A DNA stretch of 64,000 nucleotides, from contig CAZIDK010000001.1 in NCBI GenBank assembly GCA_964537895.1, forward strand, positions 134,198-198,197, given 5' to 3'. The stretch comes from an uncultured Gammaproteobacteria bacterium. GTDB taxonomy: Bacteria; Patescibacteriota; Microgenomatia; Levybacterales; UBA12049. This document shows positions 1 to 64,000 of the stretch, one piece after another. Position 1 is the stretch's first letter, and each line of letters starts with the position of its first letter. The notes beneath the pieces are model-generated. The model saw only the letters and a list, made by a program, of their open reading frames with translations. It did not search any database and was not told the origin of the DNA. The position numbers and the translations under genes are program-made.

Positions 1-100
1 AAGCACCTTTGCCTGTATTTTTGCTTATGACAAGAAAGATAACAACAAATATTGCTATGGCAAGAAGAATTGGAACTATTATGAAAAGAATTTTTTTCAT
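1..100 (-). CDS. partial small hydrophobic protein (ORF runs off the window start)
   Basis: The reverse complement of 1..100 reads MKKILFIIVPILLAIAIFVVIFLVISKNTGKGA... with no stop before the window edge. It is a single TM-like hydrophobic stretch and the true extent is unknown. Confidence 0.2.
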   Translation of the reverse strand, partial: MKKILFIIVPILLAIAIFVVIFLVISKNTGKGA

Positions 101-162
101 TTGCTAAAAAGCGCCTAACAAATATAGCAAGAAATTGCTATTTTTACAATAAAAAGGAGAAT

Positions 163-1836
<1,674 letters not shown>

Positions 1837-1922
1837 CTAAATCCGAATATCGAAATCCGAAACTTTTTTGAATTTTTGTAATTTGAATTTGTTTCGATAT
1901 TCGTGCTTCGAGTTTTGAGTTT

Positions 1923-2222
1923 TCAATCTACGATTGCCAATATATCTTTTTGCTCAACTATTGTCCACTCTTGACTACCGACTTTTACTTCGTTTCCGCC
2001 CCATTTTTTATACATTACTTTTTGCCCTATTTTAATAATCATTGGAATTTTTTCGCCTTTTGGCGTAACGTCACCGGGGCCAACAGCCATAACTTCACCT
2101 ATTTGCGGTTTTTCTTTTACCGAATCGGGAATAATTATTCCGCTTGCGGTTTTTGCTTCCGCCTCGAGCGGTTTTATTAGAACGTTATTAAAAAGAGGTT
2201 TAAGGTTATTTTTTACTGCCAT
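1923..2222 (-). CDS. groS: co-chaperonin GroES
   Basis: The ORF track starts at 2240 (MIFFDY...), but the conserved GroES start MAVKNNLKPLFNNVLIKPLE begins at the internal Met (2222). About 99 aa, with a mobile-loop-like segment. Confidence 0.9.
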   Translation of the reverse strand: MAVKNNLKPLFNNVLIKPLEAEAKTASGIIIPDSVKEKPQIGEVMAVGPGDVTPKGEKIPMIIKIGQKVMYKKWGGNEVKVGSQEWTIVEQKDILAIVD

Positions 2223-2345
2223 ATAGTCAAAAAATATCACTCGCTTAAAGTGACTGCTTATTTATACAACAAAAATACACTGCTGTCAATACTTAACTAC
2301 TTGACACTTTACCTTTTGTTATATACCATAAATTTAGATTATATT

Positions 2346-3476
2346 ATGTCCTTACCATCGGGCAAAAAATTGCTGTTACTTGGTTTTATAGCGGTTCTAC
2401 TCGTAGTTATCCCTTTAACTGTGTATCTTGTGCAGCAACAGCAAAAAACAAAAAGCGGAGCCGCTCCCGCAACCACTCTCGGTTTTAATCCCGCAAGTAA
2501 AACAATCGGTGTTAATGACACCGTAAATTTAGACGTGATGATGAATCCGGCAACCAATCAGGTTTCTTTTGTAAAATTAATTATTAACTATGACGCAACA
2601 AAACTTGCGACTGCCGCAGCCGGCGCTACTGTTTGTCCCACAAGACCCAATGACGCTCTTTGTCCAAACATTGCTGCGTTTCCATCTGTTTTACAGGGGC
2701 CAATCTATGGTCCGGGAACAATTTCGGTTACTCTTTCTATTGGCGGGAGCCCTCAAAACATAGTACAGACAGCGACAAGAATTGCCAGTCTTTCTTTCCA
2801 GGCTATCGCTTCCACGGATCCCGGAACAACACAAATAACTATCGACCAGCCCCAATCCCAAGTTCTTTCCATAGCCTCTACCGACCAGTTTAATGAAAAT
2901 GTTTTGTCTACTGTTAGTCCTGCAACAATCACCATAACGGCTGCCGTATCTTCCCCGACTCCCACGCCAACTCCCACGCCAGAGCCAACTGCCTCTCCCA
3001 CGCCAGAGCCAACTGCCTCTCCCACGCCAAACGCTCAAGCGCCGGTTTGCGAAAGCCTAACTTTAAGCGGAGCGGCAACCGGAACAGCGCCGTATTCGCT
3101 TACTTTCACTGCAACAGGCACTTCTTCGGCAAGCACAATCAGCAAGGTTACGTTTAACTTTGGTGACAGCGCGGTTTTGGATGAACCCCAGTCGGGAGGT
3201 CCAAGTTCCGTTAGTGTCCAGTCCTCGCATACTTATAATAGTGCCGGAACATTTGTTGCGTCTGCTTCCTTAACCGATGTTCTTGGAAACGTAAGCGATA
3301 CTGCAAACTGTACACAAACAATAACGGTAACTGCGGCACCAACTTCAACAGCTATAGCCCAGGCAACGCCAGCACCTCCTCTTCCGGTAGTCGGTCCTGA
3401 TGCCAAAATATTGGCAATAGGAGCAATAGGAACAATACTTTCTGTACTTGGAATACTACTTTTCTTTGCCCTTTAA
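2346..3476 (+). CDS. secreted or anchored surface protein: signal/TM, cohesin-like domain, PKD-like domain, Pro/Thr linker, C-terminal GPDxKI + hydrophobic tail
   Basis: The likely start is the internal Met (MSLPSGKKLLLLGFIAVLLVVIPLTVYL, hydrophobic). VNDTVNLDVMMNP...VSFVKLIINYDATKL resembles a cohesin fold. VTFNFGDS...HTYNSAGTFVASASLTD resembles a PKD domain. The linker is PTPTPTPEPTASPTPEPTASPTP. The C-terminus is VGPDAKILAIGAIGTILSVLGILLFFAL followed by a stop. Confidence 0.6.
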   Translation: MSLPSGKKLLLLGFIAVLLVVIPLTVYLVQQQQKTKSGAAPATTLGFNPASKTIGVNDTVNLDVMMNPATNQVSFVKLIINYDATKLATAAAGATVCPTRPNDALCPNIAAFPSVLQGPIYGPGTISVTLSIGGSPQNIVQTATRIASLSFQAIASTDPGTTQITIDQPQSQVLSIASTDQFNENVLSTVSPATITITAAVSSPTPTPTPTPEPTASPTPEPTASPTPNAQAPVCESLTLSGAATGTAPYSLTFTATGTSSASTISKVTFNFGDSAVLDEPQSGGPSSVSVQSSHTYNSAGTFVASASLTDVLGNVSDTANCTQTITVTAAPTSTAIAQATPAPPLPVVGPDAKILAIGAIGTILSVLGILLFFAL

Positions 3477-5227
3477 TTTTCTTTTGTAATTAGAGGAAGC
3501 AATGCTTCTTGAGGAATATCTATTTTTGAAGTTCCAAATAATTTATTTTTTCCTTTTTTCTGAGCTTCCAAAAGTTTATTTTTTCTTGTTACATCGCCCC
3601 CGGACATTTTTGCCAAAACATCCTTTCTGAATGGGGGGATTTCCGATCTGGCAAGAATTTTTCCGCCTACTTTTGCCTGAATAATCTGTTTTATTTGTTT
3701 CCTCGGAATTAAATCTTTAAGTTTTTCTGTTTTTTGTCTTGCCAGAAATTGAGCTTCATTACTGTAAACCAATTCCGAGAGCACGTCTATTTCCGTATCG
3801 TTTATTACAATTTCTAGATTGACCAAATCCGCTTCTTTATAATCAGTAAGTTCATAATCTATACTGGCAAAACCAGAAGAAACAGTTTTTATCTCGGGGG
3901 AAAGGTTCCTGATAAAGCAGCTGAATGGTATTTCATACTTTAATATCGCATTGTCTTTGTGATACGAAATATCAATAAGACTGCCTTTTTTACTTTGAGC
4001 AACAGACATTACTCCGCCGACAAATTTGGTTGGAGTAAAAATAATTAAATTCATATATGGTTCCAGCATTGCTCCATCTTCTCTTTTTTCATATAAAACG
4101 TGGGGCATAGTTAAAATCGGATCAATCTTTTCTTCTTGTTTTAATCTTTCTTTAAAAATCTCCGCGTGTAAAAGTCCTAAAAAACCTACTCTAAAACCAC
4201 TTCCCAAAAATACCGAATACTCTGAAGATATACTTAGCGATGCGTCATTTAACGAAAGTTTGCTTATTGCTTCTTTAAGGCGGACTAATTCGTTTGTACT
4301 TTTTGGATAAACGCCAAAAAATACCATTGGTTTTGGAGTCTCGTATCCGGGCAAGGGCTGAATGTCTGATTTTTGATTTTTGCTTTTTGCTTTTTGATTT
4401 GTCAACGTATCTCCAACCCTTGATTGTCTTATATCTTTTATTCCCGTAACTATATATCCGATTTCGCCGGTTGTTAAATCTTCTTTTGGAGACAGAAACG
4501 GAGAAAAAAATCCGACTTCGGACGCATCTACTCTCACTTTATTTTGCAAGAATTCTATTCTGTCTCTTTTTCTAATTTTTCCGTCAACAACTTTTATAAA
4601 AACCACGACTCCCCTATGCTCATCATATTCGGCATCAAAAACTAACGCTCTTAGGGGTGAATCCATCGAGCCTTTTGGTGAAGGAAGTTTTTCCACTAAC
4701 CCCTTAAGCAAACTTTCTACATTTTCTCCTGTTTTTGCGGAAATATAATATATTTCTTCTTTCTTAAACCCAAACATTTCTTCCAATTCCTTAGTAGTCT
4801 GTTCAGCCATTGCCGTGTCCAAGTCTATTTTGTTAATAACCGGAATTATTGTTAAATTTTCTTTTTGGGCAGCCCTAAAATGAGCCACTGTTTGCGCCTG
4901 AATTCCTTGAGTTGCGTCAACTAAAAGTATTGCCCCTTCACAGGCGGCTAAAGTTCTTGAAACTTCGTAGGAAAAATCAATATGGCCCGGGGTATCAATG
5001 AGATTTAGCGTATAGTTAATAGCGTTTAACGTATAGTGCATTCCAACAGGCGCAAGTTTTATAGTAATTCCGCGCTCTCTGCTGATAGGGCTTTGGTCCA
5101 AAAATTGTTCTTGAATTTTGTCTTTAGAAATAGTTTTTGTTAACTCTAAAAACCTATCGGCAAGAGTTGATTTACCGTGATCTATATGCGCGATAATTGC
5201 AAAATTACGAATAGTTGTTTGTTTCAT
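3473..5227 (-). CDS. lepA: translation elongation factor 4 (LepA)
   Basis: 584 aa. The G-domain NFAIIAHIDHGKSTLADR, DTPGHIDF and NKID motifs are present, as is the LepA-specific C-terminal domain. There is a short Lys/Gln-rich insertion (KAKSKNQKSDIQ). Confidence 0.93.
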   Translation of the reverse strand: MKQTTIRNFAIIAHIDHGKSTLADRFLELTKTISKDKIQEQFLDQSPISRERGITIKLAPVGMHYTLNAINYTLNLIDTPGHIDFSYEVSRTLAACEGAILLVDATQGIQAQTVAHFRAAQKENLTIIPVINKIDLDTAMAEQTTKELEEMFGFKKEEIYYISAKTGENVESLLKGLVEKLPSPKGSMDSPLRALVFDAEYDEHRGVVVFIKVVDGKIRKRDRIEFLQNKVRVDASEVGFFSPFLSPKEDLTTGEIGYIVTGIKDIRQSRVGDTLTNQKAKSKNQKSDIQPLPGYETPKPMVFFGVYPKSTNELVRLKEAISKLSLNDASLSISSEYSVFLGSGFRVGFLGLLHAEIFKERLKQEEKIDPILTMPHVLYEKREDGAMLEPYMNLIIFTPTKFVGGVMSVAQSKKGSLIDISYHKDNAILKYEIPFSCFIRNLSPEIKTVSSGFASIDYELTDYKEADLVNLEIVINDTEIDVLSELVYSNEAQFLARQKTEKLKDLIPRKQIKQIIQAKVGGKILARSEIPPFRKDVLAKMSGGDVTRKNKLLEAQKKGKNKLFGTSKIDIPQEALLPLITKEN

Positions 5228-5254
5228 TAAAGTTCTTTGGGGAATTATATCAAA

Positions 5255-6913
5255 TTATGGGTTAAACCTTGTTCCGTCAATTACTTCTTCGCTGCCTTTA
5301 AGAATTTGTCTCCAGTCTCCGAGTCGTTTGAAAAGGAGAATAAACATAGTTGCCTCTTTAACATTAAAAAGCCAAGTGAGAAAAAGGTAAAGAGAAAGTC
5401 CTGCAAAACTTGAAATACCCGTAAGAGCTATTAAATTTATTGTTTTGGTTGTATCAAAAACCAACTGGTCTAAAAGTTTTATGGGAATGTAAAGAGCAAA
5501 ACCTGTAAAAATAGTCGCCAATGTAATTTTTGTTAAAGAAATAAACAAAGGAATTTTCTTAAAACCGCCTGTTTTCCTGTCTAAAAAAATAAATAATACA
5601 AGTATGTTAATAATGCTACCTATTGAATAGGCTATGGCTATGCTTTCGATTCCATAATGATAAATAAAAATAAATGATGCGCCTAGGGTAATCATAAGAC
5701 CGGTAGTTAAAGCGCCTATTATTAAAGGGGTTTTTGTATCATGCAATGCGTAAAAACCTCTGGAAACAAGATAAACCAAGCTTTGGGCAAAAATCGAAAT
5801 GCTGAAAAAAGCCAGAGTTCTACCGGTAAGAACTGTCGCCTCCCAGTCAAATTGCGCCGCTCCGTAAATAAGTCTGACAATAGGAATTCTCAGAACTAAA
5901 AAAAGCACTGAAATGGGCAAAACCAGATAGAGCATCTGATTCAAGCTTGTAATAAAAGTGGTTTTAAAATCTTCAAGTCTTTCTCTTTCTTTGGAAAGAA
6001 CGGGAAAAGCCGCCTGAGCAATTGCCTGACCAAAAAGAACAACAGGAGCAAAAGCCAGGGTTTGCGCATAATCAAAAATTACATAATTTCTACCAGGATC
6101 GGGAAGAAAAGAAACTAAGGTTATCGTAACAAGGGTTCCGAGCTGAAAAATTCCGATTGACAAAGTTCTTGGCCACATCAGCTTTAATACCTCCAGCACT
6201 CCGCTTGATTTTAAGGAAAAAGAGGCTTTAAAAGAAAAACCTAATTTTCTAACAAAAGGAAGCTGTACGGCCACAAAAATTAAAGAACCCAACACTACGC
6301 CGTAAGCCGCCGAGAAAATACCTACAAACGGCGACAGAGTTATGATGCCAATGATAATTCCCAAATTAAAAGTTGCGGAAGCAATGCCCGGAATAAAAAA
6401 ATGATTATAAGATTGCAGTACTGCCGACAAAAAGCTTCCGAAAATAAAAAATAACTCTCCAAATATAACAATCCTGGTTAAATCGGCCATAAGATTTATT
6501 TGGGACGCGGAAAACCCGGGGGCAACGAGTTCTGAAATATCTTTGGCGAAAATAAAAAGAAAAATAGAGATAATGGAAAAAATTACTAAACCTACCATCA
6601 GAAGAGTAGAACCAAGCCTATGAGCATCCTTTTCTTTACCTTTACCTAAATATTCTGAAAATACCGGAATAAAAGCCGAGGATAATGCTCCTGCAATTAT
6701 TAACTGAAAGAGAAAATCAGGAATTTTGGTTGAAGCAAGATATACACCTAACGTATTTGATGCGCCAAAAATTCCAACCAAAAGCCTTTGTCTAACCAAA
6801 CCTAAAACTTGAGATAAAATAATCGTGGTCATTATTACAAAAGCCGCGGAAATAATATTGTTTTGACGTTTAAATAGGAGACCAATTCCTCTTTTTAAAA
6901 AATCCTTAGGCAT
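5255..6913 (-). CDS. murJ: lipid II flippase MurJ (MviN family)
   Basis: 552 aa polytopic membrane protein. The N-terminus ...SQVLGLVRQRLLVGIFGAS...YLASTKIPDFLFQLIIAGALSSAFIPVFSEY matches the MurJ/MviN signature region. Confidence 0.8.
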   Translation of the reverse strand: MPKDFLKRGIGLLFKRQNNIISAAFVIMTTIILSQVLGLVRQRLLVGIFGASNTLGVYLASTKIPDFLFQLIIAGALSSAFIPVFSEYLGKGKEKDAHRLGSTLLMVGLVIFSIISIFLFIFAKDISELVAPGFSASQINLMADLTRIVIFGELFFIFGSFLSAVLQSYNHFFIPGIASATFNLGIIIGIITLSPFVGIFSAAYGVVLGSLIFVAVQLPFVRKLGFSFKASFSLKSSGVLEVLKLMWPRTLSIGIFQLGTLVTITLVSFLPDPGRNYVIFDYAQTLAFAPVVLFGQAIAQAAFPVLSKERERLEDFKTTFITSLNQMLYLVLPISVLFLVLRIPIVRLIYGAAQFDWEATVLTGRTLAFFSISIFAQSLVYLVSRGFYALHDTKTPLIIGALTTGLMITLGASFIFIYHYGIESIAIAYSIGSIINILVLFIFLDRKTGGFKKIPLFISLTKITLATIFTGFALYIPIKLLDQLVFDTTKTINLIALTGISSFAGLSLYLFLTWLFNVKEATMFILLFKRLGDWRQILKGSEEVIDGTRFNP

Positions 6914-6949
6914 ATTGTTTTTATAAGTATAACATGGTAAAATGCCGCT

Positions 6950-7285
6950 ATGCCAGTAATAAAATCTGCAAAGAAAAAATTAAGAAAAGACAGAAAAAGA
7001 GAATTGGTAAACAAAACTCTTAAAAACCTCTTCAAAAAAGCAGTAAAAATTGCGGAAAAAACTCCGACGCAAGCAAATATCAGAAAAGCCGTAAAGATTA
7101 TAGACAAAACGGCCAAGAAAAATATTATTCATAAAAATAAAGCAGCCAGAATAAAGTCAAAGCTCGCAAAACTTATAGCAGGCAAAAAGTCAATCCCGAT
7201 TAAATCGGGATCAATCAAAAAAATACCCCAAAAAGTTAAAAAACCTACTCAGGCAAAGGCCTCCAAGACAAAAGCTAAAAAATAA
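6950..7285 (+). CDS. rpsT: 30S ribosomal protein S20 with Lys-rich C-terminal extension
   Basis: MPVIKSAKKKLRKDRKRELVNK... is basic and helical like S20. It is extended by a K-rich tail. Confidence 0.8.
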   Translation: MPVIKSAKKKLRKDRKRELVNKTLKNLFKKAVKIAEKTPTQANIRKAVKIIDKTAKKNIIHKNKAARIKSKLAKLIAGKKSIPIKSGSIKKIPQKVKKPTQAKASKTKAKK

Positions 7286-7344
7286 CAGAATTCTGCAAAT
7301 TTATCTTTGACAAAAACGTAAAAAACCCCTAGACTAAACTTGCT

Positions 7345-7902
7345 ATGCAAAAAAACTCTCCCTCAATAAATCTGTTAAAAAAACAGACGAGCTTAATTGA
7401 CAGACTTGTTAACTGGGCATTAACAGTAGGAAGACTGCTGGTTATATTAACGGAGATTGTTGCTTTATCGGCTTTTATATACCGTTTTTCTCTGGACAGA
7501 CAGTTGATAGATTTGCACTCTAAAATTACTCAGGAACAAGCAATTGTTAATTATTTAAAAGATAACGAACAAACATATCGTAATTTACAGGATAGATTAG
7601 CTGCTGCAGCAAATTACAGCACTTTGGGGGTAGACAGGTTTAAAATTTTTAGTGATATCGTGGGTTTTACTCCAAAAGGAATGGCTTTTAATAATCTTTC
7701 ATTATATGAAAATCGAATCAGAATAGACGCAAACGTTGATTCGGTTTCATCCCTTAGTATTTTTGTAAATTCTCTTAAAAATTATTCTGCCATCGATACG
7801 GTGAGCATAGACAAAATAGAAAATAAACCGTCAAGCGCAGTTATTACGATAAGCATCACCGCTATACTTAAACCTAATTTCACTTATGCAACTACAAACT
7901 AA
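7345..7902 (+). CDS. PilN-like type IV pilus assembly membrane protein (tentative)
   Basis: It has the N-terminal INLL motif (SINLLKKQ) followed by a single TM helix and a coiled-coil/periplasmic-type domain. This architecture resembles PilN. No pilM was seen adjacent. Confidence 0.35.
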   Translation: MQKNSPSINLLKKQTSLIDRLVNWALTVGRLLVILTEIVALSAFIYRFSLDRQLIDLHSKITQEQAIVNYLKDNEQTYRNLQDRLAAAANYSTLGVDRFKIFSDIVGFTPKGMAFNNLSLYENRIRIDANVDSVSSLSIFVNSLKNYSAIDTVSIDKIENKPSSAVITISITAILKPNFTYATTN

Positions 7903-8503
7903 TAGTTTATTTAAAAACTTACAGAAAAAGAAATACTTTGAGATGTTACCGGATTTCAAAGAAGAAAGAATGCAAAAGTTTACTACTTTAGTTTTTACCA
8001 TTATCGCATTATCGTTTTTTGGGCTTTTTGCAATTAACCCAACGCTTTCAACCATTGCCAACTTAAACAAACAATTATCGGATAGTAAATTTGTTGACCA
8101 AGAGCTTCAAAGCAAAATAAACAATTTGTATCTCCTTCAGGAAAAATATGGCCAACTTACACCGGACATACCTTACGTTTTAGATTCATTTCCTAAAAAT
8201 CCGCAGGTTCCTCTTTTAATTGCGCAGCTGCAATCGCTGGCGCAAAGTTCAAACGTTGCAATTACGGGTCTTCAGACTTTTGAAATCGAAATTCCTAACT
8301 CCTCCGTTAACACAAAAAAATATTACGCTTTTTCTTTTAGTATTTCGGCAAACGGTTCTTATGAAAGCATTTCAAAATTTATCGATTCAATGATTAAAAT
8401 GCAAAGAATTGTTTCTATAAATATTCTCTCTTTAAGCCGAAATAGCGGAGAAGGTCCGTCAACGCAATTAAATTTTAAAGGTACGGCATATTTTAAACAA
8501 TAA
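7886..8503 (+). CDS. PilO-like membrane protein (tentative); start uncertain (7886, 7943 or 7970)
   Basis: It has an N-terminal TM (TLVFTIIALSFFGLFAI), then a coiled-coil, then an alpha/beta domain. It is co-oriented with and overlaps the PilN-like gene. Confidence 0.3.
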   Translation: MQLQTNSLFKNLQKKKYFEMLPDFKEERMQKFTTLVFTIIALSFFGLFAINPTLSTIANLNKQLSDSKFVDQELQSKINNLYLLQEKYGQLTPDIPYVLDSFPKNPQVPLLIAQLQSLAQSSNVAITGLQTFEIEIPNSSVNTKKYYAFSFSISANGSYESISKFIDSMIKMQRIVSINILSLSRNSGEGPSTQLNFKGTAYFKQ

Positions 8504-8505
8504 GC

Positions 8506-8841
8506 ATGAAACAAAGAGACATTATTACATTACTGATACCATCATTCATCTTAATAGTAGCGTGGATTATTTTCAGTATTTATCATAGCTCTGTAACCTC
8601 GACTATACCGCCCGCTACAAACATCCAGATATCCCCGATAACGCCTGCCTTTGATATGGATGTGATATCTAAATTAAAACAAAGACAAAAAGTTACACCT
8701 CTTTATGAAGGGCAAGCTATTGCTTCCCCAACGCCAACGCCGGGGTTTCCAAATATTTTCTCGTCTTCTTTATCCGCTTCTCAAATAACCGGCTCTAGTA
8801 ATGCTCCTCAAGGCTCGCCGGGAGGAAGTCTGTTGCCATGA
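8506..8841 (+). CDS. small membrane protein with Pro-rich tail
   Basis: 111 aa with an N-terminal TM (IITLLIPSFILIVAWIIFSIY). It is translationally coupled to the next gene (ATGA overlap). Confidence 0.4.
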   Translation: MKQRDIITLLIPSFILIVAWIIFSIYHSSVTSTIPPATNIQISPITPAFDMDVISKLKQRQKVTPLYEGQAIASPTPTPGFPNIFSSSLSASQITGSSNAPQGSPGGSLLP

Positions 8842-10256
8842 AAAAAACAATTTGGGATAAACGTATACCAACACTTTTAGGAATGTTGCTTATAGTTGTT
8901 GGTATCGGTCTGACTTCTTTCTTAGTTGATAAGGGAGTAATTTTCATTGGACGCGCCAGTCCGGCAACAAATCCGCAAAACGTAAGAATAACCAACATTA
9001 CAGACAATTCATTTACTGTTTCTTATAATACGGATGCGCAAGTTATAGGCAGTTTAACTTATGGAAAAGATCAAAATTTAGGACAGACTGCCCTGGACGA
9101 CAGAGACCAGCAAACAGGCTCTTTGGCTAACCATAAGATTCACAGTATTACCGTAAGAAGCTTATCGCCTGTGACAAAATATTTTTTTTCGATTACCAGC
9201 GGGCAAGATAAATTTTCAAATAACGACACTCCATTCGAAGTGGTTACCGGAGCAAACGCAACTAGTCCTCCCTCGGAACAAAAACCGGTCGTTGGAAAAG
9301 TGGTTATGCCAAACGGCCAAGCCCCTGATGAGGCAATAATTTATATTACAACCGCCAACTCTCAAGTTATCTCTTCGCTTGTAAAATCCGGCGGAACCTA
9401 TTTGATTCCCCTGAATTCCGTGAGAAGTCAGGATTTGGCATCTTATTTGGATTTTTCAACCGTGAACACTCTTAAAATGCTTGTTTTTGGAGACGGATTG
9501 TCTTCAAACGTATCCTTATCTATAAACCAAATAAATCCTGTTCCAACCGTAACTCTTTCTCAAAATTATGATTTTGCAACAGGTACGGAACCTGTAGCAT
9601 CTTCATCGGCACAGCAAAATTCAGCCGAAAGTTTCCCGTCGCCAAAACCTAATGAAAATGTTTCAAGTAAGACCCCCCAGATACTAACTCCGCAGGCAAA
9701 TCAAAGTTTTTCCGATCAACAGCCTCTTTTTAAAGGCACTGGGAAGCCTAATGAAACTGTAAAAATAGAGATACACTCGGATGCGCAAATACAAACCGAG
9801 GTAAAAACCGATGCAAATGGAAATTGGAGCTACAGACCTAACGTCCCGCTTTCACCGGGACAGCATACGATTTCTATAACTACAAAAGATATAAACGGGA
9901 TATTAAGAACAATAACAGAAAATTTTACGGTTTATGCCGCAGGGAGTCAAGTTAACCCTGTTGCCAACCCTCCCACGGCCACCCCGACTCCCAGCCCGGC
10001 CCCATCCGCGACCCCTACACCAACTCCATCACCTACTCCTGCCGCAACGCCAACGTCTACTCCGGCGGCAACCGTTACGCCTACTCCAACTCCATCACCC
10101 ACTCCTACTCCAACCGTAGCGCCGACGGTAGCGCCCTCTAATCCCGGGCTTGCACCGGGAGGAAACTTACCGGGACCTGATGGGAAAATAATTACCTTAG
10201 GACTCCTCGGAGGAATACTTACCATTATCGGAGCCGTACTGCTATTTGCTTTATAA
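8838..10256 (+). CDS. surface protein: N-terminal TM/signal, fibronectin-III-like domain, beta-rich region, long Pro/Thr/Ala linker, C-terminal GPDxKI + hydrophobic tail
   Basis: The N-terminal TM is followed by NVRITNITDNSFTVSYNTD...HSITVRSLSPVTKYFFSI (FN3 / purple-acid-phosphatase-N-like). The 3' region encodes PTATPTPSPAPSATPTPTPSPTPAATPTSTPAATVTPTPTPSPTPTPTVAPTVAP. It ends PGPDGKIITLGLLGGILTIIGAVLLFAL followed by a stop. This tail is paralogous to the tail of the 2346..3476 protein. Confidence 0.6.
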   Translation: MKKTIWDKRIPTLLGMLLIVVGIGLTSFLVDKGVIFIGRASPATNPQNVRITNITDNSFTVSYNTDAQVIGSLTYGKDQNLGQTALDDRDQQTGSLANHKIHSITVRSLSPVTKYFFSITSGQDKFSNNDTPFEVVTGANATSPPSEQKPVVGKVVMPNGQAPDEAIIYITTANSQVISSLVKSGGTYLIPLNSVRSQDLASYLDFSTVNTLKMLVFGDGLSSNVSLSINQINPVPTVTLSQNYDFATGTEPVASSSAQQNSAESFPSPKPNENVSSKTPQILTPQANQSFSDQQPLFKGTGKPNETVKIEIHSDAQIQTEVKTDANGNWSYRPNVPLSPGQHTISITTKDINGILRTITENFTVYAAGSQVNPVANPPTATPTPSPAPSATPTPTPSPTPAATPTSTPAATVTPTPTPSPTPTPTVAPTVAPSNPGLAPGGNLPGPDGKIITLGLLGGILTIIGAVLLFAL

Positions 10257-10269
10257 TAAATACCGCTTT

Positions 10270-11448
10270 ATGAAAATAAATAAACTTCAGCCCTACCTTG
10301 TGTATTTTTTAATATTCGGAATTACTTTTATAATCTATTTTCTTACTTCCTCTGAAAATACTCCATATAACTATTTTGTTAGACTTGCCGATGCTTTTAT
10401 CAATCACAGGCTTTATCTTACAGAACACCCATCATGGCTAAGTGAATTAATTCCCATCGCGGGTAAGTATTACGTCGCTTATCCTCCAATGCCGGCAATA
10501 TTATTAATTCCGTTTGTTGCGATTTTTGGAACTGGGTTTTCACAAACTATTTTTTCAATATTCTTAGGTAGCCTTAACCCGATTATTTTATATAGTATTT
10601 TTAAAAAAATAAAAATATCTGAAAAAACAGCTTTGCTTACAACTATTTTTTTTGTATTCGGAACCAACTATTGGTTTTTATCAAGCGTAGGCTCTTCTTG
10701 GTATTTAGCCCACATTGTTGCTATTTTTTTTCTACTCTTAGCAATAAGAGAAACTTTTACAAAACAAAGGTTAATTATCATAGGTTTATTGTTGGGAGCA
10801 AGTTATTGGTCGCGGTCTGCAACAATTTTCGCTTTCCCCTTTTTTCTTTTATACTTGAACGACAAATTTCTACCAATAAACAAAAAATCTATTTATAATT
10901 TAATATCTTTTGGAATTTCTGTTGGTTTTTTTATTTTTTTGAACAGTCTTTATGGTTATCTTAGGTTTTCAAGTATTGATCCCGTTTCCCCTTATTGGAG
11001 CGCGCTTCAATCACAAAAATCATTAAATTTAAAAGACGGTGTTTTAAACATTATTCATATTCCTTCGCAACTTAGCGCAATGTTTTTAAGTCTCCCCCGT
11101 TTTCAAAAAGAATGGCCCTATATAATTCCTTCTCTTTATAGTCTTGCCATATGGTTTACTTCTCCCGCAATAATTTTTATTCTTAAAGCAAAAAAATCTC
11201 TGTTGACGATTTCACTGTGGGCTGCAATTATTCCAATCTTTTTTGTAATATCCTTATGGAAGTTTTCCGGATACAGCCAATTTGGATTTCGTTATGCCCA
11301 AGATTTTATGCCTTTTGCACTAATTTTGGTTGCTTTAGGTATCGGACAAAAACCAAAATTAATTACATATTTTTTGGTTTTCTTAAGTATAATTATTAAT
11401 TTTTGGGGAATAATTATGATTAACTTTTTGAATATTTGGATAATGTAA
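10270..11448 (+). CDS. GT-C fold membrane glycosyltransferase (ArnT/PMT_2-like)
   Basis: About 390 aa polytopic membrane protein. The first extracytoplasmic loop carries acidic and aromatic residues after TM1, as in ArnT/PMT_2. The ORF track starts at 10246, but the Met at 10270 avoids overlap with the upstream stop. Confidence 0.45.
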   Translation: MKINKLQPYLVYFLIFGITFIIYFLTSSENTPYNYFVRLADAFINHRLYLTEHPSWLSELIPIAGKYYVAYPPMPAILLIPFVAIFGTGFSQTIFSIFLGSLNPIILYSIFKKIKISEKTALLTTIFFVFGTNYWFLSSVGSSWYLAHIVAIFFLLLAIRETFTKQRLIIIGLLLGASYWSRSATIFAFPFFLLYLNDKFLPINKKSIYNLISFGISVGFFIFLNSLYGYLRFSSIDPVSPYWSALQSQKSLNLKDGVLNIIHIPSQLSAMFLSLPRFQKEWPYIIPSLYSLAIWFTSPAIIFILKAKKSLLTISLWAAIIPIFFVISLWKFSGYSQFGFRYAQDFMPFALILVALGIGQKPKLITYFLVFLSIIINFWGIIMINFLNIWIM

Positions 11449-11453
11449 CGAAG

Positions 11454-12797
11454 TTATTTCCAGCTGGAAAACCAAAAGTAAGAATCATACCAACTAACGC
11501 ATCCTTGAGGAATTACGCACTTAGGCATATGTATCGCCGTCCATAATGGGAAAAAATAAACAAATAAAATTAGCGACAGAGAAAGAAAAGTTATCACGAA
11601 TGCTTTACCGATTTTTTGAGACAAAAGCTTGTTGAGAACATATCCTGTTGCAATTGCCAAAAATGGAACTGCCGGCAGGTAATGGTAGTAGAACATAATT
11701 CTCGGAGAACCAACCCATGGCAAGAAAAAACCAAAGTAACCAATGAGAACTATGGCAATTGCCATTGTTCTTTTTCTGATGAATTCAAAAAGAAGAAAAA
11801 TAACCGATACTAATCCAAACCACATAAAAAGCGGGTTGCCCAAGTTATAAATACCGGCAATCGTATTGTCTTTATAATCTACATAAATCCAAACCGGCCT
11901 AAGATCAAAAGCCCATTGCGAAGGAGTCGACTGGTATGGATGAGTTGCTTTTAGACGCGTATGGTACCAATACATTTGCTGTTGCAGTCCAATAAAAGTT
12001 TCGACATTGAAAACTGAAGATTTGTTACCTGGCGGAGTATGTTTTCCTGTAAAAAATGGAAGATAAACAGCCAGATAAACAAGCAAAGGAATAATTAAAA
12101 AGAATAAAGGCGCTGCTATTAAATTTTTTAGAGCTTTTCTTTTGGAAATATCTTTTTTTCTAAGTTTTAAAACAAGCTGAATAATATATATTATGCCGAT
12201 TATTCCTATTCCAAAAAGTCCTGTCCATTTTGATGCGATAGAAAGTCCCAATGCTAAGCCCAGCAAAAGTTTTCTGTTATGCAAAAATAAGAAGAAAGCA
12301 AGCAAAATAAAAAAGAGAAAATACATATCGTTCATGGCAATACGCGACATGGTAAGAAGAAGTCCGTCTAAAGAAGCGGCAAAAGCCGCAAATAATGCAA
12401 TTAAACGGTTTTTAAAAAGCTTGTAGCTAATTAAATAAATTAAGACTATTACACCAAAACCGAAAAGGGCTGAAAAAAATCTCCAGGCAAACGGATTATC
12501 ACCAAAAACAGACATTGCAATTACCATGAATTCTTTGGCTAAAGGCGGATGCGTCCATTCATAAGCAAACCCTTTAGGAGGAGTGTTCCACCATTCCCAG
12601 GCGGCCGGATTACCTCTGAACATTTGTTGTGCGGTAAAAGCATGATAAACCTCATCGAATATGTGATTTTTTGGAATTCCCAAGCGGACAAACCTTGTTA
12701 AAAAGGCTAAAGTAAAAATTATAATTTCGGGAAGAAAAAATAATATTTTATTAATAATTTTTTCACTCTTTATTTTTGGTTTTTTATTTTTTTTCAT
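11454..12797 (-). CDS. dolichyl-phosphate-mannose protein O-mannosyltransferase family (GT39/PMT)
   Basis: 447 aa polytopic. The loop-1 DE motif is in the PMT context HIFDEVYHAFTAQQM, followed by a long hydrophobic core with RIAMND and YHY segments. Confidence 0.65.
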   Translation of the reverse strand: MKKNKKPKIKSEKIINKILFFLPEIIIFTLAFLTRFVRLGIPKNHIFDEVYHAFTAQQMFRGNPAAWEWWNTPPKGFAYEWTHPPLAKEFMVIAMSVFGDNPFAWRFFSALFGFGVIVLIYLISYKLFKNRLIALFAAFAASLDGLLLTMSRIAMNDMYFLFFILLAFFLFLHNRKLLLGLALGLSIASKWTGLFGIGIIGIIYIIQLVLKLRKKDISKRKALKNLIAAPLFFLIIPLLVYLAVYLPFFTGKHTPPGNKSSVFNVETFIGLQQQMYWYHTRLKATHPYQSTPSQWAFDLRPVWIYVDYKDNTIAGIYNLGNPLFMWFGLVSVIFLLFEFIRKRTMAIAIVLIGYFGFFLPWVGSPRIMFYYHYLPAVPFLAIATGYVLNKLLSQKIGKAFVITFLSLSLILFVYFFPLWTAIHMPKCVIPQGCVSWYDSYFWFSSWK

Positions 12798-14046
12798 AAA
12801 TTAATTTTTGATTTTTATAATAAACATGCAACATGATACCAAATATAATTAGCGAAAACACAGAAAAAAATACCTGATAATTTGAGGATATATCAAAAAT
12901 AATATTCTTCGGAGCCATTGGATTATTATAAATAACGTTATAGTAATAATAAGAATAAAACAGATTAATAAAATTAATAATAGCGAGGACAATATAGCTT
13001 ACAATAAGTGTTCTTGACCTAAAAACACACGCTGAAATAATAAGGAGCGAAAAGACCGGAAATAAGTGCCTTTCATGAATGCGGGTTAAAAATAAAAAAA
13101 AAGCAAATGATAAAATTGTATACAAAAGATAATCTAGTCTTATAAATGATTTTGATTTTTTTATTAATAAAGGAATAAAAATAATACAGAGTACAAATCC
13201 ATATAAAACATAACCCCACATATGATATGACAAATTAAGCCATAACGTCGCATCCGGCTTCCACCATCCAAAAAGTCCCCAAAAATTATAAGCGTTAATA
13301 GAGGTATAAGGATAAACATTCAAAGAGGTTGATAGGTGTTTAAATGGTCCAAAGAATGGGTCGCTTGGAAAAAATGGCATTGTGACAATAAAAAAAATTA
13401 ATAAAGATACTCCTGATGCTTTTAATATTTTTTGAGCGGAAAAATTTTTAATTATTCTATATAACATTAACGGAAAAAGAGCGACGTTCAAAGGTTTAAT
13501 TAAAAATGATAAAACGCTTGCAGAAAGCGATTTAACAATATTCTTTTTTTCTTCAAGCTGATATAAAGATAAAGTAAGAAGAAAAGTTGGTATTGCATCT
13601 ATTTGCCCCCATACTGAACTGTTAAAAATTACGCTTGGATTTAGCAAATATAAAATGCTCCCCAAATACGCCCATTTTTTAGAATGTTTATTTATAATTT
13701 TTAAAATTATAAATGCGGTTAAAATATCAAAAATATTACTTATAACTTTTATGTAAATTTCAAAACCAATTGAAAAAATAGCAGCGTTTCCAAAAATTAA
13801 TGCAAATATTTTTGCTAAAATAAAAAGGGAGAGATAGAAAAACGGAAAATAATCTGCAAAAATATTTGCTGAATAAAAATTAAACGGTCCAACTTCTACA
13901 AGTCTTGCCGCCCATGCTTGCCAGTCATTCATATCTATTTTAAAACTTGGTTGAGTAAATAAGAAAATACGTATAAATAAAATAGCCATTATGGAAAGAG
14001 TTGCCGGTAGGGGTATTTTTCTATATTCTCTTAAAAAATTTTCCAT
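12784..14046 (-). CDS. GT-C superfamily polytopic membrane glycosyltransferase, family uncertain
   Basis: 420 aa with at least 10 TM segments. It is adjacent to and co-oriented with the PMT-family gene. It has no soluble catalytic domain. Confidence 0.4.
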   Translation of the reverse strand: MENFLREYRKIPLPATLSIMAILFIRIFLFTQPSFKIDMNDWQAWAARLVEVGPFNFYSANIFADYFPFFYLSLFILAKIFALIFGNAAIFSIGFEIYIKVISNIFDILTAFIILKIINKHSKKWAYLGSILYLLNPSVIFNSSVWGQIDAIPTFLLTLSLYQLEEKKNIVKSLSASVLSFLIKPLNVALFPLMLYRIIKNFSAQKILKASGVSLLIFFIVTMPFFPSDPFFGPFKHLSTSLNVYPYTSINAYNFWGLFGWWKPDATLWLNLSYHMWGYVLYGFVLCIIFIPLLIKKSKSFIRLDYLLYTILSFAFFLFLTRIHERHLFPVFSLLIISACVFRSRTLIVSYIVLAIINFINLFYSYYYYNVIYNNPMAPKNIIFDISSNYQVFFSVFSLIIFGIMLHVYYKNQKLIYEKK

Positions 14047-14052
14047 TGTTAT

Positions 14053-15219
14053 TTAGCTTTGGGGTTTTATGGAAACAGAGCAATTGCCCGTTTTTACTTC
14101 ACAATATATGTATTTTTGTATTTCTGTAAAATTTCCATTTCCTAATCTTGGAATAAGTACCCATTCCAAATTATAATCACTTGTTATTGGAGGATTTATA
14201 AGAAGTCCCGGCCTTTGAGCTTTTTCATCTCCCGTATCTATTACTGCGCTGTTTATTCTTACCTGATTCATTTTCTGGGCAAGTCTTACAAAATCGTCAA
14301 ACTCATCTTGTTTTATATCTGTATCTATACTGCCTTTTAAAACGCTATATAGACTCAGAATTTTTGCGGGGTTTATAAGCGTTTGTGCGGATAAAACTTT
14401 GTCTTTAAAAGCTTTTATTACTTTTTCCTGTCTTTTGCTTCTTGCAAAATCACTTCCCTCATTACCCTCCGAACTCCTTGATCTTACAAATTCAAGAGCT
14501 GTTTCTCCGTCCATGCGCTGTAATCCTTTATCAAAACGTAAATATTTATACCGGCAGGGCAATTCTTGGGGCAACAATTCAGCAGATACAGTAGCTAAGC
14601 TTTGAAGTTCTTCCGGGGTTTTATTGCAGGAATCGTTTTCCTTACCGCTAATTGGATATTGATAATCAACAAAAGAGTTATCAACCATAACGTCCAAACC
14701 TCCGACAATATTAACTGCCTTAACAAAACCCGAAAAATCAATCCTTAATCCGTAATCAACATCCCAACCTGTAACTTTTTCTACTATTTTTTTTGATAAA
14801 AGCAATCCTCCGCCTTTTCTTTTTAACTCTCCGACTGCGTATGCACTGTTAATTCTTTTATCATCTCCTTCTAAGTCAGGCATCCATAAATCTCTTGGAA
14901 TTGATATAAGAGTCATTTTATTATTTTTAAGATCAAGGCTTGCAAGGATAATTGTATCTGTTAAATTCGGGCCGTCATGACTTCCGCCTCCGATACCCAA
15001 AAGAAGAATGTTAATCCTATTGTTGGTTTCTTTTAATGCAACTCCTTTATCAAAAAACAAATGGAATAAAAATGGATACAAATTGGCTGTTTTTACAATA
15101 ATAAATACTGCTAAAATAACCACAAAAATTCCTACGATAATTAAGGGTTTTTTATTATGCATTTTGAATAATTTTGATAAACTCTTCCGCCTCAAGACTT
15201 GCTCCTCCAACCAAAACAC
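14053..15219 (-). CDS. LytR-CpsA-Psr (LCP) family cell-envelope phosphotransferase
   Basis: An N-terminal TM is followed by INILLLGIGGGSHDGPNLTDTIILASLD...LISIPRDLW...GGGLLL...GLRIDFSGFVKAVNIVGGLDV, which is the LCP core. The start may be the internal Met at 15162. Confidence 0.8.
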   Translation of the reverse strand: MFWLEEQVLRRKSLSKLFKMHNKKPLIIVGIFVVILAVFIIVKTANLYPFLFHLFFDKGVALKETNNRINILLLGIGGGSHDGPNLTDTIILASLDLKNNKMTLISIPRDLWMPDLEGDDKRINSAYAVGELKRKGGGLLLSKKIVEKVTGWDVDYGLRIDFSGFVKAVNIVGGLDVMVDNSFVDYQYPISGKENDSCNKTPEELQSLATVSAELLPQELPCRYKYLRFDKGLQRMDGETALEFVRSRSSEGNEGSDFARSKRQEKVIKAFKDKVLSAQTLINPAKILSLYSVLKGSIDTDIKQDEFDDFVRLAQKMNQVRINSAVIDTGDEKAQRPGLLINPPITSDYNLEWVLIPRLGNGNFTEIQKYIYCEVKTGNCSVSIKPQS

Positions 15220-15820
15220 CGGTTAAATCTGTTTTCCCCGTAAAGCTCTTAACATTATCGAAAGTTACACTTCCTCCATAAAGAACTTGATAATTATTTT
15301 TTTCTTTTATTAGAAAGGCCGTCTTATCGGCGTTTTCCGGGGTATCGGGAACGCTACTGCCGATTGCAAATACTGGTTCGTATGCGACTATTTCAACTCC
15401 TTGAGGAATTAAATTATCATTACTTGAAACCAGAAAAATCGGCTTAAGTCCGTATCTAAGAGAAAGCTCAACTTTTTTTGAAAGTATGTCATCTGTTTCG
15501 TTAAAATTATTTCTTCTTTCTGAATGTCCAATCAAAACATACTCCGCAAAATCTTTTATTTGTTTTGCATTTACCTCTCCCGTATAAGCTCCTTCGTCAA
15601 AAGCCGAAACATTTTGTGCTCCAATTTTTACAGACAAACTGTTATCGAAAACATATGAGCTAAATATAGAAAGCAGGGTAAGGGAAGGACAAATAACTAT
15701 TTCCTTATTATCAAAATTTTGTCCCAATTCTCTTATTTTTTTGAAGTTTTCTAACCATTCCTTAGCTTCGATTTGAGTCTTATAGGACTTTAAGTTGGCA
15801 ACTATCAAAAGCTTATTCAT
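15155..15820 (-). CDS. tpiA: triosephosphate isomerase
   Basis: ANLK (the N-terminal catalytic Lys region), IGHSERR, EPVFAIGS and YGGSV motifs are present. Confidence 0.9.
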   Translation of the reverse strand: MNKLLIVANLKSYKTQIEAKEWLENFKKIRELGQNFDNKEIVICPSLTLLSIFSSYVFDNSLSVKIGAQNVSAFDEGAYTGEVNAKQIKDFAEYVLIGHSERRNNFNETDDILSKKVELSLRYGLKPIFLVSSNDNLIPQGVEIVAYEPVFAIGSSVPDTPENADKTAFLIKEKNNYQVLYGGSVTFDNVKSFTGKTDLTGVLVGGASLEAEEFIKIIQNA

Positions 15821-15841
15821 GCTTGAGCCGCGTTTGACGCG

Positions 15842-17716
15842 GTGGTATCATTATACGGTATGAGGCAAGATTTTCTCAAGGACTTGAATAAGGAACAGCT
15901 CCAGGCAGTGCTTCAAAAAAATGGTCCGATGATAATATTAGCCGGAGCAGGTAGCGGCAAAACAAGGGTTTTAACCTATAAAGTTATCTATTTAATTTCA
16001 GAAGGGATAAGTCCTTTCAACATTCTCATGGTAACTTTTACTAATAAAGCCAGTAAAGAAATGAAAGAAAGAATGCAAAAGTTTTTTAAAAAAGGTGACA
16101 AACAGGTTTCCGAACTTCCGTCAATATCTACTTTTCATGCGCTTTGTGCAAAAATATTAAGAATTGAAGGTAAATACATTGGGATCCCAAATAATTTCTT
16201 AATATACGATAGTCAAGATCAAAAAGACACAATAAAAGAAGCCTTTAATCTTTTAGGGCTATCTCTAAAAGAGTACAAACCTTCATCTATTCTTGCAACC
16301 ATATCTCAAGCAAAAAACGAATTAATTGATGAAACACAATATCCGTCTTTTGCCAGAGGGCATTTTCAAGAAGTAGTTTCCAGAGTTTATGTAATTTATC
16401 AAAAAATCTTAAAGGAAAATGCTGCTTTGGATTTTGATGATTTAATTTTAAAAACAGTTGAGTTATTTAGAAAAAACCCGGATGTTTTGGAAAAATATCA
16501 AAATAAATTTAAGTATATTTTTGTAGATGAATATCAGGACACAAATCACGCACAATACCTGCTTACGAAACTGCTTAGCCGGAAATGGAACAATATTTGC
16601 GTCGTCGGCGATTTTTCTCAAAGCATATATAGTTTTAGAGGCGCAGATTTTTTAAACCTTGCAAAGTTTAAAGAGGATTTTAAAGATACAAAAACTTTTT
16701 CTCTTTCACAAAATTATAGATCAACTCAAAGAATTCTTGACGGGGCTTCTTCTGTTATATCTAAAAATAACGGTCATCCTGTTTTACAACTTTGGACCGA
16801 AAACAAAGCCGGAGAAGATATTTCAATTTTTGAAGCGTTAAATGAACAGCGTGAAGCGGAATTTACCTTAGAAGAAATGGAAAAAATTAAATATCAGAAT
16901 CCGAGTTTAAGATATTATGATTTCGCAATTCTTTACAGGACAAACGCGCAATCGAGGGCAATTGAGGAAGTTTTTATTCATAGCGGAATTCCATACATCC
17001 TAATCGGCGGAACAAGATTTTACGAAAGAAAAGAAGTCAAAGATGTGCTTTCTTATTTAAGAGTTATTGCAAATCCCAAAGACAAAATTTCTTTAAAAAG
17101 ATTAGAAAAATTAGGCAAAGGAAAATTTGTTAAATTCCTGGATTTTCAAAAAACTTTAGATGAAAAAAATATAAGTAGTGATACGACAATTTCTATTATG
17201 GATAGTGCTTTAAAAGCAACAGATTATCTTTCTTTATACAACGCAAAAGACGGGGAAGATTTGGGAAGACTTGAAAATATCAAGGAGCTTCGTTCTGTTG
17301 CAATCTCCTATCCTAATCTTGGAGAGTTTTTAGAAAATGTATCTTTGGTTGAACAAGAATATATACCCGATCACATAAAAGACGAAAACGGCAAGAAAGA
17401 TGCAATAAATTTAATGACTTTGCATGCGGCTAAAGGTTTGGAGTTTCCTGTTGTTTTTATGGTAGGAATGGAAGAGGGACTTTTTCCGCATAGCAGGAGC
17501 ATGATGGATAAAAATGAACTTGAAGAAGAAAGAAGACTCTGTTATGTTGGGATGACAAGAGCTAAAGAAAAACTCTTTTTAACCTATTCAAGAAAAAGGC
17601 TTTTCTTCGGACAAAAAACGACAAATATTGTGTCTAGATTTATACTGGAACTTCCGGAAGGAGTGTTGGAGAAAAGCTTAAATCGGATACGGATTGACGT
17701 TCCTGAATATTTATGA
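15842..17716 (+). CDS. UvrD/PcrA-family ATP-dependent DNA helicase
   Basis: GAGSGKTRVLT Walker A, FVDEYQDTN Walker B, helicase motifs through the Q-rich and VGMTRAK motif VI regions. The likely start is Met-7 (15860). Confidence 0.9.
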   Translation: MVSLYGMRQDFLKDLNKEQLQAVLQKNGPMIILAGAGSGKTRVLTYKVIYLISEGISPFNILMVTFTNKASKEMKERMQKFFKKGDKQVSELPSISTFHALCAKILRIEGKYIGIPNNFLIYDSQDQKDTIKEAFNLLGLSLKEYKPSSILATISQAKNELIDETQYPSFARGHFQEVVSRVYVIYQKILKENAALDFDDLILKTVELFRKNPDVLEKYQNKFKYIFVDEYQDTNHAQYLLTKLLSRKWNNICVVGDFSQSIYSFRGADFLNLAKFKEDFKDTKTFSLSQNYRSTQRILDGASSVISKNNGHPVLQLWTENKAGEDISIFEALNEQREAEFTLEEMEKIKYQNPSLRYYDFAILYRTNAQSRAIEEVFIHSGIPYILIGGTRFYERKEVKDVLSYLRVIANPKDKISLKRLEKLGKGKFVKFLDFQKTLDEKNISSDTTISIMDSALKATDYLSLYNAKDGEDLGRLENIKELRSVAISYPNLGEFLENVSLVEQEYIPDHIKDENGKKDAINLMTLHAAKGLEFPVVFMVGMEEGLFPHSRSMMDKNELEEERRLCYVGMTRAKEKLFLTYSRKRLFFGQKTTNIVSRFILELPEGVLEKSLNRIRIDVPEYL

Positions 17717-18720
17717 TAAATAAAAAATTACATCCCTTGCAATCCCCAGAGTGGGGGGAATTCAGAAAAAAAACAGGCGTTAAAGTTGTTAGGATTAATA
17801 ATTTACAACTCACAATTCATTCTCTTCCCCATACAAAATATACAATCGGATATTTTCCTAAAGGACCGGATATTGATAAAAAAATGCTTGATAAGCTTTT
17901 GGAGATCGGCAAAAAAGAGAACTGCATTTTTATTCAGCTAGAACCAAACGTTGAAAAGATAGATAATAAAAAATATAAGTTAAAAAATCTTTTTCCCTCC
18001 TTACGCCCTCTTTTTACCAAATATACCTTTATTTTAGATTTAACAAAATCGGAAGATAAACTTTTAAAGAACATGAATTCTAAAACAAGATATAACACCA
18101 AATTAGCAGAAAAAAAAGGCGTAAAAGTAATTGAAGATAATTCAGATAAAGCTTTCGAAGAGTATTTACGCCTTACCAAAGAAACAACACAAAGACAAAG
18201 ATTCTATGCCCACAGCGAAAGATATCACAGGCTAATGTGGGAAACGTTAAGTAATCAAAAATCATCCATTCGGGACATTCGGCTGAGCTCAGTCGAAGCC
18301 CAAGCTCAGGACAAAAATCAAAAATCGGATGATACCGAGCTATCTGCGCATTTATTGAAAGCTGAATATGAAGGAGAAATTTTAGCAGCGTGGATTTTAT
18401 TTGTTTTGGGGGATACGCTTTATTATCCTTATGGAGCTTCAAGTACTAAATACAAAGAAGTAATGGCTTCAAATCTTATGATGTGGGAAACAATAAAATT
18501 TGGTAAGAAATTGGGACTTAAAAATTTTGATATGTGGGGCGCGCTTGGGGTAAATCCTAACAGCAAAGACCCTTGGTACGGATTTCATAAGTTTAAAGAG
18601 GGGTATGGAGCAAAACACGTAGAATTTGTAGGCAGTTACGATTATGTTTTGAAGAAGAAATTATATGTTATTTATAATATCTTAAATAATATCCGCTGGC
18701 TTATTCTAAAACTTAAATAA
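17713..18720 (+). CDS. FemAB-family peptidoglycan interpeptide aminoacyl-transferase, carrying a 25-aa in-frame repeat-encoded insertion
   Basis: About 335 aa. It has the FemAB-like N-terminus (SPEWGEFRKKTG) and the conserved C-terminal ...DTLYYPYGASS...GFHKFKEGYG. It overlaps uvrD by ATGA. Residues NQKSSIRDIRLSSVEAQAQDKNQKS are encoded by the 74-nt repeat. Confidence 0.55.
   Translation: MINKKLHPLQSPEWGEFRKKTGVKVVRINNLQLTIHSLPHTKYTIGYFPKGPDIDKKMLDKLLEIGKKENCIFIQLEPNVEKIDNKKYKLKNLFPSLRPLFTKYTFILDLTKSEDKLLKNMNSKTRYNTKLAEKKGVKVIEDNSDKAFEEYLRLTKETTQRQRFYAHSERYHRLMWETLSNQKSSIRDIRLSSVEAQAQDKNQKSDDTELSAHLLKAEYEGEILAAWILFVLGDTLYYPYGASSTKYKEVMASNLMMWETIKFGKKLGLKNFDMWGALGVNPNSKDPWYGFHKFKEGYGAKHVEFVGSYDYVLKKKLYVIYNILNNIRWLILKLK
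18253..18326 (+). repeat. 74-nt insertion-like repeat, copy A (in-frame within the FemAB-family gene)
   Basis: AATCAAAAATCATCCATTCGGGACATTCGGCTGAGCTCAGTCGAAGCCCAAGCTCAGGACAAAAATCAAAAATC. It is identical to the reverse complement of 43946..44019. It has the internal 10-bp palindrome CTGAGCTCAG and 11-nt direct terminal repeats AATCAAAAATC. Confidence 0.85.
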
Positions 18721-19228
18721 TATAAAGGTGTATTTGGTTTTCTTTATCGTAGTCCTTTAAAGGCAACTCCATCTCGTATCTGTAACTAATAATCTTTGTT
18801 CCTTTTTTTAATTCTTTTTTGAATTTGGGCAAAAGTCTATCCAAAGTTTTTGGCACCAAATAAACAAAAATAACGTCGGCTTTGGAAATATCGTGACTGA
18901 AAAGATTTCCGCTTATAATTTTTACTTTATTCGATAATCCGTTTATTTTTAAAATTAATTTTGAAAAAATGACCCTTGAAAAATCTATCTCTACCCCAAC
19001 CCCTGTTGCTCCAAACTCTTTGGCGGCAACCAAAAGTGCCGTTCCTTCTCCCGAACCTAAATCGTAAACATTATCTTCTTTTGTAACTTTTGCCAACCGG
19101 CACATTGCTCTTGCCGTTTTTTTAGAGGTTCTCCACCAGGGAGCCCAAGGACTGTCGGGCGGCCAAACCATTGACAATAAAAAAAGGAGAAATAAAATTA
19201 CTAAAATAATAAAAATATAAAAAAACAT
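18713..19228 (-). CDS. class I SAM-dependent methyltransferase with N-terminal TM
   Basis: VYDLGSGEGTALLVAAKEFGATGVGVEID is SAM-binding motif I. There is an N-terminal hydrophobic helix. Confidence 0.7.
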   Translation of the reverse strand: MFFYIFIILVILFLLFLLSMVWPPDSPWAPWWRTSKKTARAMCRLAKVTKEDNVYDLGSGEGTALLVAAKEFGATGVGVEIDFSRVIFSKLILKINGLSNKVKIISGNLFSHDISKADVIFVYLVPKTLDRLLPKFKKELKKGTKIISYRYEMELPLKDYDKENQIHLYII

Positions 19229-19229
19229 A

Positions 19230-19517
19230 CTAAAAAATATAAATTACTTTTCCAAGAATATCATTTTTTGATACAAAACCAAAATTCTTACTGTCTAAGC
19301 TGTCGTTTAAATTATCTCCTGCTAAAAAATACTTATTTCCGGTTTTTCTTATAATTCTTTTTATCAAAATTTTCTTATTTTTTTTAAATGCAGCTATTTC
19401 TTTAACACTAGGTTCTGAAAACAAATAAGGAATTTTACTAACTAAAACGTGTTGTTCATTTTTAATTGCGGGTTCCATGCTGTGACCAGAAATTTTAAAC
19501 CAGGATAAAAGAAGCAT
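19230..19517 (-). CDS. sodX: nickel-SOD maturation protease SodX (S26 signal-peptidase-like)
   Basis: 95 aa. GHSMEP (Ser nucleophile box) and KRIIRK (catalytic Lys box) are present. It lies immediately downstream of sodN and overlaps it by 1 nt. Confidence 0.7.
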   Translation of the reverse strand: MLLLSWFKISGHSMEPAIKNEQHVLVSKIPYLFSEPSVKEIAAFKKNKKILIKRIIRKTGNKYFLAGDNLNDSLDSKNFGFVSKNDILGKVIYIF

Positions 19518-20053
19518 TATTTATGAAGTACAATTTCTCCGCCTGTTGGATAAACCGTTTTAACTCTTACCGGCTCTACCCCTTTTGTTTTGTAGAAAAT
19601 CTCTGCTATTTGCAGTACTTCTTCCAATAATTCTTTTGCCGCAGCCATATCAATATTTTGTCTGGCTTTTGCCCCAAGTTTGTTTGCATTTGAGAAATGT
19701 TCTCCTAACTTAGGATGCTCTTTATAGTGTTCTTCTCTGAAATAGTCATTCTCAAGAGTAGTTAGTTCTTCTTCCAAAAGACTTGAATGATCTTCTTTAA
19801 CATATGTAATTCTTGCAATATCATGCTCCGGTTTTGTTTCAGCTTGTCCTGAGTTTGCTTGTGGTGAGCTTGCCGAATCCGTCGAAGGATTATCCCTTTT
19901 AACCTCTGTTAAGAGTTGGGTCATGCGAATAATTGTATGCGCTGCAACTTGTGCGTTATGGGGATCATATATTCCGCAGGGAATATCACAATGAGCATAG
20001 GCTATTTTTCCTATTAACAACTTTTCCAAAAGAAAACGGAGAACTGTTTTCAT
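19517..20053 (-). CDS. sodN: nickel-containing superoxide dismutase precursor
   Basis: A pro-peptide is followed by the Ni-hook HCDIPCGIYDP (HCDxPCGxYDP). Cleavage before His would expose His1. It carries an internal acidic/Ser-rich insertion compared with about 130-aa NiSODs. Confidence 0.8.
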   Translation of the reverse strand: MKTVLRFLLEKLLIGKIAYAHCDIPCGIYDPHNAQVAAHTIIRMTQLLTEVKRDNPSTDSASSPQANSGQAETKPEHDIARITYVKEDHSSLLEEELTTLENDYFREEHYKEHPKLGEHFSNANKLGAKARQNIDMAAAKELLEEVLQIAEIFYKTKGVEPVRVKTVYPTGGEIVLHK

Positions 20054-20158
20054 AATTAAATGATAATACGTAAGAGAGGAAATGTCAAAAAGTTAATTTC
20101 CTTAATCTCAAAAAGCCGCTTGGCTTGATAAATAAAATAAATGTGATAATCTAAAGTT

Positions 20159-20611
20159 ATGCCACAAACTTCTATTGAAAAAATTAAACAAGAGTTTCCT
20201 GTTAAGAACGTAAATGTAACCCACCGTTCCAAACTTTCCAGACTTGATAAAGTAGCTATTTTGGTGACAGAAAAAATCGGCACAATGGGATTTTTTCTTG
20301 TAATTCTTGCTTGGACAATTACTTGGCTTTCATGGAATATTCTTGCACCTAAAGAATTAAGATTTGACCCCTACCCCGCTTTTGTATTATGGCTTTTCAT
20401 TTCTAATCTTATTCAGCTCCATATTCTTCCTCTTCTTTTGATTGGTCAAAACATTCAAGGAAAACATGCGCAGCTTCGGGCAGAACATGATTTCGCAACT
20501 GATATAAAAGCGGAAAAAGAAATAGAAACAATTTTGGTTCATTTGGAAAATCAACAAAAATTAATGCTTGAGATTTTAAAAAGATTGGAAAAACTTGAAG
20601 AGAGAAAATAA
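20159..20611 (+). CDS. DUF1003-family membrane protein
   Basis: 150 aa with two TM helices and a C-terminal coiled coil. The pattern HRSKLSRLDKVAILVTEKIGTMGFFLVI...LLLIGQNIQ is typical of DUF1003. Confidence 0.5.
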   Translation: MPQTSIEKIKQEFPVKNVNVTHRSKLSRLDKVAILVTEKIGTMGFFLVILAWTITWLSWNILAPKELRFDPYPAFVLWLFISNLIQLHILPLLLIGQNIQGKHAQLRAEHDFATDIKAEKEIETILVHLENQQKLMLEILKRLEKLEERK

Positions 20612-20612
20612 C

Positions 20613-21080
20613 CTAATCCGGCCTCTTATTATTAGCTTGCAAATCCCACTTTCTGATTTCTCCTTCTGTTAAAAAAGTTGGGGGAACGCCTACTCCATTA
20701 TTACGTAGAGTAAAGCCGTGCTGCCATGGAACACCGTTTTTCATACTGCTTTCACCTTTTATCGCAAAGAATATTTGACTTGATCCATTTTGTAACCTTA
20801 TATGAGAATCTCTGGTTTCTGCAGGAGATGATCTAACCTCCCTACCTTTCTTAAGACCATAAACTCTTCCTATAAAAGTCATCTCTACTCCATCTACGGT
20901 AAGAATGAGTCTTTCGCCCTTTTTTCCAGGCGCAACAGTTTCAATTCTCGCCGTTACCCTAGGAAGAGGCTGAACGGTTTCTGGTTTAAACTCTGGACGT
21001 TCAGGAGGAGTCAGAACAGGAATTGCGGATTGCGTGGGTTCATCAAGTAATCCTGTTCCGGACATTCCCGGACCTTTCAC
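20613..21080 (-). CDS. hypothetical protein (GTG start; locally GC-rich; possible frameshift with the upstream 39-codon ORF)
   Basis: 155 aa with no recognisable motif. It is preceded by an A7 run (21084..21095 region) that separates it from a 39-codon ORF (MAWYNPCMSEGKEGVHP...) in another frame. Confidence 0.3.
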   Translation of the reverse strand: MKGPGMSGTGLLDEPTQSAIPVLTPPERPEFKPETVQPLPRVTARIETVAPGKKGERLILTVDGVEMTFIGRVYGLKKGREVRSSPAETRDSHIRLQNGSSQIFFAIKGESSMKNGVPWQHGFTLRNNGVGVPPTFLTEGEIRKWDLQANNKRPD

Positions 21081-21268
21081 TTTTCCTTTTTTTCTTAGCG
21101 CCGGTAAAGAACCTTCCTCGCCGGAATAACGGATGCCCCTAAATTAGACGATTGCGGTCGTGGATGTACGCCTTCTTTGCCTTCACTCATACAAGGATTA
21201 TACCATGCCATAGTGTCTAATCAAGTTATTCTGTTGAAAAAAACATTCAATTTCTATACGATGTAAAC

Positions 21269-22273
21269 ATGCTGCCTATTGATGTAATATGCGTTGGAGA
21301 CGCGAAATTAGATATCTTCCTCACAATTGATGAAAAAAACACACACGTTAAGCTTGATAGCAACACCCGTGAGTTGCGTTTTGGACATGGAGAAAAAATA
21401 GAAGTAAAAAAAATGAATTTATCTATTGGAGGAAATGCCGCAAATGTAGCGGTTGGCATTTCGAGGCTTGGGCTTAAAAGCTCCTTAGTTGCGGAACTAG
21501 GCAAAGATGAATTCTCGCAAAAAATTATAAATAACTTAACCGGAGAAAATGTCAGCTTGGAACTTGTTAAACAAATATCAAACGAGGATTCGTCCATAAC
21601 GGTTGCAATAAGTTATAAAGGCGATAGAACTCTTTTTACAGAACATGCCACCAGAAAACATGACTTTAATTTTGATAATTTAGAAACTAAATTTGTTTAC
21701 TTAACAAGCCTGGGGAAAGAATGGGAAAAAGCTTATGAGAAAACCCTTAATTTTGCAGAAAAAAATAATATCAAATTAATTTTTAATCCTGGGACTCTTC
21801 AGATTGAAAAAAGAAATCCAATTATTTGGTCTGCTATTTCCAAATCGGACATACTCTTTGTAAATAAAGAGGAGGCAGAAGAACTTCTTTACGGAAAAGA
21901 AATAAATTTACCCTCAAGTTCCGAAAACTATGTACAAAAACTCCTTTATGGATTAAAAAGCTTGGGAGCAAAAATTGTTGTGATAACCGACGGCAATACA
22001 GGCTCCTATGTAATGGATAAGGCTCACAACACTTACCGGCTGGGTATTATTCCCTGCGAAGTAGTTGAAAAAACAGGAGCAGGAGATGCATATACCTCGG
22101 GATTTATCTCTGCAATTCTTAACAGTGAAACTATGCAGGAAGCAATGCGCTGGGGAGCTTTTAATTCCACGGCCGTAATTGGAGAAATCGGAGCAGAAAA
22201 AGGATTATTAACCAAAGATGAAATGCTCGAAAAATTAAAATCTAACGAAGATTTTAAAGCAAAAGAAATATAG
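21269..22273 (+). CDS. PfkB-family carbohydrate kinase (ribokinase-like)
   Basis: GGNAANVAVGISRLG is the N-terminal GG motif. TGAGDAYTSGFISA is the C-terminal anion-hole/DTxGAGD motif. Confidence 0.85.
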   Translation: MLPIDVICVGDAKLDIFLTIDEKNTHVKLDSNTRELRFGHGEKIEVKKMNLSIGGNAANVAVGISRLGLKSSLVAELGKDEFSQKIINNLTGENVSLELVKQISNEDSSITVAISYKGDRTLFTEHATRKHDFNFDNLETKFVYLTSLGKEWEKAYEKTLNFAEKNNIKLIFNPGTLQIEKRNPIIWSAISKSDILFVNKEEAEELLYGKEINLPSSSENYVQKLLYGLKSLGAKIVVITDGNTGSYVMDKAHNTYRLGIIPCEVVEKTGAGDAYTSGFISAILNSETMQEAMRWGAFNSTAVIGEIGAEKGLLTKDEMLEKLKSNEDFKAKEI

Positions 22274-22295
22274 AATTATCGCAAAAAATTCGTTT

Positions 22296-22631
22296 TTACC
22301 TGCGTAAGCTATGCACAAAAGTATTGGAAATAGATAAAATTATTCCAAAAATAAATGCCCACAAAAAGCCATCCACAATAAATCCGGGAACAAACTTGCT
22401 TACAAGAAGTATTAGTGTTGCGTTTATAACAAAAGTAAAAAGTCCCAAGGTAAGAATATTTATTGGAAGAGTAAGAATAAGAAGAACGGGTTTTAAAAAA
22501 GCGTTTATTATTCCTAAAACCAAAGCAACTGCTAAAGCCGAGGTAAAACTTGCAACATGAACTCCAGGCAATATATATGCAATACTAAAAACAACCATCG
22601 CGCTGATTATCCAACTTATGAGTATTCCCAT
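22296..22631 (-). CDS. DUF360 / phage-holin-4_2 family membrane protein
   Basis: 111 aa with 3 to 4 TM helices. LPGVHVASFTSALAVALVLGIINAFLKPVLLILTLPINILTLGLFTFVINATLILLVSKFVPGFIVDGF matches the family consensus closely. Confidence 0.7.
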   Translation of the reverse strand: MGILISWIISAMVVFSIAYILPGVHVASFTSALAVALVLGIINAFLKPVLLILTLPINILTLGLFTFVINATLILLVSKFVPGFIVDGFLWAFIFGIILSISNTFVHSLRR

Positions 22632-22647
22632 AACTCTATTATATAGC

Positions 22648-23214
22648 TTAGGATAGTTTACGCAAGGTATCTTTTACGCTTTTTAATATTGGGTGTTTTA
22701 CCGCAAGCAGTACTTCGTCTATGAGCTGAATTCTGGAAAGAGCGCCAAATGTTTCAACTGCTGTCGGATTAATCCTTGCGCTATAAAGTCTGTTTAAAAT
22801 ATCATCCGAAAGCGCGGCCGGCCTTCTACCCGGAGCAAAAGCATATGCCAGCGAATCCAATTCCGGATCATAAAAAATAGCCGATGCTCCGGCAGGACTT
22901 ACGGAAGAATGACCCAAATCAAACCTTCTTCCTGTTAATTTAAAATAATCCCTAACAATAGGCAAAACTCTCTCTGTTGTAAAACGTAAATTTTCTTTCG
23001 CGCCCTCCAAAGGGCTTTCATTGTGCTCTTGTAAAGGATTATGCTCTTCGGTTGTGCCGTTGACATGATCATTAATCAGGCCTCTTCTGAATTGACTTAG
23101 TTCAAAAATTGCCTTTTTTGCCTGCATTTTAGCATGTGCTTCAAATGTTAACGCCTGAACAGCTTCTCTTTCCATATAGTACAGAATAATATCATAATAA
23201 CGCTTATTTATCAA
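22648..23214 (-). CDS. hypothetical protein (GC-richer than its surroundings)
   Basis: 188 aa soluble protein with no motif recognised. Confidence 0.3.
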   Translation of the reverse strand: MINKRYYDIILYYMEREAVQALTFEAHAKMQAKKAIFELSQFRRGLINDHVNGTTEEHNPLQEHNESPLEGAKENLRFTTERVLPIVRDYFKLTGRRFDLGHSSVSPAGASAIFYDPELDSLAYAFAPGRRPAALSDDILNRLYSARINPTAVETFGALSRIQLIDEVLLAVKHPILKSVKDTLRKLS

Positions 23215-23437
23215 CTATAGGTTGCGTCGATGTCCTCCTCTATTTCAGATTAAACCGTGACACTAGAAGCAGTTAGCTGAGATTGTTCCTATATGATTAA
23301 TCTGCGATAAATGATAAAATATATTCAAGAAAGGTTAATTTATGGCAAAATCTAAAAGAAAAACATTAGGCAAAGGTCAGTTTGCAAAAAGGAAAAGAGG
23401 ACTAAGACACGGAACTCCAAGGTAATTTACCAAGCTA

Positions 23438-23821
23438 ATGCTTGGGGGTTCAAGCTTATGTTATAATTCCGTCATGAGTTTTCCGGAAAGACCTTCAGGG
23501 AATCCTGATGGGCATCCGATAATGCCGGTTGTAAGTGAACGTATTCCAATGGGCGGAATAAAGCCCGATATGGTTGGTCCGGACAATACTGTTAGGGAGG
23601 GTAACTTCAATGATAAAAGAACTTTAATATTAGAAGAGCTTAGTAAACGTCCGTGGTTCCGAGCCTTAGCTGAAGATGTTCAAGCAAATAGAAAAAGCGC
23701 AATCTTGGTCACTTTTGTCGGAGGGGTAATGATAATTGCTGTTGCGGCGGCAGGATATGAGTTTGGCATACGTCATGGACGCGATATTCGACAACTTTTT
23801 CCACAAAGAAAGAAAAAGTAG
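23438..23821 (+). CDS. hypothetical protein with C-terminal TM helix
   Basis: 127 aa. The C-terminus AILVTFVGGVMIIAVAAAGYEFGI is hydrophobic. Confidence 0.3.
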   Translation: MLGGSSLCYNSVMSFPERPSGNPDGHPIMPVVSERIPMGGIKPDMVGPDNTVREGNFNDKRTLILEELSKRPWFRALAEDVQANRKSAILVTFVGGVMIIAVAAAGYEFGIRHGRDIRQLFPQRKKK

Positions 23822-23836
23822 TATAATGCAACTAAC

Positions 23837-24298
23837 ATGAAGGTTAAGGATGTATTCCAAAAAAAAGTTGGCTACATTACTCCCGATGCTACCCTTTCCG
23901 AAGCTGCGCGATTTATCTTTGGGCATGATTATAAAGGACTGCCTGTTGTAAAAGGCAAAAGAAAAAAGCTTGTTGGTTTTATTACGGACCAGGATATTAC
24001 TTCTCAATTATTTCCTAGCATTCAGGAGTTAATGGAAGATTATGTGCATGAAAAGGATTTTGAAGCAATGGAAAAAAGAGTAAAAAGCGTTTTAGTTAAA
24101 AAAGTAAAAGACGTAATGAGCAAAAAAGTTATATCAATTCATATAGATGAACCTCTTTTGAAAGCCGAATCAATAATGAAGCTAAAAGATATTAGACGTC
24201 TCCCAGTTGTAGATGACAAAGGCAACCTAATCGGGATTATTTCTAAAGGAGACATTTTTAGAGCGTTAGTAAGCCCCAAAATTAGAGGTTTTAAGTAA
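23837..24298 (+). CDS. CBS-domain pair protein
   Basis: It has two CBS repeats: GLPVV...VGFITDQDI and RRLPVVDDKGNLIGIISKGDIFRA. Confidence 0.8.
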   Translation: MKVKDVFQKKVGYITPDATLSEAARFIFGHDYKGLPVVKGKRKKLVGFITDQDITSQLFPSIQELMEDYVHEKDFEAMEKRVKSVLVKKVKDVMSKKVISIHIDEPLLKAESIMKLKDIRRLPVVDDKGNLIGIISKGDIFRALVSPKIRGFK

Positions 24299-24402
24299 AT
24301 TTTTGATCATTTGGGAAATTCAATGGTGCCCCGAAGCATCTTCTGCTTTAACTTTTAGAAGGAACTGATGAATTAAGCTAATCTTCGGAAGATTTGACTA
24401 CG

Positions 24403-25374
24403 CTAATTTAGATATTTTTCAATATTTTCCAGATGCTCTTCGTATGTAACCGAACAATGAATCTGGCCATGAGAATCATGTAAATAATATATACAGTCCG
24501 TTTCCTCGGGATTTAAGGCTGCTTTTATAGCATCTATTCCGGGGTTGGAAATAGGATGAGGAGGAAGTCCGGCATTTTTATAACTGTTGTAAGGAGAATC
24601 TATTTCTTTTATGTCGGATGGCGTAACAATCGGCCACCATACGCCGTTTGTTTTACCTTTTGCATACTGGATAGTAGCATCGGCTTGCAGTTTTTGACCA
24701 ATAAGAAGCCTGTTCCATAGGATACCAGCGATAATAGGCATGTCTGAAGGCCCCCCTGCCTCTCTTTGGACAATGGAAGCTAATTTGAGCCCCGTCGTCC
24801 ATTTAATATTTTTCCTTGCAAACCCATCAAGATAAGGTGCTAATTTTTCGTTGAAATGATTAATCATCCTGTTTGCAATTTCTAAGCCGTTTTCTTTAAC
24901 CGGAATAAGATAGGTATCCGGAAAATAAACTCCTTCCATATAATCGTATTTCATTGCTGTATAGGTATTGTTCCATTTCTCCAATTCTTCATCGCTCCAG
25001 CCAAAAGTTAATTTAAGATTTTCCCCTATTTGTTCTTTCCGCATTCCCTCAAGCACGGTTATCCATTTTAAATCGGGGCCCTTGGTTATTTTGTCGATAA
25101 CTGTCCAGGTGTCCATATTTTTTGAAAGATAATATCCGCCCGGCTGTACTTTACCATGCTTTCCTTTTAAGTTTAAGGCAATTTCAAACGCAATCATGGA
25201 TTTAACGAAACCCTTTTCGGAAAGTGTTAAGCCTGCAACATCGTCTCTGTCGGTATCCAAAGTTACGATTTCTATTTTGCTTTCGGATTTGGGCGCGCTG
25301 AAGGGATTAAGGAAAAAATAGGCGGAAGCGATAGAAAGCAAGAGAACAAAAAATAGTACTGTAATTTTTTTCAT
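24403..25374 (-). CDS. mltG: endolytic murein transglycosylase MltG (YceG-like)
   Basis: An N-terminal TM is followed by the YceG core: ...GGYYLSKNM..., LASIVQREAG, QADATIQYA, YNSYKNAGLPPHPISNPG. Confidence 0.85.
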   Translation of the reverse strand: MKKITVLFFVLLLSIASAYFFLNPFSAPKSESKIEIVTLDTDRDDVAGLTLSEKGFVKSMIAFEIALNLKGKHGKVQPGGYYLSKNMDTWTVIDKITKGPDLKWITVLEGMRKEQIGENLKLTFGWSDEELEKWNNTYTAMKYDYMEGVYFPDTYLIPVKENGLEIANRMINHFNEKLAPYLDGFARKNIKWTTGLKLASIVQREAGGPSDMPIIAGILWNRLLIGQKLQADATIQYAKGKTNGVWWPIVTPSDIKEIDSPYNSYKNAGLPPHPISNPGIDAIKAALNPEETDCIYYLHDSHGQIHCSVTYEEHLENIEKYLN

Positions 25375-25470
25375 GAGGCAATTATACCAGAAGAAAAGCT
25401 GATGCTCCGCGCAATGCCTGCCCGTCTTTGGAGGGGACGATGTTAGAACCTATTATACTAACTAATTTTT

Positions 25471-26124
25471 TTATACTTCTTGTTTAGAAACTTGGTTAAT
25501 ATATTTTGTAATTGTCTTATCTGTTATTTCTTCCAGAGGAATTGCTGTTTGATTTTGTAATTGTTTTTCTAAATCTAACGCCCTTTTTCTTCTTAACTCT
25601 ACTTCCTCGATATCTGAGAGCTGATGATCTCTTCCTCTGTATCTTTTGATAATCTCATCAAAGCGTTCATTTATTTTAACTACTGCAAAGGGAGCACATC
25701 TAAGATCTGCATATGTAACAATTTTTAGATTAAAGTTAGCTGATACAAGGACTTCTTGTAATCTTGAACTTCCCGTATGGGTAAGGACTTCATAAACATC
25801 TTCTGTGTTTTTTAATTCTTTTACCATTTTGTATGTTGCAAGATGTTCATCGTTATTATATTTACTTTTATAAATTTGCTGTTGTGTTTCCCAAAATTTA
25901 ATCTTTTTCTTTTCTTCAATAGTTAGGAAATTATTTGCTAAATCAAATTTAATAATATTTCCTATATCGTGAAGTAATAATGATTTAATAATTAGAGCCT
26001 TATCTACTTTATTAGGATTTTTAAAGTTATCCGAAAGATAGACTCCTAAAGCAGCCGCTCTTATTTGGTGTTGCTGCAGAAGTTGAGGAACTGGATATTT
26101 TTTATATATTGATGTTATTATCAC
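25471..26124 (-). CDS. HD-domain phosphohydrolase
   Basis: LLLHDIGN is the HD motif. A downstream D and the helical core are present. Confidence 0.65.
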   Translation of the reverse strand: MIITSIYKKYPVPQLLQQHQIRAAALGVYLSDNFKNPNKVDKALIIKSLLLHDIGNIIKFDLANNFLTIEEKKKIKFWETQQQIYKSKYNNDEHLATYKMVKELKNTEDVYEVLTHTGSSRLQEVLVSANFNLKIVTYADLRCAPFAVVKINERFDEIIKRYRGRDHQLSDIEEVELRRKRALDLEKQLQNQTAIPLEEITDKTITKYINQVSKQEV

Positions 26125-26254
26125 ATCATAATTATATCAGAAGAATAATTGAGGCTAAAACCGAACCCGCCTAAAGACTCTAGCTTTACTTGATATTTAA
26201 TGGTAAAATCAACTACATTCCGCCGCAGTCAAACGCGGCTGGGAAGTTAGACAT

Positions 26255-26510
26255 TCCGCGGTAGCTCAACGGTAGAGCAGGAAACTGTAAAATAATGCAG
26301 CCCTCAATGGAAATGTTGAGGAGAAAAACTGGGCTAATTCGGGGAAACCCCTAGGGGCAATCCCGAGCTAAATCTCGCAAGAGTAAATGTGTAGAGACTA
26401 TATACCCAGGACCTAACTCGCAAGATATGGTCAAGAGATAGTCCACGCTTCGATGAAAGTCGGGGATAAGTGTAATTTCAAGGTTCTAGGTTCGAATCCT
26501 AGCCGCGGAG
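26255..26510 (+). tRNA. tRNA gene interrupted in the anticodon loop by a probable group I intron of about 184 nt; anticodon UGU (Thr) or GUA (Tyr) depending on intron boundary
   Basis: A 7-bp acceptor stem pairs tccgcgg (26255-61) with ccgcgga (26503-09). There is a D arm gctc/gagc. The T arm is ctagg-TTCGAAT-cctag (26486-26502). Between the 5' anticodon-stem half (ggaaa|ct, ends in U at 26286) and the 3' exon lies about 184 nt ending in G (26470). The insert carries group-I-like elements (...gactata..., aagatatggtc...gatagtcc). There is no encoded CCA. Confidence 0.6.
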
Positions 26511-26514
26511 CAGA

Positions 26515-27597
26515 TTAGCCGAGGTAGTCTTTAAGTTTATTGCCGCGGGATGGATGCCTTAATTTCCTCAAGGATTTTGCTTCGATTTGTCTTATTCTTT
26601 CTCTTGTTACCGCAAACATTTTTCCAACCTCTTCCAGCGTTTTTGGCCGTCCGTCTTTTAAGCCAAATCTTTCTTCCAAAACTCTTTTTTCTCTGTCAGA
26701 AAGAGTTGATAAGACCTGTTCTACCTGCTCTTTTAAAAGTTCCCTACTTGCCGTGTCAAAAAGAGTCGGAGCCGCAGTATCGTGAATAAAATCACCTAAG
26801 CGCGAATCTTCTTCGTCTCCAACAGGCGATTCTAAACTTGCCGGCTCCTGGGAAATTTTAATTATCTCCAACGCTTTTTCAGGGTCAATATCCAAAGCTT
26901 TGGCAACTTCTTCAGGCGTTGGCTCTCTTCCTAACTCCTGCATCAATTTTCTTGATGCTCTTAGAAATCTATTGATATTTTCAACCATATGAACAGGAAT
27001 CCTGATGGTCCTTGCCTGGTCAGCAATGGCGCGTGTTATGGATTGCCTAATCCACCAAGTCGCATAAGTTGAAAACTTATAACCCCTTCTCCAATCGTAT
27101 TTTTCAACTGCTCTTATTAAACCCTGATTTCCCTCCTGGATTAAATCTAAAAGCGTTAACCCACGACCGACATATTTTTTAGCAATAGACACAACTAATC
27201 TTAAATTTGAATTTACAAGAATTTTCTTTGCTTCGTGGTCTGCTTTTTCAACTCTTTTTGCCAAAGAGATTTCTTGGTCAAAGGTTAAAAGAGGAATTCT
27301 GCCGATTTCTTTAAGATACATTCTTACCGGGTCGGAGACTGTGCCTTCAGTTAAAACAGTTAATGCTTCCAGTTCTTTTTCCAAATCTTCTATCGGCTTC
27401 TCATTGCTCTGATCGGCTGCAACGGACTCAAAAACATCAATATCCGAATGCATTAATTTATCGTAAAGCTGATCAAGCTCAACAATGTGCTCTTCCGGAT
27501 GGGGAAAAATAGATAAAATTTCGTCTTGGGTGATATACCCGCGTTTTTTAGCAGACATAACGATATCTAATAAAATATTTGGCTGTTTTTGTTTCAT
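26515..27597 (-). CDS. rpoD: RNA polymerase primary sigma factor (sigma-70, RpoD)
   Basis: Region 2.x is [29 protein letters not shown]. The region 4 HTH is ...[30 protein letters not shown]. It lies downstream of dnaG. Confidence 0.93.
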
Positions 27598-27650
27598 AGC
27601 AGTCGGCTCTTCTATTTTAACACGAAATGCGGATAAAATAAACCTAGAGT

Positions 27651-29330
27651 TTAATCTTTGGAGACAGATTTCTTTTTCTCTCTTGCGTTAACCTCGGAAA
27701 GCTCGTCTGCCACCTTTACCAGGTCTTCAAAATATTTTTCCTCATTGTTAAACGCCGGCAAAGGTAAAAGATAGCAGCTGTCAAAAGATTTAAGCAGTTC
27801 TGCTGGAAGTCCTTTTGATATTTTTTTGCTGTCAATTTTGGTTTCATTTTTTATGGCTGCGGTCATAAAATCCATAATTTTCTGATATGAGGGTATTTCA
27901 AACTTATAATCCTCGAGAATTTTATTGGCTTTTTCCAAAGCCAGATTTAGGTCCTCACTTTGAACAATAAGCGCTATCAAGTATTCCTCTAAAATCTCGC
28001 GCCTTTTTCGCTTATCAGAAGTTCCAACCGCAACTTTTTCCGATTTTTTCCCGCTTTGATATTTATCTATTTCCTTAGTGATGCTTTCTATAGAAGTATC
28101 TATCTCCTTACTTAATTTTTTAACATAATGTTCTCTTACTACTTCGTTTTCAACTGCGGAAAGAAGAGGTTTCATTTCTTCTACTATCCTCCCTTTCCCC
28201 TGAGATGATGTTTTATCGTAAAGTGACAAAAATTTATCAATTAAAAAATCATAGACTCCAATATCCTCTTTTAACGCTTTTTTAAACGCGCCGGCGTTTT
28301 TTTTAATCGCTTCGTCCGGGTCTTTTCCGTTTGGCACAACAACGATTGTCGTTGTTAAACTTTTTTTTTCAATTATCGGCATGCTTCTTTTTATGGCCTC
28401 AAAACCGGCTTCGTCCATATCAAGACAAAGAGTAATTTTAGGAGTAAAACGAGACAAAAGCGCAACTTGATTTTCGGTTAATGCCGTTCCTTTTATGGCA
28501 ATCGTATTCCTTATTCCCTCTTTAAAACAAGCAATAACGTCAAATTCCCCTTCAACCAAAATTGCCTGCTGTTGTTTTTTTATTTCGTCCTTTGCATTAT
28601 CCAGCCCAAAAAAAAGACTCCCCTTATGATAAACGCTTGTCTCCTTTGTGTTGATATATTTCGGACTATCGGAATTTTCATCTAATATCCTGGCTGAAAA
28701 CCCAACTATATTTCCTCTATGATCCGACAAGGAGAACATTAGTCTTCCTCTAAAAAAATCGACTGTTCTCCCGCCGTTTTCAAAAGCAAGTCCCGCAAGA
28801 TACAAATCCTGTTTTTTGTATCCCTTTTTGTTCATTAAGTAGTTTGACAATGCGGTTCCGGAAGGAGGGGAAGAACCAAGAGAAAAAGTCTCGATTAGTT
28901 TTTCCGACAATCCCCTTTTTTCCTTTAAATAAAAAAGGGCTTTTTTACCAAGATTATGTTTTAGTAAAACGTATTGATAAAATTTTAAGGCTTGCTTGTT
29001 AAGCGAATAAATTTTTTCTTTTTCCGATTGGGCCTGGTTGTCGTAACTAAAACTTTTAAGCTCGACACCTGCCTTTTTTGCCAAAACCCTTAAGGCTTCG
29101 GGAAACTCCATGTTTTCGTATTGCATTAAAAATGAGAATGCGTCTCCGCCTTTTTGGCAGCCGAAACAATGCCAAATTTGCCGTTCCGGAGAAACCATAA
29201 ACGAAGGGGATTTTTCATTGTGGAATGGACAGTTTGCCTTAAAATTCCTGCCTGCTTTTTTTAATGGCAAATATTCGGAAATAAACGAAACTATATCTAT
29301 TTTTTCTCTGACGTCTGAAGCTTGATCCAT
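27651..29330 (-). CDS. dnaG: DNA primase
   Basis: The zinc ribbon is [13 protein letters not shown]...[16 protein letters not shown] ([12 protein letters not shown]-x-D) is present. The dnaG-rpoD pair is syntenic. Confidence 0.92.
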
Positions 29331-29397
29331 TTCGTGTATTGTACCACGAGTCCCACATTTTTGAAATGTGAGGGGTTGCTTTTACTAATGATATTAG

Positions 29398-30687
<1,290 letters not shown>

Positions 30688-30699
30688 ATCATTATCTCT

Positions 30700-32043
30700 A
30701 TGAAAAATAATTTATTAGCCATTAATCCTTTGGACGGAAGATATATCGATAAAATTTCGGAGCTTTCCGAATTTGTTTCAGAATATGCCTTAATAAAATA
30801 TCGAGTCGAAGTCGAAATAAGATACCTCATTGCACTGTCCGAATTAGGAATTGTAAGGAGTTTAAACAAAGGAGAAAAAGATTTTCTCCTTTCAATTTAT
30901 TTCAAATTTAATATCAATGACGCAGAAAAAATAAAAAAGATCGAACAAGAAACTAGACACGATGTAAAAGCCGTTGAAAAATATTTAAGGCATGCGTTTG
31001 CAAAAAATTCTTTAAAAGATATTTCGGAAATGATTCATTTCGGGCTTACTTCCGAAGATATTAATAATATTGCCTACCGTTTAATGCTAAAAAACGCGAT
31101 TGAGAAAATTATTCTGCCGACAGTCTCCGAAATTCTAAAAGATTTGAACAAAAAAGCAAAAGAATATAAAAAAGTTGTAATTTTAGGCAGAACTCACGGA
31201 CAGAAAGCCGTTCCCACAACTTTTGGTAAAGAATTTGCTGTTTTTGCAACCAGGCTCGAGAAAGAAATAAAACTTTTAGAAAAACAAAAACTAACCGGAA
31301 AATTAAATGGAGCCGTTGGCAACTACAATGCCTTAGATTTCGCTTACCCGGAATTTGACTGGATTAAATTGTCCAAAAACTTTATTTCGTCTTTTAACTT
31401 AGAACCGAACCTAATTACAACCCAGATTAATGCTTTTGAAGATATAATTTCACTTTTTCAAAACTTGCAAAGAATAAACGGAATTTTATTGGATTTTGAC
31501 CAGGATCTGTGGCGCTATATTAGCGACGGATGGATAAAATTGGCTGTAAAAGGAAAAGAGGTCGGCTCTTCCACAATGCCGCAAAAAGTCAACCCGATTG
31601 ATTTTGAAAATTCCGAAGGCAATTTAACTCTGGCAAACGGCTTGATGCAGACAATTAATGATAAATTATATATATCGCGTTTGCAGCGGGATTTATCAAA
31701 CAGCACGATTATTAGAAATTTAGGAACAGTTTTGGGCTATTGTCTTTTGGGATATAAAAGCGCCTTAGCCGGACTTTCAAGGATTGATGTAAATTTAGAA
31801 CAAATTGAAAAAGACCTTGAAGAGGATTGGTCTGTTCTTTCCGAAGGTTTACAGACATATCTTCGTAAAGAGGGCTTTAATGATTCTTATGTTTTCGTAG
31901 CTAAAGCCACAAAAGGAAAAAAATTAGACAAAGAATCCTGGCAAAAACTTATAAACGATCTCCCGATAGGACAAAAAAATAAAGAGGACTTGCTGAAACT
32001 TACTCCCAAAACCTACATAGGCCTTGCGGAAAAATTAGTTTAA
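30700..32043 (+). CDS. purB: adenylosuccinate lyase
   Basis: NPLDGRY, GRTHGQKAVPTTFGKEF and the fumarate-lyase signature SSTMPQKVNP are present. Confidence 0.93.
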   Translation: MKNNLLAINPLDGRYIDKISELSEFVSEYALIKYRVEVEIRYLIALSELGIVRSLNKGEKDFLLSIYFKFNINDAEKIKKIEQETRHDVKAVEKYLRHAFAKNSLKDISEMIHFGLTSEDINNIAYRLMLKNAIEKIILPTVSEILKDLNKKAKEYKKVVILGRTHGQKAVPTTFGKEFAVFATRLEKEIKLLEKQKLTGKLNGAVGNYNALDFAYPEFDWIKLSKNFISSFNLEPNLITTQINAFEDIISLFQNLQRINGILLDFDQDLWRYISDGWIKLAVKGKEVGSSTMPQKVNPIDFENSEGNLTLANGLMQTINDKLYISRLQRDLSNSTIIRNLGTVLGYCLLGYKSALAGLSRIDVNLEQIEKDLEEDWSVLSEGLQTYLRKEGFNDSYVFVAKATKGKKLDKESWQKLINDLPIGQKNKEDLLKLTPKTYIGLAEKLV

Positions 32044-32086
32044 GGCAGTTATTGAACAACTTTTACCTTTCTGTTAGTCTAGTTTT

Positions 32087-33646
32087 ATGCTCGTTAAAGT
32101 TTTGTCCGGAGCGGTCATTGGACTCGACGGAGTCGCAATAGAAGTTGAAGTAGATATTGCCTCCCAGGGCTTACCGTCTTTTACAATTGTAGGACTTCCC
32201 GATAAGGCGGTTGAGGAATCGAAAGAAAGAGTCAGAAGCGCAATTAAAAACTCCAACTTCGACTTTCCCGCCAAAAGAATAACGGTTAATCTTGCCCCGG
32301 CAGATTTACCCAAGGAAGGGCCATCGTATGATTTACCGATTGCATTAGGAATAATACTCGCTTCGGAACAAATCAAAGCGGATATTTCGGATATTCTTTT
32401 TACAGGTGAACTTTCTTTAGACGGAAAATTAAGACACACCAACGGGATTTTGCCCCAAGTTCTTATGGCAAAAGAAAATAAAATAAAAGCAGTTGTTATT
32501 CCGCAGGAAAATGCCTTTGAGGCGGCAATTATAAAAGGCGTTGAAATCTACACGCCTAAGGATTTACTGGTTCTGGCAAAACATTTAACCGAAGAGGTAT
32601 TAATTGAGCCTTTAAAACATACGAATTTAAACCAGTATTTAAAAAACGAGGTTTTTGATTCCGATATGAGCGATATTCAGGGACAGGAACAGGCAAAAAG
32701 AGCTATGGAAATAGCCGCCGCCGGAGGACATAATATCTTATTAAAAGGCCCTCCCGGGGCTGGCAAAACTTTAATTGCGAGGACCCTTCCCTCGATTTTG
32801 CCAAAATTAAGCCTTGACGAAGCTTTGGGAGTTACAAAAATTTACAGCATTTCGGGACTTTTAAACAAAGACACTATTATTACCAAACGGCCCTTCAGAA
32901 CTCCGCACCATACGTCCTCCTATATCGGCTTAATCGGCGGAAGCGCCATACCAAAACCCGGAGAAATTTCTCTTGCCCACCGCGGCGTTTTGTTTTTGGA
33001 TGAATTTCCCGAATTTCCAAGACAGGTTTTGGAAGCTTTAAGGCAACCCATGGAAGACGGTTTTGTCACTATTTCCAGAGCCCAAGGCAGAATAACCTTT
33101 CCTTCCAAATTTATGCTGGTTGCCGCACAAAATCCCTGCCCATGCGGATTTTTGGGAGACAAAACTCACGCCTGCCACTGCACCGCCTCACAAATTTTGC
33201 GCTATCAAAAAAGGGTTTCCGGTCCAATGCTGGATAGAATTGACATTCATTTGGAAGTTCCTGCTGTTAAGGTAGAAAAATTAACCGCAAAAGACGATTC
33301 CAAAAGAGAAACCTCCGTTCAAATTAGAAAACGAGTGCAAAAAGCCAGAGATATTCAATTAAAACGATTTTCCGCCAAAGGCGGATCGTCCTATGGACGA
33401 AAAAATAATATTTCCTCCAATGCCGAAATGACCAATAGAGATATTAAAAAATTCTGCGAATTATCCGAAGAATGTTTATCGCTTTTACGCATGGCTGTAA
33501 GCCGCATGAATTTATCCGCCAGGAGCTATCACCGAATTATTAAACTGGCCAGAACAATTGCGGATTTGGAACAAGAAAAAAATATTAAACCTACGCATAT
33601 CGCCGAGGCGCTGCAATACCGCCCAAAACTCGAACCTATATTTTAA
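32087..33646 (+). CDS. YifB/ComM-family Mg-chelatase-like AAA+ ATPase
   Basis: The N-terminal Lon-like domain is LSGAVIGLDGVAIEVEVDIASQGLPSFTIVGLPDKAVEESKERV. GPPGAGKT Walker A and FLDEFPEF Walker B are present. There is a C-terminal ChlI-like domain. Confidence 0.9.
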   Translation: MLVKVLSGAVIGLDGVAIEVEVDIASQGLPSFTIVGLPDKAVEESKERVRSAIKNSNFDFPAKRITVNLAPADLPKEGPSYDLPIALGIILASEQIKADISDILFTGELSLDGKLRHTNGILPQVLMAKENKIKAVVIPQENAFEAAIIKGVEIYTPKDLLVLAKHLTEEVLIEPLKHTNLNQYLKNEVFDSDMSDIQGQEQAKRAMEIAAAGGHNILLKGPPGAGKTLIARTLPSILPKLSLDEALGVTKIYSISGLLNKDTIITKRPFRTPHHTSSYIGLIGGSAIPKPGEISLAHRGVLFLDEFPEFPRQVLEALRQPMEDGFVTISRAQGRITFPSKFMLVAAQNPCPCGFLGDKTHACHCTASQILRYQKRVSGPMLDRIDIHLEVPAVKVEKLTAKDDSKRETSVQIRKRVQKARDIQLKRFSAKGGSSYGRKNNISSNAEMTNRDIKKFCELSEECLSLLRMAVSRMNLSARSYHRIIKLARTIADLEQEKNIKPTHIAEALQYRPKLEPIF

Positions 33647-33669
33647 CCGCAAAAAATCTTAAAGAGGAG

Positions 33670-34158
33670 TTATTGGAGGATGGGATTATCTTTTACAAAT
33701 TTTATTTGTTTCCATTTTTTCCCAAAACCAAAAACAGAACCCGCATCGGATTTATAAACTGCCCATAGAGCAAGAGCGTAGACTATGTGTTCATCCAAAA
33801 GAGGGTTATGTTCGGAAGGAACCAAAGCAAGCCACATTAGGAAAAAAAGCAAACTTCCGGAATATGTCGCAATTCTAATACCAATCCCTAAAAGAAGCGT
33901 AAGCCCTATCAGCAGTAAGCCTGCCATAAAAAGCAAATCTACGAATTGGTTGCCGGCTATACCTTGAAAATATTGTCCAAACATACCCGTTGCGCCGAAT
34001 TTTAAAAACCCGTAGGTAGGAGATGCTCCAACAAGCCAGGATTTATCAGGAGTCGTAGCAAATCCAAGACCAAAAAGTTTATCAAAAAACGCCCAAAGCA
34101 AAATAAATCCGAGCGCTATGCGAAGAAGAGCCATAACTTGCTGGAAACTTACTTTCAT
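33670..34158 (-). CDS. DoxX-family membrane protein
   Basis: 162 aa with 4 TM helices. LRIALGFILLWAFFDKLFG is DoxX-like. Confidence 0.6.
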   Translation of the reverse strand: MKVSFQQVMALLRIALGFILLWAFFDKLFGLGFATTPDKSWLVGASPTYGFLKFGATGMFGQYFQGIAGNQFVDLLFMAGLLLIGLTLLLGIGIRIATYSGSLLFFLMWLALVPSEHNPLLDEHIVYALALWAVYKSDAGSVFGFGKKWKQIKFVKDNPILQ

Positions 34159-34267
34159 AATTTAACGATATACCCTTAAAAACCTGTTGTCAAACCCAAG
34201 CCTCATGACCGCAGAAGAAGATAGGAAAAGATAGAAAACTTCTCTTAATATAATGTAGAATGAAATA

Positions 34268-36637
34268 ATGAACCGCGGACTAACTTCCCAGGAAGCCGGC
34301 GAAAAATTATTGCAGTTTGGAAAAAACGAAATAGAAGTTAAAAAAAGCTATAATGCTCTTTCAATTTTTTTGTCTCAATTTCCAACACTTATTAACGGAA
34401 TCTTGTTTTTGGCTACAATTTTCTCGTTTTTTATCGGTGAGGTTTTAGACGCGGTACTTATTCTTGCTATTCTCCTTCTTAATGGTGTCGTGGGTTTTAT
34501 CCAAGAGTATAATGCCGAAAAATCTCTTGAAAAACTCAAAAACTATGTCAAACCCATATCTTTAGTAATTAGAAACGGCAAAGAAGAACAAATTCCCACT
34601 TCAGATTTAGTGCCGGGAGACATCGTAGTTTTATCTGAAGGAGACAGGATTCCGGCGGATGGAATACTCCTTCATCATGAAGACTTGGAGATTGACGAAT
34701 CTATCTTAACCGGAGAATCTCTTCCGGTTGCCAAGGAGCAAAATGCAGAGATATTCGGGGGAACCCTTGTTGTAAAAGGAAGAGGTCATTTAACTGTACA
34801 GAAAACAGGCATGAATACAAGCTTTGGTCAAATTGCAAAGACACTGTCCACTGTTTCTGCTGATCGGACTCCTCTTCAAAAGAGACTTGATGTCTTGGGA
34901 AAAGTCTTGTCACTTATTGTAGTTATAGGCGCGATATCGATAATCCCTATCGGTATTCTTCGGGGAAAAGAATTAATTCCTCTTTTGCTTCTTGCTGTCA
35001 GCATTGCTGTTGCCGCAATTCCTCAAAGCCTTCCGACAGTAATTACAATTGCTTTGGCCATTGGGACAAACCGAATGGCAAAGAAAAACGCGATTGTCAG
35101 GAAAATGCAGGCAGTTGAAACACTTGGGTCTATACAAATTCTTCTTGTTGATAAAACCGGAACATTGACCAAGAACTCAATGAGGGTCAGGAAATACTGG
35201 GTAAAAGATAAAAAATTAATTACCCCCCTTCTTCGCGCATGTGTTTTTGGCAACACTGCCTCACTTATACAAAAGGGTTCTCCTGCCTCTTTTGACATAG
35301 TCGGAGATAAGACAGACGGAGCCCTTCTTTTGTGGGCAAAAAGTCAAGTCAAAAACCTAGAGGAGTTAAAGGACGGAGGAACTATCACAGATGAGTTTGT
35401 ATTTGATCCCGATGAGAAAACTATTACAACTGTCTGGGAAGAAAAAGGGGGAAAGTATGTCTTTGTACGGGGAGCGCCCGAAGCTCTACTTGAAGAAAGT
35501 AAATTAAGCGGAGAAGAAAAAATAAAAATAACAAAACTTTATGAAACTCTTGCCTCAGAAGGACTAAGGGTCATAGGATTTGGAATGAAACATGAAAAAC
35601 ATGAAGGACATATAATGCGTGATCATCTTGAAAAAAATCTTGAATTTCTAGGACTTGTGGGTATTTACGATCCGCCTCGTGATGAAGCAAGGCAAGCAGT
35701 CGTTAAGGCACGCAGCGCAGGAATAACTACAATTATGGTTACCGGGGATAATGAAATTACAGCACTCGCAATTGCAAAAGAGGTGGGACTTATTGAAAAA
35801 GATGAAAATGTGGTAACAGGAGAAGATCTTGCGAAATTAAACGATGACGAATTATCAAAGATTATAGAAAATACCCGGGTTTTTGCCCGAATAAGACCAG
35901 AGGACAAACTGCGTCTTGTCTCAATTTTTAAGAAAAAAGGGCTTGTGGTTGGAGTTACAGGAGATGGAGTTAATGATTCTCTTGCTCTTAAAAGAGCCGA
36001 TGTCGGGATTTCGATGGGGCAAACAGGAACTGATGTGGCAAAAGAAGCAAGCGATATCGTACTTACAGATGATAACTTCTCAACCCTTGTTGCTGCAATT
36101 GAAGAAGGACGAATTATTTATCACAATATCTTAAAGGCCATAACATATCTTCTGTCTGGAAATCTTTCGGAGCTTTCCCTTATTATTTTTGCAACCCTTT
36201 TGGGTCTTCCTTCACCTCTTTTACCTACTCAAATTTTATGGATTAACCTTATTACAGATGGTCTTCCGGCACTTGCCTTGGCATCTGACAACAAAGACCC
36301 CGATCTTATTAGAGACAAGCCACGAGATCCCAAAACTCCTATTCTTACCAGGGAGAGATTAATATTTATCGGAGTCGTAGGCTTTTCCCTATCCGCTGGT
36401 CTTCTTTTCCTATTTTTCTTTCTTCTTTCTCTTGGAAAATCTGAAGTTTTTGCAAGAACTGTAATTTTTAATGCATTAATTTTTTCTCATATGATGCTTG
36501 CGTTCTTAGTAAGGGGAGGTTCTATTTTTAAATTCAATAAGGTTCTTTTTGCTACGGTTTTTATAACTATTATTTTGCAGATAATAATTACAACCGTTCC
36601 TTTTTTCCAAAACATTTTTAAATTAGGCTTTGAGTAA
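34268..36637 (+). CDS. P-type cation-transporting ATPase (type II, Ca2+/Mg2+-like)
   Basis: TGES, DKTGTLT (phosphorylation site), TGDN, GDGVNDSLALKRADVGISMG and 10 TM segments are present. Confidence 0.92.
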   Translation: MNRGLTSQEAGEKLLQFGKNEIEVKKSYNALSIFLSQFPTLINGILFLATIFSFFIGEVLDAVLILAILLLNGVVGFIQEYNAEKSLEKLKNYVKPISLVIRNGKEEQIPTSDLVPGDIVVLSEGDRIPADGILLHHEDLEIDESILTGESLPVAKEQNAEIFGGTLVVKGRGHLTVQKTGMNTSFGQIAKTLSTVSADRTPLQKRLDVLGKVLSLIVVIGAISIIPIGILRGKELIPLLLLAVSIAVAAIPQSLPTVITIALAIGTNRMAKKNAIVRKMQAVETLGSIQILLVDKTGTLTKNSMRVRKYWVKDKKLITPLLRACVFGNTASLIQKGSPASFDIVGDKTDGALLLWAKSQVKNLEELKDGGTITDEFVFDPDEKTITTVWEEKGGKYVFVRGAPEALLEESKLSGEEKIKITKLYETLASEGLRVIGFGMKHEKHEGHIMRDHLEKNLEFLGLVGIYDPPRDEARQAVVKARSAGITTIMVTGDNEITALAIAKEVGLIEKDENVVTGEDLAKLNDDELSKIIENTRVFARIRPEDKLRLVSIFKKKGLVVGVTGDGVNDSLALKRADVGISMGQTGTDVAKEASDIVLTDDNFSTLVAAIEEGRIIYHNILKAITYLLSGNLSELSLIIFATLLGLPSPLLPTQILWINLITDGLPALALASDNKDPDLIRDKPRDPKTPILTRERLIFIGVVGFSLSAGLLFLFFFLLSLGKSEVFARTVIFNALIFSHMMLAFLVRGGSIFKFNKVLFATVFITIILQIIITTVPFFQNIFKLGFE

Positions 36638-36639
36638 AA

Positions 36640-37347
36640 GTGTATAATCTTCATATGGAAAACGTAAATGATGTTAAATGGCTGAAGCCAAGTTTGACTT
36701 GGCTGGGACACGCAAGTTTTTCTTTTGTTGATGAAAAAGGCAACAGGGTTTATTACGTTGACCCCTTCAGTTTGCCTACCTCGAATGGCTTGCCGAAGGG
36801 CGATTTAATCTTTATCACCCACGCTCACTCCGATCACTTTTCCCAAACAGATATTCAAAAAATAATAAAAGACGATACGGTAATCATTGCTCCGCCTGAT
36901 ATTTTGGAAAAAGTGGATATTTCCCAAAACAGAAAATTAGGGGTTGAACCCCTAAAAGACTACGAAATTAAAGGTTTTAAATTCAGCACAATTCCCGCTT
37001 ATAATAATCATCCGCAGAAGCTTAACTTTCATCCAAAAAGCAATAATTGGGTGGGATATATTTTTAATTTGAATGATAAAAAAATCTATCATGCGGGCGA
37101 TACGGATTTTATAGAAGACATGAGGCGCTTGAAAAGCTTGAATTTGGATGTTGCCATGCTTCCGATGGGCGGAACCTACACAATGGATGTGACAGAAGCA
37201 GCGGCAGCAGCCAATGCAATTTGTGCCAAAATAACAATTCCCATGCATTATAAAAGTTTATTAAGAGAAAAGTCCGGAGACGCGGAGGAAAAATTTAAAG
37301 CCTTAGTCACAAATTCCAAAGTGGTCATCCTCAAAGAGCTGACATAA
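36640..37347 (+). CDS. MBL-fold metallo-hydrolase
   Basis: ITHAHSDHF (the HxHxDH motif) and downstream His/Asp ligands are present. Confidence 0.8.
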   Translation: MYNLHMENVNDVKWLKPSLTWLGHASFSFVDEKGNRVYYVDPFSLPTSNGLPKGDLIFITHAHSDHFSQTDIQKIIKDDTVIIAPPDILEKVDISQNRKLGVEPLKDYEIKGFKFSTIPAYNNHPQKLNFHPKSNNWVGYIFNLNDKKIYHAGDTDFIEDMRRLKSLNLDVAMLPMGGTYTMDVTEAAAAANAICAKITIPMHYKSLLREKSGDAEEKFKALVTNSKVVILKELT

Positions 37348-37351
37348 GGAT

Positions 37352-37521
37352 TTAAGATTTAGTGCTTCTTTTTGTTTTTCTAATTGATATCATATGCCTA
37401 ATAGTGCTCGAATTTATCTTTAGAATGTTGGCAATCTCTTCGGAGTTAGCGCCGTTTATGACAAGCTGAAGTATTAATAGTTTTTTAATGTCTTCCAAGA
37501 GTTGCTGTGTTTTCTTGTCCA
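37352..37521 (-). CDS. small helix-turn-helix DNA-binding protein (56 aa; not in the supplied ORF track)
   Basis: Hand translation of the minus strand gives MDKKTQQLLEDIKKLLILQLVINGANSEEIANILKINSSTIRHMISIRKTKRSTKS. SEEIANILKINSSTIRHMI is a classic HTH. A 20-bp palindrome lies about 90 bp upstream. Confidence 0.35.
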
Positions 37522-37613
37522 TAGCGCTGCTCTCTTTCTTAATTTTCGTTATACGCTTTTACGCCTTGGAAGTCAAATTAAATTCGTAAATTACTATGCG
37601 TGTTAATTACCAG

Positions 37614-37633
37614 TATACTTGTATACAAGTATA
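37614..37633. promoter_or_regulatory. perfect 20-bp palindrome TATACTTGTATACAAGTATA (candidate operator)
   Basis: The sequence is exactly self-complementary. It lies in the AT-rich spacer between the HNH gene 3' end and the small HTH gene 5' end. Confidence 0.5.
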
Positions 37634-37757
37634 TTAGTAATATCCCGACAGGGAAAATATCTAAACATGAGATGAAAATTATCACTTTCGGAAATTTCTC
37701 AGCGGGTTGAGCGAAGTGAAATCGTGAGCGTAATCGAACCGCTAAGAAGTCAAATTA

Positions 37758-38456
37758 TTATTCAATCTTATCTGATTTTTGAAGGTTGTGTTTCATGCAT
37801 AAAAGCCTGACATTTTTTGCCGTAAGACTTGTTCCACCTTTTGAAAAAGGCAATTCATGGTCAAAATGCAAATTTTTCGTTTCGCTACAAATAACACACT
37901 TCCCCTTATCTCTTTTCCAAACTTCTTTTTTTACTTCTGTTGGAACTAATCTTGTATGTAAAATTTCTTTTTGTAAGCTACCGTCAACTTGTTGATTTTC
38001 TGACAAACGAAGAATAAATCTAAATACACCTCTACCGTCTTCAAAAACTATCTTGTAGTCTACAAGATCAAAAAAACCTTTTAAAGACCAGACGCCAGGC
38101 ATTATTTTTTCGTATACTTTTACAACTTCCGGATTATTTCCATTTTCCTTAAACTCTTTGACAGCTTCGATGAATAAGCCATTTTGGGTTAATTTTCCAG
38201 AAGGAAGTTTATCGGGTTGGTCTTCATATTTTGGATTATGAGTATAAGATCTTTTGGAAACATCGTGCCCTTCGTATTCTATTGTAATTCCGTCTTCGTA
38301 AACTCTATCCTTGTACGGCGCGTTTGATCTTTGCGACATTAAAATAACAGAGTAAGAACTCCCTAGATGAAAATTCATCCCGCGCTGAAGAGCTTGGGCG
38401 TTTTCTGTGTCGCACATTTCTCTATAGCTGAGGATATCATCTCGAATTTTGTTCAT
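37758..38456 (-). CDS. HNH endonuclease with N-terminal SRA-like (modified-cytosine-binding-like) domain; candidate type IV restriction enzyme
   Basis: The C-terminus CVICSETKNLHFDHELPFSKGG...NVRLLCMKHNLQKSD is the HNH (C..C...H-x-DH...N...H) motif. The N-terminal segment YSVILMSQRSNAPYKDRVYEDGITIEYEGHD resembles the SRA signature S-I-V-L-S-G-G-Y-x-D-D-x-D-x-G-x-x-x-x-Y-T-G. Confidence 0.5.
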   Translation of the reverse strand: MNKIRDDILSYREMCDTENAQALQRGMNFHLGSSYSVILMSQRSNAPYKDRVYEDGITIEYEGHDVSKRSYTHNPKYEDQPDKLPSGKLTQNGLFIEAVKEFKENGNNPEVVKVYEKIMPGVWSLKGFFDLVDYKIVFEDGRGVFRFILRLSENQQVDGSLQKEILHTRLVPTEVKKEVWKRDKGKCVICSETKNLHFDHELPFSKGGTSLTAKNVRLLCMKHNLQKSDKIE

Positions 38457-38583
38457 ATTGAATCGGATCCTAGCACTTTGTAGATGTTTTGGGAAGGATA
38501 GGGTTATGTAAGCTTACTGCTTTATATTTCTTTTCTTGCATAATATTGTATAATGGACTACTATAATTAATAAGGAGAAAAAT

Positions 38584-39078
38584 ATGGCTAACATTAGCTT
38601 CAATAAAGAAAAATATAAAGCCGCTTTACTCTATATATCTAACTCCTTAAAGGGAATAGAAGGAAAGAAAAAAGCATATAAGTTGTTCTATTTTTTAGAT
38701 TTCGATTTTTTCGAGGCATACGGCAAATCTTTTACAGGCGATACATATAAAGCACTAGAAATGGGGCCTGCTCCAATATATTTTGATAGTATAGTTCAGG
38801 AACTTATTGACGAGGGTAAAATAGAAATCAAGAAAGTACGAAAATCTCCAACCCATGAGAATGATACTGTTATCTTCAAGCCTCTGACAAATACTGATTA
38901 CAGCTTCACAAAGGAAGAAAAAAGTATGCTTGATAGAATAATTGAATTATATGGTAATCAAACAGGCACGAATCTTGAAAAACTATCTCATGCTGAAGCG
39001 CCATATAACGCCGTTGATCTCTATCAAATAATACCCTACGAATATAGTATTTATAGAGACACTCCGAATTTAGCTTAA
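38584..39078 (+). CDS. Panacea/DUF4065 (SocA-like) antitoxin-domain protein
   Basis: KAYKLFYFLDFDFFEAYGKSFTGDTYKALEMGPAPIYFDSIVQEL matches the DUF4065 core (KLqKLlY.aDf....g.s.TGd.y.a...GPV...vyd.l). A sigma70-like -10 TATAAT and an AAGGAG RBS lie upstream. Confidence 0.6.
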   Translation: MANISFNKEKYKAALLYISNSLKGIEGKKKAYKLFYFLDFDFFEAYGKSFTGDTYKALEMGPAPIYFDSIVQELIDEGKIEIKKVRKSPTHENDTVIFKPLTNTDYSFTKEEKSMLDRIIELYGNQTGTNLEKLSHAEAPYNAVDLYQIIPYEYSIYRDTPNLA

Positions 39079-39085
39079 TCACATT

Positions 39086-39505
39086 ATGCATGATTCTTCT
39101 TCTCCCTGTTGCTTTGTTCATCACCCTAGCTTCATAAAAGAATTAGAAGAATTTGTAGGAAAACATGGATCTCAAGATACGTCAGCCGATGAAACAATTA
39201 ACAATATCCAAAGACTACTCTTTACGCATTTTTATAATAAAAATCCAATGTTTACACCAAAACATCTAGGACAAGCTCAGGGATTCAGTGCTTTTACGAT
39301 TTTCTGGCTCCATATGGTTATACCGAATTGCGTTCTATCCAGAACCCAACTCCCAAAAGCATATTTTTATAAAACTGATGGACATATTAGCTTTTTATGT
39401 CTTGATTCTCATATACAAGATTATAAAGACTCAAAGCTAAGGTCAGTTGCAGCAGAACGACTCCAGGAAATGATTGAGCTTCTTAAAACACATGAAAATC
39501 CTTAG
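39086..39505 (+). CDS. hypothetical protein, candidate toxin/effector partner of the Panacea-domain gene
   Basis: 139 aa, starting 8 nt after the upstream gene, with no recognisable family motif. The pairing is inferred from the tandem arrangement typical of PanA-PanT modules. Confidence 0.3.
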   Translation: MHDSSSPCCFVHHPSFIKELEEFVGKHGSQDTSADETINNIQRLLFTHFYNKNPMFTPKHLGQAQGFSAFTIFWLHMVIPNCVLSRTQLPKAYFYKTDGHISFLCLDSHIQDYKDSKLRSVAAERLQEMIELLKTHENP

Positions 39506-39536
39506 ATAAAAAGCACGGACCCCACATAGGTAAATT

Positions 39537-40568
39537 TTATATCAGTTTTTCTTGCTTGGACTGCTTTGGAAGAGCTATTTTGAGATGTTGATAAGCTGCA
39601 GGGGTGGCGACGCGACCCCTGGTTGTTTTTTTAAGAAAGCCAATTTGCAATAAATACGGCTCTACCACCTCTTCTATTGTGCCGATATCTTCACTTATTG
39701 TTGAGGCAATTGTTTCTACTCCCACCGGCCCGCCGCTATGTTTTTCAATAATAGCTTTTAAGTACCTAACGTCTGACGAATCAAGCCCAACTTCATCAAC
39801 CTCTAGCATATCCAATGCCTCTTTGATAAGATTTTTTGTCAGTTTTCCATCGCTTTTTACCTGCACAAAATCCCTGGCTCTTTTTAAAAGTTTAAGCGCG
39901 ATTCTAGGCGTTCCCCTGGCTCTTTTGGCAATTTCTAAAACCGAATCTCTATCTATCGGAACTTTTAATTTTGCCGCCGCTTTTTCAATAATTTCTTCCA
40001 AATCTTTGGGATCGTAAAAAGAAAGCCTATGCACAACTCCAAATCTATCCCTAAGAGGCGCCGATAAAAGACCTATCCTTGTTGTTGCGCCGATTATTGT
40101 AAATTGAGGCAAATCCAAACGCAAAGTCCGGGCAGAAGGCCCTTTGCCAATGATTATATCCAAAGCATAATCTTCCATTGCCGGATACAAAGTTTCCTCA
40201 ACCACTTTATTTAATCTGTGAATCTCATCGATAAACAAAATATCCCCTTTTTCCAGATTGGTTAAGATTGAAGCCAAATCCCCTGCTCTTTCAATGGCCG
40301 GACCGGAAGTAACCCGAATATTGCTACCCATTTCTTTGGCTATAAGATGCGAAAGGGTGGTTTTACCTAAACCAGGAGGCCCGTACAAAAGAATATGTTC
40401 GATTGCTTCGTGCCGGTTTTTTGCAGCGGTTATACCGATTCTTATAGATTCTTTAACTTTTTTTTGTCCGTAAAACTCTTTCCAGTCTTTTGCCCGTAAA
40501 GAAGTGAAAAGTACCTCCTCCTCGGGAGTCTCCTCTTCGATTTTTTCTTTATCTATTTTTTTTATCAT
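39537..40568 (-). CDS. ruvB: Holliday junction branch migration ATPase RuvB
   Basis: [13 protein letters not shown] Walker [11 protein letters not shown] Walker B, sensor motifs and the C-terminal winged helix are present. Confidence 0.95.
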
Positions 40569-40574
40569 ATTTAT

Positions 40575-40640
40575 TTAGCTACTAGCCATTAGCCTCTAGC
40601 ATCTAGCCATTAGTTAACTAGTTGCTAGTTGCTCGTTGCT
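40575..40640. repeat. CTAG-rich intergenic repeat with ttgctag/ttgctcg heptad tandem (ruvB-ruvA spacer)
   Basis: gctaCTAGccattagcctCTAGcatCTAGccattagttaaCTAGttgCTAGttgctcgttgCTAGttgctcg. It shares the 25-nt core tagccattagttaactagttgctag with 41232..41290. Confidence 0.7.
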
Positions 40641-41226
40641 AGTTGCTCGTTGCTCGTCCTAACGCTTTCAGTGCCAGTTTTATTTTTTCATCCAATGTTA
40701 GTCCTTGGGTTTTTATTTCCCTAACAGTTTTTTGCGCTTCCCCTACCGAAAATCCGAAATTTTTAAGCGCCTGGACAACTTCGGCATTTTCCAGCAAGTC
40801 CTTGCCTGATAAATCCAAATCTGTGCCCGCTCCCATTTTATTTTTAAGCTCAATTATAATTTTCTGGGCATTTTTTGTGCCTAAGCGCGGAACAGAAGTA
40901 AAAAACGATACGTCTCCTTTAATTATTGCCTCGATTATGTCTTTTCTCTCTCCAAACGAGAAAATATTTAAAGCGGTTTTAGGCCCAATCCCCGAAACCG
41001 TGATTAGTCCTTCAAAAAGTTTTAAGTCTTCAATTTCCAAAAAACCAAAAAGAGCAAGTTCGTCCTCGCGAACATAGGTATAGGTAAAAAGTTTAATTTT
41101 GTCTGCTTTTGAGAGTTTTGAATAAACACTGTCGGAAACTAAAACTTTGTAGCCGACTCCGTTAACATCAACATAAATAAAGGGTCTGTCCAGAAGTTCA
41201 ATGCTGCCTTTGAGGAATCCTATCAT
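40639..41226 (-). CDS. ruvA: Holliday junction DNA helicase RuvA
   Basis: MIGFLKGSIELLDRPFIYVDVNGVGYKV is the OB fold. Tandem HhH motifs (GIGPKTA) and the C-terminal domain III are present. Confidence 0.92.
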   Translation of the reverse strand: MIGFLKGSIELLDRPFIYVDVNGVGYKVLVSDSVYSKLSKADKIKLFTYTYVREDELALFGFLEIEDLKLFEGLITVSGIGPKTALNIFSFGERKDIIEAIIKGDVSFFTSVPRLGTKNAQKIIIELKNKMGAGTDLDLSGKDLLENAEVVQALKNFGFSVGEAQKTVREIKTQGLTLDEKIKLALKALGRATSN

Positions 41227-41231
41227 AGTTT

Positions 41232-41290
41232 TAGTAATTAGCCCTTAGCCTCTAGCCATTAGTTAACTAGTTGCTAGCGGCTAGTTGCTA
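41232..41290. repeat. CTAG-rich intergenic repeat, second copy upstream of ruvA
   Basis: taattagcccttagcctCTAGccattagttaaCTAGttgCTAGcggCTAGttgCTAGttaCTAGc. It is followed at 41330..41370 by a tandem heptamer (atttaag)x5. Confidence 0.7.
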
Positions 41291-41585
41291 GTTACTAGCA
41301 TTAAAAGGATTATAACACAAGCTATAGTAGGACTTTAGATTTAAGATTTAAGATTTAAGATTTAAGAATAAAGAGCGGTCTCTTTTAGTTTGCAATCCAA
41401 CAAAGAACGTTAAGTTTTTGCGATTGAGCGAATCAGGGGAATTCCTCAGATCGCGAAGCGAGATTGAGGAAGGGGTGAAATTACCCGATGAGCGAAAGAG
41501 TAAAAATAGTTCGGCTTGGCTTGCAAAAAGTTTTTGGGCGTCTTTTCCGAAAAAGACGCAAAGAGCGATTGCTTTCACAAAAAAT

Positions 41586-42071
41586 CTATTTAATAGCAGA
41601 GATTTTTCTTGAAAATGCGTGGGTTAAGGCAATTGCCAAAGCGTCGGTTGTGTCGTCGAGTTTTGGAATTTCTTTTAAATTAAGAAGGGTCTTTACCATC
41701 TTCCCAATTTGGTTTTTCTCCGCTCTGCCGTAACCTGTAACCGCAATTTTAACCTGCAAAGGGGTATAAATATAGTTTTTTAGCTTATTTTCTGCCCCTG
41801 CCAAAAGCACCACACCGCGCGCCTGACCGACAACAAAAGCGGTTTTGGCGTTGGTATTAAAAAAGAGCTCTTCAATTGCCATTTCTTCGGGCGAATATTG
41901 CTTAATTAATTTTGAGATCTCTCTATAAATTGCGGAAAGTCGTAATGAAACTTCCGCGGTGCTTGGCGTTTGAATACACCCAAAACCCCTAACTTCCAGC
42001 TTCGAGCCCCTAGCTTCCAAAACGCCCCACCCGCATCTTGCAATTCCCGGATCAATTCCTAATATGACCAT
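41586..42071 (-). CDS. ruvC: crossover junction endodeoxyribonuclease RuvC
   Basis: The start ILGIDPGIARCGWGVLE places the catalytic Asp in IDPG. An RNase-H-like fold with conserved E/D/D residues is present. Confidence 0.9.
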   Translation of the reverse strand: MVILGIDPGIARCGWGVLEARGSKLEVRGFGCIQTPSTAEVSLRLSAIYREISKLIKQYSPEEMAIEELFFNTNAKTAFVVGQARGVVLLAGAENKLKNYIYTPLQVKIAVTGYGRAEKNQIGKMVKTLLNLKEIPKLDDTTDALAIALTHAFSRKISAIK

Positions 42072-42087
42072 TTATCCTGCACCTTTC

Positions 42088-42345
42088 TCAAATATTTAAC
42101 GAGTTTGAAAGTCTCTTATAAATATTTGTAATTCCCTGACCGTAATTTTTTAAGGCCTGCTCTCTTTTCCTTGCGTCTTTTTCAGAAAGATAAGCTTCAT
42201 AATAAACCAGCACTAAAGGCAGTCTGTGTTTGGTTGAAAAGACTTTCACTCCATTATGCAATTTTATTCTGTTCTTCAAATCATTTGTTGAACCGATATA
42301 GCATTTATTATCTTTTTTACTTTTCAAAATGTAGACATATGACAT
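42088..42345 (-). CDS. GIY-YIG nuclease family small protein
   Basis: The internal start MSYVYILKSKKDNKCYIGSTNDLKNRIKLHN gives the GIY-YIG motif (YVYIL...YIGST...R...H). The 64 codons upstream in the ORF track look like spurious read-through. Confidence 0.65.
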   Translation of the reverse strand: MSYVYILKSKKDNKCYIGSTNDLKNRIKLHNGVKVFSTKHRLPLVLVYYEAYLSEKDARKREQALKNYGQGITNIYKRLSNSLNI

Positions 42346-42421
42346 AAAGGTGCAGGATGAACCTATCTTATCACATTCGCATATTGTAATAGAGAGGCTT
42401 TTCCTGTAGAATGGTATCTTA

Positions 42422-43144
42422 ATGAAAAGGTATAAATTGCTTGTCGAAAAAAGAAAAATTCTCGGCAAACAAATTAAAAAATTAAGGAAAGAGGGTATTT
42501 TGCCCGGAAACATCTTTGGCAAAAATATAAAATCCACATCGGTTCAGGTTCCGTTAAAGGAATTTAACGCCGTTTATAAAGAAACTGGAGAAACAGGACT
42601 CGTTGACTTGGAGCTGGATGGAAAAATAATCCCTGTTCTTATTCAAAATCTTCAATCAGACTACAAAAACAATATTTTACACGCCAACTTCTATCAGGTA
42701 AACCTTAAAGAAAAAGTTAAGGCCGCGATACCTTTGGAAATTATAGGAGAACCAACAGCCGTAACCGAAAAACTCGGGCTTTTGATAAATATTTTATCCG
42801 AAGTCGAAGTCGAAGCCTTACCCGAGGATTTGCCTGAAAATATTCAGGTTAACGTTGAGCATTTGGCCGCAGTTGACGATCAAATAACAGTCGCCGACCT
42901 TAAGATACCTACCGGAGTTGAAATTTTAACCGATGCAACGCAGGTTGTGGCAAAGATTGACGAATTAGTCAGTAAAGAAGCTCAAGAATTGGCTGCCGAA
43001 GAAGCCGCAGCTGCCGAAGCGGCCAAAGCGGAAGCCGGAGCGGCTGAAGGTGCCGAAGGCGCACCTGCAGAAGGAGAAACTTCCGCCGAAGGCGAAGGAA
43101 AACCAAGTGAAGAAAAGCCGGCAGATGAAGCTCCTAAAGAATAA
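42422..43144 (+). CDS. rplY: 50S ribosomal protein L25 / general stress protein Ctc form, with Ala/Glu-rich C-terminal extension
   Basis: The N-terminal L25 beta-barrel is RKILGKQIKKLRKEGILPGNIFGKN...LIQNLQ. A C-terminal Ctc domain and an acidic AEEAAAAEAAKAEAGAAEGAEG tail follow. Confidence 0.8.
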   Translation: MKRYKLLVEKRKILGKQIKKLRKEGILPGNIFGKNIKSTSVQVPLKEFNAVYKETGETGLVDLELDGKIIPVLIQNLQSDYKNNILHANFYQVNLKEKVKAAIPLEIIGEPTAVTEKLGLLINILSEVEVEALPEDLPENIQVNVEHLAAVDDQITVADLKIPTGVEILTDATQVVAKIDELVSKEAQELAAEEAAAAEAAKAEAGAAEGAEGAPAEGETSAEGEGKPSEEKPADEAPKE

Positions 43145-43603
43145 CTACTTATTGCCTAATTCTTTCTGCAGTTTTAACGCTTCCTCGTAGTTTGGGTCAA
43201 TAAATAAAGTTTTTTGCAAATATTGGTTTGCAGATTTAAAATTCCCCAACTGAAACTCTCTAGCCGCTATTTGAAAATAAACTTCTTTGTAGTTTTTGTA
43301 TTTATCGGAAAATGATTTCCAAATGTTTATTTCGTGGATTAATTTCTGCCGTTGAACTTGAATTTGTTGATTTTTGCTGTAATTTCTATATAGATCAACT
43401 GCGGTAAATAATATTAATGCCACAACTGCCGTAAAAATAAAAACAATTGTCATTTTTTTCAGAATTTGTAAAATACGGACGAATTCAGGACTTTCGGTAA
43501 TTCTTCGGTAAATCCTCGGGGATTGTAGCTTCCTAACCGCTGATTTAAACCTTGCCTGTTTCCTAATTTGTTTTGAGGATTTTTTTATATTCTTGAACTT
43601 CAT
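43145..43603 (-). CDS. membrane-anchored TPR-like protein
   Basis: 152 aa. A basic N-terminus is followed by a TM helix (IVFIFTAVVALILFTAV) and then a TPR-like helical repeat (AAREFQLGNFKSANQYLQKTLFIDPNYEEA). Confidence 0.45.
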   Translation of the reverse strand: MKFKNIKKSSKQIRKQARFKSAVRKLQSPRIYRRITESPEFVRILQILKKMTIVFIFTAVVALILFTAVDLYRNYSKNQQIQVQRQKLIHEINIWKSFSDKYKNYKEVYFQIAAREFQLGNFKSANQYLQKTLFIDPNYEEALKLQKELGNK

Positions 43604-45762
43604 GCGCTTTTAGCCGGCCATTTTGAAACTATAAGGCTCTCCCCTTTCCCAAACAGAACTTGGTTTATCTCCTCCGTAACAAAAGGCATGAAGGGATGCA
43701 GTAGCCTTAGGAGAATTAAGAATAAAGAATTAAGAATTAAGAATGAATTCTCGTCGATCCTATTCTTAACATCCTCAATATACACGTCTGCGAATTCATG
43801 CCAGGCAAAATTATAAAGGTTTTGCGCCGCATGATTAAAATCATATTTCTCCAAAAGCCTGGTAACTTCCGCTGTTAATTTTTCGACTTTTTGAAGCATT
43901 TCCGCATCCTTCTCATTTTTAACAATTTTTTCCAGTTCTTTCAAGGATTTTTGATTTTTGTCCTGAGCTTGGGCTTCGACTGAGCTCAGCCGAATGTCCC
44001 GAATGGATGATTTTTGATTTCGATTCATATCAATGAATCGTGCCATATTCCAAAGCTTATTGGTAAAATTGCGCATTGCTTGTAATTTTGAAAAGGACAA
44101 TGCTTGATCATTTCCCAAGGCTGTTCCGTAAACCAAAGCAAAACGCACCGCGTCTGCGCCATATGTATCAAGAAGTTCCAAGGGATTTATTGCATTACCC
44201 TTGCTTTTACTCATTTTCTTGCCCAAAGGGTCGTTTACCAGGCCGTGCAGGACAATAGTCTCAAAAGGCACTTTTTTTGTCTCGTAAATCCCGAGCATTA
44301 CCATCCTGGCTGCCCAAAACCTTAAAATGTCATAACCGGTTTCCATAACAGTGGTTGGATAAAATGTATCATAATCCCCTTCTTTTGCTGTTTGCAAAGT
44401 TGCGAAGGGCCATTGACCAGAGGAAAACCAAGTATCAAAAGCGTCCTCATCTTGCTTCATTTTTCCCGAACATTTCCCGCATTTTTCCCGAACATCCCCA
44501 TCTGTTACTTCCCACTCTCCGCACTTTTCGCACTTAAAAGCGGGTATTCTAATTCCCCACACGATTTGCCTTGAGATATTCCAATCTCTTATATTTTCTA
44601 AAAATTGAAAATAAAGTTTTTCCATATTTTTAGGATAAACTTTAATCTTGCCTGATTTTACAATTTCTATTGCCGGCTTTGCCAAAGGCTCCATTTTTAT
44701 AAACCACTGCTCCAGTGGCAAAGGCTCAATTGGATTTTTACATTTATAGCAAAGTCCGATTCTATGGGTATACTTATCATCTATTTTTTCTATTAACCCT
44801 TTTTTTTGCATCTCCTCAACAACCGCTTTTCTTGCCTGCTTTACGTAAAGTCCGGAAAATTTACCTGCTTTTTCATTCATTTTCCCATCCAGTCCAATTA
44901 CCTGAACCATTGGCAAATTATGTCTTTTTGCTACTTCAAAATCGTCAAAATCATGGGCCGGAGTTATTTTTACAACGCCTGTGCCGAATTCCTGATCAAC
45001 CATTTTATCTGCCACGACTTTAATTTTTGCTTTACCCAAAACCGTTTCTATGTCCAATTCTTTTCCAATGTATTTTTGGTAACGTTTGTCATCGGGGTGA
45101 ACAGCAACCGCAGTGTCTCCGAATTTTGTTTCCGGCCTTGTTGTTGCCAAAACCAAAGATCCATATTTTATGTAATAAAGGGGGTTTTGACGTTCTTCGT
45201 AAATTACTTCCAAGTCCGAAAAACTGGTCCCGTCAAAAGTACAGTAATTAACAAGTCTTTCCGCCCTGTAAATTAATCCGTCATCATGTAATTTTTTAAA
45301 AGTTTTATAAACTATTTTTACTATGTCTTTATCAAGCGTGAATTTTCTCCTGCTCCAATCAAGTGAAAAACCAAGACGTCTTAGCTGGTTTTCCATAACA
45401 GGCCTATTGCTTTGCACAAAATCCCAAATCATTTTATACAAAGTTTCCCGGGAATAATCAAAGCGTGACTTCCCTTCGGCTTGTAATTTTTTCTCAAACA
45501 CAAATTGCGTTTCAAAGCCCGCATGATCTGCTCCGGGAAGCCAGAGGGCTTTAAATCCCTGCATTCTTTTAAAACGAATGAGAATGTCTTCCAAAACATA
45601 CATTGCGTGGCCAAAGTGAAGCGGCGCGTTTGCGTTCGGAGGAGGTAAAATTATCGAGTAAGATTTGCCTTTAGGATTTACTTCGGGACTAAAATATCCT
45701 TTTTCTTCCCATTCTTTGTATATTTTTTCTTCAACATTTTTGTGACTATATACCTTATCCAT
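43600..45762 (-). CDS. valS: valine--tRNA ligase (compact form lacking the long C-terminal coiled coil), carrying a 25-aa in-frame repeat-encoded insertion
   Basis: The HIGH motif is PPPNANAPLHFGHA. KMSKSKGN is present. DTWFSSGQWPFATL and the anticodon-binding LLRLLHPFMPFVTEEI are present. Residues NQKSSIRDIRLSSVEAQAQDKNQKS are encoded by the repeat at 43946..44019. Confidence 0.85.
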   Translation of the reverse strand: MDKVYSHKNVEEKIYKEWEEKGYFSPEVNPKGKSYSIILPPPNANAPLHFGHAMYVLEDILIRFKRMQGFKALWLPGADHAGFETQFVFEKKLQAEGKSRFDYSRETLYKMIWDFVQSNRPVMENQLRRLGFSLDWSRRKFTLDKDIVKIVYKTFKKLHDDGLIYRAERLVNYCTFDGTSFSDLEVIYEERQNPLYYIKYGSLVLATTRPETKFGDTAVAVHPDDKRYQKYIGKELDIETVLGKAKIKVVADKMVDQEFGTGVVKITPAHDFDDFEVAKRHNLPMVQVIGLDGKMNEKAGKFSGLYVKQARKAVVEEMQKKGLIEKIDDKYTHRIGLCYKCKNPIEPLPLEQWFIKMEPLAKPAIEIVKSGKIKVYPKNMEKLYFQFLENIRDWNISRQIVWGIRIPAFKCEKCGEWEVTDGDVREKCGKCSGKMKQDEDAFDTWFSSGQWPFATLQTAKEGDYDTFYPTTVMETGYDILRFWAARMVMLGIYETKKVPFETIVLHGLVNDPLGKKMSKSKGNAINPLELLDTYGADAVRFALVYGTALGNDQALSFSKLQAMRNFTNKLWNMARFIDMNRNQKSSIRDIRLSSVEAQAQDKNQKSLKELEKIVKNEKDAEMLQKVEKLTAEVTRLLEKYDFNHAAQNLYNFAWHEFADVYIEDVKNRIDENSFLILNSLFLILLRLLHPFMPFVTEEINQVLFGKGESLIVSKWPAKSA
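43946..44019 (-). repeat. 74-nt insertion-like repeat, copy B (in-frame within valS)
   Basis: Its reverse complement is identical over 74 nt to 18253..18326. It has the same orientation and reading frame relative to its host gene as copy A. Confidence 0.85.
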
Positions 45763-45859
45763 ACACCCTGCACTTTCTTTTTAAAAAAACTTACCTTGCA
45801 ATACTTCTTATTTTATAGCTTTTTCAAGCTAATGGCTAGTGATGAAAGTGCAGGGTAAA

Positions 45860-47161
45860 TTAAACCTCTATTAGTTTATAGCCTCTTGTTTTTATTGTTT
45901 GTATTTCGTAGTTATTGTCCTGGTTTTTTAATTTATTCCGCACCCTTGCAATAAGCTTATCTATCGCCCAATCCGATACACCCAACTCTTCTTCCTCCGG
46001 CCAAATTATTTCGATAATCTGTTCCCTTTCGCAAATCTTATCTTTATTTTCCAAAAGAAAGTTAAACAATAAATTTTCTTTTTTACTGAATTCATTATTT
46101 GCATCTTTCGAGCTTATATTTGTTTCTTTTTGTCTGACAAAATCCGCAAAAAGTTTACTGAAAACATAATTATTTGCGCCTATTGTTTTTATAAACCCGG
46201 TATTCCAAAGATATATTGATTTTCTTTTTTCTTCCGTCAAAATTTTCTCACTATTTGCTATTTTTAACAGTATTTTTTGGGCATTTTTGTCCAAACTTTC
46301 CCAGAGCTCTTCCGACTGAAGGTTAATTCTTTCATCTTTACTAAGGCCTAGGTAAAGTTTTTCTTTTGTTCTTATCGCTTCTTTTTTTTCGTGAAGAAAA
46401 ATAAGCGCCAGCTGAAGATATTGCGTATAACCATCAACCAATTCAAATAAATAATCTTCGAGATATTCAGAAAGAGGAACTCCAAAACGTTTTTTATAAC
46501 TTGTGAATATTGTTTTTACATCTTCTGTTTTTGCAGGGCTAATATAAATGTTTTTAAAAAATACCGTCCAAGAAGTCTTTGGAAAAGCCGAAGGCATAAG
46601 TTTTTTTAAAGGCTGGTAGCTGGTAAAAACAAAAGCAACTTGCTGGTTAGTTGACTTAATCCCTTCTAAATTTGCGAAAAACTCCGGAGTTACCGCGTCT
46701 TTCATTCGGTCAAACCTGACAAAAAAAATGGTTGGTAAATATCCTTGTTCCGTAATCTTTAGAAGCGAAAGACGAACGCTGTCTATTGTAAAAAATAAAT
46801 CCTGAAGCTGAATGCTTTCTAAAAATAAATTTCCGATTTGCTCTTTAATTTTTTCGTCAATTGGGTACTCCTCTACCGAATCTACAATTCTTTTTAAAGT
46901 TAGTGTCCAGAATGGTGCGATTTCGCACTCAACTAAATCATTAAGCTCTATGGGAATGAATAAATGTCTCCTGTAATCCTTTATGTAGGTTCCCGGGATG
47001 TCTTTATTGTTTAAAAAAAAGCGGAGGAAATTACTTATTCCCACCTTTTTCATTCCTATCAAAACAACTGCGTGTCTGTTTTTCAAGTGCTTGCCGAGTT
47101 CTTCCGACTCGTCTTGCCTAAAAGTTAAAGGATAATTTTCTTCTATTATGTTATGCGTCAT
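45860..47161 (-). CDS. regulator-like protein: N-terminal ATPase-like domain (degenerate P-loop) fused to C-terminal OmpR/PhoB-type winged-helix DNA-binding domain
   Basis: The C-terminus ...EREQIIEIIWPEEEELGVSDWAIDKLIARVRNKLKNQDNNYEIQTIKTRGYKLIEV matches trans_reg_C (W...D......R...D..I..LR.KL.......I.TVRG.GY.L). The N-terminus HAVVLIGMKKVGISNF is P-loop-like but lacks the Lys. Confidence 0.5.
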   Translation of the reverse strand: MTHNIIEENYPLTFRQDESEELGKHLKNRHAVVLIGMKKVGISNFLRFFLNNKDIPGTYIKDYRRHLFIPIELNDLVECEIAPFWTLTLKRIVDSVEEYPIDEKIKEQIGNLFLESIQLQDLFFTIDSVRLSLLKITEQGYLPTIFFVRFDRMKDAVTPEFFANLEGIKSTNQQVAFVFTSYQPLKKLMPSAFPKTSWTVFFKNIYISPAKTEDVKTIFTSYKKRFGVPLSEYLEDYLFELVDGYTQYLQLALIFLHEKKEAIRTKEKLYLGLSKDERINLQSEELWESLDKNAQKILLKIANSEKILTEEKRKSIYLWNTGFIKTIGANNYVFSKLFADFVRQKETNISSKDANNEFSKKENLLFNFLLENKDKICEREQIIEIIWPEEEELGVSDWAIDKLIARVRNKLKNQDNNYEIQTIKTRGYKLIEV

Positions 47162-47549
47162 ATTCGTGCCTCTATTGTAATTGCCGAAGGATTATTTAGC
47201 AATAAGGCTGGATGTCAGGTTAATGTCAGACAAAAATCCCCTAACCGTCAAGCCGGGTAAAGATTAGTCATTTATTATGTTGTTATGGCATTAGCTGAAA
47301 GTCCAAGCAACACAGGATACTATCGTGAAATAAGAACCATGGAGGCACGTCAAAGACTTCGAAGTTCGCTACGAAGACCAGAAGGAACTTCAAGTTCTCC
47401 GTTGAGAGTAATCCGACTAGGCAGAGTATCTGTTGATGTCAGTGGACCAACAGATACGCTTTTACCCGAAGGGCAAGATGTGGTCATATCCCGGAGAACC
47501 GTAAGATAAGTTTCCGCCGCATAATCCCTCTTGAAGCAAATAGGAAAAG
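47162..47549. ncRNA. GC-rich non-coding segment, probable structured RNA of unknown identity; strand undetermined
   Basis: It is markedly more GC-rich than the flanking sequence. The only ORF (47285..47509) encodes an implausible Ser/Arg-rich peptide. It contains GCUGAAAGUCCAAGCAACACAGG, which resembles the RNase P P4/CR-I block GAGGAAAGUCC...AGG. Terminal complementarity ggattat (47189-95) with ataatcc (47521-27) encloses about 330 nt. Confidence 0.35.
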
Positions 47550-50228
47550 CTATTTTTTAGCTAAATTTATTAAAATATTCCTGTCGCTGTTTAGGCTTCC
47601 CGAATAAACTACTCTTCCGTTATCATCTGCTCCGTCACTTGCAGAAACAACTCTAAACCCGCTCGGATATGTAAGCGAAAAATCATAAGGATACTCCTCT
47701 GTTCCGGGCTGTTTGAAAATACGCAAATCATAATTTAAAACAGGTGAGGAAACTAAAACCCGGTCGTTAAGCGAGTAATCAAAAGTTATTGTTTGCAGAG
47801 CGTTAACGGGAACGTTTGTTAAGAAACCGTAGATTGTTTTTCCATTCTGATCACGTTTTTCAATTTCCAGCTTTTTGGGCGGAGAAAAATTTTTATTTTC
47901 GTAAATCTGGGGATTAGTAATCGCATCAACTGTACTTTGAGCTTGTCCGTTTATTTTTACACCTGTTAGCTGTGCTCCTTGCGGCAATATAAACCTCAAA
48001 TAATTTTTATAAATTCCTCCGGGCCAAATACCATTTACGTTTGTATTTTTATAAGCAACGGTAATGCTTGCGGAAACACTACCGTTATCATCAATATTAA
48101 CAACTTGGGAAACGCTTCTTTTGATAAAATAATTCGCTTTATTAATGCCTAGATTTGCTTCGCTAATACCAAAAAAATCATTAATAAGGTTTTTCTCTTG
48201 TTTTCTATCATCCCACAGGGATGAAGACCAGCCGTTAACGGTGAAAAGGTTTTGGATACTTGAATTATCAAATGCAAAAAGAACGTGTTTTTGCGAAATA
48301 GAGTCCCCAACTGCCTGAGCCAGAGAAAGATAAGAAATATTCTTATTGGTTGCTATGTTATTTTCCATTGCCTGCAACAAAAGTCGTAAAAAATCTTTCT
48401 TTTGCGTAGACCCCGGGAAAAAGTTTTTTTCCGCGTGAGACTGTGTAAGCGCAAAAAGGTTGCCGGAGTTTACGTATTCATTGTACTCCGGAACATAAAC
48501 CTGGCCCATTGCGGAAAGAATATTTTTAACAAAAGAAACGTCAACCCCAATAACTCCGTTAACCGTCTGTTTTTTTGTTAAGCTAAGGAAACGCGCTGCC
48601 GCGGCCGCATCATTAATATAGTCAACGTCAAAATTACTGTCTCTCATATATAGGTTAACGGACGCAAGATGGCGCCTTATGGCAAATGGCGGCTCCACAT
48701 GCCCCCTTAACTGTCCGTCCGCATCATAAACGTCATATATCTTAAAAGCCGAAACCTTACCGTTTTTAACGGTAAGAATTCCGTATGAACCTATAAATCC
48801 CCCTCCGGGCCTTAACTCCATATTGTTTTGAAATAAAACTAAGTAAGTTTTCTCATTATTAAAACCAAGTAAATCCGGCCAAACATCTACGGTATTGGAA
48901 ATAAAATTAATTAAAGGGTCAATTTTTTGCGTAATGTCGGAAAAATTCTGTCCCTGCGCTTTTTCTTTTTCAAAAATCACAATGGCGTTTTTCAAATAAT
49001 TAGACGCATCAATAAAATTGCTCACAGATTTAACATCGCTGGAAAAAGCCAGGGTTAAGGATTTTGACGCATTCAAAAGATAAGTTCCGGCCGTTGAAAC
49101 ATTCTTTCCGGTTTCTATATCGCCGGCCAATTTGTTAAGGAGATCTTGTTTCCCAAAAACCTGGCTTTCGGCAGATAATATGACCCACGCATTTTGAGCG
49201 AGAGAAAAAGAATTTTTAGCAAAATACACGGATTTTTCGGCGGCTATAAAGTCTCCTTTATCAAGCGACGCTTTTGCGTTTTTAAGCGATTCAAGTCCCA
49301 AGAACGAAAACCCCAAGGTTGTGATGAGCGGTAAGGACAAAAAAAACACGATGCAAAAAATTAACCAGAAAAATGGCAGAGCTATGCTGTTTCGCTCTTT
49401 ATATGGATTACTAGTTATAACGATGGATTTTAAAGGCTGTTTTTCTTTAATGCCTACGTTTTTTATTTTATCTTCTAATGCATAGTTCTCGCCTAAAAGA
49501 TAAACGCCTTCCGTTGAAAAAACATAATTTTTTTGCTGGGGGTTTTTTTCTTTAACAAAATCGATATGAAGCGCCGGATTTGCTTTTTGCAGCATATGGG
49601 CAAGAGAGATTAACGTTACTCCGTGTTTTGGAAATAAATAGAAAAGGTTTTTGTTTTCTCCATCTCCAAAAACGGCTTCGAAAATCCCCGTAACGACATC
49701 TTCTAGAAATACGGGGTAAGTTACGCTTGTACCGTCTCCTGGTACATCGATTTTGTTGTAATTTTGCGCTTGATAAATAAATTTATTAACAGCAAATTTT
49801 GTATCGTAAATAATATCCTTACAAAAAATATCGCCGAAAACAGCTATTTTTGCTTTTTGGTAAACATTTGGAATTTCTGCTACAAACGGCTCGTTTATTC
49901 GCAAAATATGGGTAGCAAATAAGAATACCGCTCTATCGTATTGAGCTTTTTTTATAAAACTTGGTAAAGAATCTTTCGTGGCACTTGTTTGATCATCAAC
50001 AACAAAAATGTGTGAATATGTATTGTCCGGAACCGTTGGATTTTTTTTAAAAAACGGGATGTGAACAACATTTTCCGGCGAGGATGGTTTTTTTTGACTG
50101 ACAAAAATAATCAAGGACTCATCTTTAAGCTGTTCTAAAAGCGCGTCTCCTATTATCCCTATCCTGTCAACAATAAGTATGGGGTTTCCATCCTTTTTTT
50201 CGGATGTTACAAAGGCAGATCTTTTCAC
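47550..50228 (-). CDS. DUF4012-domain membrane protein with N-terminal Rossmann-like domain
   Basis: 892 aa. The N-terminus ILIVDRIGIIGDALLEQL is a GxxGxxG Rossmann-like motif. A central TM region (LPFFWLIFCIVFFLSLPLITTLGFSFLG) follows. The C-terminal segment contains ELRPGGGFIGSYG, characteristic of DUF4012. Confidence 0.55.
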   Translation of the reverse strand: MKRSAFVTSEKKDGNPILIVDRIGIIGDALLEQLKDESLIIFVSQKKPSSPENVVHIPFFKKNPTVPDNTYSHIFVVDDQTSATKDSLPSFIKKAQYDRAVFLFATHILRINEPFVAEIPNVYQKAKIAVFGDIFCKDIIYDTKFAVNKFIYQAQNYNKIDVPGDGTSVTYPVFLEDVVTGIFEAVFGDGENKNLFYLFPKHGVTLISLAHMLQKANPALHIDFVKEKNPQQKNYVFSTEGVYLLGENYALEDKIKNVGIKEKQPLKSIVITSNPYKERNSIALPFFWLIFCIVFFLSLPLITTLGFSFLGLESLKNAKASLDKGDFIAAEKSVYFAKNSFSLAQNAWVILSAESQVFGKQDLLNKLAGDIETGKNVSTAGTYLLNASKSLTLAFSSDVKSVSNFIDASNYLKNAIVIFEKEKAQGQNFSDITQKIDPLINFISNTVDVWPDLLGFNNEKTYLVLFQNNMELRPGGGFIGSYGILTVKNGKVSAFKIYDVYDADGQLRGHVEPPFAIRRHLASVNLYMRDSNFDVDYINDAAAAARFLSLTKKQTVNGVIGVDVSFVKNILSAMGQVYVPEYNEYVNSGNLFALTQSHAEKNFFPGSTQKKDFLRLLLQAMENNIATNKNISYLSLAQAVGDSISQKHVLFAFDNSSIQNLFTVNGWSSSLWDDRKQEKNLINDFFGISEANLGINKANYFIKRSVSQVVNIDDNGSVSASITVAYKNTNVNGIWPGGIYKNYLRFILPQGAQLTGVKINGQAQSTVDAITNPQIYENKNFSPPKKLEIEKRDQNGKTIYGFLTNVPVNALQTITFDYSLNDRVLVSSPVLNYDLRIFKQPGTEEYPYDFSLTYPSGFRVVSASDGADDNGRVVYSGSLNSDRNILINLAKK

Positions 50229-50247
50229 AAGAACTATTGTAGAAGCT

Positions 50248-50670
50248 CTAGAGCAGGTTGTCCAGCGCTAAATTAACCAGTTCGTCTGCCCTTTTGTTTT
50301 TTTCCCTTGCGATATGATTCCACTGAAGAGGCAGTCCTAATTGCGCTTGTTTTTCCCTAACCGTAAAGACTAATTCTCTTATGCTTTCCGCTTTAACTTT
50401 AAAAATTCCTTTTATTTGGGAATACACAAGCTGGGAGTCTACAAAAAAAGATATCTTTGCGTTTTTTTCTAAATTCTGCTTATTTTCCAAAAGCCAGGAA
50501 AGAGCTGCCAGAACAGCTTTATATTCGGCGGTATTATTCGTTGCCTCCCCAATTCTTTTGCCAATTGCCGCCAATTCGTTGCCTTTGTCATCAACTATGT
50601 AAACCCCGATTGCCGCAGGCCCCGGATTACCCCTTGCTCCCCCGTCCGTAAAGATAGAAATGTTATTCAT
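50248..50670 (-). CDS. rnhA: ribonuclease HI
   Basis: IFTDGGARGNPGPAAIG (DEDD Asp), TNNTAEYKA (Glu), D in VDSQL, and the H...D C-terminal motif (HIAREKNKRADEL) are present. Confidence 0.9.
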   Translation of the reverse strand: MNNISIFTDGGARGNPGPAAIGVYIVDDKGNELAAIGKRIGEATNNTAEYKAVLAALSWLLENKQNLEKNAKISFFVDSQLVYSQIKGIFKVKAESIRELVFTVREKQAQLGLPLQWNHIAREKNKRADELVNLALDNLL

Positions 50671-50755
50671 TTTCGTGTGTCTTTTCCAAAAATTTTAACA
50701 GAATACCGCTTAAAAGCCAATAAGGCAAAAACGAGTTCTTCCGAAATTCCGGTAA

Positions 50756-52204
50756 TTACCGCAAAGGTTTGATATGACCATTCTTTGTCCTTATTGTCTT
50801 TTCAGGGTTTGCCCAAAACAATCCAAGGATAACTGTAAACAGAATTTGTCCCTGCTGGAGTGTTAAAAAGTAATGGTCAAAAAGGCCTAGAAAAAAAATA
50901 GAAAAAAACAAAACCGGCAATTCAATGTTCGAACTTTTTTCAATTCTCTTATATGTTTTTATTAAGAAATAGCCAAATAAAACAAAACCGATAATCCCCG
51001 TTTGCGATAAAACCAAAAGATAAATGTTGTGCACCGGCTGAATATACAAAACTTCTCCGTGTTGTTTTTGCACAAAAGGAAGGTTAACTAAAAAATTATT
51101 TAAGCCGGCTCCGAGTATCGGGTCTTGCCAAAACATAACTATGGAGTTATTTATTAAAACCTCCCTTTGAACAACAGACTGGTCTGAAAAGTTAAATTGA
51201 AAAAGGCGAAGGCCTAGGGGAAAAGTAAAAATAAAAGTAATAATTATAAAAACCATCAGCGGCAAAATTCTGTTTCTAATTAACAGTAGGTCTATTTTCT
51301 TTGTAACATCCATTCTAGTTTTTTTCCAAAAACTATAGGTAAGTAAAAACATTAACGCGCCGCTCCAGGCGATTATTGAAATTCTGCTCATTGTAAAAAA
51401 AAGCGCTAAAGATCCAAAGAAAAGAGAAAAAAATACAACTGCGTTTTGCCGTTTAAAGAATTTCTGTTTTGCATAAAAAATAATTAACATCATAAAGACA
51501 AATAAATACCCGGCAAGAACATTTGGATGCGAAAAAGTTGCGTAAGGCCTTAGGAATAATTGCCCGCTTACCGAAGCGTTTGCAATGCCCGGGGTTTGTG
51601 AATTAAAACTTCGTTCACCTAAAAAATAAAAAATCCCGCCAAGCGAACCTTGATTAATATATTGCGCGATTGTTAAAAATGATTCAAATAAAACCCCTGC
51701 AATAAAAATCGAAAATAAAACAAAACTATTTAGCTTTCTAAAATTTTTCGCGGTATAGGTAAGCAAAAAAATATATTCCAAGAGTTTTATAATCCCGTAG
51801 ATTCCAACCGGCGGATTATTTGAGTGAAGTACTCCGGCCAATAGAAACAAAACAATAAGAAACACCATTCGCAATTTAATAATATTGTTGCTTGCTAATT
51901 TTACCGCGTAGGAAAGACCATTTGAACTTACCAGACTCTCTAAAATCCAAGAAAGAATAAGGCCTATTGTTAATATGTCCGTAAGATACAGCGTGGGGGA
52001 GAGGTAGTCTGTTCTTATTCCGTAAACGTAAGAAAAGTTCGGCCAAAAGTGTTTGCCAAACTGAGTCGGTAAAAACAATACCAGGAGATAAAAAAATATT
52101 GCAGAGGGATTAATTTTTTGGCTTAACGACCAAGACTCTGTCTTTCCCCTCCCCAATAGATTCGGAAACAACTTCTTGATCATTTTGCAAAAGCAGATGC
52201 ACAA
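50756..52204 (-). CDS. O-antigen ligase / Wzy_C-like polytopic membrane protein; start uncertain (overlaps jag by about 95 nt as drawn)
   Basis: At least 10 TM helices with a large periplasmic-type loop near the C-terminal third. FTMSRISIIAWSGALMFLL resembles the Wzy_C loop region. Confidence 0.4.
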   Translation of the reverse strand: MCICFCKMIKKLFPNLLGRGKTESWSLSQKINPSAIFFYLLVLFLPTQFGKHFWPNFSYVYGIRTDYLSPTLYLTDILTIGLILSWILESLVSSNGLSYAVKLASNNIIKLRMVFLIVLFLLAGVLHSNNPPVGIYGIIKLLEYIFLLTYTAKNFRKLNSFVLFSIFIAGVLFESFLTIAQYINQGSLGGIFYFLGERSFNSQTPGIANASVSGQLFLRPYATFSHPNVLAGYLFVFMMLIIFYAKQKFFKRQNAVVFFSLFFGSLALFFTMSRISIIAWSGALMFLLTYSFWKKTRMDVTKKIDLLLIRNRILPLMVFIIITFIFTFPLGLRLFQFNFSDQSVVQREVLINNSIVMFWQDPILGAGLNNFLVNLPFVQKQHGEVLYIQPVHNIYLLVLSQTGIIGFVLFGYFLIKTYKRIEKSSNIELPVLFFSIFFLGLFDHYFLTLQQGQILFTVILGLFWANPEKTIRTKNGHIKPLR

Positions 52205-52565
52205 TTCTTCTTTCCCAGGATTTTAAATCTGAAAGAAAAACTTCTTTGTTTTCAGATAAAACTTTTTCCTTTGTTTCAGCGGCAAGATTTTTTAACCACT
52301 CTTCTCTTTTTTTCTTATATTCTCCGACCTCAATTGAAACCCTTTTGAACTCGCCAAGCTTTCTGGCCAAACACAAAGACAAAATAAGCTGCAATGACTC
52401 AAGAGTATCACCATGATAGCCGATAACAATTCCGCTGTCTTCCGTGTTAAGATTTATTTCAATCGCCTCTTCTTTCTCCTTAACTTCAAAATCTCCCTGT
52501 ATTTCAAGCAGTTTTAAAAGCTCTTCCGTTGTGTCTTGCACGATTTTACTTTGTTTTTTGTCCAT
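52110..52565 (-). CDS. jag: Jag/KhpB-family RNA-binding protein (KH + R3H)
   Basis: VIGYHGDTLESLQLI is the KH-like GxxG region. The C-terminal R3H is LSDLKSWERRIVHLLLQ. It lies downstream of yidC as in the canonical operon. Confidence 0.8.
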   Translation of the reverse strand: MDKKQSKIVQDTTEELLKLLEIQGDFEVKEKEEAIEINLNTEDSGIVIGYHGDTLESLQLILSLCLARKLGEFKRVSIEVGEYKKKREEWLKNLAAETKEKVLSENKEVFLSDLKSWERRIVHLLLQNDQEVVSESIGEGKDRVLVVKPKN

Positions 52566-53373
52566 ATATTTTATTTTTCCACTCTTCCAGTCCGCCTAAC
52601 CCCGAAACTCTGTATTGCTGCATGATACCAAAAATCGTAAAAGTGTTCCAGTATAAAGATAGGCCAACGGGAAATGTGTATGAGAAAAAACCAATCATAA
52701 TGGGGAAGATATACATCGCCTGTGATTGAAAAACAGAAGCAAAATCATCATTTTTTTTCTTCTCGTCTTTTTTTACCAATCCTTCTTGAGCTTTGGGCTT
52801 ACTAAACATCATTTTTGACTGAATAAACTGAAACAGTGCTGTAAGTAAGGGAACTATTAAGATGATTGGCCCAACGCTTGTGATAATCTGGGAAGGGTTA
52901 CTCCCCAAGGAAACGCCAAAAAAATTCGGATCCCAAGCCTTGGTAAGTTTTAAAGCGTCAAAATAAACAATTTTATTAATTACGTTAGGCCCCAATTGAG
53001 CTATTTGCTGCAAAGCCGTATATAGCCCCCAAATGATTGGAAGCTGAATAATAACAGGCAGGCAGCCGGCAGCCGGATTAACGCCGTGCTCTTTGTATAA
53101 TTTCATTGTTTCCTGCTGGAGGGTTTTTGAATCTCCTTTGTGTCTATTCTTAAGATTTGTAATGTGCGGGTTTAAGTCCTGCATTTTCTTTGAAGCTTTA
53201 AGCTGAGATGCGGTTAGAGGGTACAAAACAAAACGGATGATTATTGTTAATATTATAATTGAAAAACCCAAAGCAAAAGGGAAGTTAACAAAAATTAAAC
53301 CTTTGTAAACGGCAACTAAAACGTTAATTATCGGCCAGACAAGAATAGTATTAAAAATTGAAGGATCTGTCAT
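52546..53373 (-). CDS. yidC: membrane protein insertase YidC/Oxa1 (short Gram-positive-type)
   Basis: RFVLYPLTASQLKASKKMQDLNP, the GCLPVIIQLPIIWGLY conserved TM2-3 region, and the C-terminal basic tail are present. Confidence 0.9.
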   Translation of the reverse strand: MTDPSIFNTILVWPIINVLVAVYKGLIFVNFPFALGFSIIILTIIIRFVLYPLTASQLKASKKMQDLNPHITNLKNRHKGDSKTLQQETMKLYKEHGVNPAAGCLPVIIQLPIIWGLYTALQQIAQLGPNVINKIVYFDALKLTKAWDPNFFGVSLGSNPSQIITSVGPIILIVPLLTALFQFIQSKMMFSKPKAQEGLVKKDEKKKNDDFASVFQSQAMYIFPIMIGFFSYTFPVGLSLYWNTFTIFGIMQQYRVSGLGGLEEWKNKIYGQKTK

Positions 53374-53376
53374 AGT

Positions 53377-53634
53377 TTATGCAATTTTATAGAACGGCTG
53401 ACATTTTAAAAGACGTGCCAATGAAAGCCGGGTACCTGTTAAAACACCTTTTTCTTTAATTGAAATTTTTGCGTATTCAGAGCAAGTTGGCGAAAATCTG
53501 CAGCAATTACTAACGCCAACAATACTTTTAATAATATAAGAAAAAACGTTTTTATAAAAGTCTATAAAAAATAAAATAGTTTTTTTCATTTTAATAATTT
53601 CCGTTTTCCCAATTCTCCCAAAGTTAATTCGCAA
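53377..53634 (-). CDS. yidD: membrane protein insertion efficiency factor YidD
   Basis: CRFSPTCSEYA...GTRLSLARLLKCQPF is the YidD signature. The likely start is the internal Met (MKKTILFF). Confidence 0.85.
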   Translation of the reverse strand: MRINFGRIGKTEIIKMKKTILFFIDFYKNVFSYIIKSIVGVSNCCRFSPTCSEYAKISIKEKGVLTGTRLSLARLLKCQPFYKIA

Positions 53635-53915
53635 ATCTCTTTTGTTGTTTTGCCCAGTATATTTTTTTTTAATATAAACAGCATATCATAGCCGGGTTTT
53701 ATTTTGTCAAAATTATCTTCGATACAAACCCTTATTTGTCTTTTAATTCTATTTCTTGCCGTTGCTCTTTTGTCAATTTTTTTTGAAACTACGAAACCAA
53801 ACCTGTTAAAAGATTTTTCATTTTTTGCAAGTCTTAAAACAAAAAATGGGGAAGTATAAAGATCTTCCTTATTAAACTTCGTTTCTTTTAGCAAACGGTA
53901 TTTTTTCTTAAGCAT
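53586..53915 (-). CDS. rnpA: ribonuclease P protein component
   Basis: The basic RNR-like motif ATARNRIKRQIR, and FGFVVSKK, are present. It lies downstream of rpmH. Confidence 0.88.
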   Translation of the reverse strand: MLKKKYRLLKETKFNKEDLYTSPFFVLRLAKNEKSFNRFGFVVSKKIDKRATARNRIKRQIRVCIEDNFDKIKPGYDMLFILKKNILGKTTKEICELTLGELGKRKLLK

Positions 53916-53931
53916 TAATATTAATAACCGC

Positions 53932-54066
53932 CTAAACAGTAAGGCTTTTCCTTTTTTTTGCCCTTCTGTTTTTTAAAACTTTTTGTCCGCCATGGGTTTT
54001 CGATCTTTCAAAAAATCCGTGTTTTCGTTTCCTTTTTATTTTTTTAAGCTTTATTGATTTTTCCAT
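53932..54066 (-). CDS. rpmH: 50S ribosomal protein L34 (not in the supplied ORF track, below 60 aa)
   Basis: Hand translation gives MEKSIKLKKIKRKRKHGFFERSKTHGGQKVLKNRRAKKRKSLTV, the L34 consensus (KRTxQP..K.KR.HGFR.RM.T..GR.VL..RR.KGR..L). Confidence 0.85.
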   Translation of the reverse strand: MEKSIKLKKIKRKRKHGFFERSKTHGGQKVLKNRRAKKRKSLTV

Positions 54067-54194
54067 TTATTAAGTATAGCAAATTGCGATTGTTTTGAAA
54101 AGCATTAAGCGTGCAAATTAAAAGAGACCCACTTATATACACTTCTGCATATTGACAAAAAGTTATCCACATTATTAAACTGCTCTTTACCACT
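54067..54194. promoter_or_regulatory. candidate replication origin / dnaA promoter region with DnaA box
   Basis: It is the AT-rich rpmH-dnaA divergent spacer. A perfect DnaA box TTATCCACA lies at 54163..54171, with box-like cACTTATAtACAC at 54130. A second spacer between dnaA and dnaN (55548..55673) has TTATACACA (55581..55589). Confidence 0.6.
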
Positions 54195-55547
54195 ATGGAA
54201 GAAAATAAAAAACTTTGGAGTAAAGTTTTGGGAGAAATTGAGATTGAGGTTTCAAAAGCAAATTTTCTAACGCTTTTTAAAAGAACCTCGCTTTTGTCTT
54301 TGGAAGGGAACTCTTTAACAATTGCCGCGCCTTCGGTTATGATTATTGATCTTTTACAAAGAAGGTTTTATGACGTTATTAAAAAATCTGTTGATAAACA
54401 TGTTGGAGTAAGTTCAAAAATAATTTTTGTCCCAAAAGTTTTAGCACCGGAAGAGCAAGCGGAAAAAAACGGCCCTCTTTTTGACGAAAGCGAAAAATCC
54501 CCGACAATTATTGGACACTTACCGCGGGTAAGGCCGGACTACACTTTTGAAAATCTAGCTGTTGCCTCAAGCAACCAATTAGCTTTTGTCAGCGCATCAA
54601 CCGTTGCCAAAAAACCAGGCATTGCATATAATCCTCTTTTTATTTATGGACCAACAGGAGTAGGAAAAACGCATCTAATGCAGGCTATTGCAAATGAAGT
54701 TTATCAAAAAAACCCAAACAAAAAAATAGTTTACACGACAAGCGAGGAATTCACAAATGAAGTGGTTGACGCAATAAGAACCAACAGCACGGCTCTTATG
54801 AAAAAAAGGTTTAGGAATATTGATCTTTTAATAATCGACGACATTCAGTTTATCGCGGGAAAAGAAAAGGTTCAGGAAGAACTTTTTCATACTTTCAATA
54901 TTTTGGTTGATAATCTGGCGCAAATCGTTCTTTCTTCCGACAGGCCCCCGTCGGAAATTAAAAAAGTAGAAAAAAGACTTTTATCGAGATTTTCCGGCGG
55001 GTTAACCGTTGACATAGACACGCCTGATTTTGAATTAAGAACGGCAATCTTATTAATTAAGGCAAAAAAATACGGGTTTGACCTGCCAATAGAAGTTGCC
55101 AAAACAATTGCCGAAAAATCTCAAGACGCCAGAAGTCTTGAGGGGGTCTTATTAAGAATGGCAACAGAGGCCGAAACAAGGGGGATTAATATAACCGGCG
55201 ATTTGGTGCAGTCGGTTTTAAAAAGCACTCGCCAAGAAGATAGAGGGGTTTTCCACCCGGACGATATTATAAACAACATTTGCGCTTATTATAAAATCAA
55301 ACCAACACAGATAAAAAGCGCTAAAAGAGATGCTTCTTTGGTTAGGGCTAGACAGGTGGCAATGTATATTCTTAAAAAAGACCTTGAGTTAACCTATGTT
55401 GAGATTGGTAATATTTTAGGCGGTAGAGATCACACAACTATTATGCATGGTGTGGGAAAAGTGGAAAAAATGGTTGATACGGGTGGGTTTTCCCAGGAAC
55501 TTTTGGGGATAAAAAATTATGACGGGGGAAAACTTGCGGGTTATTAA
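54195..55547 (+). CDS. dnaA: chromosomal replication initiator DnaA
   Basis: The AAA+ module has GPTGVGKTHL, DDIQF and a sensor region. The C-terminal DNA-binding domain is ...VARARQVAMYIL...IGNILGGRDHTTIMHG. Confidence 0.97.
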   Translation: MEENKKLWSKVLGEIEIEVSKANFLTLFKRTSLLSLEGNSLTIAAPSVMIIDLLQRRFYDVIKKSVDKHVGVSSKIIFVPKVLAPEEQAEKNGPLFDESEKSPTIIGHLPRVRPDYTFENLAVASSNQLAFVSASTVAKKPGIAYNPLFIYGPTGVGKTHLMQAIANEVYQKNPNKKIVYTTSEEFTNEVVDAIRTNSTALMKKRFRNIDLLIIDDIQFIAGKEKVQEELFHTFNILVDNLAQIVLSSDRPPSEIKKVEKRLLSRFSGGLTVDIDTPDFELRTAILLIKAKKYGFDLPIEVAKTIAEKSQDARSLEGVLLRMATEAETRGINITGDLVQSVLKSTRQEDRGVFHPDDIINNICAYYKIKPTQIKSAKRDASLVRARQVAMYILKKDLELTYVEIGNILGGRDHTTIMHGVGKVEKMVDTGGFSQELLGIKNYDGGKLAGY

Positions 55548-55673
55548 GTTTTTGAAATTTTACACTTTTTCTAAACACTGTTATACACATTTTATAAACA
55601 TGTTTCTTGGCCGTGCCGCCTTGCTTTTTTCCACTTTTCCAGATACACTACTACTACAACAAGTATCTATATT

Positions 55674-56783
55674 ATGAAAGCCACTTTTCTTACAGAGAAT
55701 CTACAACGGTGTTTATTTTTTTTAAACCATGCTGTTTCCGGAAACAGCCAGTTGGAAATCTTATCGACGTTTTTAATCATCGCCGAAAAGGGACGGCTCA
55801 TAATTAACGCAACCGATTTGGAAATAGGTATATCCTCATCTGTCCCCGCAAACATAGAGGAAGAAGGAATGGCTTGTGTCCCCGCAAAAACATTTTTTGA
55901 ACTCATAAACAACGTCTCAGAAGAAAAAATATCCATAGAAACCAGGGAACAAAACCTTGTTCTAAAAGGGAAAAAAATAAAAATGGCTTTTCGGACAATG
56001 CCTTACGAAGACTTCCCTAAGCTTTATGAGGACAAAGGCGAGGAGGTTGCAGTCTTTAAAAAAGAAACAGTGCTGGATGATTTTAACAAGGTTGTTTTTG
56101 CCGCAAGTCAAGATAGCGGCAGACCAGCGCTTTCAGGCATTTTAATAAAAAAAGAAAAAGACGGCTTTTTAATAGTGGCAACGGATGGATACAGGCTTTC
56201 TTTAAAAAACAACGTTGTGATAAAAACTAAAAAAGGAGAGGGCGTGGACGAGCTTCTTCTTTCGGCAAGGGTTATAAAAGAGCTTGTTTCAATAAAGCAA
56301 AACGAAGACATCTCTCTTTTTGTTTCAGGCAAAAATAACCAAGCGATTTTTGTACAAGGCGAAACAACACTGGTCGGAAGATTAATAGAGGCAGAGTACC
56401 CAAGTTACGAAAAAATTATCCCAACCGATTTTGGAACAAAAGCGGAATTTGATAAGGACGAAATGCAAAAAGCCATAAAACTTTGTTCGGTTTTTGCAAG
56501 GGAAACGGCGAACATAGTTAAATTTTCCGTTAAAAAGGATAAAATAATTGTTTCCGCAAACACGCCTTCGGTTGGGGAGAATACGGTCGAGGTTGACGCG
56601 AAAGTAATAGGCGAGGAAAACGAAATTGCCTTTAATGCCCGCTATTTACTGGATCTTTTTTCAAACATCAATGAGGAAAACATGTCTTTCGAAATGACCG
56701 GCCCGCTAAATCCCGGGGTTTTTAAAATTACAGGCGACAACTCCTTTTTTCACTTAATAATGCCCATTAGAGTGCAGGGCTAA
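55674..56783 (+). CDS. dnaN: DNA polymerase III beta sliding clamp
   Basis: 369 aa with a three-domain clamp fold. MKATFLTENL...LEILSTFLIIAEKGRLIINATDLEIGIS is the typical N-terminus. Confidence 0.93.
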   Translation: MKATFLTENLQRCLFFLNHAVSGNSQLEILSTFLIIAEKGRLIINATDLEIGISSSVPANIEEEGMACVPAKTFFELINNVSEEKISIETREQNLVLKGKKIKMAFRTMPYEDFPKLYEDKGEEVAVFKKETVLDDFNKVVFAASQDSGRPALSGILIKKEKDGFLIVATDGYRLSLKNNVVIKTKKGEGVDELLLSARVIKELVSIKQNEDISLFVSGKNNQAIFVQGETTLVGRLIEAEYPSYEKIIPTDFGTKAEFDKDEMQKAIKLCSVFARETANIVKFSVKKDKIIVSANTPSVGENTVEVDAKVIGEENEIAFNARYLLDLFSNINEENMSFEMTGPLNPGVFKITGDNSFFHLIMPIRVQG

Positions 56784-57524
56784 TTATTTCGGAATAACCC
56801 CCCATGAGAAATCATATCCAGAGGTGCTTACCCCAATTCTTTTTAATTCCGTTAGCACCTCGTTTTTTAGTACAACAACCTGTTCGGAAATAGAGGATGG
56901 AGAGTTTTTTAATGGATATAGATCAACAAAAAACAGTCCTTTTTCTGCATCAAAACCAACAAAATACCTATCGTTTTCCGGAGGAAGGCTATCATACCAC
57001 GGATATTTTTTATAAAAAGCGTCCATCTGGGCATTTGACTCGTTATCCAGTATGCCTTGTGCTTTCAACTGATCTTCCTCTGAAACATTTTCAATTTTTG
57101 CAGTCGTAAAGCCCCATGAATATTTCTTGTTAAAATAATCCAGTCGCAAAATATAGGCTGTGTCCACCTCAAGGCCCCCCTCCAGCTTTGCATTAAGCCT
57201 AGAATTATTATTTGACCAAAAATATGAAGTTTTGACAAACGGATTAATTAAAAGAGACACGTTATTTTTTTCAGTATTATCTACTGGTCTTGAAAAATCA
57301 ACATAAACATCTGTGAATATGCCTGCGTTATTATGGTTGGGCTCCGGAAAAACATTTTTTATTTCCAAACCTTCCTTTTTAAGGATTACAGTCTCTTTTG
57401 GAACAAGATAACCCGTTCTTTTATTTGAAAAAAGAAAAAAAACAATGATGAGCAAAAAAAATAGCGCAAAACTAAGGCCCAATATTAAAACCAACTTTTT
57501 GTTATAAATAAGAAAGTTTTTCAT
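56784..57524 (-). CDS. bitopic membrane protein of the T4SS-like cluster (function unknown; VirB8-like topology)
   Basis: An N-terminal TM (LVLILGLSFALFFLLIIVFFLF) is followed by an extracytoplasmic beta-rich domain of about 210 aa. It starts 1 nt after the CHAP gene stop. Confidence 0.3.
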   Translation of the reverse strand: MKNFLIYNKKLVLILGLSFALFFLLIIVFFLFSNKRTGYLVPKETVILKKEGLEIKNVFPEPNHNNAGIFTDVYVDFSRPVDNTEKNNVSLLINPFVKTSYFWSNNNSRLNAKLEGGLEVDTAYILRLDYFNKKYSWGFTTAKIENVSEEDQLKAQGILDNESNAQMDAFYKKYPWYDSLPPENDRYFVGFDAEKGLFFVDLYPLKNSPSSISEQVVVLKNEVLTELKRIGVSTSGYDFSWGVIPK

Positions 57525-58385
57525 TTATCTTGGTCCCAACCCAAAAGCTACATTTGTTGCAGCAGGCAACCACACGTTTCCTAAAAGCTTCCATCCGCTA
57601 ACATAATGCTTAATGAGTTTCTGATTGACATTGGCATCTATAGTATACAGCACTCCATTTCCGCTTGAATTAACGCTTATTGCATCTATTAAATCTGCGT
57701 GTCTATATCTATAGCAATTGCAACTTCCGCTAAGACCATACCAAAAAACAGCATCTCCTGGTTTTACCATCCTTACATTATTTGTTTTTAATAAGGTAAG
57801 GCCCCTGATGGATCCCCATTGGCTTACCATGCTGGGGGTCCATTCACTAAGATTGTTTTTTATGCCCGCCAGGTTATAGGCGTCCTTCACAAGCCTTGTG
57901 CAGAGATAGGCTCCTCCATATCCTTGACAATCACCCCCCCTAATAGCAGCACTATATCCTGCAGTATTTCTTATAATGCTTTGTTGTCTATTGTAAATTG
58001 TGTTGCTGCAACCTAAAGCCTTAGTAAGGACGCTGTTTATTTTTCTCCCCCACACGAGAATATCTGTTCCGTCGAGTCCGCCTGGTTGCGTAGTTGGTCC
58101 GGGAGTAGAAGATTCTGTCGGAGAAGGGGAGTTGCTTAGGTCGCCGCCGACAACAGTGCTCGGGGCGGCTCCGGAGAACATAATAATAACAACAACAAGT
58201 ATGACAACGCCAATCCCTACCCCTACGGCTGGTCCGGCCAATGCGCCCAATCCTTCTCCTGCAAGCCATGCCGCCCTCGCTTTTTTGTAAGCACCATAGG
58301 CTCTTTGCAGATTTCTTCCTTTGCCGGCAAGGCTGTTAATTCTGCCCACAGCAGATGAATCTTTTTTTTCGTTTTCTTCGGCCAT
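57525..58385 (-). CDS. membrane-anchored CHAP-domain peptidoglycan hydrolase (T4SS-associated lytic enzyme candidate)
   Basis: Cytoplasmic N-terminus, a TM (GIGVVILVVVIIMF), and a Ser/Pro/Thr linker. The CHAP catalytic Cys is in GGDCQGYGGAYLCTRLV, and the His in PGDAVFWYG...YRHADLI. Confidence 0.6.
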   Translation of the reverse strand: MAEENEKKDSSAVGRINSLAGKGRNLQRAYGAYKKARAAWLAGEGLGALAGPAVGVGIGVVILVVVIIMFSGAAPSTVVGGDLSNSPSPTESSTPGPTTQPGGLDGTDILVWGRKINSVLTKALGCSNTIYNRQQSIIRNTAGYSAAIRGGDCQGYGGAYLCTRLVKDAYNLAGIKNNLSEWTPSMVSQWGSIRGLTLLKTNNVRMVKPGDAVFWYGLSGSCNCYRYRHADLIDAISVNSSGNGVLYTIDANVNQKLIKHYVSGWKLLGNVWLPAATNVAFGLGPR

Positions 58386-58439
58386 GACTTAATAATAGCA
58401 GAAACTAATTGCTGGCAACTAAATACCAGCAACTAGTAA

Positions 58440-60383
58440 CTAGCTACTAGCGTCTAGTTTAGGAATGGGGTTTTCTGTTGGGAGGATGATAGTTGTCGCT
58501 GGCGGAGCAACCGGCTCATTGACCGGCGTCATAGGTGGTTCAACAGGGGCCTGTGTCATCAACCGCGCTCTTTCGGCTTCATCCTCCTGCATTTTAAGAA
58601 TTTCTTGCGGGTTAGATGTAATCATTGTGTGTTCAAAGGGTGCAGCTATAACTTTCATTGCAACATGGCTTTGTCCTGCAAAAAACAACCCTTCGCCGAT
58701 ATCCGCCGATAGCAAAAGTTCTTTCTCTCCCTGCGAGAGATAAAAGGTTTGCGAAACCAAGTCTACTTCGGACGGGCTTTGTTTTAAAAGCATTTGTATC
58801 GAAGAGTTTGATAAAATGGCTTTGCCATAGTCGGTGGACAGGAAATCCTGCACGTCTTGGGTTGCCGTTGTTAGCGCAAGATAATATTTGCGTGACCTTT
58901 TGGCAATGCTATAAACAAAAGAAGCAGAATCGGGATATTTCATAATATACCAGGCCTCATCAAGAATAAGAAGGCGCTTTTTAAGTGTTTTTCTAATCCT
59001 TGTCCAAACAAAATCTAAAACAATGTGCATGGCAACCGGCCTTAGCTCTTCCTCAAGCGCCTTGATATTAAAAACCGTTAGCAAATTCTTAAGATCAAAA
59101 TTGGATTGCTGGTTAAATATTCCGCTTAAGCTTCCTTTAATGAATTTCTCAAGTCTTAACGCCAGCTCTCTGGCGGCCGGGTCTTCCATGCCGAGCAATA
59201 CCTTGTATAAATCTTCCATTAAAGGAGGCTGTTTCTTTTGCGTTGTGGGATCGGCAGTTATGCCTTTTTGCCGGTATGTTTCGACCAGTGCCCTGTCTAA
59301 AATTGCATCGTGAGCGGCATCCAAATCGCCCATAATAATTCTTAAAAGTCCGTGTAAAGAAAGAATTTTAAGACCAAGCTCATTTTCGCCTTCTTCGTAA
59401 AGCCCGGACATGTCAAAAGGGTTTATCCTGACCGGATCAGACGCGGTAAAGGAAACATGCTCGCCTCCCAGAGTTTTTGCCAGGGTTTCATATTCTCCTT
59501 CCGGGTCGATAATGATAACTTCCGTTCCAAACATAAACTGCCTTATTGCTTCAAGTTTAATTAAATAAGATTTTCCCGCTCCGGATTTGCCCAAAACCAC
59601 TTCGTTGGCGTTTTCTAAGGAGAATCTGTCGAAAATAATTAAAGAACCGTTTTGCTCGTTAATTCCGTACATTACGCCTTTATCTTGCGCCAGCATTGCC
59701 GAAGTAAACGGAAAAGTTGAAGCAAGGGATGTTGTGTCCATGTTCCTAGTTATAAAAAGCCTGTCTTGTCCCAAGGGAATGCTGGATTTAAATCCGTCTT
59801 CCATTTGCAGGGTTGCGGTTTTTGAGAGCATAAGTATTGAGCCAAGCGTTGTGCTTAGTCTTTTCGAGGCTTCGTCTAAGTCTTTAACGTTTTCGGCAGA
59901 AAGCGTTATGTAGAGACTGTATTGAAAAAACCTTTCAACGCCTTTTGCCAGCTCTTCCTGAACGGATAAAGCGTCATCTAAAGATGCTTTTACCTTAGGG
60001 TCAATCAGCTGTCCTTCCTCAACTTGGGATGAAATCGTTGCTTCCATTTCGGCAATTTTTCTGCGCAAATCCGACAAAACATCGGGAGATGAGGTTGGAT
60101 AGATAAACATAGAAATATTCATAGAGTGGTCAAAGTCAATTATGGGCTGAAGCCAGTTTGCCGATACGTAGCGCGGATAGCCAACGACGAAAACTGTTTT
60201 ATAAAACTTTTCCCCTACTCTTATAAAATGAAAATCAACTTCAACAGAAGACGGCGCAATAATATCCGTTAAGGAAACCATTCCTTTTTCAAGTTTGGCA
60301 ATACTTGGCGAAACAGTCTGCTGCTGCTTTGCTGGCAGCTGTGTTTGGCTGACTTGGGTTTTGTTTTTTTTGAAAAGATTCAT
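58440..60383 (-). CDS. VirB4/TrbE/CagE-family type IV secretion ATPase (C-terminal ATPase part)
   Basis: Walker A GKSGAGKS, Walker B RLLILDEAWY, and a FYLSQGE/ATQ sensor region are present. 647 aa is short for VirB4. The N-domain appears to be encoded by the overlapping upstream ORF. Confidence 0.75.
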   Translation of the reverse strand: MNLFKKNKTQVSQTQLPAKQQQTVSPSIAKLEKGMVSLTDIIAPSSVEVDFHFIRVGEKFYKTVFVVGYPRYVSANWLQPIIDFDHSMNISMFIYPTSSPDVLSDLRRKIAEMEATISSQVEEGQLIDPKVKASLDDALSVQEELAKGVERFFQYSLYITLSAENVKDLDEASKRLSTTLGSILMLSKTATLQMEDGFKSSIPLGQDRLFITRNMDTTSLASTFPFTSAMLAQDKGVMYGINEQNGSLIIFDRFSLENANEVVLGKSGAGKSYLIKLEAIRQFMFGTEVIIIDPEGEYETLAKTLGGEHVSFTASDPVRINPFDMSGLYEEGENELGLKILSLHGLLRIIMGDLDAAHDAILDRALVETYRQKGITADPTTQKKQPPLMEDLYKVLLGMEDPAARELALRLEKFIKGSLSGIFNQQSNFDLKNLLTVFNIKALEEELRPVAMHIVLDFVWTRIRKTLKKRLLILDEAWYIMKYPDSASFVYSIAKRSRKYYLALTTATQDVQDFLSTDYGKAILSNSSIQMLLKQSPSEVDLVSQTFYLSQGEKELLLSADIGEGLFFAGQSHVAMKVIAAPFEHTMITSNPQEILKMQEDEAERARLMTQAPVEPPMTPVNEPVAPPATTIILPTENPIPKLDASS

Positions 60384-61051
60384 TTTGCCCCCTCGTTTTT
60401 AACTATCGGTGATTTTATGTTGTCTGTTGCCTGGCCTGTTTCAATTAAGGTATCGTTGTATATTTCATAAAATAATTTAATTAACTCTTCTTTTTCCAGA
60501 GTTCTGGCTCGCAAATTAAGTCTTCCGAGCTGGGAGTGCAGGGACTCTGCTTTTGAATGAAGAGCGGATTTAGCGTTTTGGACAAAAGCGAAATCATCCA
60601 CCGAGCTTTTCTTCTTAACACTGCCCGCCGCAGCGCCGATGCCCTTTTCAAGGTAGGAAAAAGGAACAGCAATATAGAATTTTTTATCCAAAACGGTATT
60701 TACCTTAATTAATTCCTGAATAAAATCTTTGTAAAGCTTTATCTGCTCCGCAAGCATCTGATTTTGTGTTTTTCCTGCTTCAGTATCAAGAAGCTTAAGA
60801 TAGGAGGTTATGTCCAGCTTTTTACTTCTGATAAGAATTTGAATCGGGAAGGAGAGGGAGTTAAGAAGGGCGGCGTAAGAGAAAATTTTTGAATCCTGTT
60901 CTTCTGCGGACAAAAGCGCAAAGTTTGTAGCGGTTACTTCAATAACCAAGCAGGCGTTACCATTGGTTAAAACAACAACGTCATCGATAACGTCCTGTAT
61001 TTCTGTGAATTTCTGCGTTGTTGCGTTGATTTTTCGGGCAGAACTTTTCAT
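60380..61051 (-). CDS. VirB4 N-terminal-domain-like protein (apparent split or frameshifted virB4 5' part)
   Basis: 223 aa, overlapping the ATPase ORF by ATGA. IQDVIDDVVVLTNGNACLVIEVTATNFALLSAEEQDSKIFSYAALLNSLSFPIQILIRSKKLD resembles the N-terminal region of Gram-positive-type VirB4 proteins (I.D.i.....g.....l.i.piNF.L.s.eEq...i..f...L.sl..piQi.....k.d). Confidence 0.45.
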   Translation of the reverse strand: MKSSARKINATTQKFTEIQDVIDDVVVLTNGNACLVIEVTATNFALLSAEEQDSKIFSYAALLNSLSFPIQILIRSKKLDITSYLKLLDTEAGKTQNQMLAEQIKLYKDFIQELIKVNTVLDKKFYIAVPFSYLEKGIGAAAGSVKKKSSVDDFAFVQNAKSALHSKAESLHSQLGRLNLRARTLEKEELIKLFYEIYNDTLIETGQATDNIKSPIVKNEGAK

Positions 61052-61168
61052 AAATAATTATTAATTTTCAATTTCTAATTTCTATTGGATTTTCAAGCTT
61101 CCAATCTTTGATTGCATCATTTTCATATCAAAAATAAAATTTTAAATATAAAATACACATAGCAAAAA

Positions 61169-61540
61169 TTAAATATTATTCCCTTTTCCTTTTAAAGTCG
61201 GGATACTTGAACCGAATATTTTGGAAATTTCATCAAGTTCTGCCAAAATTGAATTTGCTTCATCCTTTTCACCATTATCTGTATCCCGCAATATTGAAAC
61301 CCACACCTTGCTTTCATTTGCCGACTTTAAGCTATGGTGAAAATAGTTTGTGTAATCCTTCTTTGAACTTGCAGACTGCCCTTCTATATAGTTTCCCAAA
61401 ATACTCGTCCCGCTTCTTATTAATTGGTCTCCAATAATCTTTGTTGTTTGAGATTTTTTGCAATTCTCAACAAATTTAATAATCCTTAAGATAAGACCGT
61501 ATAAACGTTTTTTAAATTCTCTTTCCCTATCGTTTTTCAT
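61169..61540 (-). CDS. four-helix-bundle protein (PF05635 / 23S rRNA intervening-sequence protein family)
   Basis: GDQLIRSGTSILGNYIEGQSASSKKDYTNYFHHSLKSANESKVW matches the family core (QL.RSA.SI..NIAEG......D...F...A.GS..E...). Confidence 0.7.
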   Translation of the reverse strand: MKNDREREFKKRLYGLILRIIKFVENCKKSQTTKIIGDQLIRSGTSILGNYIEGQSASSKKDYTNYFHHSLKSANESKVWVSILRDTDNGEKDEANSILAELDEISKIFGSSIPTLKGKGNNI

Positions 61541-61584
61541 ATTTGATATGTATTTTTAATATTTTATATTTAATCTTTTAAATG

Positions 61585-62805
61585 CTAGCTAAACAGACTT
61601 CTCCTTAACTCTTCTCTTGTGTCAACGGAGAGCACTTCTATCGGCAGTATTATTTGTCCGGTTACGCTAAATTGAATAACATCAAACTTGTTTTCTCCCT
61701 TAGTGTCCTCAAATTCTATAGTGTAAGTACCGTTATTTAGCGGCGTTGCGGAGGCGAATTGTCCTAAAGGATTTGTTTTGAATGCTCGAACAGGGTTACT
61801 GTCGGCATCTTTTATTTCAACAAGAATATTTCCCAAGGGATTGCCTCGCGGGTCTTTTACAATGCCTGTAACCAGGTTTGGAAATTCGGGCGCAATTGGA
61901 AGGCCTATGCTTTTTCCTAAGCCTTGGGGAATGCTTCTTATATTTTGAGTTTCTTTTTTGGGCGCTTTGGCAATAGAGGCGGTATAAACGTTTTTGTTTT
62001 CGTTTGTAAGCTTTTTCTGAAGTTCTGCGATTTGTCCTTCAAGCACTTGTTTTTGCTTGGCAGTATCTGTTAGGAGATTTTCAAGTTCAAGTACCTTTAA
62101 GTGCGCCTGTTTATATTCTTCAGATCCCGACTGCGCTGATTCCTGCGTCTTTGCTTGCACCAACTGCTGCTGTAAAATTTGCGCCTCTTTTCGTAAAATT
62201 TCTTCCTCTTCGGAAGGCATTTCTGCTTCTTTTGCGACCGGAGCCGGTTGATTTGGCGGAGCTTGGTTAGCAAAAGCATGAGGCGTAGCGGGCTGGGGTA
62301 CTTGTAATTGCGGGGCAGGAGTGTTTGCCTGGAGACTAGCTAACGATTCGAAGAAAACCATTTCTTTTTGGTCAAGCTGGTTTTTTGATCTTTTGGGCAG
62401 TGAATTTAAATAGTCTTTTAATGCCTGTCCGGAAAGAGACGCAGTTTGGGCCGCCTGTTGGGCCCGCTGTTGTTTTTGAGATTGAGCAAGATGCGGTATA
62501 GGAAGCCAAAGGTGCCCCCCTGTCTTTTGATAAATAAACTGCGTCGGATAGAAGACGGCTTTAAAAAAATTAGAAATCATTAAATCCATAGGTCTCCCCT
62601 CAATGGGCAAAAAAGCAAAGCCGGCGCCTAAAAGAATTGATATTCCGGCAAGAGGAATCTTGACGATTGGAATTAAAGGAAGAACGAAAATAATCCAGCC
62701 TATTACCACCCCTGCCGCAAGATAGGCAAATTGTTTAATCGTCATGTCGCCAATCAGCTTAAACTGAAAACCGGTAATATCTTGAGGTATAGGGTGATTT
62801 TCCAT
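61585..62805 (-). CDS. PrgI/VirB3-like N-terminal membrane domain fused to coiled-coil and C-terminal beta-sandwich domain
   Basis: The N-terminus IPQDITGFQFKLIGDMTIKQFAYLAAGVVIGWIIFV matches the PrgI-family motif (f.G.T.RQ......a). Two TM helices are followed by a Gln/Glu-rich coiled coil (QILQQQLVQAKTQESAQ...ELQKKL). The C-terminus GIVKDPRGNPLGNILVEIKD...YTIEFED is a carboxypeptidase-regulatory-like / Ig-like beta sandwich. Confidence 0.5.
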   Translation of the reverse strand: MENHPIPQDITGFQFKLIGDMTIKQFAYLAAGVVIGWIIFVLPLIPIVKIPLAGISILLGAGFAFLPIEGRPMDLMISNFFKAVFYPTQFIYQKTGGHLWLPIPHLAQSQKQQRAQQAAQTASLSGQALKDYLNSLPKRSKNQLDQKEMVFFESLASLQANTPAPQLQVPQPATPHAFANQAPPNQPAPVAKEAEMPSEEEEILRKEAQILQQQLVQAKTQESAQSGSEEYKQAHLKVLELENLLTDTAKQKQVLEGQIAELQKKLTNENKNVYTASIAKAPKKETQNIRSIPQGLGKSIGLPIAPEFPNLVTGIVKDPRGNPLGNILVEIKDADSNPVRAFKTNPLGQFASATPLNNGTYTIEFEDTKGENKFDVIQFSVTGQIILPIEVLSVDTREELRRSLFS

Positions 62806-62838
62806 AGTTCAGTTACTAGACACTAGTTAGATTAGTTA

Positions 62839-63225
62839 CTAGTTGCTAGTGTCCTCCTTTGTTAATTTTTTCATTTTTCCTATCATAACATTTAACATTT
62901 TAGAAACTTCCAACAAGAGATTCTCGCTTGGTTTAAATAATGTCTCTTTTGCCATAATTAATTCTTTTGAAATAATAAGCTGCGTTTCAAGCTCTAGGGC
63001 AGAGCCATAGGCAAAGGAATAAAACTGAACAGATGATCTAAAAGATCTTCGGCCGAATGCCTCTGCAATGTTTGATGGAATTGATACCGCCGCTCTTCTC
63101 ATTTGAGAAGTAATGCCAAAAACTTCTGATTTAGGAAAATTTTCGGTTAAAAGAAAGATTTCTTTTACTAATTTCATTCCTTTCTGCCAAACGATGAGTT
63201 CTTTATAAGATTTAATAATTGCCAT
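62839..63225 (-). CDS. four-helix-bundle protein (PF05635 family), second copy
   Basis: YKELIVWQKGMKLVKEIFLLTENFPKSEVFGITSQMRRAAVSIPSNIAEAFGRRSFRSSVQFYSFAYGSALELETQLIISKEL is an almost canonical match to the family. Confidence 0.8.
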   Translation of the reverse strand: MAIIKSYKELIVWQKGMKLVKEIFLLTENFPKSEVFGITSQMRRAAVSIPSNIAEAFGRRSFRSSVQFYSFAYGSALELETQLIISKELIMAKETLFKPSENLLLEVSKMLNVMIGKMKKLTKEDTSN

Positions 63226-63388
63226 GGGATTTCGTAACTAGTATCTAATAACTAGTAACTGATTATACTAGCTTATAACGTGAAAAATTACGTTGCAAGA
63301 TTATCAAACTAGGTGCAAACCGCGTCAGACGCGGTCAAAGGAAAATATTAATTTCAGCCTGCCCCGTGAAAATTATCCTTCGGAGAAA

Positions 63389-63700
63389 TTATTTGCAGGT
63401 ATCAAATCCAAACGTAGTGATGCAGTCGGCCCCAGTTATTGTTCCTATTAACTTAATTATTGCAAAAGCCAAAAGAATAACGATTAGTCCCGCTACTGCA
63501 TAGGTTAAAGTTTTCCTTGCTCCCTCGACTTGTTTTGGGTCGCCGCCAGAGGTTAAGAATTTTATTCCTGCCAGTATGATGAAAAAAACAGCAACAATCC
63601 CGGCTAAACCGGCAGCCCAGTAAACAATATTACTAAAAACAGCAGGTAAGCAGCTAAGAGTTGCAACTCCATCTTGAACACAGCTTCCCCAGTCCTTCAT
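63389..63700 (-). CDS. VirB2/TrbC-like pilin candidate (small two-TM protein with paired cysteines)
   Basis: 103 aa. A TM hairpin IVAVFFIILAGIKFLTSGGDPKQVEGARKTLTYAVAGLIVILLAFAIIKLI is present. Cys pairs sit at both ends (C..C near the N-terminus, C...C at the C-terminus). It is paralogous to 63748..63999. Confidence 0.45.
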   Translation of the reverse strand: MKDWGSCVQDGVATLSCLPAVFSNIVYWAAGLAGIVAVFFIILAGIKFLTSGGDPKQVEGARKTLTYAVAGLIVILLAFAIIKLIGTITGADCITTFGFDTCK

Positions 63701-63747
63701 ATAAAGCTAGCGTAGCAAATAGGAAAAGAAAAAGTCAAGGATAAGGG

Positions 63748-63999
63748 TTATTCGCAGGTGGGGTTAGTTAAGCTAGGAATACAGAAATTACCGGATAAGG
63801 GGCTGCCGACTCCCAGAAAAGTAAAGACAACATTTATAATAAAGAAAGCTGCAACTACAATTACTAAGCCGACTATCGCAGCGACAATGTGTTTTCTGGC
63901 GGCATCAACGTTTGCTTTGTCCCCGCCGGAAATTACCCATTTAATTCCTCCGTAGATAAGGAAAATCAAGGAAATTAAAATACCGACAACTAAAAGCAA
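63748..63999 (-). CDS. VirB2/TrbC-like pilin candidate, paralogue; 5' end may lie beyond the window edge
   Basis: 83 aa as drawn. It has the same GIKWVISGGDKANVDAARKHIVAAIVGLVIVVAAFFII hairpin and a C-terminal CIPSLTNPTCE. Its first codon is at the last in-frame position of the window. Confidence 0.4.
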   Translation of the reverse strand: MLLVVGILISLIFLIYGGIKWVISGGDKANVDAARKHIVAAIVGLVIVVAAFFIINVVFTFLGVGSPLSGNFCIPSLTNPTCE

Positions 64000-64000
64000 C

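Follow-up and report, generated by a model that had tools for sequence, protein, structure and literature searches.

A compact 184-nt group I intron between positions 35 and 36 of a tRNA-Asn(GUU) gene from Candidatus Levybacteria

The 64-kb stretch of DNA analyzed here (the window) carries, at 26255–26510 on the forward strand, a tRNA gene interrupted by a 184-nt group I intron. We read the locus as the tRNA-Asn(GUU) gene of a member of Candidatus Levybacteria, split between U35 and U36 by a compact, ORF-less group I ribozyme, and assign this reading a probability of roughly 0.93. The sequence, the structure with its covariation, the junction and the host lineage are established. The class to which the intron belongs was published together with splicing assays in 2025–2026, and the window locus is a further member of it.

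The interrupted gene and its host

A scan of the whole window with Rfam returned one match to Intron_gpI (RF00028), located at 26279–26465 (+) and extending over the full model (positions 1–253) with a score of 67.1 bits against a gathering score of 50 (E-value 7.6e-15). Default ARAGORN reported no tRNA across the 64 kb, and lowering its score threshold gave none either. Run in its intron-aware mode, the program called exactly one tRNA in the window, a tRNA-Asn(gtt) at 26255–26511 with a 184-nt intron after position 35. The acceptor stem (TCCGCGG/CCGCGGA), the D arm, the T arm and a split anticodon arm are arranged around the insert. The variable loop comprises 5 nt and the discriminator base is G26510 (G73); CCA is not encoded, the next letters being CAG.

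An earlier note made from the sequence alone had described acceptor, D and T arms flanking an insert of about 184 nt in the anticodon loop, had proposed a group I intron, and had named a search with RF00028 together with a tRNA call among the ways to check it. The sequence bears out this architecture, and the Rfam match, the tRNA call and the covariation of P1–P9 described below confirm the nature of the insert. The conserved blocks quoted in that note are also present, with GACTATA at 26397–26403, AAGATATGGTC at 26422–26432 and GATAGTCC at 26437–26444. Given the Rfam match, the intron-aware tRNA call and the presence of these blocks, the feature is far beyond what chance would produce.

The genes next to the tRNA are ordinary bacterial housekeeping genes (Table 1). 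At 90% identity, RpoD of the window clusters with proteins that, where named, are assigned to Candidatus Levybacteria or Levyibacteriota, and on this single marker we place the host in the Patescibacteria (CPR), class Microgenomatia, which agrees with the uncultivated small-genome lineage that the earlier note had suspected. Proteins of the window are also recorded in the Logan assembly of SRR13723396. The putative promoter element upstream of the tRNA (Table 1) has counterparts elsewhere: the TTTAATGGTAAAAT motif also precedes the tRNA copy in a second genome carrying the intron (L020, see below), and TGnTAAAAT or TATAAT boxes are found 8–12 nt upstream of most intronless alleles. A simple consensus scan around 26201–26209 returned weak sigma-70-like sites only.

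Table 1. Coordinates of the split tRNA gene, the elements of its intron and the neighbouring genes, numbered from the first letter of the window
Feature	Position	Strand	Remarks
MltG/YceG	24403–25374	−	
HD-domain protein	25471–26124	−	
Extended −10-like element, TGGTAAAAT	26201–26209	+	Upstream of the tRNA; read from the sequence, promoter function putative
5' exon of tRNA-Asn(GUU)	26255–26288	+	Positions 1–35, ending ...C32 U33 G34 U35; intron-aware ARAGORN
Group I intron	26289–26472	+	184 nt, no ORF; RF00028, wobble, terminal G, intronless alleles, covariation
P1	26285–26288 with 26297–26300	+	Exon C26285–U26288 on the internal guide; U26288.G26297 wobble; A26289–U26296 lengthens the helix
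P2	26302–26309 with 26314–26321	+	8 bp; GAAA tetraloop 26310–26313
P3	26329–26333 with 26405–26409	+	Pseudoknot with P7; encloses P4, P5, P6 and P6a
P4	26339–26344 with 26361–26366	+	
P5	26348–26350 with 26355–26357	+	3 bp only
P6	26367–26368 with 26389–26390	+	
P6a	26374–26376 with 26381–26383	+	GCAA loop; from sequence alone
P7	G26394 and 26396–26400 with 26439–26444	+	Bulged A26395; encloses P8 and J8/7
P8	26410–26413 with 26429–26432	+	GCAA loop; CCUAAC...UAUGG segment
J8/7	26433–26438	+	AAGAGA
P9	26448–26454 with 26459–26465	+	7 bp; GAAA tetraloop 26455–26458
3' tail	26466–26472	+	7 nt, final G26472
Terminal guanosine (omega-G)	26472	+	G before UAA and the anticodon-stem 3' strand in 27/27 loci
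3' exon	26473–26510	+	U36 A37 A38, anticodon-stem 3' strand, variable loop, T arm, acceptor 3' strand, G73
rpoD	26515–27597	−	360 aa
dnaG	27651–29330	−	
purA	29416–30687	+	
purB	30700–32043	+	

Splice junctions and tRNA identity

All nine junctions that leave an anticodon loop of 7 nt were enumerated and compared. A U before the 5' splice site combined with a G at the intron end is found at two of the nine, namely 26287–26470, which would yield tRNA-Thr (UGU), and 26289–26472, which would yield tRNA-Asn (GUU). In the Rfam alignment, the conserved splice-site U corresponds to U26288, whose partner is G26297, while U26286 pairs with A26299; of the two junctions, only the Asn junction therefore has the U.G wobble. 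Since ARAGORN puts the intron after position 35, we take the intron to be 26289–26472. The predicted spliced product is a 72-nt tRNA-Asn with the anticodon loop CUGUUAA and the ligated junction ...GGAAACUGU|UAAUUUC... (also written ...ACUGU|UAAUUU...).

The junction could be compared across homologous loci, which were collected by scanning a genome collection for a tRNA D stem and CUGU tied to this intron core. This yielded 29 loci, 26 of which share the layout of the window: U1 and G73 in the tRNA body, and CUGU followed by an intron that ends in G and is followed by UAA and the 3' strand of the anticodon stem. Going by MAG labels, the hosts of these 26 loci are Omnitrophota (about eight), several CPR groups, Chloroflexota (Limnocylindria), Gemmatimonadota, Nitrospirota and Betaproteobacteria. 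The Asn junction works in 27/27 loci, and ARAGORN called the spliced sequence Asn(gtt) in 26 of 27, including the window, the remaining locus being truncated. Dropped from the alignment were L008 (a chance match), L028 (an intron at 33/34 of a tRNA-fMet/Ile2(CAU)) and L011 (an intron at 36/37).

Uninterrupted versions of the gene provide a further comparison. The exact junction that the Asn model predicts (TAGAGCAGGAAACTGTTAATTTCAAGGTT) was searched for in metagenome contigs and occurs in 60 of them, as part of an uninterrupted tRNA gene. Twenty of the 60 intronless tRNA-Asn genes match the predicted product of the window at 72/72 positions, and the 5' exon is identical to the first 34 nt of the intronless tRNA-Asn in 20 metagenome contigs.

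The alternative junction at 33/34 would make the gene a tRNA-Thr(UGU) with the product ...ACU|UGUAAUUU..., and this was the preferred reading of the earlier note, which set the boundaries at 26286 and 26470. The length of about 184 nt given there holds, but the true ends, U26288 and G26472, lie 2 nt further 3'. The Thr junction does have a U (U26286) before the 5' splice site and a G (G26470) at the intron end, and ARAGORN accepts its spliced product as a tRNA-Thr(tgt). On many homologues ARAGORN and tFind give the same Thr(UGU) call, a documented miscall at 33/34 caused by a two-base shift, and standard tools may miss such introns entirely (Nakagawa et al., PMC13011429). Yet U26286 stands opposite A26299 rather than a G, the conserved wobble sits at U26288, and homologues that were sequenced after splicing show excision at 35/36 (PMC13011429). 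When the junction is shifted to the Thr position in the homologous loci, a terminal G remains in just 7/27, and four anticodons (UGU, CGU, AGU and GGU) result. Uninterrupted tRNA-Asn(GTT) genes agree with the exons at 72/72 positions, which equally speaks against threonine. Among bacterial tRNAs, a U1–A72 pair together with G73 is typical for Asn rather than Thr, and the tRNA body of the window has both. On the strength of the wobble, the homologous loci, the intronless alleles and the published excision site, we choose the Asn over the Thr junction; the Thr(UGU) reading is very improbable and already effectively refuted.

The earlier note had also considered a tRNA-Tyr(GUA) with the intron 3' of position 37. 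Such an insert, placed 3' of the anticodon, would be removed by a protein endonuclease in the archaeal or eukaryotic style. Junctions 1–4 nt 3' of the Asn junction do produce CUGUAAA loops that ARAGORN calls Tyr, but none of these junctions combines a U just 5' of the intron with a G as the last intron base. In bacteria, tRNA-Tyr carries a long variable arm, and the genuine tRNA-Tyr genes with 35/36 introns that we found in viral contigs possess it, in contrast to the 5-nt variable loop of the window. Tyrosine is also effectively refuted, since intronless tRNA-Asn genes agree with the spliced product at 72/72 positions. Archaeal and eukaryotic tRNA introns are usually short, mostly located at 37/38, marked by a bulge-helix-bulge and cut by proteins. 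The window resembles them in that the anticodon loop of a tRNA gene holds an insert. This insert, however, is a full group I ribozyme core and its host a bacterium, which argues against an endonuclease-type intron and makes the Tyr(GUA) reading hardly credible.

Intron structure and predicted splicing

Covariation was assessed by counting the 45 pairs of an explicit P1–P9 structure on the alignment of 27 sequences. An explicit structure was used because RNAalifold, in which the pseudoknot is not modelled, mis-paired the 5' strand of P3. Standard pairs occupy 93.0% of the cells, compared with 33–48% when the 3' partners are slid by 1–3 columns. Compensatory changes were found in 26 of the 45 pairs, and the observed values were reached by none of 500 shuffles. 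By helix, such changes affect 5/5 pairs in P3, 6/8 in P2, 6/7 in P9, 3/4 in P8, 3/3 in P5 and 2/6 in P4; the pairs of P6 never vary in the alignment. P7 is invariant in 26/26 sequences with the exception of one covarying pair, and the columns of G26396–C26443 and of the bulged A26395 are invariant in 26/26. G26396–C26443, beside the bulged A, is presumably the guanosine-binding pair of P7. The splice-site U.G wobble is present in 21/21 aligned sequences, and the other P1 pairs in 25–26 of 26. A single-sequence fold recovers P2, P4, P5 and P9 and is only modestly better than shuffled sequences (z = −1.77), as expected for an RNA with a pseudoknot. The intron is free of ORFs and too small to hold one. 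The P10 pairing with the 3' exon appears weak in the window variant.

The layout resembles that of the compact IC3-type tRNA introns, with no extra hairpin between P7 and P3'; a hairpin after P7 is present in five of the aligned Asn introns (L015, L023, L025, L026 and L030) and absent from the window intron. The classical tRNA introns, i.e. those of tRNA-Leu(UAA) at 34/35 in cyanobacteria and plastids, of tRNA-fMet(CAU) at 33/34, and the IC3 introns at 36/37 of Azoarcus tRNA-Ile and Agrobacterium tRNA-Arg, differ from the window intron in the tRNA and in the site. Like the window intron, they are small and ORF-less, sit in the anticodon loop and form P1 with its nucleotides; they are self-splicing, as the window intron probably is. 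The core sequences around J3/4-P4, J6/7-P7 and J8/7-P7 (as judged from the Anabaena/Nostoc sequence) are very similar to those of the window. Both also have GNRA tetraloops closing P2 and P9, and a motif in P8 that resembles a receptor. We take the CCUAAC...UAUGG segment of P8 to resemble a tetraloop receptor.

The closest published relatives belong to the class of tRNA-Asn(GUU) introns at 35/36 that Nakagawa et al. (mSystems 2026, PMC13011429; preprint July 2025) described from Patescibacteria. Homologous Asn and Asp introns at 35/36 self-splice in vitro with precise excision at that site, and exchanging the terminal G for C blocks exon ligation (PMC13011429). Most introns of the class carry no homing endonuclease gene, and 25 of 28 introns at 35/36 were assigned to subgroup IA, not IC (PMC13011429). 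The window agrees with the class in all features tested, which are the tRNA-Asn(GUU) gene, the insertion at 35/36 and the Patescibacteria host. It also shares the failure of default callers, the Thr(UGU) miscall at 33/34, the lack of a homing endonuclease gene and a length, 184 nt, equal to the minimum of the class. Its compact layout and core blocks match those of two Asp introns from Microgenomatia: the 196-nt intron of GCA_001029755.1, for which self-splicing was demonstrated and whose core has long blocks identical to the window, and the 184-nt intron of GCA_030583725.1. In the portion of the supplement of Nakagawa et al. that was examined, which covers a minority of the Patescibacteria rows of Table S5, neither this Levybacteria locus nor its intron sequence appears.

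We propose that splicing would proceed as follows. The precursor tRNA would be transcribed from its own promoter and the intron would fold into the P1–P9 core, with the guide GCAG pairing with exon CUGU as P1. U26288.G26297 would mark the 5' splice site by presenting U35 (U26288) in the wobble, and an external guanosine bound at the G–C pair of P7 would attack after U26288. G26472 would then take over the guanosine-binding site, and attack of the 3'-OH of U35 after G26472 would join U35 to U36. The expected products are the 72-nt tRNA-Asn with its CUGUUAA loop and a free 184-nt intron. By analogy with the same-class homologues that are active in vitro, the window intron is probably self-splicing; its overall identity to the nearest experimentally tested intron, the Microgenomatia Asp intron of GCA_001029755.1, is about 59%.

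A rival reading takes the intron for a decaying or protein-dependent relic, meaning a pseudogene or an intron whose splicing needs a host factor. At 184 nt the intron equals the shortest of the tRNA introns of Nakagawa et al., which range from 184 to 894 bp (PMC13011429). It has no peripheral extensions, its P5 has just three base pairs, its P10 looks weak, and the tRNA gene is inverted relative to that of relatives. Such a relic is nevertheless improbable. All elements of the catalytic core are intact and agree with invariant alignment columns, namely the U.G wobble, P7 and its bulged A, J8/7 and the final G; intronless alleles that look functional have the same exons, and a promoter-like element lies upstream. 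An identical copy of the intron is moreover kept in a second, divergent genome, and a 196-nt intron built on the same compact plan splices itself in vitro in the absence of protein.

Distribution and possible recent spread

The intron of the second genome (L020) is identical to that of the window at 184/184 positions, and the two tRNA genes differ at three positions, all of them exonic (tRNA positions 7, 16 and 66). In each case the exons match the intronless allele type of their own host. The two hosts are well separated, with about 78% identity in rpoD DNA, 55% in DnaG and 68% in PurA, and Levybacteria at a comparable distance (L024 and L019) have introns that are just 69–78% identical. Four contigs whose RpoD is 98% identical to that of the window (L063, L068, L074 and L088) possess an intronless tRNA-Asn with identical exons. 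The nearest relative of L020 (L050, RpoD 98.6% identical) is also intronless at the same site, its exons equalling the L020 allele except for one base in the T loop.

This pattern of identical introns in diverged hosts whose nearest relatives are intronless fits a recent lateral spread into resident alleles and does not fit purely vertical descent. It suggests such a spread, while the broader idea that an endonuclease-free 184-nt intron is now moving among Levybacteria genomes is tentative, and we would give it slightly less than even odds. No homing endonuclease was found among the ORFs beside the tRNA in L020 or in the window, which encode pyruvate kinase, CBS, HD and YceG domains or no domain. 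The P1–P2 segment specific to the window had no exact match in IMG/VR, and blastn of the intron against GenBank phages gave no match. If the idea is true, the intron has a route of gain that does without an intron-encoded enzyme, for which a homing endonuclease acting in trans, reverse splicing, and recombination after DNA uptake are candidates. Nakagawa et al. surveyed complete genomes only and judged horizontal transfer to be limited (PMC13011429); an identical intron in two divergent genomes, missing from their nearest relatives, runs contrary to that view.

For annotation, the locus illustrates that default callers miss the gene and that reading it by eye gives the wrong amino acid, either of which skews tRNA complements, completeness estimates and codon usage in CPR genomes. 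This point was already made by Nakagawa et al. (PMC13011429), to which the window adds one more clean example, and as the class is already validated the locus alone adds little biology. What is new is the occurrence of Asn 35/36 introns in MAGs of Omnitrophota, Chloroflexota (Limnocylindria) and Gemmatimonadota, which are not named in the 35/36 list of that paper, drawn as it is from complete genomes only. Asn 35/36 introns in viral contigs of IMG/VR are also new: introns at this site interrupt tRNA-Asn in three of these contigs (L170, L180 and L182) and tRNA-Tyr in two (L143 and L169). The third novelty is a pattern of presence and absence in which divergent Levybacteria share an identical intron; this pattern, if it holds, would make endonuclease-free intron mobility in CPR directly testable.

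The surroundings of the tRNA differ between the window and its intronless relatives. In L074 and L088 the tRNA gene, intronless there, follows rpoD at a distance of 42 nt and shares its strand. In the window the two genes occupy opposite strands, and 4 nt separate the 3' end of the tRNA from the stop codon of rpoD. A larger rearrangement was looked for, but the far-side flanks of the relatives do not map into the window. An independent Logan contig is identical to the window from 26352 to 30597, so the junction between rpoD and the tRNA is not peculiar to one assembly. In the window, intron gain and the inversion of the tRNA gene beside rpoD may be connected.

Distribution of the intron among Levybacteria

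Two Levybacteria genomes, that of the window and that represented by contig L020, carry identical copies of the 184-nt intron; their rpoD genes are ~78% identical at the DNA level, and their DnaG proteins share 55% identity. The tRNA exons of the two differ at tRNA positions 7, 16 and 66. The closest relatives of both genomes (RpoD 98–99%) possess intronless tRNA genes. The same intron in divergent hosts, together with intronless nearest relatives, suggests a recent lateral spread of an intron that carries no endonuclease gene. Coordinates are collected in the table.

Features of the window and of compared contigs
Feature	Contig	Position
Intron-bearing tRNA-Asn, intron comparison	window	26255-26510
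Intron-bearing tRNA-Asn, intron comparison	L020	7266-7526
Intron-bearing tRNA gene, orientation comparison	window	26255-26517
Region of intronless tRNA gene, orientation comparison	L074	11375-11500
Region of intronless tRNA gene, orientation comparison	L088	1878-2004
9-nt direct repeat ACATTCCGC	window	26215-26223, 26251-26259
tRNA-Asn with related intron	L011	4484-4670
Different tRNA group I intron	L028	132-314
Split tRNA-Asn(GUU)	L170 (IMG/VR)	10709-10917
Split tRNA-Asn(GUU)	L180 (IMG/VR)	3261-3471
Split tRNA-Asn(GUU)	L182 (IMG/VR)	2689-2860
Split long-arm tRNA-Tyr(GUA)	L143 (IMG/VR)	3092-3254
Split long-arm tRNA-Tyr(GUA)	L169 (IMG/VR)	9866-10031
Rfam n00280 match	window	17497-17595 (+)
UvrD/PcrA-type helicase ORF	window	15842-17716

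Arrangement of the tRNA locus

In the closest relatives (L074 and L088) the intronless gene lies 42 nt downstream of rpoD and in the same direction. The intron-bearing copy in the window is inverted relative to this: it and rpoD converge, 4 nt apart, an arrangement backed by an independent Logan contig. Synteny is broken beyond the tRNA in every relative examined. At the 5′ end of the window's gene, where the 9-nt direct repeat lies, a module comprising a putative promoter, ACAT and the start of the tRNA occurs twice at a spacing of 36 nt, the two copies flanking a small hairpin (GCCGC...GCGGC), and two further contigs (L045, L076) similarly have an 11-nt piece of the tRNA 5′ end ahead of the full gene. 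The duplicated module may be a scar of past rearrangement.

Related introns in other contigs

Related group I introns of compact type interrupt all five IMG/VR genes at 35/36, and their carriers could be phages or contigs misclassified as viral. In the tRNA-Asn of a Bdellovibrio sp. MAG (L011; CUGUU / G...AUG / AA), the insertion site of a related intron seems to be shifted by one position, to 36/37. The search pattern also matched a Chloroflexota MAG (L028), where the 3′ exon begins CATAACCC... and the intron matches the tRNA-fMet/Ile2(CAU) 33/34 IC3 introns in Table S5 of Nakagawa et al. (mSystems 2026, PMC13011429).

Contig assignment and an Rfam match

Seven MAG contigs (L014, L017, L018, L020, L024, L025 and L030) are titled "uncultured Gammaproteobacteria bacterium"; one derives from a 615-kb chromosome. 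These titles look mislabelled: all seven carry CPR-type tRNA-Asn genes, RpoD is CPR-like wherever present (358–360 aa), and that of L020 is 89% identical to the Levybacteria-like RpoD of the window. The tRNA-Asn, intron and downstream flank are nearly identical in L004 (assigned Limnocylindria) and L005 (assigned Gemmatimonadales); the latter, a short contig, is probably mis-binned.

Rfam n00280 (RF03531), described as "C. difficile sRNA included into helicase gene", matched the window at 71 bits (threshold 65.2). The match sits within a helicase ORF of 624 aa and therefore most likely reflects conserved coding sequence, not a separate RNA gene.

What the first reader, a model, noticed from the sequence alone, without database searches (positions are those of the whole stretch)
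37352..39505. Compact defence-like island: HTH with 20-bp palindrome, SRA-like/HNH endonuclease, Panacea (DUF4065) antitoxin-like gene and an unknown 139-aa partner
Four genes unrelated to the flanking housekeeping genes sit between a core MBL hydrolase and ruvB. (i) A 56-aa HTH protein lies about 90 bp downstream of a perfect 20-bp palindrome (candidate autoregulatory operator). (ii) A 232-aa protein has a canonical C-terminal HNH motif (CVICS...HFDHELPFSKGG...N...H). Its N-terminal domain, YSVILMSQRSNAPYKDRVYEDGITIEYEGHD, resembles the SRA 5mC/5hmC-flipping signature. SRA-HNH is the architecture of type IV modification-dependent restriction enzymes (the ScoMcrA/TagI class). (iii) A DUF4065/Panacea-domain protein is followed 8 nt later by (iv) a 139-aa protein with no recognisable family. 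Panacea-domain antitoxins are known to pair with very diverse and often novel toxins, so (iv) is a candidate new toxin/effector family. Together these form a small anti-phage/addiction island in a reduced genome.
Basis: partly seen in the sequence, partly recalled or inferred. Interest (0 to 1): 0.75.

Follow-up and report, generated by a model that had tools for sequence, protein, structure and literature searches.

The report
Restriction enzyme plus toxin-antitoxin insertion
A roughly 2-kb strain-specific insertion next to ruvB in a Levybacteria-like (CPR) genome carries two ordinary and independent defence modules, a methylated-DNA-dependent SRA-HNH nuclease and a Panacea antitoxin paired with a HigB/RelE-fold toxin; the neighbouring small HTH gene is a resident gene, not part of the island.

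Summary

The four-gene island does not hold. Sister genomes keep ruvCAB-HTH (HTH 93-98% identical) with its own promoter. They lack the HNH, PanA and toxin genes and the palindrome. The insert is 37583-39536 and holds two independently distributed modules.

Elsewhere the palindrome sits on promoters of GntR-family regulators. It is a GntR-type operator, not shown to be the HTH's.

Verdict: new members of known kinds; modest interest.

The parts
37352..37522 (-). 56-aa HTH protein. It is a resident small gene downstream of ruvB and not part of the insertion.
   Evidence: Weak HTH_28, GerE and HTH_23 hits, all below cutoff. It is 98% identical in sister locus L018 and 95% in P0219 (L098). Both loci have ruvC-ruvA-ruvB-HTH without the HNH, PanA or toxin genes. 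Only 6 clusters were found in 5.8e9 proteins.
37548..37576 (-). The HTH gene's own sigma-70-like promoter: -35 TTGACT (37571-37576), 17-nt spacer, -10 TATAAC (37548-37553), 25 nt before the ATG.
   Evidence: Positions computed. The sequence block is conserved in L018 and L098, which lack the palindrome. The promoter function itself is inferred.
37583..39536 (.). Strain-specific insertion (about 1.95 kb) between the HTH promoter and the ruvB stop codon.
   Evidence: Nucleotide homology to sister L018 runs 37357-37582 (91%) and resumes inside ruvB (blastn alignment restarts at 39577; ruvB's stop is at 39537). In L018 the HTH promoter abuts the ruvB stop.
37569..37580 (+). Direct repeat copy A, GAAGTCAAATTA. 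It overlaps the -35 box of the HTH promoter.
   Evidence: There are exactly two exact copies in 64 kb. A single copy is present at the empty site in L018.
37746..37757 (+). Direct repeat copy B, GAAGTCAAATTA (17-mer GCTAAGAAGTCAAATTA from 37741). It abuts the HNH stop codon.
   Evidence: The same 17-mer (up to 2 mismatches) flanks a Zincin_1 gene in L014. It may be a target duplication or att-like core; unexplained.
37614..37633 (.). Perfect 20-bp palindrome TATACTTGTATACAAGTATA, a GntR-family-type operator sequence with no GntR gene nearby.
   Evidence: It has exact matches in 54 metagenome contigs. Most of these lie immediately after the -10 of a GCGTTTGCAA-N17-TATTAA promoter, upstream of 226-248-aa GntR-family regulators. 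No GntR homologue is in the window. It is absent from L018 and L098.
37992..38456 (-). SRA-like (PUA-superfamily) modified-base sensor domain of the 232-aa protein, about residues 1-155.
37758..37949 (-). HNH (beta-beta-alpha-Me) nuclease domain of the 232-aa protein, about residues 170-232, plus the stop codon.
38457..38583 (.). Divergent intergenic region between the HNH and panA genes. It has an AGGAG ribosome-binding site before panA and promoter-like TTGCAT and TGTATAAT elements.
   Evidence: Read directly from the sequence. It also holds the left arm of a 16-nt inverted repeat, 38519-38534 / 38606-38621, whose right arm lies just inside panA. Function is inferred only.
38584..39078 (+). 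PanA: a single-domain Panacea (DUF4065) antitoxin, 164 aa.
   Evidence: PF13274 4.6e-18, 66.6 bits, residues 33-141. A 164-165-aa Panacea gene precedes every homologue of the 139-aa gene that was examined.
39086..39505 (+). 139-aa RelE/ParE-fold (HigB/YafQ-like) toxin, the PanT partner of PanA.

Best explanation
The stretch is a mosaic, not a four-gene system.

(1) The 56-aa HTH gene is a lineage-conserved small gene. It sits directly after ruvCAB and has its own promoter.

(2) About 1.95 kb (37583-39536) was inserted between that promoter and the ruvB stop in this strain. The insert carries two independent, self-contained defence or addiction modules.

(a) The first is a solo SRA-HNH type IV modification-dependent restriction endonuclease. 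Inferred mechanism: the N-terminal SRA domain flips a modified cytosine (5mC or 5hmC) of incoming DNA into a Tyr/Tyr/Asp pocket. The C-terminal HNH domains, probably as a dimer, then nick or cut nearby, as in TagI and ScoA3IV. No methyltransferase is needed.

(b) The second is a bicistronic type II toxin-antitoxin pair. The Panacea-domain antitoxin PanA is translated first. The toxin gene follows 7 nt later. The toxin has the RelE/ParE fold and is closest to HigB and YafQ. Inferred mechanism: it is a ribosome-dependent mRNA endonuclease held inactive in a complex with PanA. Loss or inactivation of PanA, through phage infection or loss of the element, frees the toxin and arrests translation.

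(3) The 20-bp palindrome lies in a 165-nt non-coding piece of the insert. That piece is bounded by a 12-nt direct repeat. The palindrome has the sequence of a GntR-family operator. It is either a relic or a site for a GntR-type regulator encoded elsewhere, and it is not an established operator of the HTH.

Shown: gene integrity, domain and fold identities, conserved PanA-toxin adjacency, and presence or absence in relatives. Inferred: all biochemical activities, substrate specificity, and regulation.
For: Fold identities:
- Panacea.

TA module:
- The Panacea gene lies immediately upstream of the toxin homologue in six different neighbourhoods. These are next to an integrase with FtsK, an acetyltransferase, NusA/DnaJ, AAA_14, an HTH_31 gene, and ruvB here.
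- The two genes align together as one unit at 68-70% nucleotide identity.
- Panacea pairing with RelE-superfamily RNases is documented (PMC8832971, PMC10440598).

Insertion:
- L018 has ATPase-MBL-HTH(98%)-RuvB(94.5%)-RuvA-RuvC and none of the three genes.
- L098 has ruvCAB-HTH.
- Homology breakpoints are given.

Independence of the modules:
- HNH relatives sit beside MazG-like plus DUF2075-helicase genes, or an NmeDI-like REase, and never beside PanAT.
- PanAT relatives never sit beside the HNH gene.

Palindrome.
Against: - No sequence-level link ties the 139-aa family to any RelE, HigB, YafQ or ParE profile. Pfam gives marginal single-member hits only. PDB profile searches are empty. hhalign to YafQ and RelE is not significant.
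- The Pfam SAD_SRA model does not detect the N-domain.
- The pocket loop of the SRA model has low confidence (pLDDT below 50 at residues 43-45).
- The Tyr-Asp spacing (Y48-x-D50) differs by one residue from TagI and UHRF1 (Y-x2-D).
- Most close relatives of the HNH gene lie next to MazG-like and helicase genes that are absent here. A solo copy might depend on missing partners.
- The fold alone cannot separate an RNase from a ParE-like gyrase poison.
- No experiment supports any activity.
Confidence: 0.78

Rival explanations
1. One reading: one four-gene island. The HTH autoregulates through the 20-bp palindrome, and the 139-aa protein is a new toxin or effector family.
For: All four genes are adjacent, and the palindrome is upstream of the HTH on its coding strand. 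The palindrome's promoter-like side (ATATTACTAA before the palindrome on the minus strand) is oriented toward the HTH, as in GntR promoters. The 139-aa protein has no sequence family.
Against: The HTH and its promoter are conserved after ruvB in L018 and L098 without the palindrome and without the other genes. Elsewhere the palindrome belongs to GntR-family regulators. The toxin fold is RelE/ParE. The HNH and PanAT modules never co-occur in the other loci examined.
Confidence: 0.05
2. The 139-aa protein is a ParE-like DNA-gyrase poison, or has some other non-RNase activity on the RelE/ParE fold, rather than being a ribosome-dependent mRNase.
Against: The best matches are all RNases: HigB1, HigB2, HigB, YafQ, HP0894 and aRelE. 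The family keeps an invariant His (H109) and a near-invariant Tyr (Y113) at the end of the last strand, plus basic residues (K/R91, R125). RelE, YafQ, HigB and YoeB place their catalytic residues there (my own knowledge). The non-significant hhalign alignment places H109 on YafQ His87.
Confidence: 0.15
3. The solo SRA-HNH gene is a non-functional or partner-dependent remnant of a larger MazG-like / DUF2075-helicase / SRA-HNH system rather than an autonomous restriction enzyme.
For: In L014, L015 and L017 the orthologue lies beside MazG-like plus SLFN-g3/DUF2075 helicase genes (PADLOC PDC-S41, Nhi and AbiO-like) or an NmeDI_C REase. In L014 it overlaps the neighbouring gene. No such genes are in the window.
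Against: The ORF is full length, at 232 aa against 232-233 in the family. It keeps every invariant residue. It is 92% identical to its nearest relative, which argues against decay. Characterised SRA-HNH enzymes (TagI, ScoA3IV) work alone (PMC6212794, PMC6765204). The gene order relative to its partners varies between loci.
Confidence: 0.15
4. The 139-aa ORF and the Panacea gene are housekeeping or regulatory genes rather than a toxin-antitoxin pair.
For: No toxicity data exist. Panacea domains may have sensory roles (PMC10440598).
Against: The pair is absent from the closest sister genome. Its distribution is patchy and small, at 43 clusters and 57 representatives at 50% identity out of 1.84e9 proteins. 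It sits in unrelated contexts, one of them next to an integrase. It has a toxin fold.
Confidence: 0.05

Closest known systems
SRA-HNH type IV modification-dependent restriction endonucleases (TagI, ScoA3IV/Sco5333, TbiR51I)
   Different: At 232 aa it is shorter than TagI (about 285 aa). It is only 12-20% identical to solved SRA domains, and Pfam SAD_SRA does not see it. The Tyr-Asp spacing is one residue shorter. It comes from AT-rich CPR/Patescibacteria, whereas known members are mostly GC-rich Actinobacteria and Proteobacteria (PMC6765204). The CPR clade is unusually conserved (at least 72% identity over 120 clusters). It is often linked to MazG-like and DUF2075 helicase genes.
PanAT toxin-antitoxin systems (Panacea/DUF4065 antitoxins; Kurata et al. 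2022, PMC8832971; NetFlax, PMC10440598)
   Same: The upstream gene has a Panacea domain above the Pfam cutoff. The bicistronic arrangement is tight, with the antitoxin first. The distribution is patchy and mobile. The toxin has an RNase-type fold. MqsR-like toxins, which belong to the RelE superfamily, are the commonest PanT class.
HigB / YafQ / RelE ribosome-dependent mRNA endonucleases (RelE/ParE superfamily)
   Different: Identity is 8-18% with no profile-level match. It has an extra long C-terminal helix (residues 115-136) and a conserved N-terminal F-x-HH-P-x-F segment. It is paired with Panacea instead of HigA, DinJ or RelB.
GntR-family (FadR/FCD-type) autoregulatory operators
   Same: The 20-mer is identical to sites placed just after the -10 box of promoters of GntR-family regulator genes in about 35 unrelated metagenome contigs. 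From memory, it also matches the Bacillus subtilis gnt operator core ATACTTGTATACAAGTAT. I could not verify this in the paper library.
   Different: There is no GntR gene next to it or anywhere in the 64-kb window. No good -35 box is present, and the nearest downstream gene is a non-GntR 56-aa HTH 91 nt away.

Membership tests
SRA-HNH type IV restriction endonuclease | N-terminal domain with the SRA (PUA-superfamily) fold | tested here: met
SRA-HNH type IV restriction endonuclease | Sequence match to Pfam SAD_SRA (PF02182) | tested here: not met
   No SAD_SRA hit even at E up to 1. PDB profile searches also find no SRA chain.
SRA-HNH type IV restriction endonuclease | Flipped-base pocket: two Tyr walls plus a carboxylate (TagI Tyr55, Asp58, Tyr67; UHRF1 equivalents) | tested here: inconclusive
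   Y48, D50 and Y61 are invariant in 50 family members and lie in the corresponding segment. However, the alignment is manual, the spacing differs by one residue, and the model is weak there (pLDDT below 50 at residues 43-45).
SRA-HNH type IV restriction endonuclease | C-terminal HNH / beta-beta-alpha-Me nuclease with catalytic His and zinc ligands | tested here: met
SRA-HNH type IV restriction endonuclease | Cleavage dependent on 5mC/5hmC | not testable with these tools
   This needs purified enzyme on modified and unmodified DNA, or phage restriction assays.
PanAT (Panacea) type II toxin-antitoxin | Antitoxin carries the Panacea/DUF4065 domain | tested here: met
   PF13274 at 66.6 bits against a cutoff of 25.7, E 4.6e-18.
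PanAT (Panacea) type II toxin-antitoxin | Conserved two-gene adjacency in varied genomic contexts | tested here: met
   A Panacea gene lies 2-14 nt upstream of the toxin homologue in L001-L013, covering five different neighbourhoods besides this one. The pair is absent from sister L018.
PanAT (Panacea) type II toxin-antitoxin | Toxicity of the partner and neutralisation by PanA through complex formation | not testable with these tools
RelE/ParE toxin superfamily (HigB/YafQ-like) | RelE/ParE fold | tested here: met
RelE/ParE toxin superfamily (HigB/YafQ-like) | Membership of a described sequence family (Pfam HigB, YafQ, RelE or ParE models) | tested here: not met
   The query has 0 families. 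Among 40 diverse members there is one marginal YafQ_toxin hit (0.033) and one ParE-like hit (0.074). hhalign to YafQ and RelE gives probability below 1%.
RelE/ParE toxin superfamily (HigB/YafQ-like) | Catalytic acid/base residues and ribosome-dependent mRNA cleavage | tested here: inconclusive
   H109 is invariant, and Y113, R125 and Q88 are nearly invariant. They occupy plausible positions, but no structural superposition of active sites or any assay could be done.
Autoregulatory operator of the 56-aa HTH | Operator co-conserved with the regulator gene and overlapping its promoter | tested here: not met
   L018 and L098 keep the HTH gene and its promoter but have no palindrome. The palindrome lies 38-57 nt upstream of the -35 box.
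GntR-family operator | Sequence identical to sites on promoters of GntR-family genes, with a cognate regulator nearby | tested here: inconclusive
   The sequence criterion is met. No GntR gene is in the window, and the rest of the genome was not available.
Variable genomic island | Present here and absent at the same site in close relatives | tested here: met
   Met for 37583-39536 (HNH, PanA, toxin). Not met for the HTH gene, which is conserved at the site.

The most novel reading that the evidence does not exclude
Two non-exclusive readings remain open.

(a) The PanA partner founds a CPR-restricted branch of the RelE/ParE superfamily. It has its own conserved set (N-terminal F-x-HH-P-x-F, P90, H109, Y113, R125) and an added C-terminal helix. 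A bare Panacea domain would neutralise it directly, which differs from the ZBD-mediated route shown for MqsR:PanA. The target or mechanism could therefore differ from classical HigB and YafQ.

(b) The recurring 12-17-nt core GCTAAGAAGTCAAATTA occurs once at the empty site in L018. It occurs twice here, bracketing the 165-nt palindrome piece and abutting the HNH gene. It occurs twice around a single gene in L014. This could mark a site-specific cassette-insertion mechanism in these Levybacteria.
Probability: 0.12. Interest if true: 0.55.

Novelty: new member of a known kind. Interest (0 to 1): 0.3.

Why it matters
CPR/Patescibacteria have tiny genomes, and their defence repertoire is poorly charted. 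This locus shows that a strain can gain a type IV restriction enzyme and a PanAT module in one hotspot next to ruvB.

It has practical value for annotation. Pfam's SRA model misses a very large and highly conserved CPR clade of SRA-HNH enzymes. A RelE/ParE-fold PanT family also has no profile in Pfam, NCBIfam, PADLOC or PHROGs. Both families could be added to defence and TA annotation resources.

Nothing here challenges current understanding of either system.

Tried and rejected
- Sequence searches of the 139-aa protein and of two family profiles (A1, A3) found nothing meaningful. This covered Pfam, NCBIfam, PADLOC, PHROGs and PDB. The only PDB 'hit' (4u08, an LRR protein) is a repeat or compositional artefact spread over many weak stretches.
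- hhalign of A3 against E. coli YafQ and RelE was not significant.
- An Rfam scan of 37300-39700 at E up to 1 gave no hit.
- Folding of the 175-nt non-coding piece gave z -2.9, driven by the palindrome, with no convincing terminator or RNA.
- There are no tRNA genes in the window, and no integrase or transposase in or next to the insert.
- Neither the PanT family nor full-length SRA-HNH relatives turned up in IMG/VR. One partial 48% match was found, and the rest were HNH-only hits.
- The 17-mer repeat found in six viral contigs is consistent with chance.
- A search of the paper library for the operator sequence found nothing.
- I considered whether the HNH could be a homing or phage HNH. I rejected this because of the fused SRA domain and the chromosomal defence-type neighbours in relatives.
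Full report
**Observation**

All four ORFs exist exactly as listed. They are a 56-aa ORF at 37352-37522(-), a 232-aa ORF at 37758-38456(-), a 164-aa ORF at 38584-39078(+) and a 139-aa ORF at 39086-39505(+). They lie between an MBL-fold hydrolase (PF13483, 4.8e-27) and ruvB, followed by ruvA and ruvC.

The palindrome TATACTTGTATACAAGTATA is perfect, at 37614-37633, and unique in the window. It lies 91 nt upstream of the HTH start codon. A perfect 20-nt palindrome of any sequence turns up in 20 of 200 composition-preserving shuffles of the window. Its mere existence is therefore only weakly significant. GC content is slightly lower over the region, 0.32-0.37 against about 0.38-0.41 in the flanks.

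**The 232-aa protein**

Its C-terminus (about residues 165-231) is an HNH nuclease.
- PHROG HNH families reach 1.4e-8 and a PADLOC REase_II model reaches 1.4e-6.
- Pfam HNH_5 and HNH score 4e-4 and 2e-3, below their cutoffs.
- In an alignment of 50 relatives, C187, C190, H197, D199, H200, N215, C220, H223 and N224 are all invariant.

The N-terminal 160 residues match no profile. Pfam SAD_SRA finds nothing, and a family profile finds no SRA chain in the PDB.

- MspJI, AspBHI, SauUSI, AbaSI and PvuRts1I further down

YTH and EVE-HNH (VcaM4I) structures score only 4.4-4.8. In TagI the flipped-base pocket is built from Tyr55, Asp58 and Tyr67 (PMC6212794). The correspondence is plausible, but it rests on a manual alignment. 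The spacing is off by one residue, and the model is poor in that loop.

I conclude that this is a bona fide SRA-HNH protein of type IV architecture. It is a divergent clade that current HMMs do not see.

The clade is large and tightly conserved in CPR bacteria. Those that carry names come from Levybacteria or Patescibacteria. In three long contigs the orthologue lies next to a MazG-like gene. With that comes either a DUF2075/SLFN-g3 helicase (PADLOC PDC-S41, Nhi and AbiO-like) or an NmeDI-like REase. None of these partners is in this window, so the gene is solo here. Linkage of modification-dependent enzymes to DUF2075 NTPases has been noted before (PMC6765204).

**The Panacea gene and its partner**

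The 164-aa protein is a single-domain Panacea protein (PF13274, 66.6 bits, residues 33-141). The 139-aa protein has no hit in Pfam, NCBIfam, PADLOC, PHROGs or PDB sequences.

Its family is small. There are 43 clusters at 90% identity among 5.8e9 proteins. A profile finds only 57 representatives among 1.84e9.

I examined homologues on longer contigs in five further neighbourhoods. In each, a 164-165-aa Panacea gene sits 2-14 nt upstream:
- beside a phage-type integrase and an FtsK/SpoIIIE gene
- beside an acetyltransferase
- between an HD-domain gene downstream of nusA and dnaJ
- beside an AAA_14 gene
- beside an HTH_31 gene

The two genes also align as a single unit at 68-70% nucleotide identity. 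This is the signature of a mobile bicistronic TA module.

The toxin's AlphaFold2 model is confident (pLDDT 86.9, pTM 0.83). Its topology is beta-alpha-alpha-beta4 plus a long C-terminal helix.
- Foldseek independently ranks YafQ, HP0894, HigB and archaeal RelE first, at probability 0.98-1.00.

Across the wider family, P90 and H109 are invariant, and Q88, L104, Y113, A122 and R125 are nearly so. From my own knowledge, a His and a Tyr at the end of the last strand is where YafQ, HigB, RelE and YoeB keep catalytic residues. A non-significant hhalign alignment places H109 on YafQ His87.

Gene (iv) is therefore not a new kind of toxin. It is a new sequence family within the RelE/ParE fold, most like the ribosome-dependent mRNases. 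Kurata et al. report mRNA interferases, above all MqsR-like ones, as the commonest identifiable PanA partners (PMC8832971).

There is one real difference. In the validated MqsR:PanA pairs, neutralisation is done by an MqsA-type zinc-binding domain fused to Panacea (PMC10440598). Here PanA is a bare Panacea domain.

**Is it one island?**

It is not. The closest sister locus, L018, has MBL at 82% and RuvB at 94.5% identity. Its gene order is P-type ATPase, MBL, HTH (98% identical), RuvB, RuvA, RuvC, with no HNH, PanA or toxin.

Another genome, L098, has ruvC-ruvA-ruvB-HTH with a different downstream gene. The HTH family is tiny, at six clusters.

Nucleotide homology with L018 runs through the HTH gene and its upstream region to window position 37582. 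It resumes inside ruvB. The conserved upstream block holds a good promoter: TTGACT, 17 nt, TATAAC, then 25 nt to the ATG. The same block is present in L018 and L098.

So the HTH is a resident gene downstream of ruvB, and the strain-specific insert is 37583-39536. Within the insert, the HNH and PanAT modules have unrelated distributions (against 22-24). The insert is therefore a composite of two modules, with no integrase, transposase or tRNA.

**The palindrome**

The palindrome lies inside the inserted DNA, 38-57 nt upstream of the -35 box of the HTH promoter. It is absent where the HTH gene is otherwise conserved. That argues against it being the HTH's autoregulatory operator.

An exact-match scan of metagenome contigs found it in 54 contigs. 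In most of them it sits directly after the -10 element of a stereotyped promoter, GCGTTTGCAA-N17-TATTAA/TATTAC. It is followed within about 30 nt by a ribosome-binding site and a 226-248-aa protein. Those proteins are GntR-family regulators (PF00392, 1e-13 to 1e-15).

So it is a GntR-type operator sequence. From memory it matches the B. subtilis gnt operator core, but I could not confirm this in the library.

No GntR homologue is in the window. On the minus strand the palindrome is preceded by ATATTACTAA. This resembles the -10 side of those promoters and points toward the HTH gene, but there is no convincing -35 box. It is either a relic carried in with foreign DNA, or a site for a regulator encoded elsewhere in the genome.

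**An unexplained detail**

The 165-nt non-coding piece that holds the palindrome is bracketed by an exact 12-nt direct repeat, GAAGTCAAATTA, at 37569-37580 and 37746-37757. These are the only two exact copies in 64 kb.
- The second copy extends to a 17-mer, GCTAAGAAGTCAAATTA, that abuts the HNH stop codon.
- The empty site in L018 has one copy, GCTAAAAAGTCAAATTA, overlapping the ruvB stop codon.
- In L014 two copies flank a single Zincin_1 gene.
- A degenerate third copy may sit at the ruvB end of the insert (AGGTAAATTTTA, read).

This looks like a target duplication or a short recombination core. With so few instances I cannot go further.

**Mechanism (inferred, not shown)**

The SRA-HNH enzyme would recognise 5mC or 5hmC in invading DNA by base flipping and cut nearby with its HNH domain. 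This needs the host not to carry the same marks.

PanA would bind and silence the HigB-like toxin. Release of the toxin, on phage infection or loss of the module, would cleave ribosome-bound mRNA and halt growth.

The main rivals are:
- a ParE-like, non-RNase activity for the toxin (about 0.15)
- partner dependence or inactivity of the solo HNH (about 0.15)

**Verdict**

The SRA call was right even though the proposed HMM test fails. The locus resolves into known kinds: a type IV SRA-HNH enzyme and a PanA:RelE-fold TA pair, inserted beside a resident HTH gene, plus an orphan GntR-type operator.

Novelty is at the level of new members, that is, unannotated sequence families in CPR bacteria. Interest is modest, at about 0.3.

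Noticed in passing
window 37569-37580 and 37741-37757; L018 5006-5022; L014 12253-12269 and 12665-12681: A 12-17-nt core, GCTAAGAAGTCAAATTA, brackets the 165-nt palindrome-bearing piece and abuts the HNH stop codon. It occurs once at the uninterrupted ruvB/HTH junction of the sister genome, and twice around a single Zincin_1 gene in a related contig. It may be a target-site duplication or an att-like core for cassette insertion.
   Followed up: partly
L014 3802-6699; L015 6001-8982; L017 4534-6702: Orthologues of the SRA-HNH gene in other CPR genomes are linked to a MazG-like gene. With it comes either a DUF2075/SLFN-g3 helicase (PADLOC PDC-S41, Nhi and AbiO-like) or an NmeDI_C-type REase. In L014 the genes overlap. 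This could be an uncharacterised multi-gene modification-dependent system, and none of the partner genes is in the window.
   Followed up: partly
window 37758-38456 (family level): The CPR SRA-HNH clade is unusually conserved for a defence gene.
   Followed up: no
window 37614-37633; loci L104-L157: The exact 20-mer palindrome is a recurrent operator placed right after the -10 of GCGTTTGCAA-N17-TATTAA promoters of GntR-family regulator genes in many unrelated, mostly low-GC, metagenome contigs. Here it is an orphan with no GntR gene in 64 kb.
   Followed up: yes
window 37352-37522; L018 4795-4962; L098 5001-5168: A 55-56-aa HTH protein (6 clusters known, 85-98% identical apart from one at 62%) is conserved immediately downstream of ruvB, with its own TTGACT-17-TATAAC promoter, in this Levybacteria lineage. 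Its function is unknown, and it is more conserved than its neighbours (98% against RuvB at 94.5% and MBL at 82%).
   Followed up: partly
window 36640-37347; loci L030-L046: The MBL-fold hydrolase has 43-54% identical relatives in DPANN archaea (Aenigmatarchaeota, Micrarchaeota), ranking just below the Levybacteria homologues. This suggests gene exchange between CPR bacteria and DPANN archaea, or mis-binned contigs.
   Followed up: no
L018 (CAYIOB010000005.1): The record is titled 'uncultured Gammaproteobacteria bacterium', but it is collinear with this Levybacteria-like window (RuvB 94.5%, HTH 98%). The taxonomic label is probably wrong. It also carries a different 325-bp insertion, with a 97-aa ORF, between MBL and HTH.
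   Followed up: no
L001/L002 769-5995: In one genome the PanA-toxin pair sits at the edge of an apparent integrative element (FtsK/SpoIIIE, SHOCT, Omega-repressor-like and phage-integrase genes). This is consistent with mobility of the module.
   Followed up: no

Follow-up and report, generated by a model that had tools for sequence, protein, structure and literature searches.

CTAG-rich intergenic repeats flanking ruvA in a CPR bacterium are probably gene-less copies of heptad-armed S23p cassettes

Why should dense CTAG-containing motifs recur in the intergenic spacers of a CPR bacterium, with two copies flanking ruvA? In the window, by which we mean the whole 64-kb stretch of DNA that was analysed, the motifs were found at the places given by the original prediction, and the clusters are real and far from chance. 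The observed/expected ratio of CTAG is 1.59 in non-coding DNA and 0.62 in coding DNA, and spacers contain 11, 8 and 5 pairs of CTAGs separated by 7, 14 and 21 nt respectively, whereas genes contain none, which bears out the claimed density of the motif in spacers. The premise that CTAG is usually the rarest palindromic tetranucleotide does not hold here, since over the whole window GATC (0.53), GTAC (0.57) and GGCC (0.66) all have a lower ratio than CTAG (0.82). The organising unit of the clusters is a 7-nt repeat, (C/T)TAG followed by NNN: five arrays, spanning together 312 nt, contain 23 of the window's 75 CTAGs, and the pattern CTAGN3CTAGN3CTAG occurs five times in the window and in none of 100 shuffles. 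The repeats had thus been seen, but their strict heptad unit and the palindromy of each copy had been overlooked. The gene-less elements measure 60-85 nt, are made of 8-12 heptads and, as predicted, are associated with stable hairpins (z -3.4 to -6.8). Covariance models from Rfam gave nothing at the gathering threshold in the arrays and only chance-level matches at 40500-41650 (E 0.18 and 0.53), no terminator-like site was called at the arrays, and no T-tract follows the hairpins, so that intrinsic terminators and Rfam families were rejected as explanations. Two further candidate arrays were discarded, namely a chain of TAGs at 5006-5036, a false positive within the lepA coding sequence, and AGAATTA heptads at 43712-43744, which are genuine leuS coding sequence conserved in the relative L140. 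Another period-7 array in the window is (AGATTTA)x4.4 at 41337-41367.

The first of the copies flanking ruvA (copy 1, 40576..40660, minus strand) separates the stop codon of ruvA from the start of ruvB and consists of about 5+5 heptads around the centre TAGTTAACTA, with a hairpin of -35.9 kcal/mol (z -5.7). On the gene-sense (minus) strand, its 5' arm holds the last six codons of ruvA and the TAG stop (40639-40641), which is the array's first TAG in frame, and it was correctly anticipated that TTGCTAG/TTGCTCG heptads encode the last residues of RuvA (..GRATSN*). The second (copy 2, 41232..41300, minus strand) is placed between the -10 box and the ATG of ruvA and would be transcribed as a 5'-UTR hairpin (dG -27.4 on the sense and -34.4 on the antisense strand). 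Both are imperfect palindromes of 65-85 nt folding into long hairpins, and they are 86% identical over 65 nt; the predicted identical core on both sides of ruvA is there, with a length of 27 nt rather than 25 (TCTAGCCATTAGTTAACTAGTTGCTAG, at 40602-40628 and 41251-41277). The upstream edge of copy 2 is marked by TGTGTTATAAT (41309..41319, minus strand), the predicted extended -10 promoter element of ruvA, which is conserved: TGTGCTATAAT stands directly upstream of ruvA in the relatives L140, L143 and L145. A LexA/SOS box was considered for the palindrome upstream of ruvA and dropped, because the same sequence recurs 3' of ruvA and at type IV secretion-like genes and is missing from relatives. 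The ruvC-ruvA spacer also holds about 220 nt of unknown sequence; searched as a decayed PF05635 ORF, it gave neither a tblastn nor a Pfam match.

Away from ruvA, a third gene-less array (58400..58460, minus strand) lies between a VirB4-like gene, whose stop codon (58440-58442) falls within it, and the start of the next gene (58385). All eight of its units keep the 7-nt register, an internal 14-bp hairpin included, and its hairpin is far more stable on the sense strand (dG -32.9, z -6.8) than on the antisense strand (dG -19.6, z -2.3). The copy predicted at 45826-45845 does contain its 11-nt match, but this is merely part of a 35-nt mini-palindrome, (CTAGCCA)(TTAGCTT)-GAAA-(AAGCTAT), at 45807..45841 (minus strand) between a Trans_reg_C gene and leuS. 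With two heptads per arm and no more, it is a plausible but weak, possibly degenerate, member of the family; it is nested in a 13-bp inverted repeat (45765-45777 / 45844-45856), in a spacer of 97 nt in the window versus 36 nt in L140.

The clusters at 62806 and 63226, originally listed as separate copies, turned out to be the two inverted arms of a single gene. This gene, IVP1 (62839..63225, minus strand), encodes a 128-aa protein of family PF05635 (23S rRNA intervening-sequence protein or S23p, a four-helix bundle), which matches the Pfam model with an E-value of 1.1e-35 (122 bits, for a cutoff of 33.8), a bAvd-like model with 3e-5 and PDB entry 2GSC, which has five chains, with 6e-19. The upstream (5') arm (63226..63275, minus strand) is made of TAG heptads that end just before the ATG of IVP1; the downstream (3') arm (62806..62852, minus strand) is made of CTAG/CTAA heptads, receives the C-terminus of IVP1 (..DTSN*) and ends 1 nt before the ATG (62805) of a PrgI-like gene. 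When the whole cassette is folded, the two arms pair into a terminal stem around the ORF, in both the MFE and the centroid structures. A second PF05635 cassette (61135..61580, minus strand) lies between the PrgI-like and TraC-like genes: its gene (61169-61540, 123 aa, PF05635 E 5.8e-18) is flanked by arms that are AT-rich period-7 inverted repeats (61135-61176 and 61539-61580), with TRF period-7 rows at 61125-61155 and 61535-61580. The sequence of the heptads thus varies between cassettes of one genome, and all copies of the element in the window lie between protein-coding genes. No cassette of the type called IVPa below, with arms matching the ruvA copies, was seen within the 64 kb of the source genome.

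Comparison with contigs of Candidatus Levybacteria (L140, L143, L145, L147, L148 and L149) revealed insertion polymorphism at five junctions. The ruvA-ruvB spacer is 1 nt long in L143 and L145 and holds an array of 4+4 heptads in L140 and of 5+5 in the window. The array upstream of ruvA is present only in the window and in L001, an independent Logan assembly, and is lacking from L140, L143 and L145; in these three, 10-13 nt separate the -10 box of ruvA from the ATG. On these comparisons, the ancestral ruvA-ruvB spacer is 1 nt and both ruvA-flanking copies are insertions. The 5'UTR of the PrgI-like gene is empty in L148, which lacks the complete unit of arms and gene of cassette 1, is occupied by gene-less palindromes in L147 and L149, and carries the PF05635 cassette in the window. 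At the PrgI/TraC junction, a PF05635 gene is found in the window and in L147, where it is flanked by (TTAGCGT)n/(ACGCTAA)n, and the spacer is 1-2 nt in L148 and L149. Finally, the array at the 3' end of VirB4 is present in the window and L147 and absent in L148 and L149. No target-site duplication was found on comparing filled and empty sites.

The passage from cassette to gene-less palindrome can be followed in L147, where the palindrome at 7555-7660 aligns at 73 of 90 positions with the arms of that contig's IVPb cassette and retains TAGTTATGAAAATA, the start codon and first codons, fused directly to the downstream arm. Similarly, copy 1 of the window (plus strand) aligns at 64 of 83 positions with the arms of the L147 IVPa cassette, with the start codon abutting the stop codon. 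The alignment scores (67 versus 51, and 66 versus 62) leave it ambiguous which way round the ruvA copies stand with respect to the ORF presumed lost. Given the insertions, the alignment with the arms and the start-codon remnant, we consider the ruvA repeats to be ORF-deleted derivatives of heptad-armed S23p cassettes resembling intervening sequences. Within what sequence comparison can show, the anatomy of the element, its insertion polymorphism, its link to PF05635 and the deletion origin may be counted as shown. As a whole, the reading of the CTAG-rich repeats as gene-less copies of a palindromic TAG-heptad stem element derived from S23p cassettes at cistron junctions is in our judgement probable, with some room for doubt.

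On this reading, the full element has 3-5 units of (N)TAGNNN as its upstream arm, then a PF05635 gene of about 120 aa (S23p, of a pentameric four-helix-bundle family related to the Avd protein of DGRs) and finally a downstream arm of NNNCTAN units, the reverse complement of the upstream one. It inserts at cistron junctions within operons, in the same orientation as its neighbours; a stop codon or a -10 box immediately precedes it, and the next start codon follows within a few nucleotides. Loss of the ORF joins the two arms into an imperfect palindrome of 60-85 nt with the centre TAGTTA|ACTAG, such as the two ruvA-flanking copies and the array at 58400, and at least one gene-less copy was later duplicated to another junction 650 bp away. 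The element is presumably transcribed in the operon mRNA and folded into a long stem which, by analogy with the intervening sequences of rRNA, would be a likely substrate of RNase III. Since a TAG every 7 nt closes all three frames, a ribosome arriving in any frame would terminate within the first heptads, which is where RuvA, VirB4 and IVP1 end. The element may be essentially selfish or neutral, would uncouple cistrons that formerly overlapped, and may be recognised by its own S23p pentamer. Of the three origins first proposed, a mobile-element remnant with CTAG-containing ends came closest: lineage-specific insertions at junctions and arms of the PF05635 type agree with it, but neither a transposase nor a target-site duplication nor any other means of mobility was identified, and we call the element mobile on the basis of its presence/absence patterns and one local duplication. 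A transposon footprint, in which a 4-bp CTAG target duplication and a 3-nt scar would add up to 7 nt, was also considered and set aside, as no identified element supports it.

The association of PF05635 genes with inverted heptad arrays extends well beyond this genome. We surveyed 73 distinct metagenomic PF05635 loci with a GC content of 30-69%, eight of them at the PrgI site. At least three TAG heptads were present within 70 nt upstream in 59% of these loci versus 0.7% of control ORFs, and at least three CTA heptads just downstream in 42% versus 0.6%; the opposite orientations accounted for just 10% and 4%, so that upstream it is the sense strand, and downstream the antisense strand, that carries TAG. 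The best self-similarity lag was 7 or 14 for 50 of 68 upstream flanks versus about 16% of controls, and the median complementarity score of the arms was 23 (66 loci) versus 13.5 for shuffles. Arm length peaks at 4-5 heptads, and for 51 of 61 cassettes an ORF on the same strand begins at most 120 nt downstream. Inverted heptamers or octamers of other sequence flank the PF05635 homologues on cyanobacterial and Gemmatimonadota plasmids, which are often situated between cas genes; the cyanobacterial arms lack stop codons, and the possession of stops in all frames is therefore not universal.

Conversely, not every heptad array is accompanied by such a gene. In genome contigs, the core-based pattern TAGN4TAGTTAACTAGN3CTAG gave 18 matches in other taxa, including several Patescibacteria, one Bacteroidota MAG (3 matches) and one Gammaproteobacteria MAG (2 matches); CAACTAGTTAACTN3GGCTAG gave none in metagenome contigs. 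In viral contigs, (CTAGNNN)x3CTAG had at least 120 matches, and those listed include CTAG heptad arrays with no PF05635 gene nearby; in other phyla, arrays of this type occur in ribosomal-protein operons and in the nusG-rplK-rplA, rpsF-ssb and gyrA spacers. Beside the arrays listed from other phyla and viral contigs, single-sequence phmmer found no PF05635 gene and the family HMM found one weak homologue, in L136. The link to PF05635 is thus not valid for all CTAG heptad arrays, and such arrays can exist, and perhaps arise, without a cassette. A link with TAACTGA repeats was also sought and is unsupported: the sole PF05635 ORF among 107 viral loci with TAACTGA x3 is flanked by GGCAGAA-type heptads, not by TAACTGA. 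Only three viral loci had GGGAATC x3, which is uninformative.

The closest known relatives of the element are the intervening sequences (IVSs) of 23S rRNA that bear an S23p ORF in Leptospira and Coxiella burnetii. Such IVSs are selfish stem-loops that have inverted repeats at their ends and are cleaved by RNase III, and their S23p is a homopentameric toroid (PMC4990558). In both kinds of element, a PF05635 protein is encoded in the loop and terminal inverted repeats pair into a stem enclosing the ORF (PMC4990558); both are patchy in distribution and regarded as selfish, and stem-only forms without an ORF are known among IVSs too. The window element shares with IVSs the derivation from PF05635 and the stem-forming repeats, but not the location: it lies at cistron junctions of protein-coding operons, presumably in mRNA, whereas IVSs lie in helix 9, 25 or 45 of 23S rRNA, and no rRNA was found in the window. 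Its arms also differ in being arrays of 7-nt units carrying TAG, of which neither PMC4990558 nor the literature found on IVSs and S23p makes mention. The resemblance to MITEs is that of short, gene-less, inverted-repeat derivatives of a longer gene-bearing element, present in multiple copies and insertion-polymorphic between relatives; in contrast to MITEs, neither a transposase parent nor a target-site duplication was found, and the "autonomous" partner encodes only a four-helix-bundle protein of 120 aa with no known catalytic activity.

Several families of intergenic heptamers are also comparable. The TAACTGA direct repeats of marine Beggiatoaceae, Cyanobacteria and Bacteroidetes (MacGregor 2015, PMC4679880) share with the window arrays 2-6 tandem heptamers a few nucleotides upstream of start codons, overlap with the stop of the preceding gene, stop codons in each of the three frames, the lack of a Shine-Dalgarno sequence between repeat and start, and occurrence in ribosomal-protein operons. 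However, their unit is fixed, whereas (C/T)TAGNNN has a variable spacer, and they are direct sets with no predicted structure, whereas the window arrays are inverted pairs with hairpins. The cyanobacterial STRR and Nostoc heptamers (bioRxiv 10.1101/2022.06.06.494920) and the GGGAATC repeats of Xanthomonas, which form 70-75 convergent (inverted) pairs (Rehm 2015, PMC4692102), are likewise intergenic heptamer arrays, often inverted pairs, near start codons or promoters; unlike the window units, theirs are G-rich or purine-rich and free of stop codons. The literature searched draws no connection between these repeats and S23p genes, but the cyanobacterial plasmid PF05635 genes are bracketed by just such heptamers. 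Finally, each face of the HutP hexamer binds three UAG motifs with 4-nt gaps, and the targets of TRAP are XAG repeats (PMC2425495), so that NAG triplets at a fixed short spacing are common to these targets and to the arrays. For HutP, UAG plus 4 nt gives exactly the 7-nt period, and the pattern of at least three UAGs with 4-nt spacers in two sites is present here on both strands. The HutP target is read by a ring-shaped homo-oligomer, and S23p is a ring-shaped homopentamer whose arms peak at 4-5 heptads; S23p has no homology to HutP or TRAP, and the resemblance would be one of principle.

How do other origins account for these observations? The arrays could be heptanucleotide microsatellites born in place, by slippage favouring 7-nt units in AT-rich spacers, with PF05635 genes secondarily landing in or tolerating such spacers. 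According to Mrazek 2007, as cited in PMC4679880, heptamers are the most abundant class of long simple repeats in many prokaryotes; the heptad number differs at the orthologous ruvA-ruvB site (5+5 versus 4+4), further period-7 arrays exist in the window, for instance at 41337-41367, CTAG heptad arrays occur without any PF05635 gene, and 50 of the 120 viral arrays, among the matches listed, are perfect tandem repeats. Slippage fits poorly with units that are imperfect while (C/T)TAG is retained, with inverted pairs in place of simple tandems, and with a copy 2 that shares the 27-nt core of copy 1 at a distance of 650 bp but is absent in L140. Moreover, the same heptad types make both arms of PF05635 cassettes, an ORF remnant persists in a gene-less palindrome, and the arms belong to the inserted unit, judged against the empty L148 site. 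We consider this origin unlikely, and slightly more so one in which the arrays are operators or RNA targets that serve a regulator of the host. Such a regulator would be a ring or a ribbon-helix-helix protein that binds (U/T)AG at 7-nt spacing, in the way of HutP or plasmid omega, and controls ruvAB together with the type IV secretion-like genes and others. Periodic protein contact would suit a tetranucleotide that is invariant at a strict 7-nt spacing while the 3 nt in between vary, HutP and TRAP are precedents for binding to NAG repeats (PMC2425495), the arrays abut start codons and one predicted promoter, and for Beggiatoaceae and Nostoc it has been proposed that heptamers close to start codons serve as regulator sites. 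A host regulon, the second of the origins first proposed, is nevertheless unsupported, because close relatives whose neighbouring genes are 83-93% identical lack the sites at orthologous positions and because the flanked genes are functionally unrelated. Arrays in other phyla lie in spacers as different as those of nusG-rplK-rplA, rpsF-ssb and gyrA, no candidate regulator was identified, and the variation of heptads between cassettes of one genome speaks against one global regulator. The arrays may nonetheless have a cognate binding protein, perhaps the S23p of the cassette itself.

That the arrays were selected by the host as insulators, blocking all six frames or terminating transcription between cistrons, is very unlikely. 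It would explain why every array has 2-5 stops in each of six frames and why three upstream ORFs stop at the first in-frame TAG, but the hairpins lack a T-tract and no terminator-like site was called, relatives work with 1-nt spacers, the cyanobacterial PF05635 arms have no stops, and metagenomic TAGs are sense upstream and antisense downstream, not on both strands. Hardly credible, in our opinion, are extragenic palindromes of the REP/BIME type mobilised by a RAYT (Y1 transposase). A REP/BIME-like nature, also among the origins first proposed, amounts to a loose analogy: short extragenic imperfect palindromes in several copies are indeed present, but as heptad-built elements of 60-85 nt they lack the GTAG-headed REP unit of 20-40 nt, they lie 5' of genes and directly precede start codons, and the genes flanked by repeats are PF05635 and ruvA, the associated gene being PF05635 and not RAYT. 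Descent from S23p cassettes is our preferred origin for the CTAG-rich repeats.

A broader and more speculative proposal, to which we give rather low confidence, is that S23p/IVP pentamers are sequence-specific readers of their own flanking heptads, with one subunit per 7-nt unit of RNA or ssDNA, much as HutP and TRAP read NAG repeats. Protein and repeat would then form a selfish module that autoregulates or mobilises itself, and decay of such modules might be a major source of the intergenic heptamer arrays across bacteria (the CPR TAG heptads, the cyanobacterial STRR-like repeats and possibly the GGGAATC repeats of Xanthomonas).

Proteins of the PF05635/S23p family abound in CPR bacteria, cyanobacteria, Bacteroidota and other groups, and a structure has been available since 2006; to our knowledge, the family has no known function. 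Catalogues of heptamer repeats in intergenic DNA (STRR, TAACTGA, GGGAATC and similar) go back to 1990, and we know of no mechanism for these repeats. If true, the present reading would tie these two puzzles together: inverted heptad arrays systematically flank S23p genes, and arrays without a gene can be relics of S23p cassettes. It would explain why odd CTAG-rich hairpins separate genes that normally overlap in CPR operons, such as ruvA and ruvB, and why upstream ORFs gain short alien C-termini (..TSN*). The S23p-heptad link would also provide a testable model, in which the repeat is a binding site for the protein and the stem is processed by RNase III.

The CTAG clusters lie exactly at the coordinates of the original prediction and are far beyond chance. 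In the window, which has 37% G+C and whose RuvB and VirB4-like proteins share 93-95% identity with those of Candidatus Levybacteria (Patescibacteria/CPR), the observed/expected ratio of CTAG is 0.62 in coding and 1.59 in non-coding DNA, as had been anticipated for the spacers; the accompanying premise that CTAG is usually the rarest palindromic tetranucleotide in bacteria is untrue there. The motif CTAGN3CTAGN3CTAG is present five times, whereas 100 shuffles yielded none, and five arrays, 312 nt together, contain 23 of the window's 75 CTAGs. Because spacings of 7, 14 and 21 nt between CTAGs (11, 8 and 5 cases) are confined to spacers, with none in genes, the real repeat unit is a heptad, (C/T)TAG followed by three variable bases. 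Every array has 2-5 stop codons per frame in all six frames, and RuvA, the VirB4-like protein and IVP1, a PF05635 protein (S23p, the 23S rRNA intervening-sequence protein), each terminate at the first TAG that an array offers in frame. The copies in the ruvA-ruvB junction (copy 1, 40576-40660, minus strand) and upstream of ruvA (copy 2, 41232-41300, minus strand) are 86% identical across 65 nt with an identical core of 27 nt, and both are imperfect palindromes centred on TAGTTAACTA. Membership among REP/BIME-like elements, which had been proposed, fails because the unit structure differs.

Both copies and the array at 58400-58460 (minus strand) are predicted to form long bulged hairpins from either strand, with ΔG of -27 to -36 kcal/mol and z of -3.4 to -6.8. 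The 58400 array is far more stable in the gene sense (-32.9 kcal/mol) than in antisense (-19.6 kcal/mol), an asymmetry that would be expected if G-U pairs matter and that would point to structure at the RNA level. No T-tract was found 3' of the array hairpins, no terminator-like sites were called at the arrays, and an Rfam search of the arrays matched no family.

The order ruvC-ruvA-ruvB is kept across relatives. In two of them (L143 and L145) only 1 nt separates the ruvA stop from the ruvB start, and RuvA has 191 aa. In L140 (~83% nucleotide identity) this junction carries a smaller array, of 4+4 heptads, and in the window one of 5+5, with an alien ..GRATSN tail gained by RuvA. An extended -10 box, TGTGCTATAAT, is conserved in all relatives 10-13 nt 5' of the ruvA ATG; since copy 2 separates this box (41309-41319) from the ATG in the window, copy 2 is a new insertion within the ruvA 5' UTR. 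Its core matches copy 1 of the window and not the L140 array, and both copies are also present in an independent Logan assembly. The ruvC-ruvA spacer (41320-41585 region) measures 359 nt against 22-24 nt in L140 and L143, and besides copy 2 it contains a perfect (AGATTTA)x4.4 at 41337-41367, ~170 nt of further sequence and a hairpin (41538-41559) just past ruvC; searches of it for Pfam, PF05635 and Rfam gave no match, and the L145 spacer is 200 nt of unrelated sequence. Between the Trans_reg_C gene and leuS (36 nt apart in L140), the two halves of a perfect inverted repeat of 13 bp (ACCCTGCACTTTC / GAAAGTGCAGGGT; 45765-45856) frame ~66 nt in the window. The mini TAG-heptad palindrome lies within them, and the whole seems to be another small insertion, of a different kind.

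The clusters at 62806 and 63226 frame, one per side, the IVP1 gene (62839-63225, minus strand, 128 aa), a strong PF05635 match (E 1e-35; a bAvd-like match is weaker) with a solved homologue, 2GSC. When the whole 495-nt cassette, arms plus gene, was folded, the two clusters were predicted to pair as a terminal stem around the ORF, matching the architecture of rRNA intervening sequences (IVSs), whose terminal stem encloses an ORF. A second PF05635 gene (61169-61540, E 6e-18) has AT-rich period-7 inverted repeats on both sides. Insertion polymorphism was observed at several junctions: 5' of the PrgI-like gene, L148 is empty, heptad palindromes without a gene occupy the site in L147 and L149, and in the window it holds both arms and a gene; the PrgI-like/TraC-like junction is 1-2 nt in L148 and L149 and holds a PF05635 gene in the window and in L147, there with arms (TTAGCGT)n / (ACGCTAA)n; and the array 3' of the VirB4-like gene in the window and L147 is missing from L148 and L149. 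These relatives show that the units are gained and lost at fixed junctions.

A scan of metagenome contigs for PF05635 relatives gave 80 loci (73 distinct; G+C 30-69%), just 8 of them at the PrgI site, with the other ORFs of the same loci as control. Counting heptads in register within 70 nt, at least three TAG heptads precede the start at 59% of PF05635 loci against 0.7% of control ORFs, and at least three CTA heptads follow the stop at 42% against 0.6%; the reverse orientation is found at 10% upstream and 4% downstream. The best self-similarity lag of the upstream flank is 7 or 14 in 50 of 68 loci (~16% of controls), the two arms are mutually complementary (median score 23 versus 13.5 for shuffles), and the commonest arm length is 4-5 heptads, their sequence varying by cassette (TTAGCGT/ACGCTAA, TTAGGGT/ACCCTAA and TAGCCA/TGGCTA, among others). 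Cassettes are embedded in co-directional gene strings: an ORF on the same strand starts no more than 120 nt 3' of 51 of 61 cassettes (the median gap being 30 nt), and one ends no more than 120 nt 5' of 43 of 58. PF05635 genes of cyanobacterial and Gemmatimonadota plasmids are also flanked by inverted heptamers (some octamers) of other sequences, such as GGGAACA/TGTTCCC, AGTCAGG, GGAGATA/TATCTCC and CTGCCCT, so heptad arms are a general trait of this gene family and their TAG content a lineage trait. Several plasmid genes lie between cas6 and cas4 or cas10 and cmr3. On three cyanobacterial plasmids (L236, L239 and L237) such heptamer-armed genes, annotated as 'four helix bundle protein', stand within CRISPR-Cas operons: the cas6-cas4 insertion in Pseudanabaena, whose upstream arm is (GCTAAAA)x15, and Anabaena sp. 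90, the cas10-cmr3 insertion in Picosynechococcus. Terminator and pure insulator readings fail, given the missing T-tracts and the cyanobacterial arms that lack stops.

Deletion as the origin of gene-less palindromes is visible on L147, where the one at the PrgI site aligns with the arms of a PF05635 cassette 1.3 kb away (73/90) and keeps TAGTTATGAAAATA, the beginning of the cassette's ORF from the start codon on, fused directly to the downstream arm TTAACTATACGCTA. A different L147 cassette has arms that align 64/83 with copy 1, whose palindrome centre TTAGTTAAC|TAGTTGC corresponds to TTAGTTATG-ORF-TAGTTGC. Because gene-less palindromes align with cassette arms, one retaining a start codon, the best reading of the ruvA repeats is that they are MITE-like relics left when an S23p cassette lost its ORF, one of them being later duplicated into the adjacent junction. 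The suggestion that they are mobile-element remnants therefore stands as far as such relics go; neither a mobility enzyme nor a target duplication was found. Slippage in place is a real contributor and, as the maker of the arrays, a rival origin. It is favoured by CTAG heptad arrays lacking PF05635 genes on at least 120 viral contigs (among the 120 listed, 50 are perfect tandems, 37 have two spacer types and 33 are variable) and by others in Gammaproteobacteria MAGs, where they occupy nusG-rplK-rplA, rpsF-ssb and gyrA spacers. In these MAGs, palindromes of CTAG/TTAG heptads built like those of the window were noted at L136:5222-5762 (nusG-rplK-rplA), L138:1776-1806 (rpsF-ssb) and L129:1281-1339 (H+-PPase-gyrA); L136 also has a weakly PF05635-like ORF (3896-4270) with (NAAATTT)n heptads upstream. 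That the arrays are binding sites of a global regulator, serving a host regulon, is unlikely because orthologous sites lack them.

Elsewhere in the window, a group I intron seems to interrupt a tRNA gene at 26240-26515 (plus strand), tRNA-like ends flanking an RF00028 match (26279-26465, 67 bits, Rfam); ARAGORN reported zero tRNAs across the whole window. Group I introns in Patescibacteria tRNA genes have been described (PMC13011429). A perfect 74-nt repeat inside two different genes (18253-18326, plus strand; 43946-44019, minus strand) encodes NQKSSIRDIRLSSVEAQAQDKNQKS in leuS and in the ORF at 17713-18720. Since L140 leuS has a homologous segment, 9 residues shorter, the stretch is native to leuS, and it thus seems that the ORF acquired a leuS piece or that the assembly is chimeric. 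A gathering-level match (71 bits) to RF03531 (n00280, a Clostridioides difficile sRNA 'included into helicase gene') at 17497-17595 (plus strand), inside the ORF at 15842-17716, probably reflects conserved coding sequence and not an sRNA, and C-rich 12/24-nt tandem repeats (ACTCCCACGCCA and similar) inside ORFs at 9970-10125 and 2953-3018 probably encode Pro/Thr-rich linkers.

Among the closest things described are S23p-bearing 23S rRNA IVSs (PMC4990558) and the heptamer repeats of cyanobacteria and Xanthomonas (GGGAATC, PMC4692102), which include convergent pairs. The TAACTGA repeats of Beggiatoaceae, cyanobacteria and Bacteroidetes (MacGregor 2015, PMC4679880) share with the arrays their position, stop-codon overlap and all-frame stops. 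No connection between S23p genes and heptamer repeats was found in the searchable literature, and viral contigs, tested directly, gave no sign of a link between TAACTGA and S23p. On five viral contigs (L254:2453-2905, L316, L256, L269 and L283), paired TAACTGA x3-4 arrays in direct orientation, 432-439 nt apart, frame an opposite-strand ORF of ~125 aa that is not PF05635, a second case of a small gene between heptamer arrays. We file the element as an IVS-like S23p element that sits at operon junctions, has arms built of heptads and gives rise to gene-less derivatives, and not as categorically new.

The element is presumably co-transcribed with its operon, since it is placed after a promoter or stop codon and ahead of the next start codon. 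Its stem would be a plausible substrate of RNase III, which was demonstrated to cut S23p-bearing IVSs in Coxiella and is reported to do so in other bacteria (PMC4990558). A more speculative idea is that the heptads may be read by the ring-shaped S23p pentamer, each subunit taking one unit; HutP recognises UAG triplets spaced by 4 nt, and TRAP recognises XAG repeats (PMC2425495). Cassettes within one genome differ in heptad sequence, which fits cognate protein-repeat pairs, and simple co-inheritance fits too. With a TAG each 7 nt, all three frames would be shut and ribosomes in any frame would halt at the element's edge, which would explain the alien C-termini and would let the cassette land behind any gene. 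The once coupled ruvA and ruvB would now be uncoupled, or re-coupled via the hairpin.
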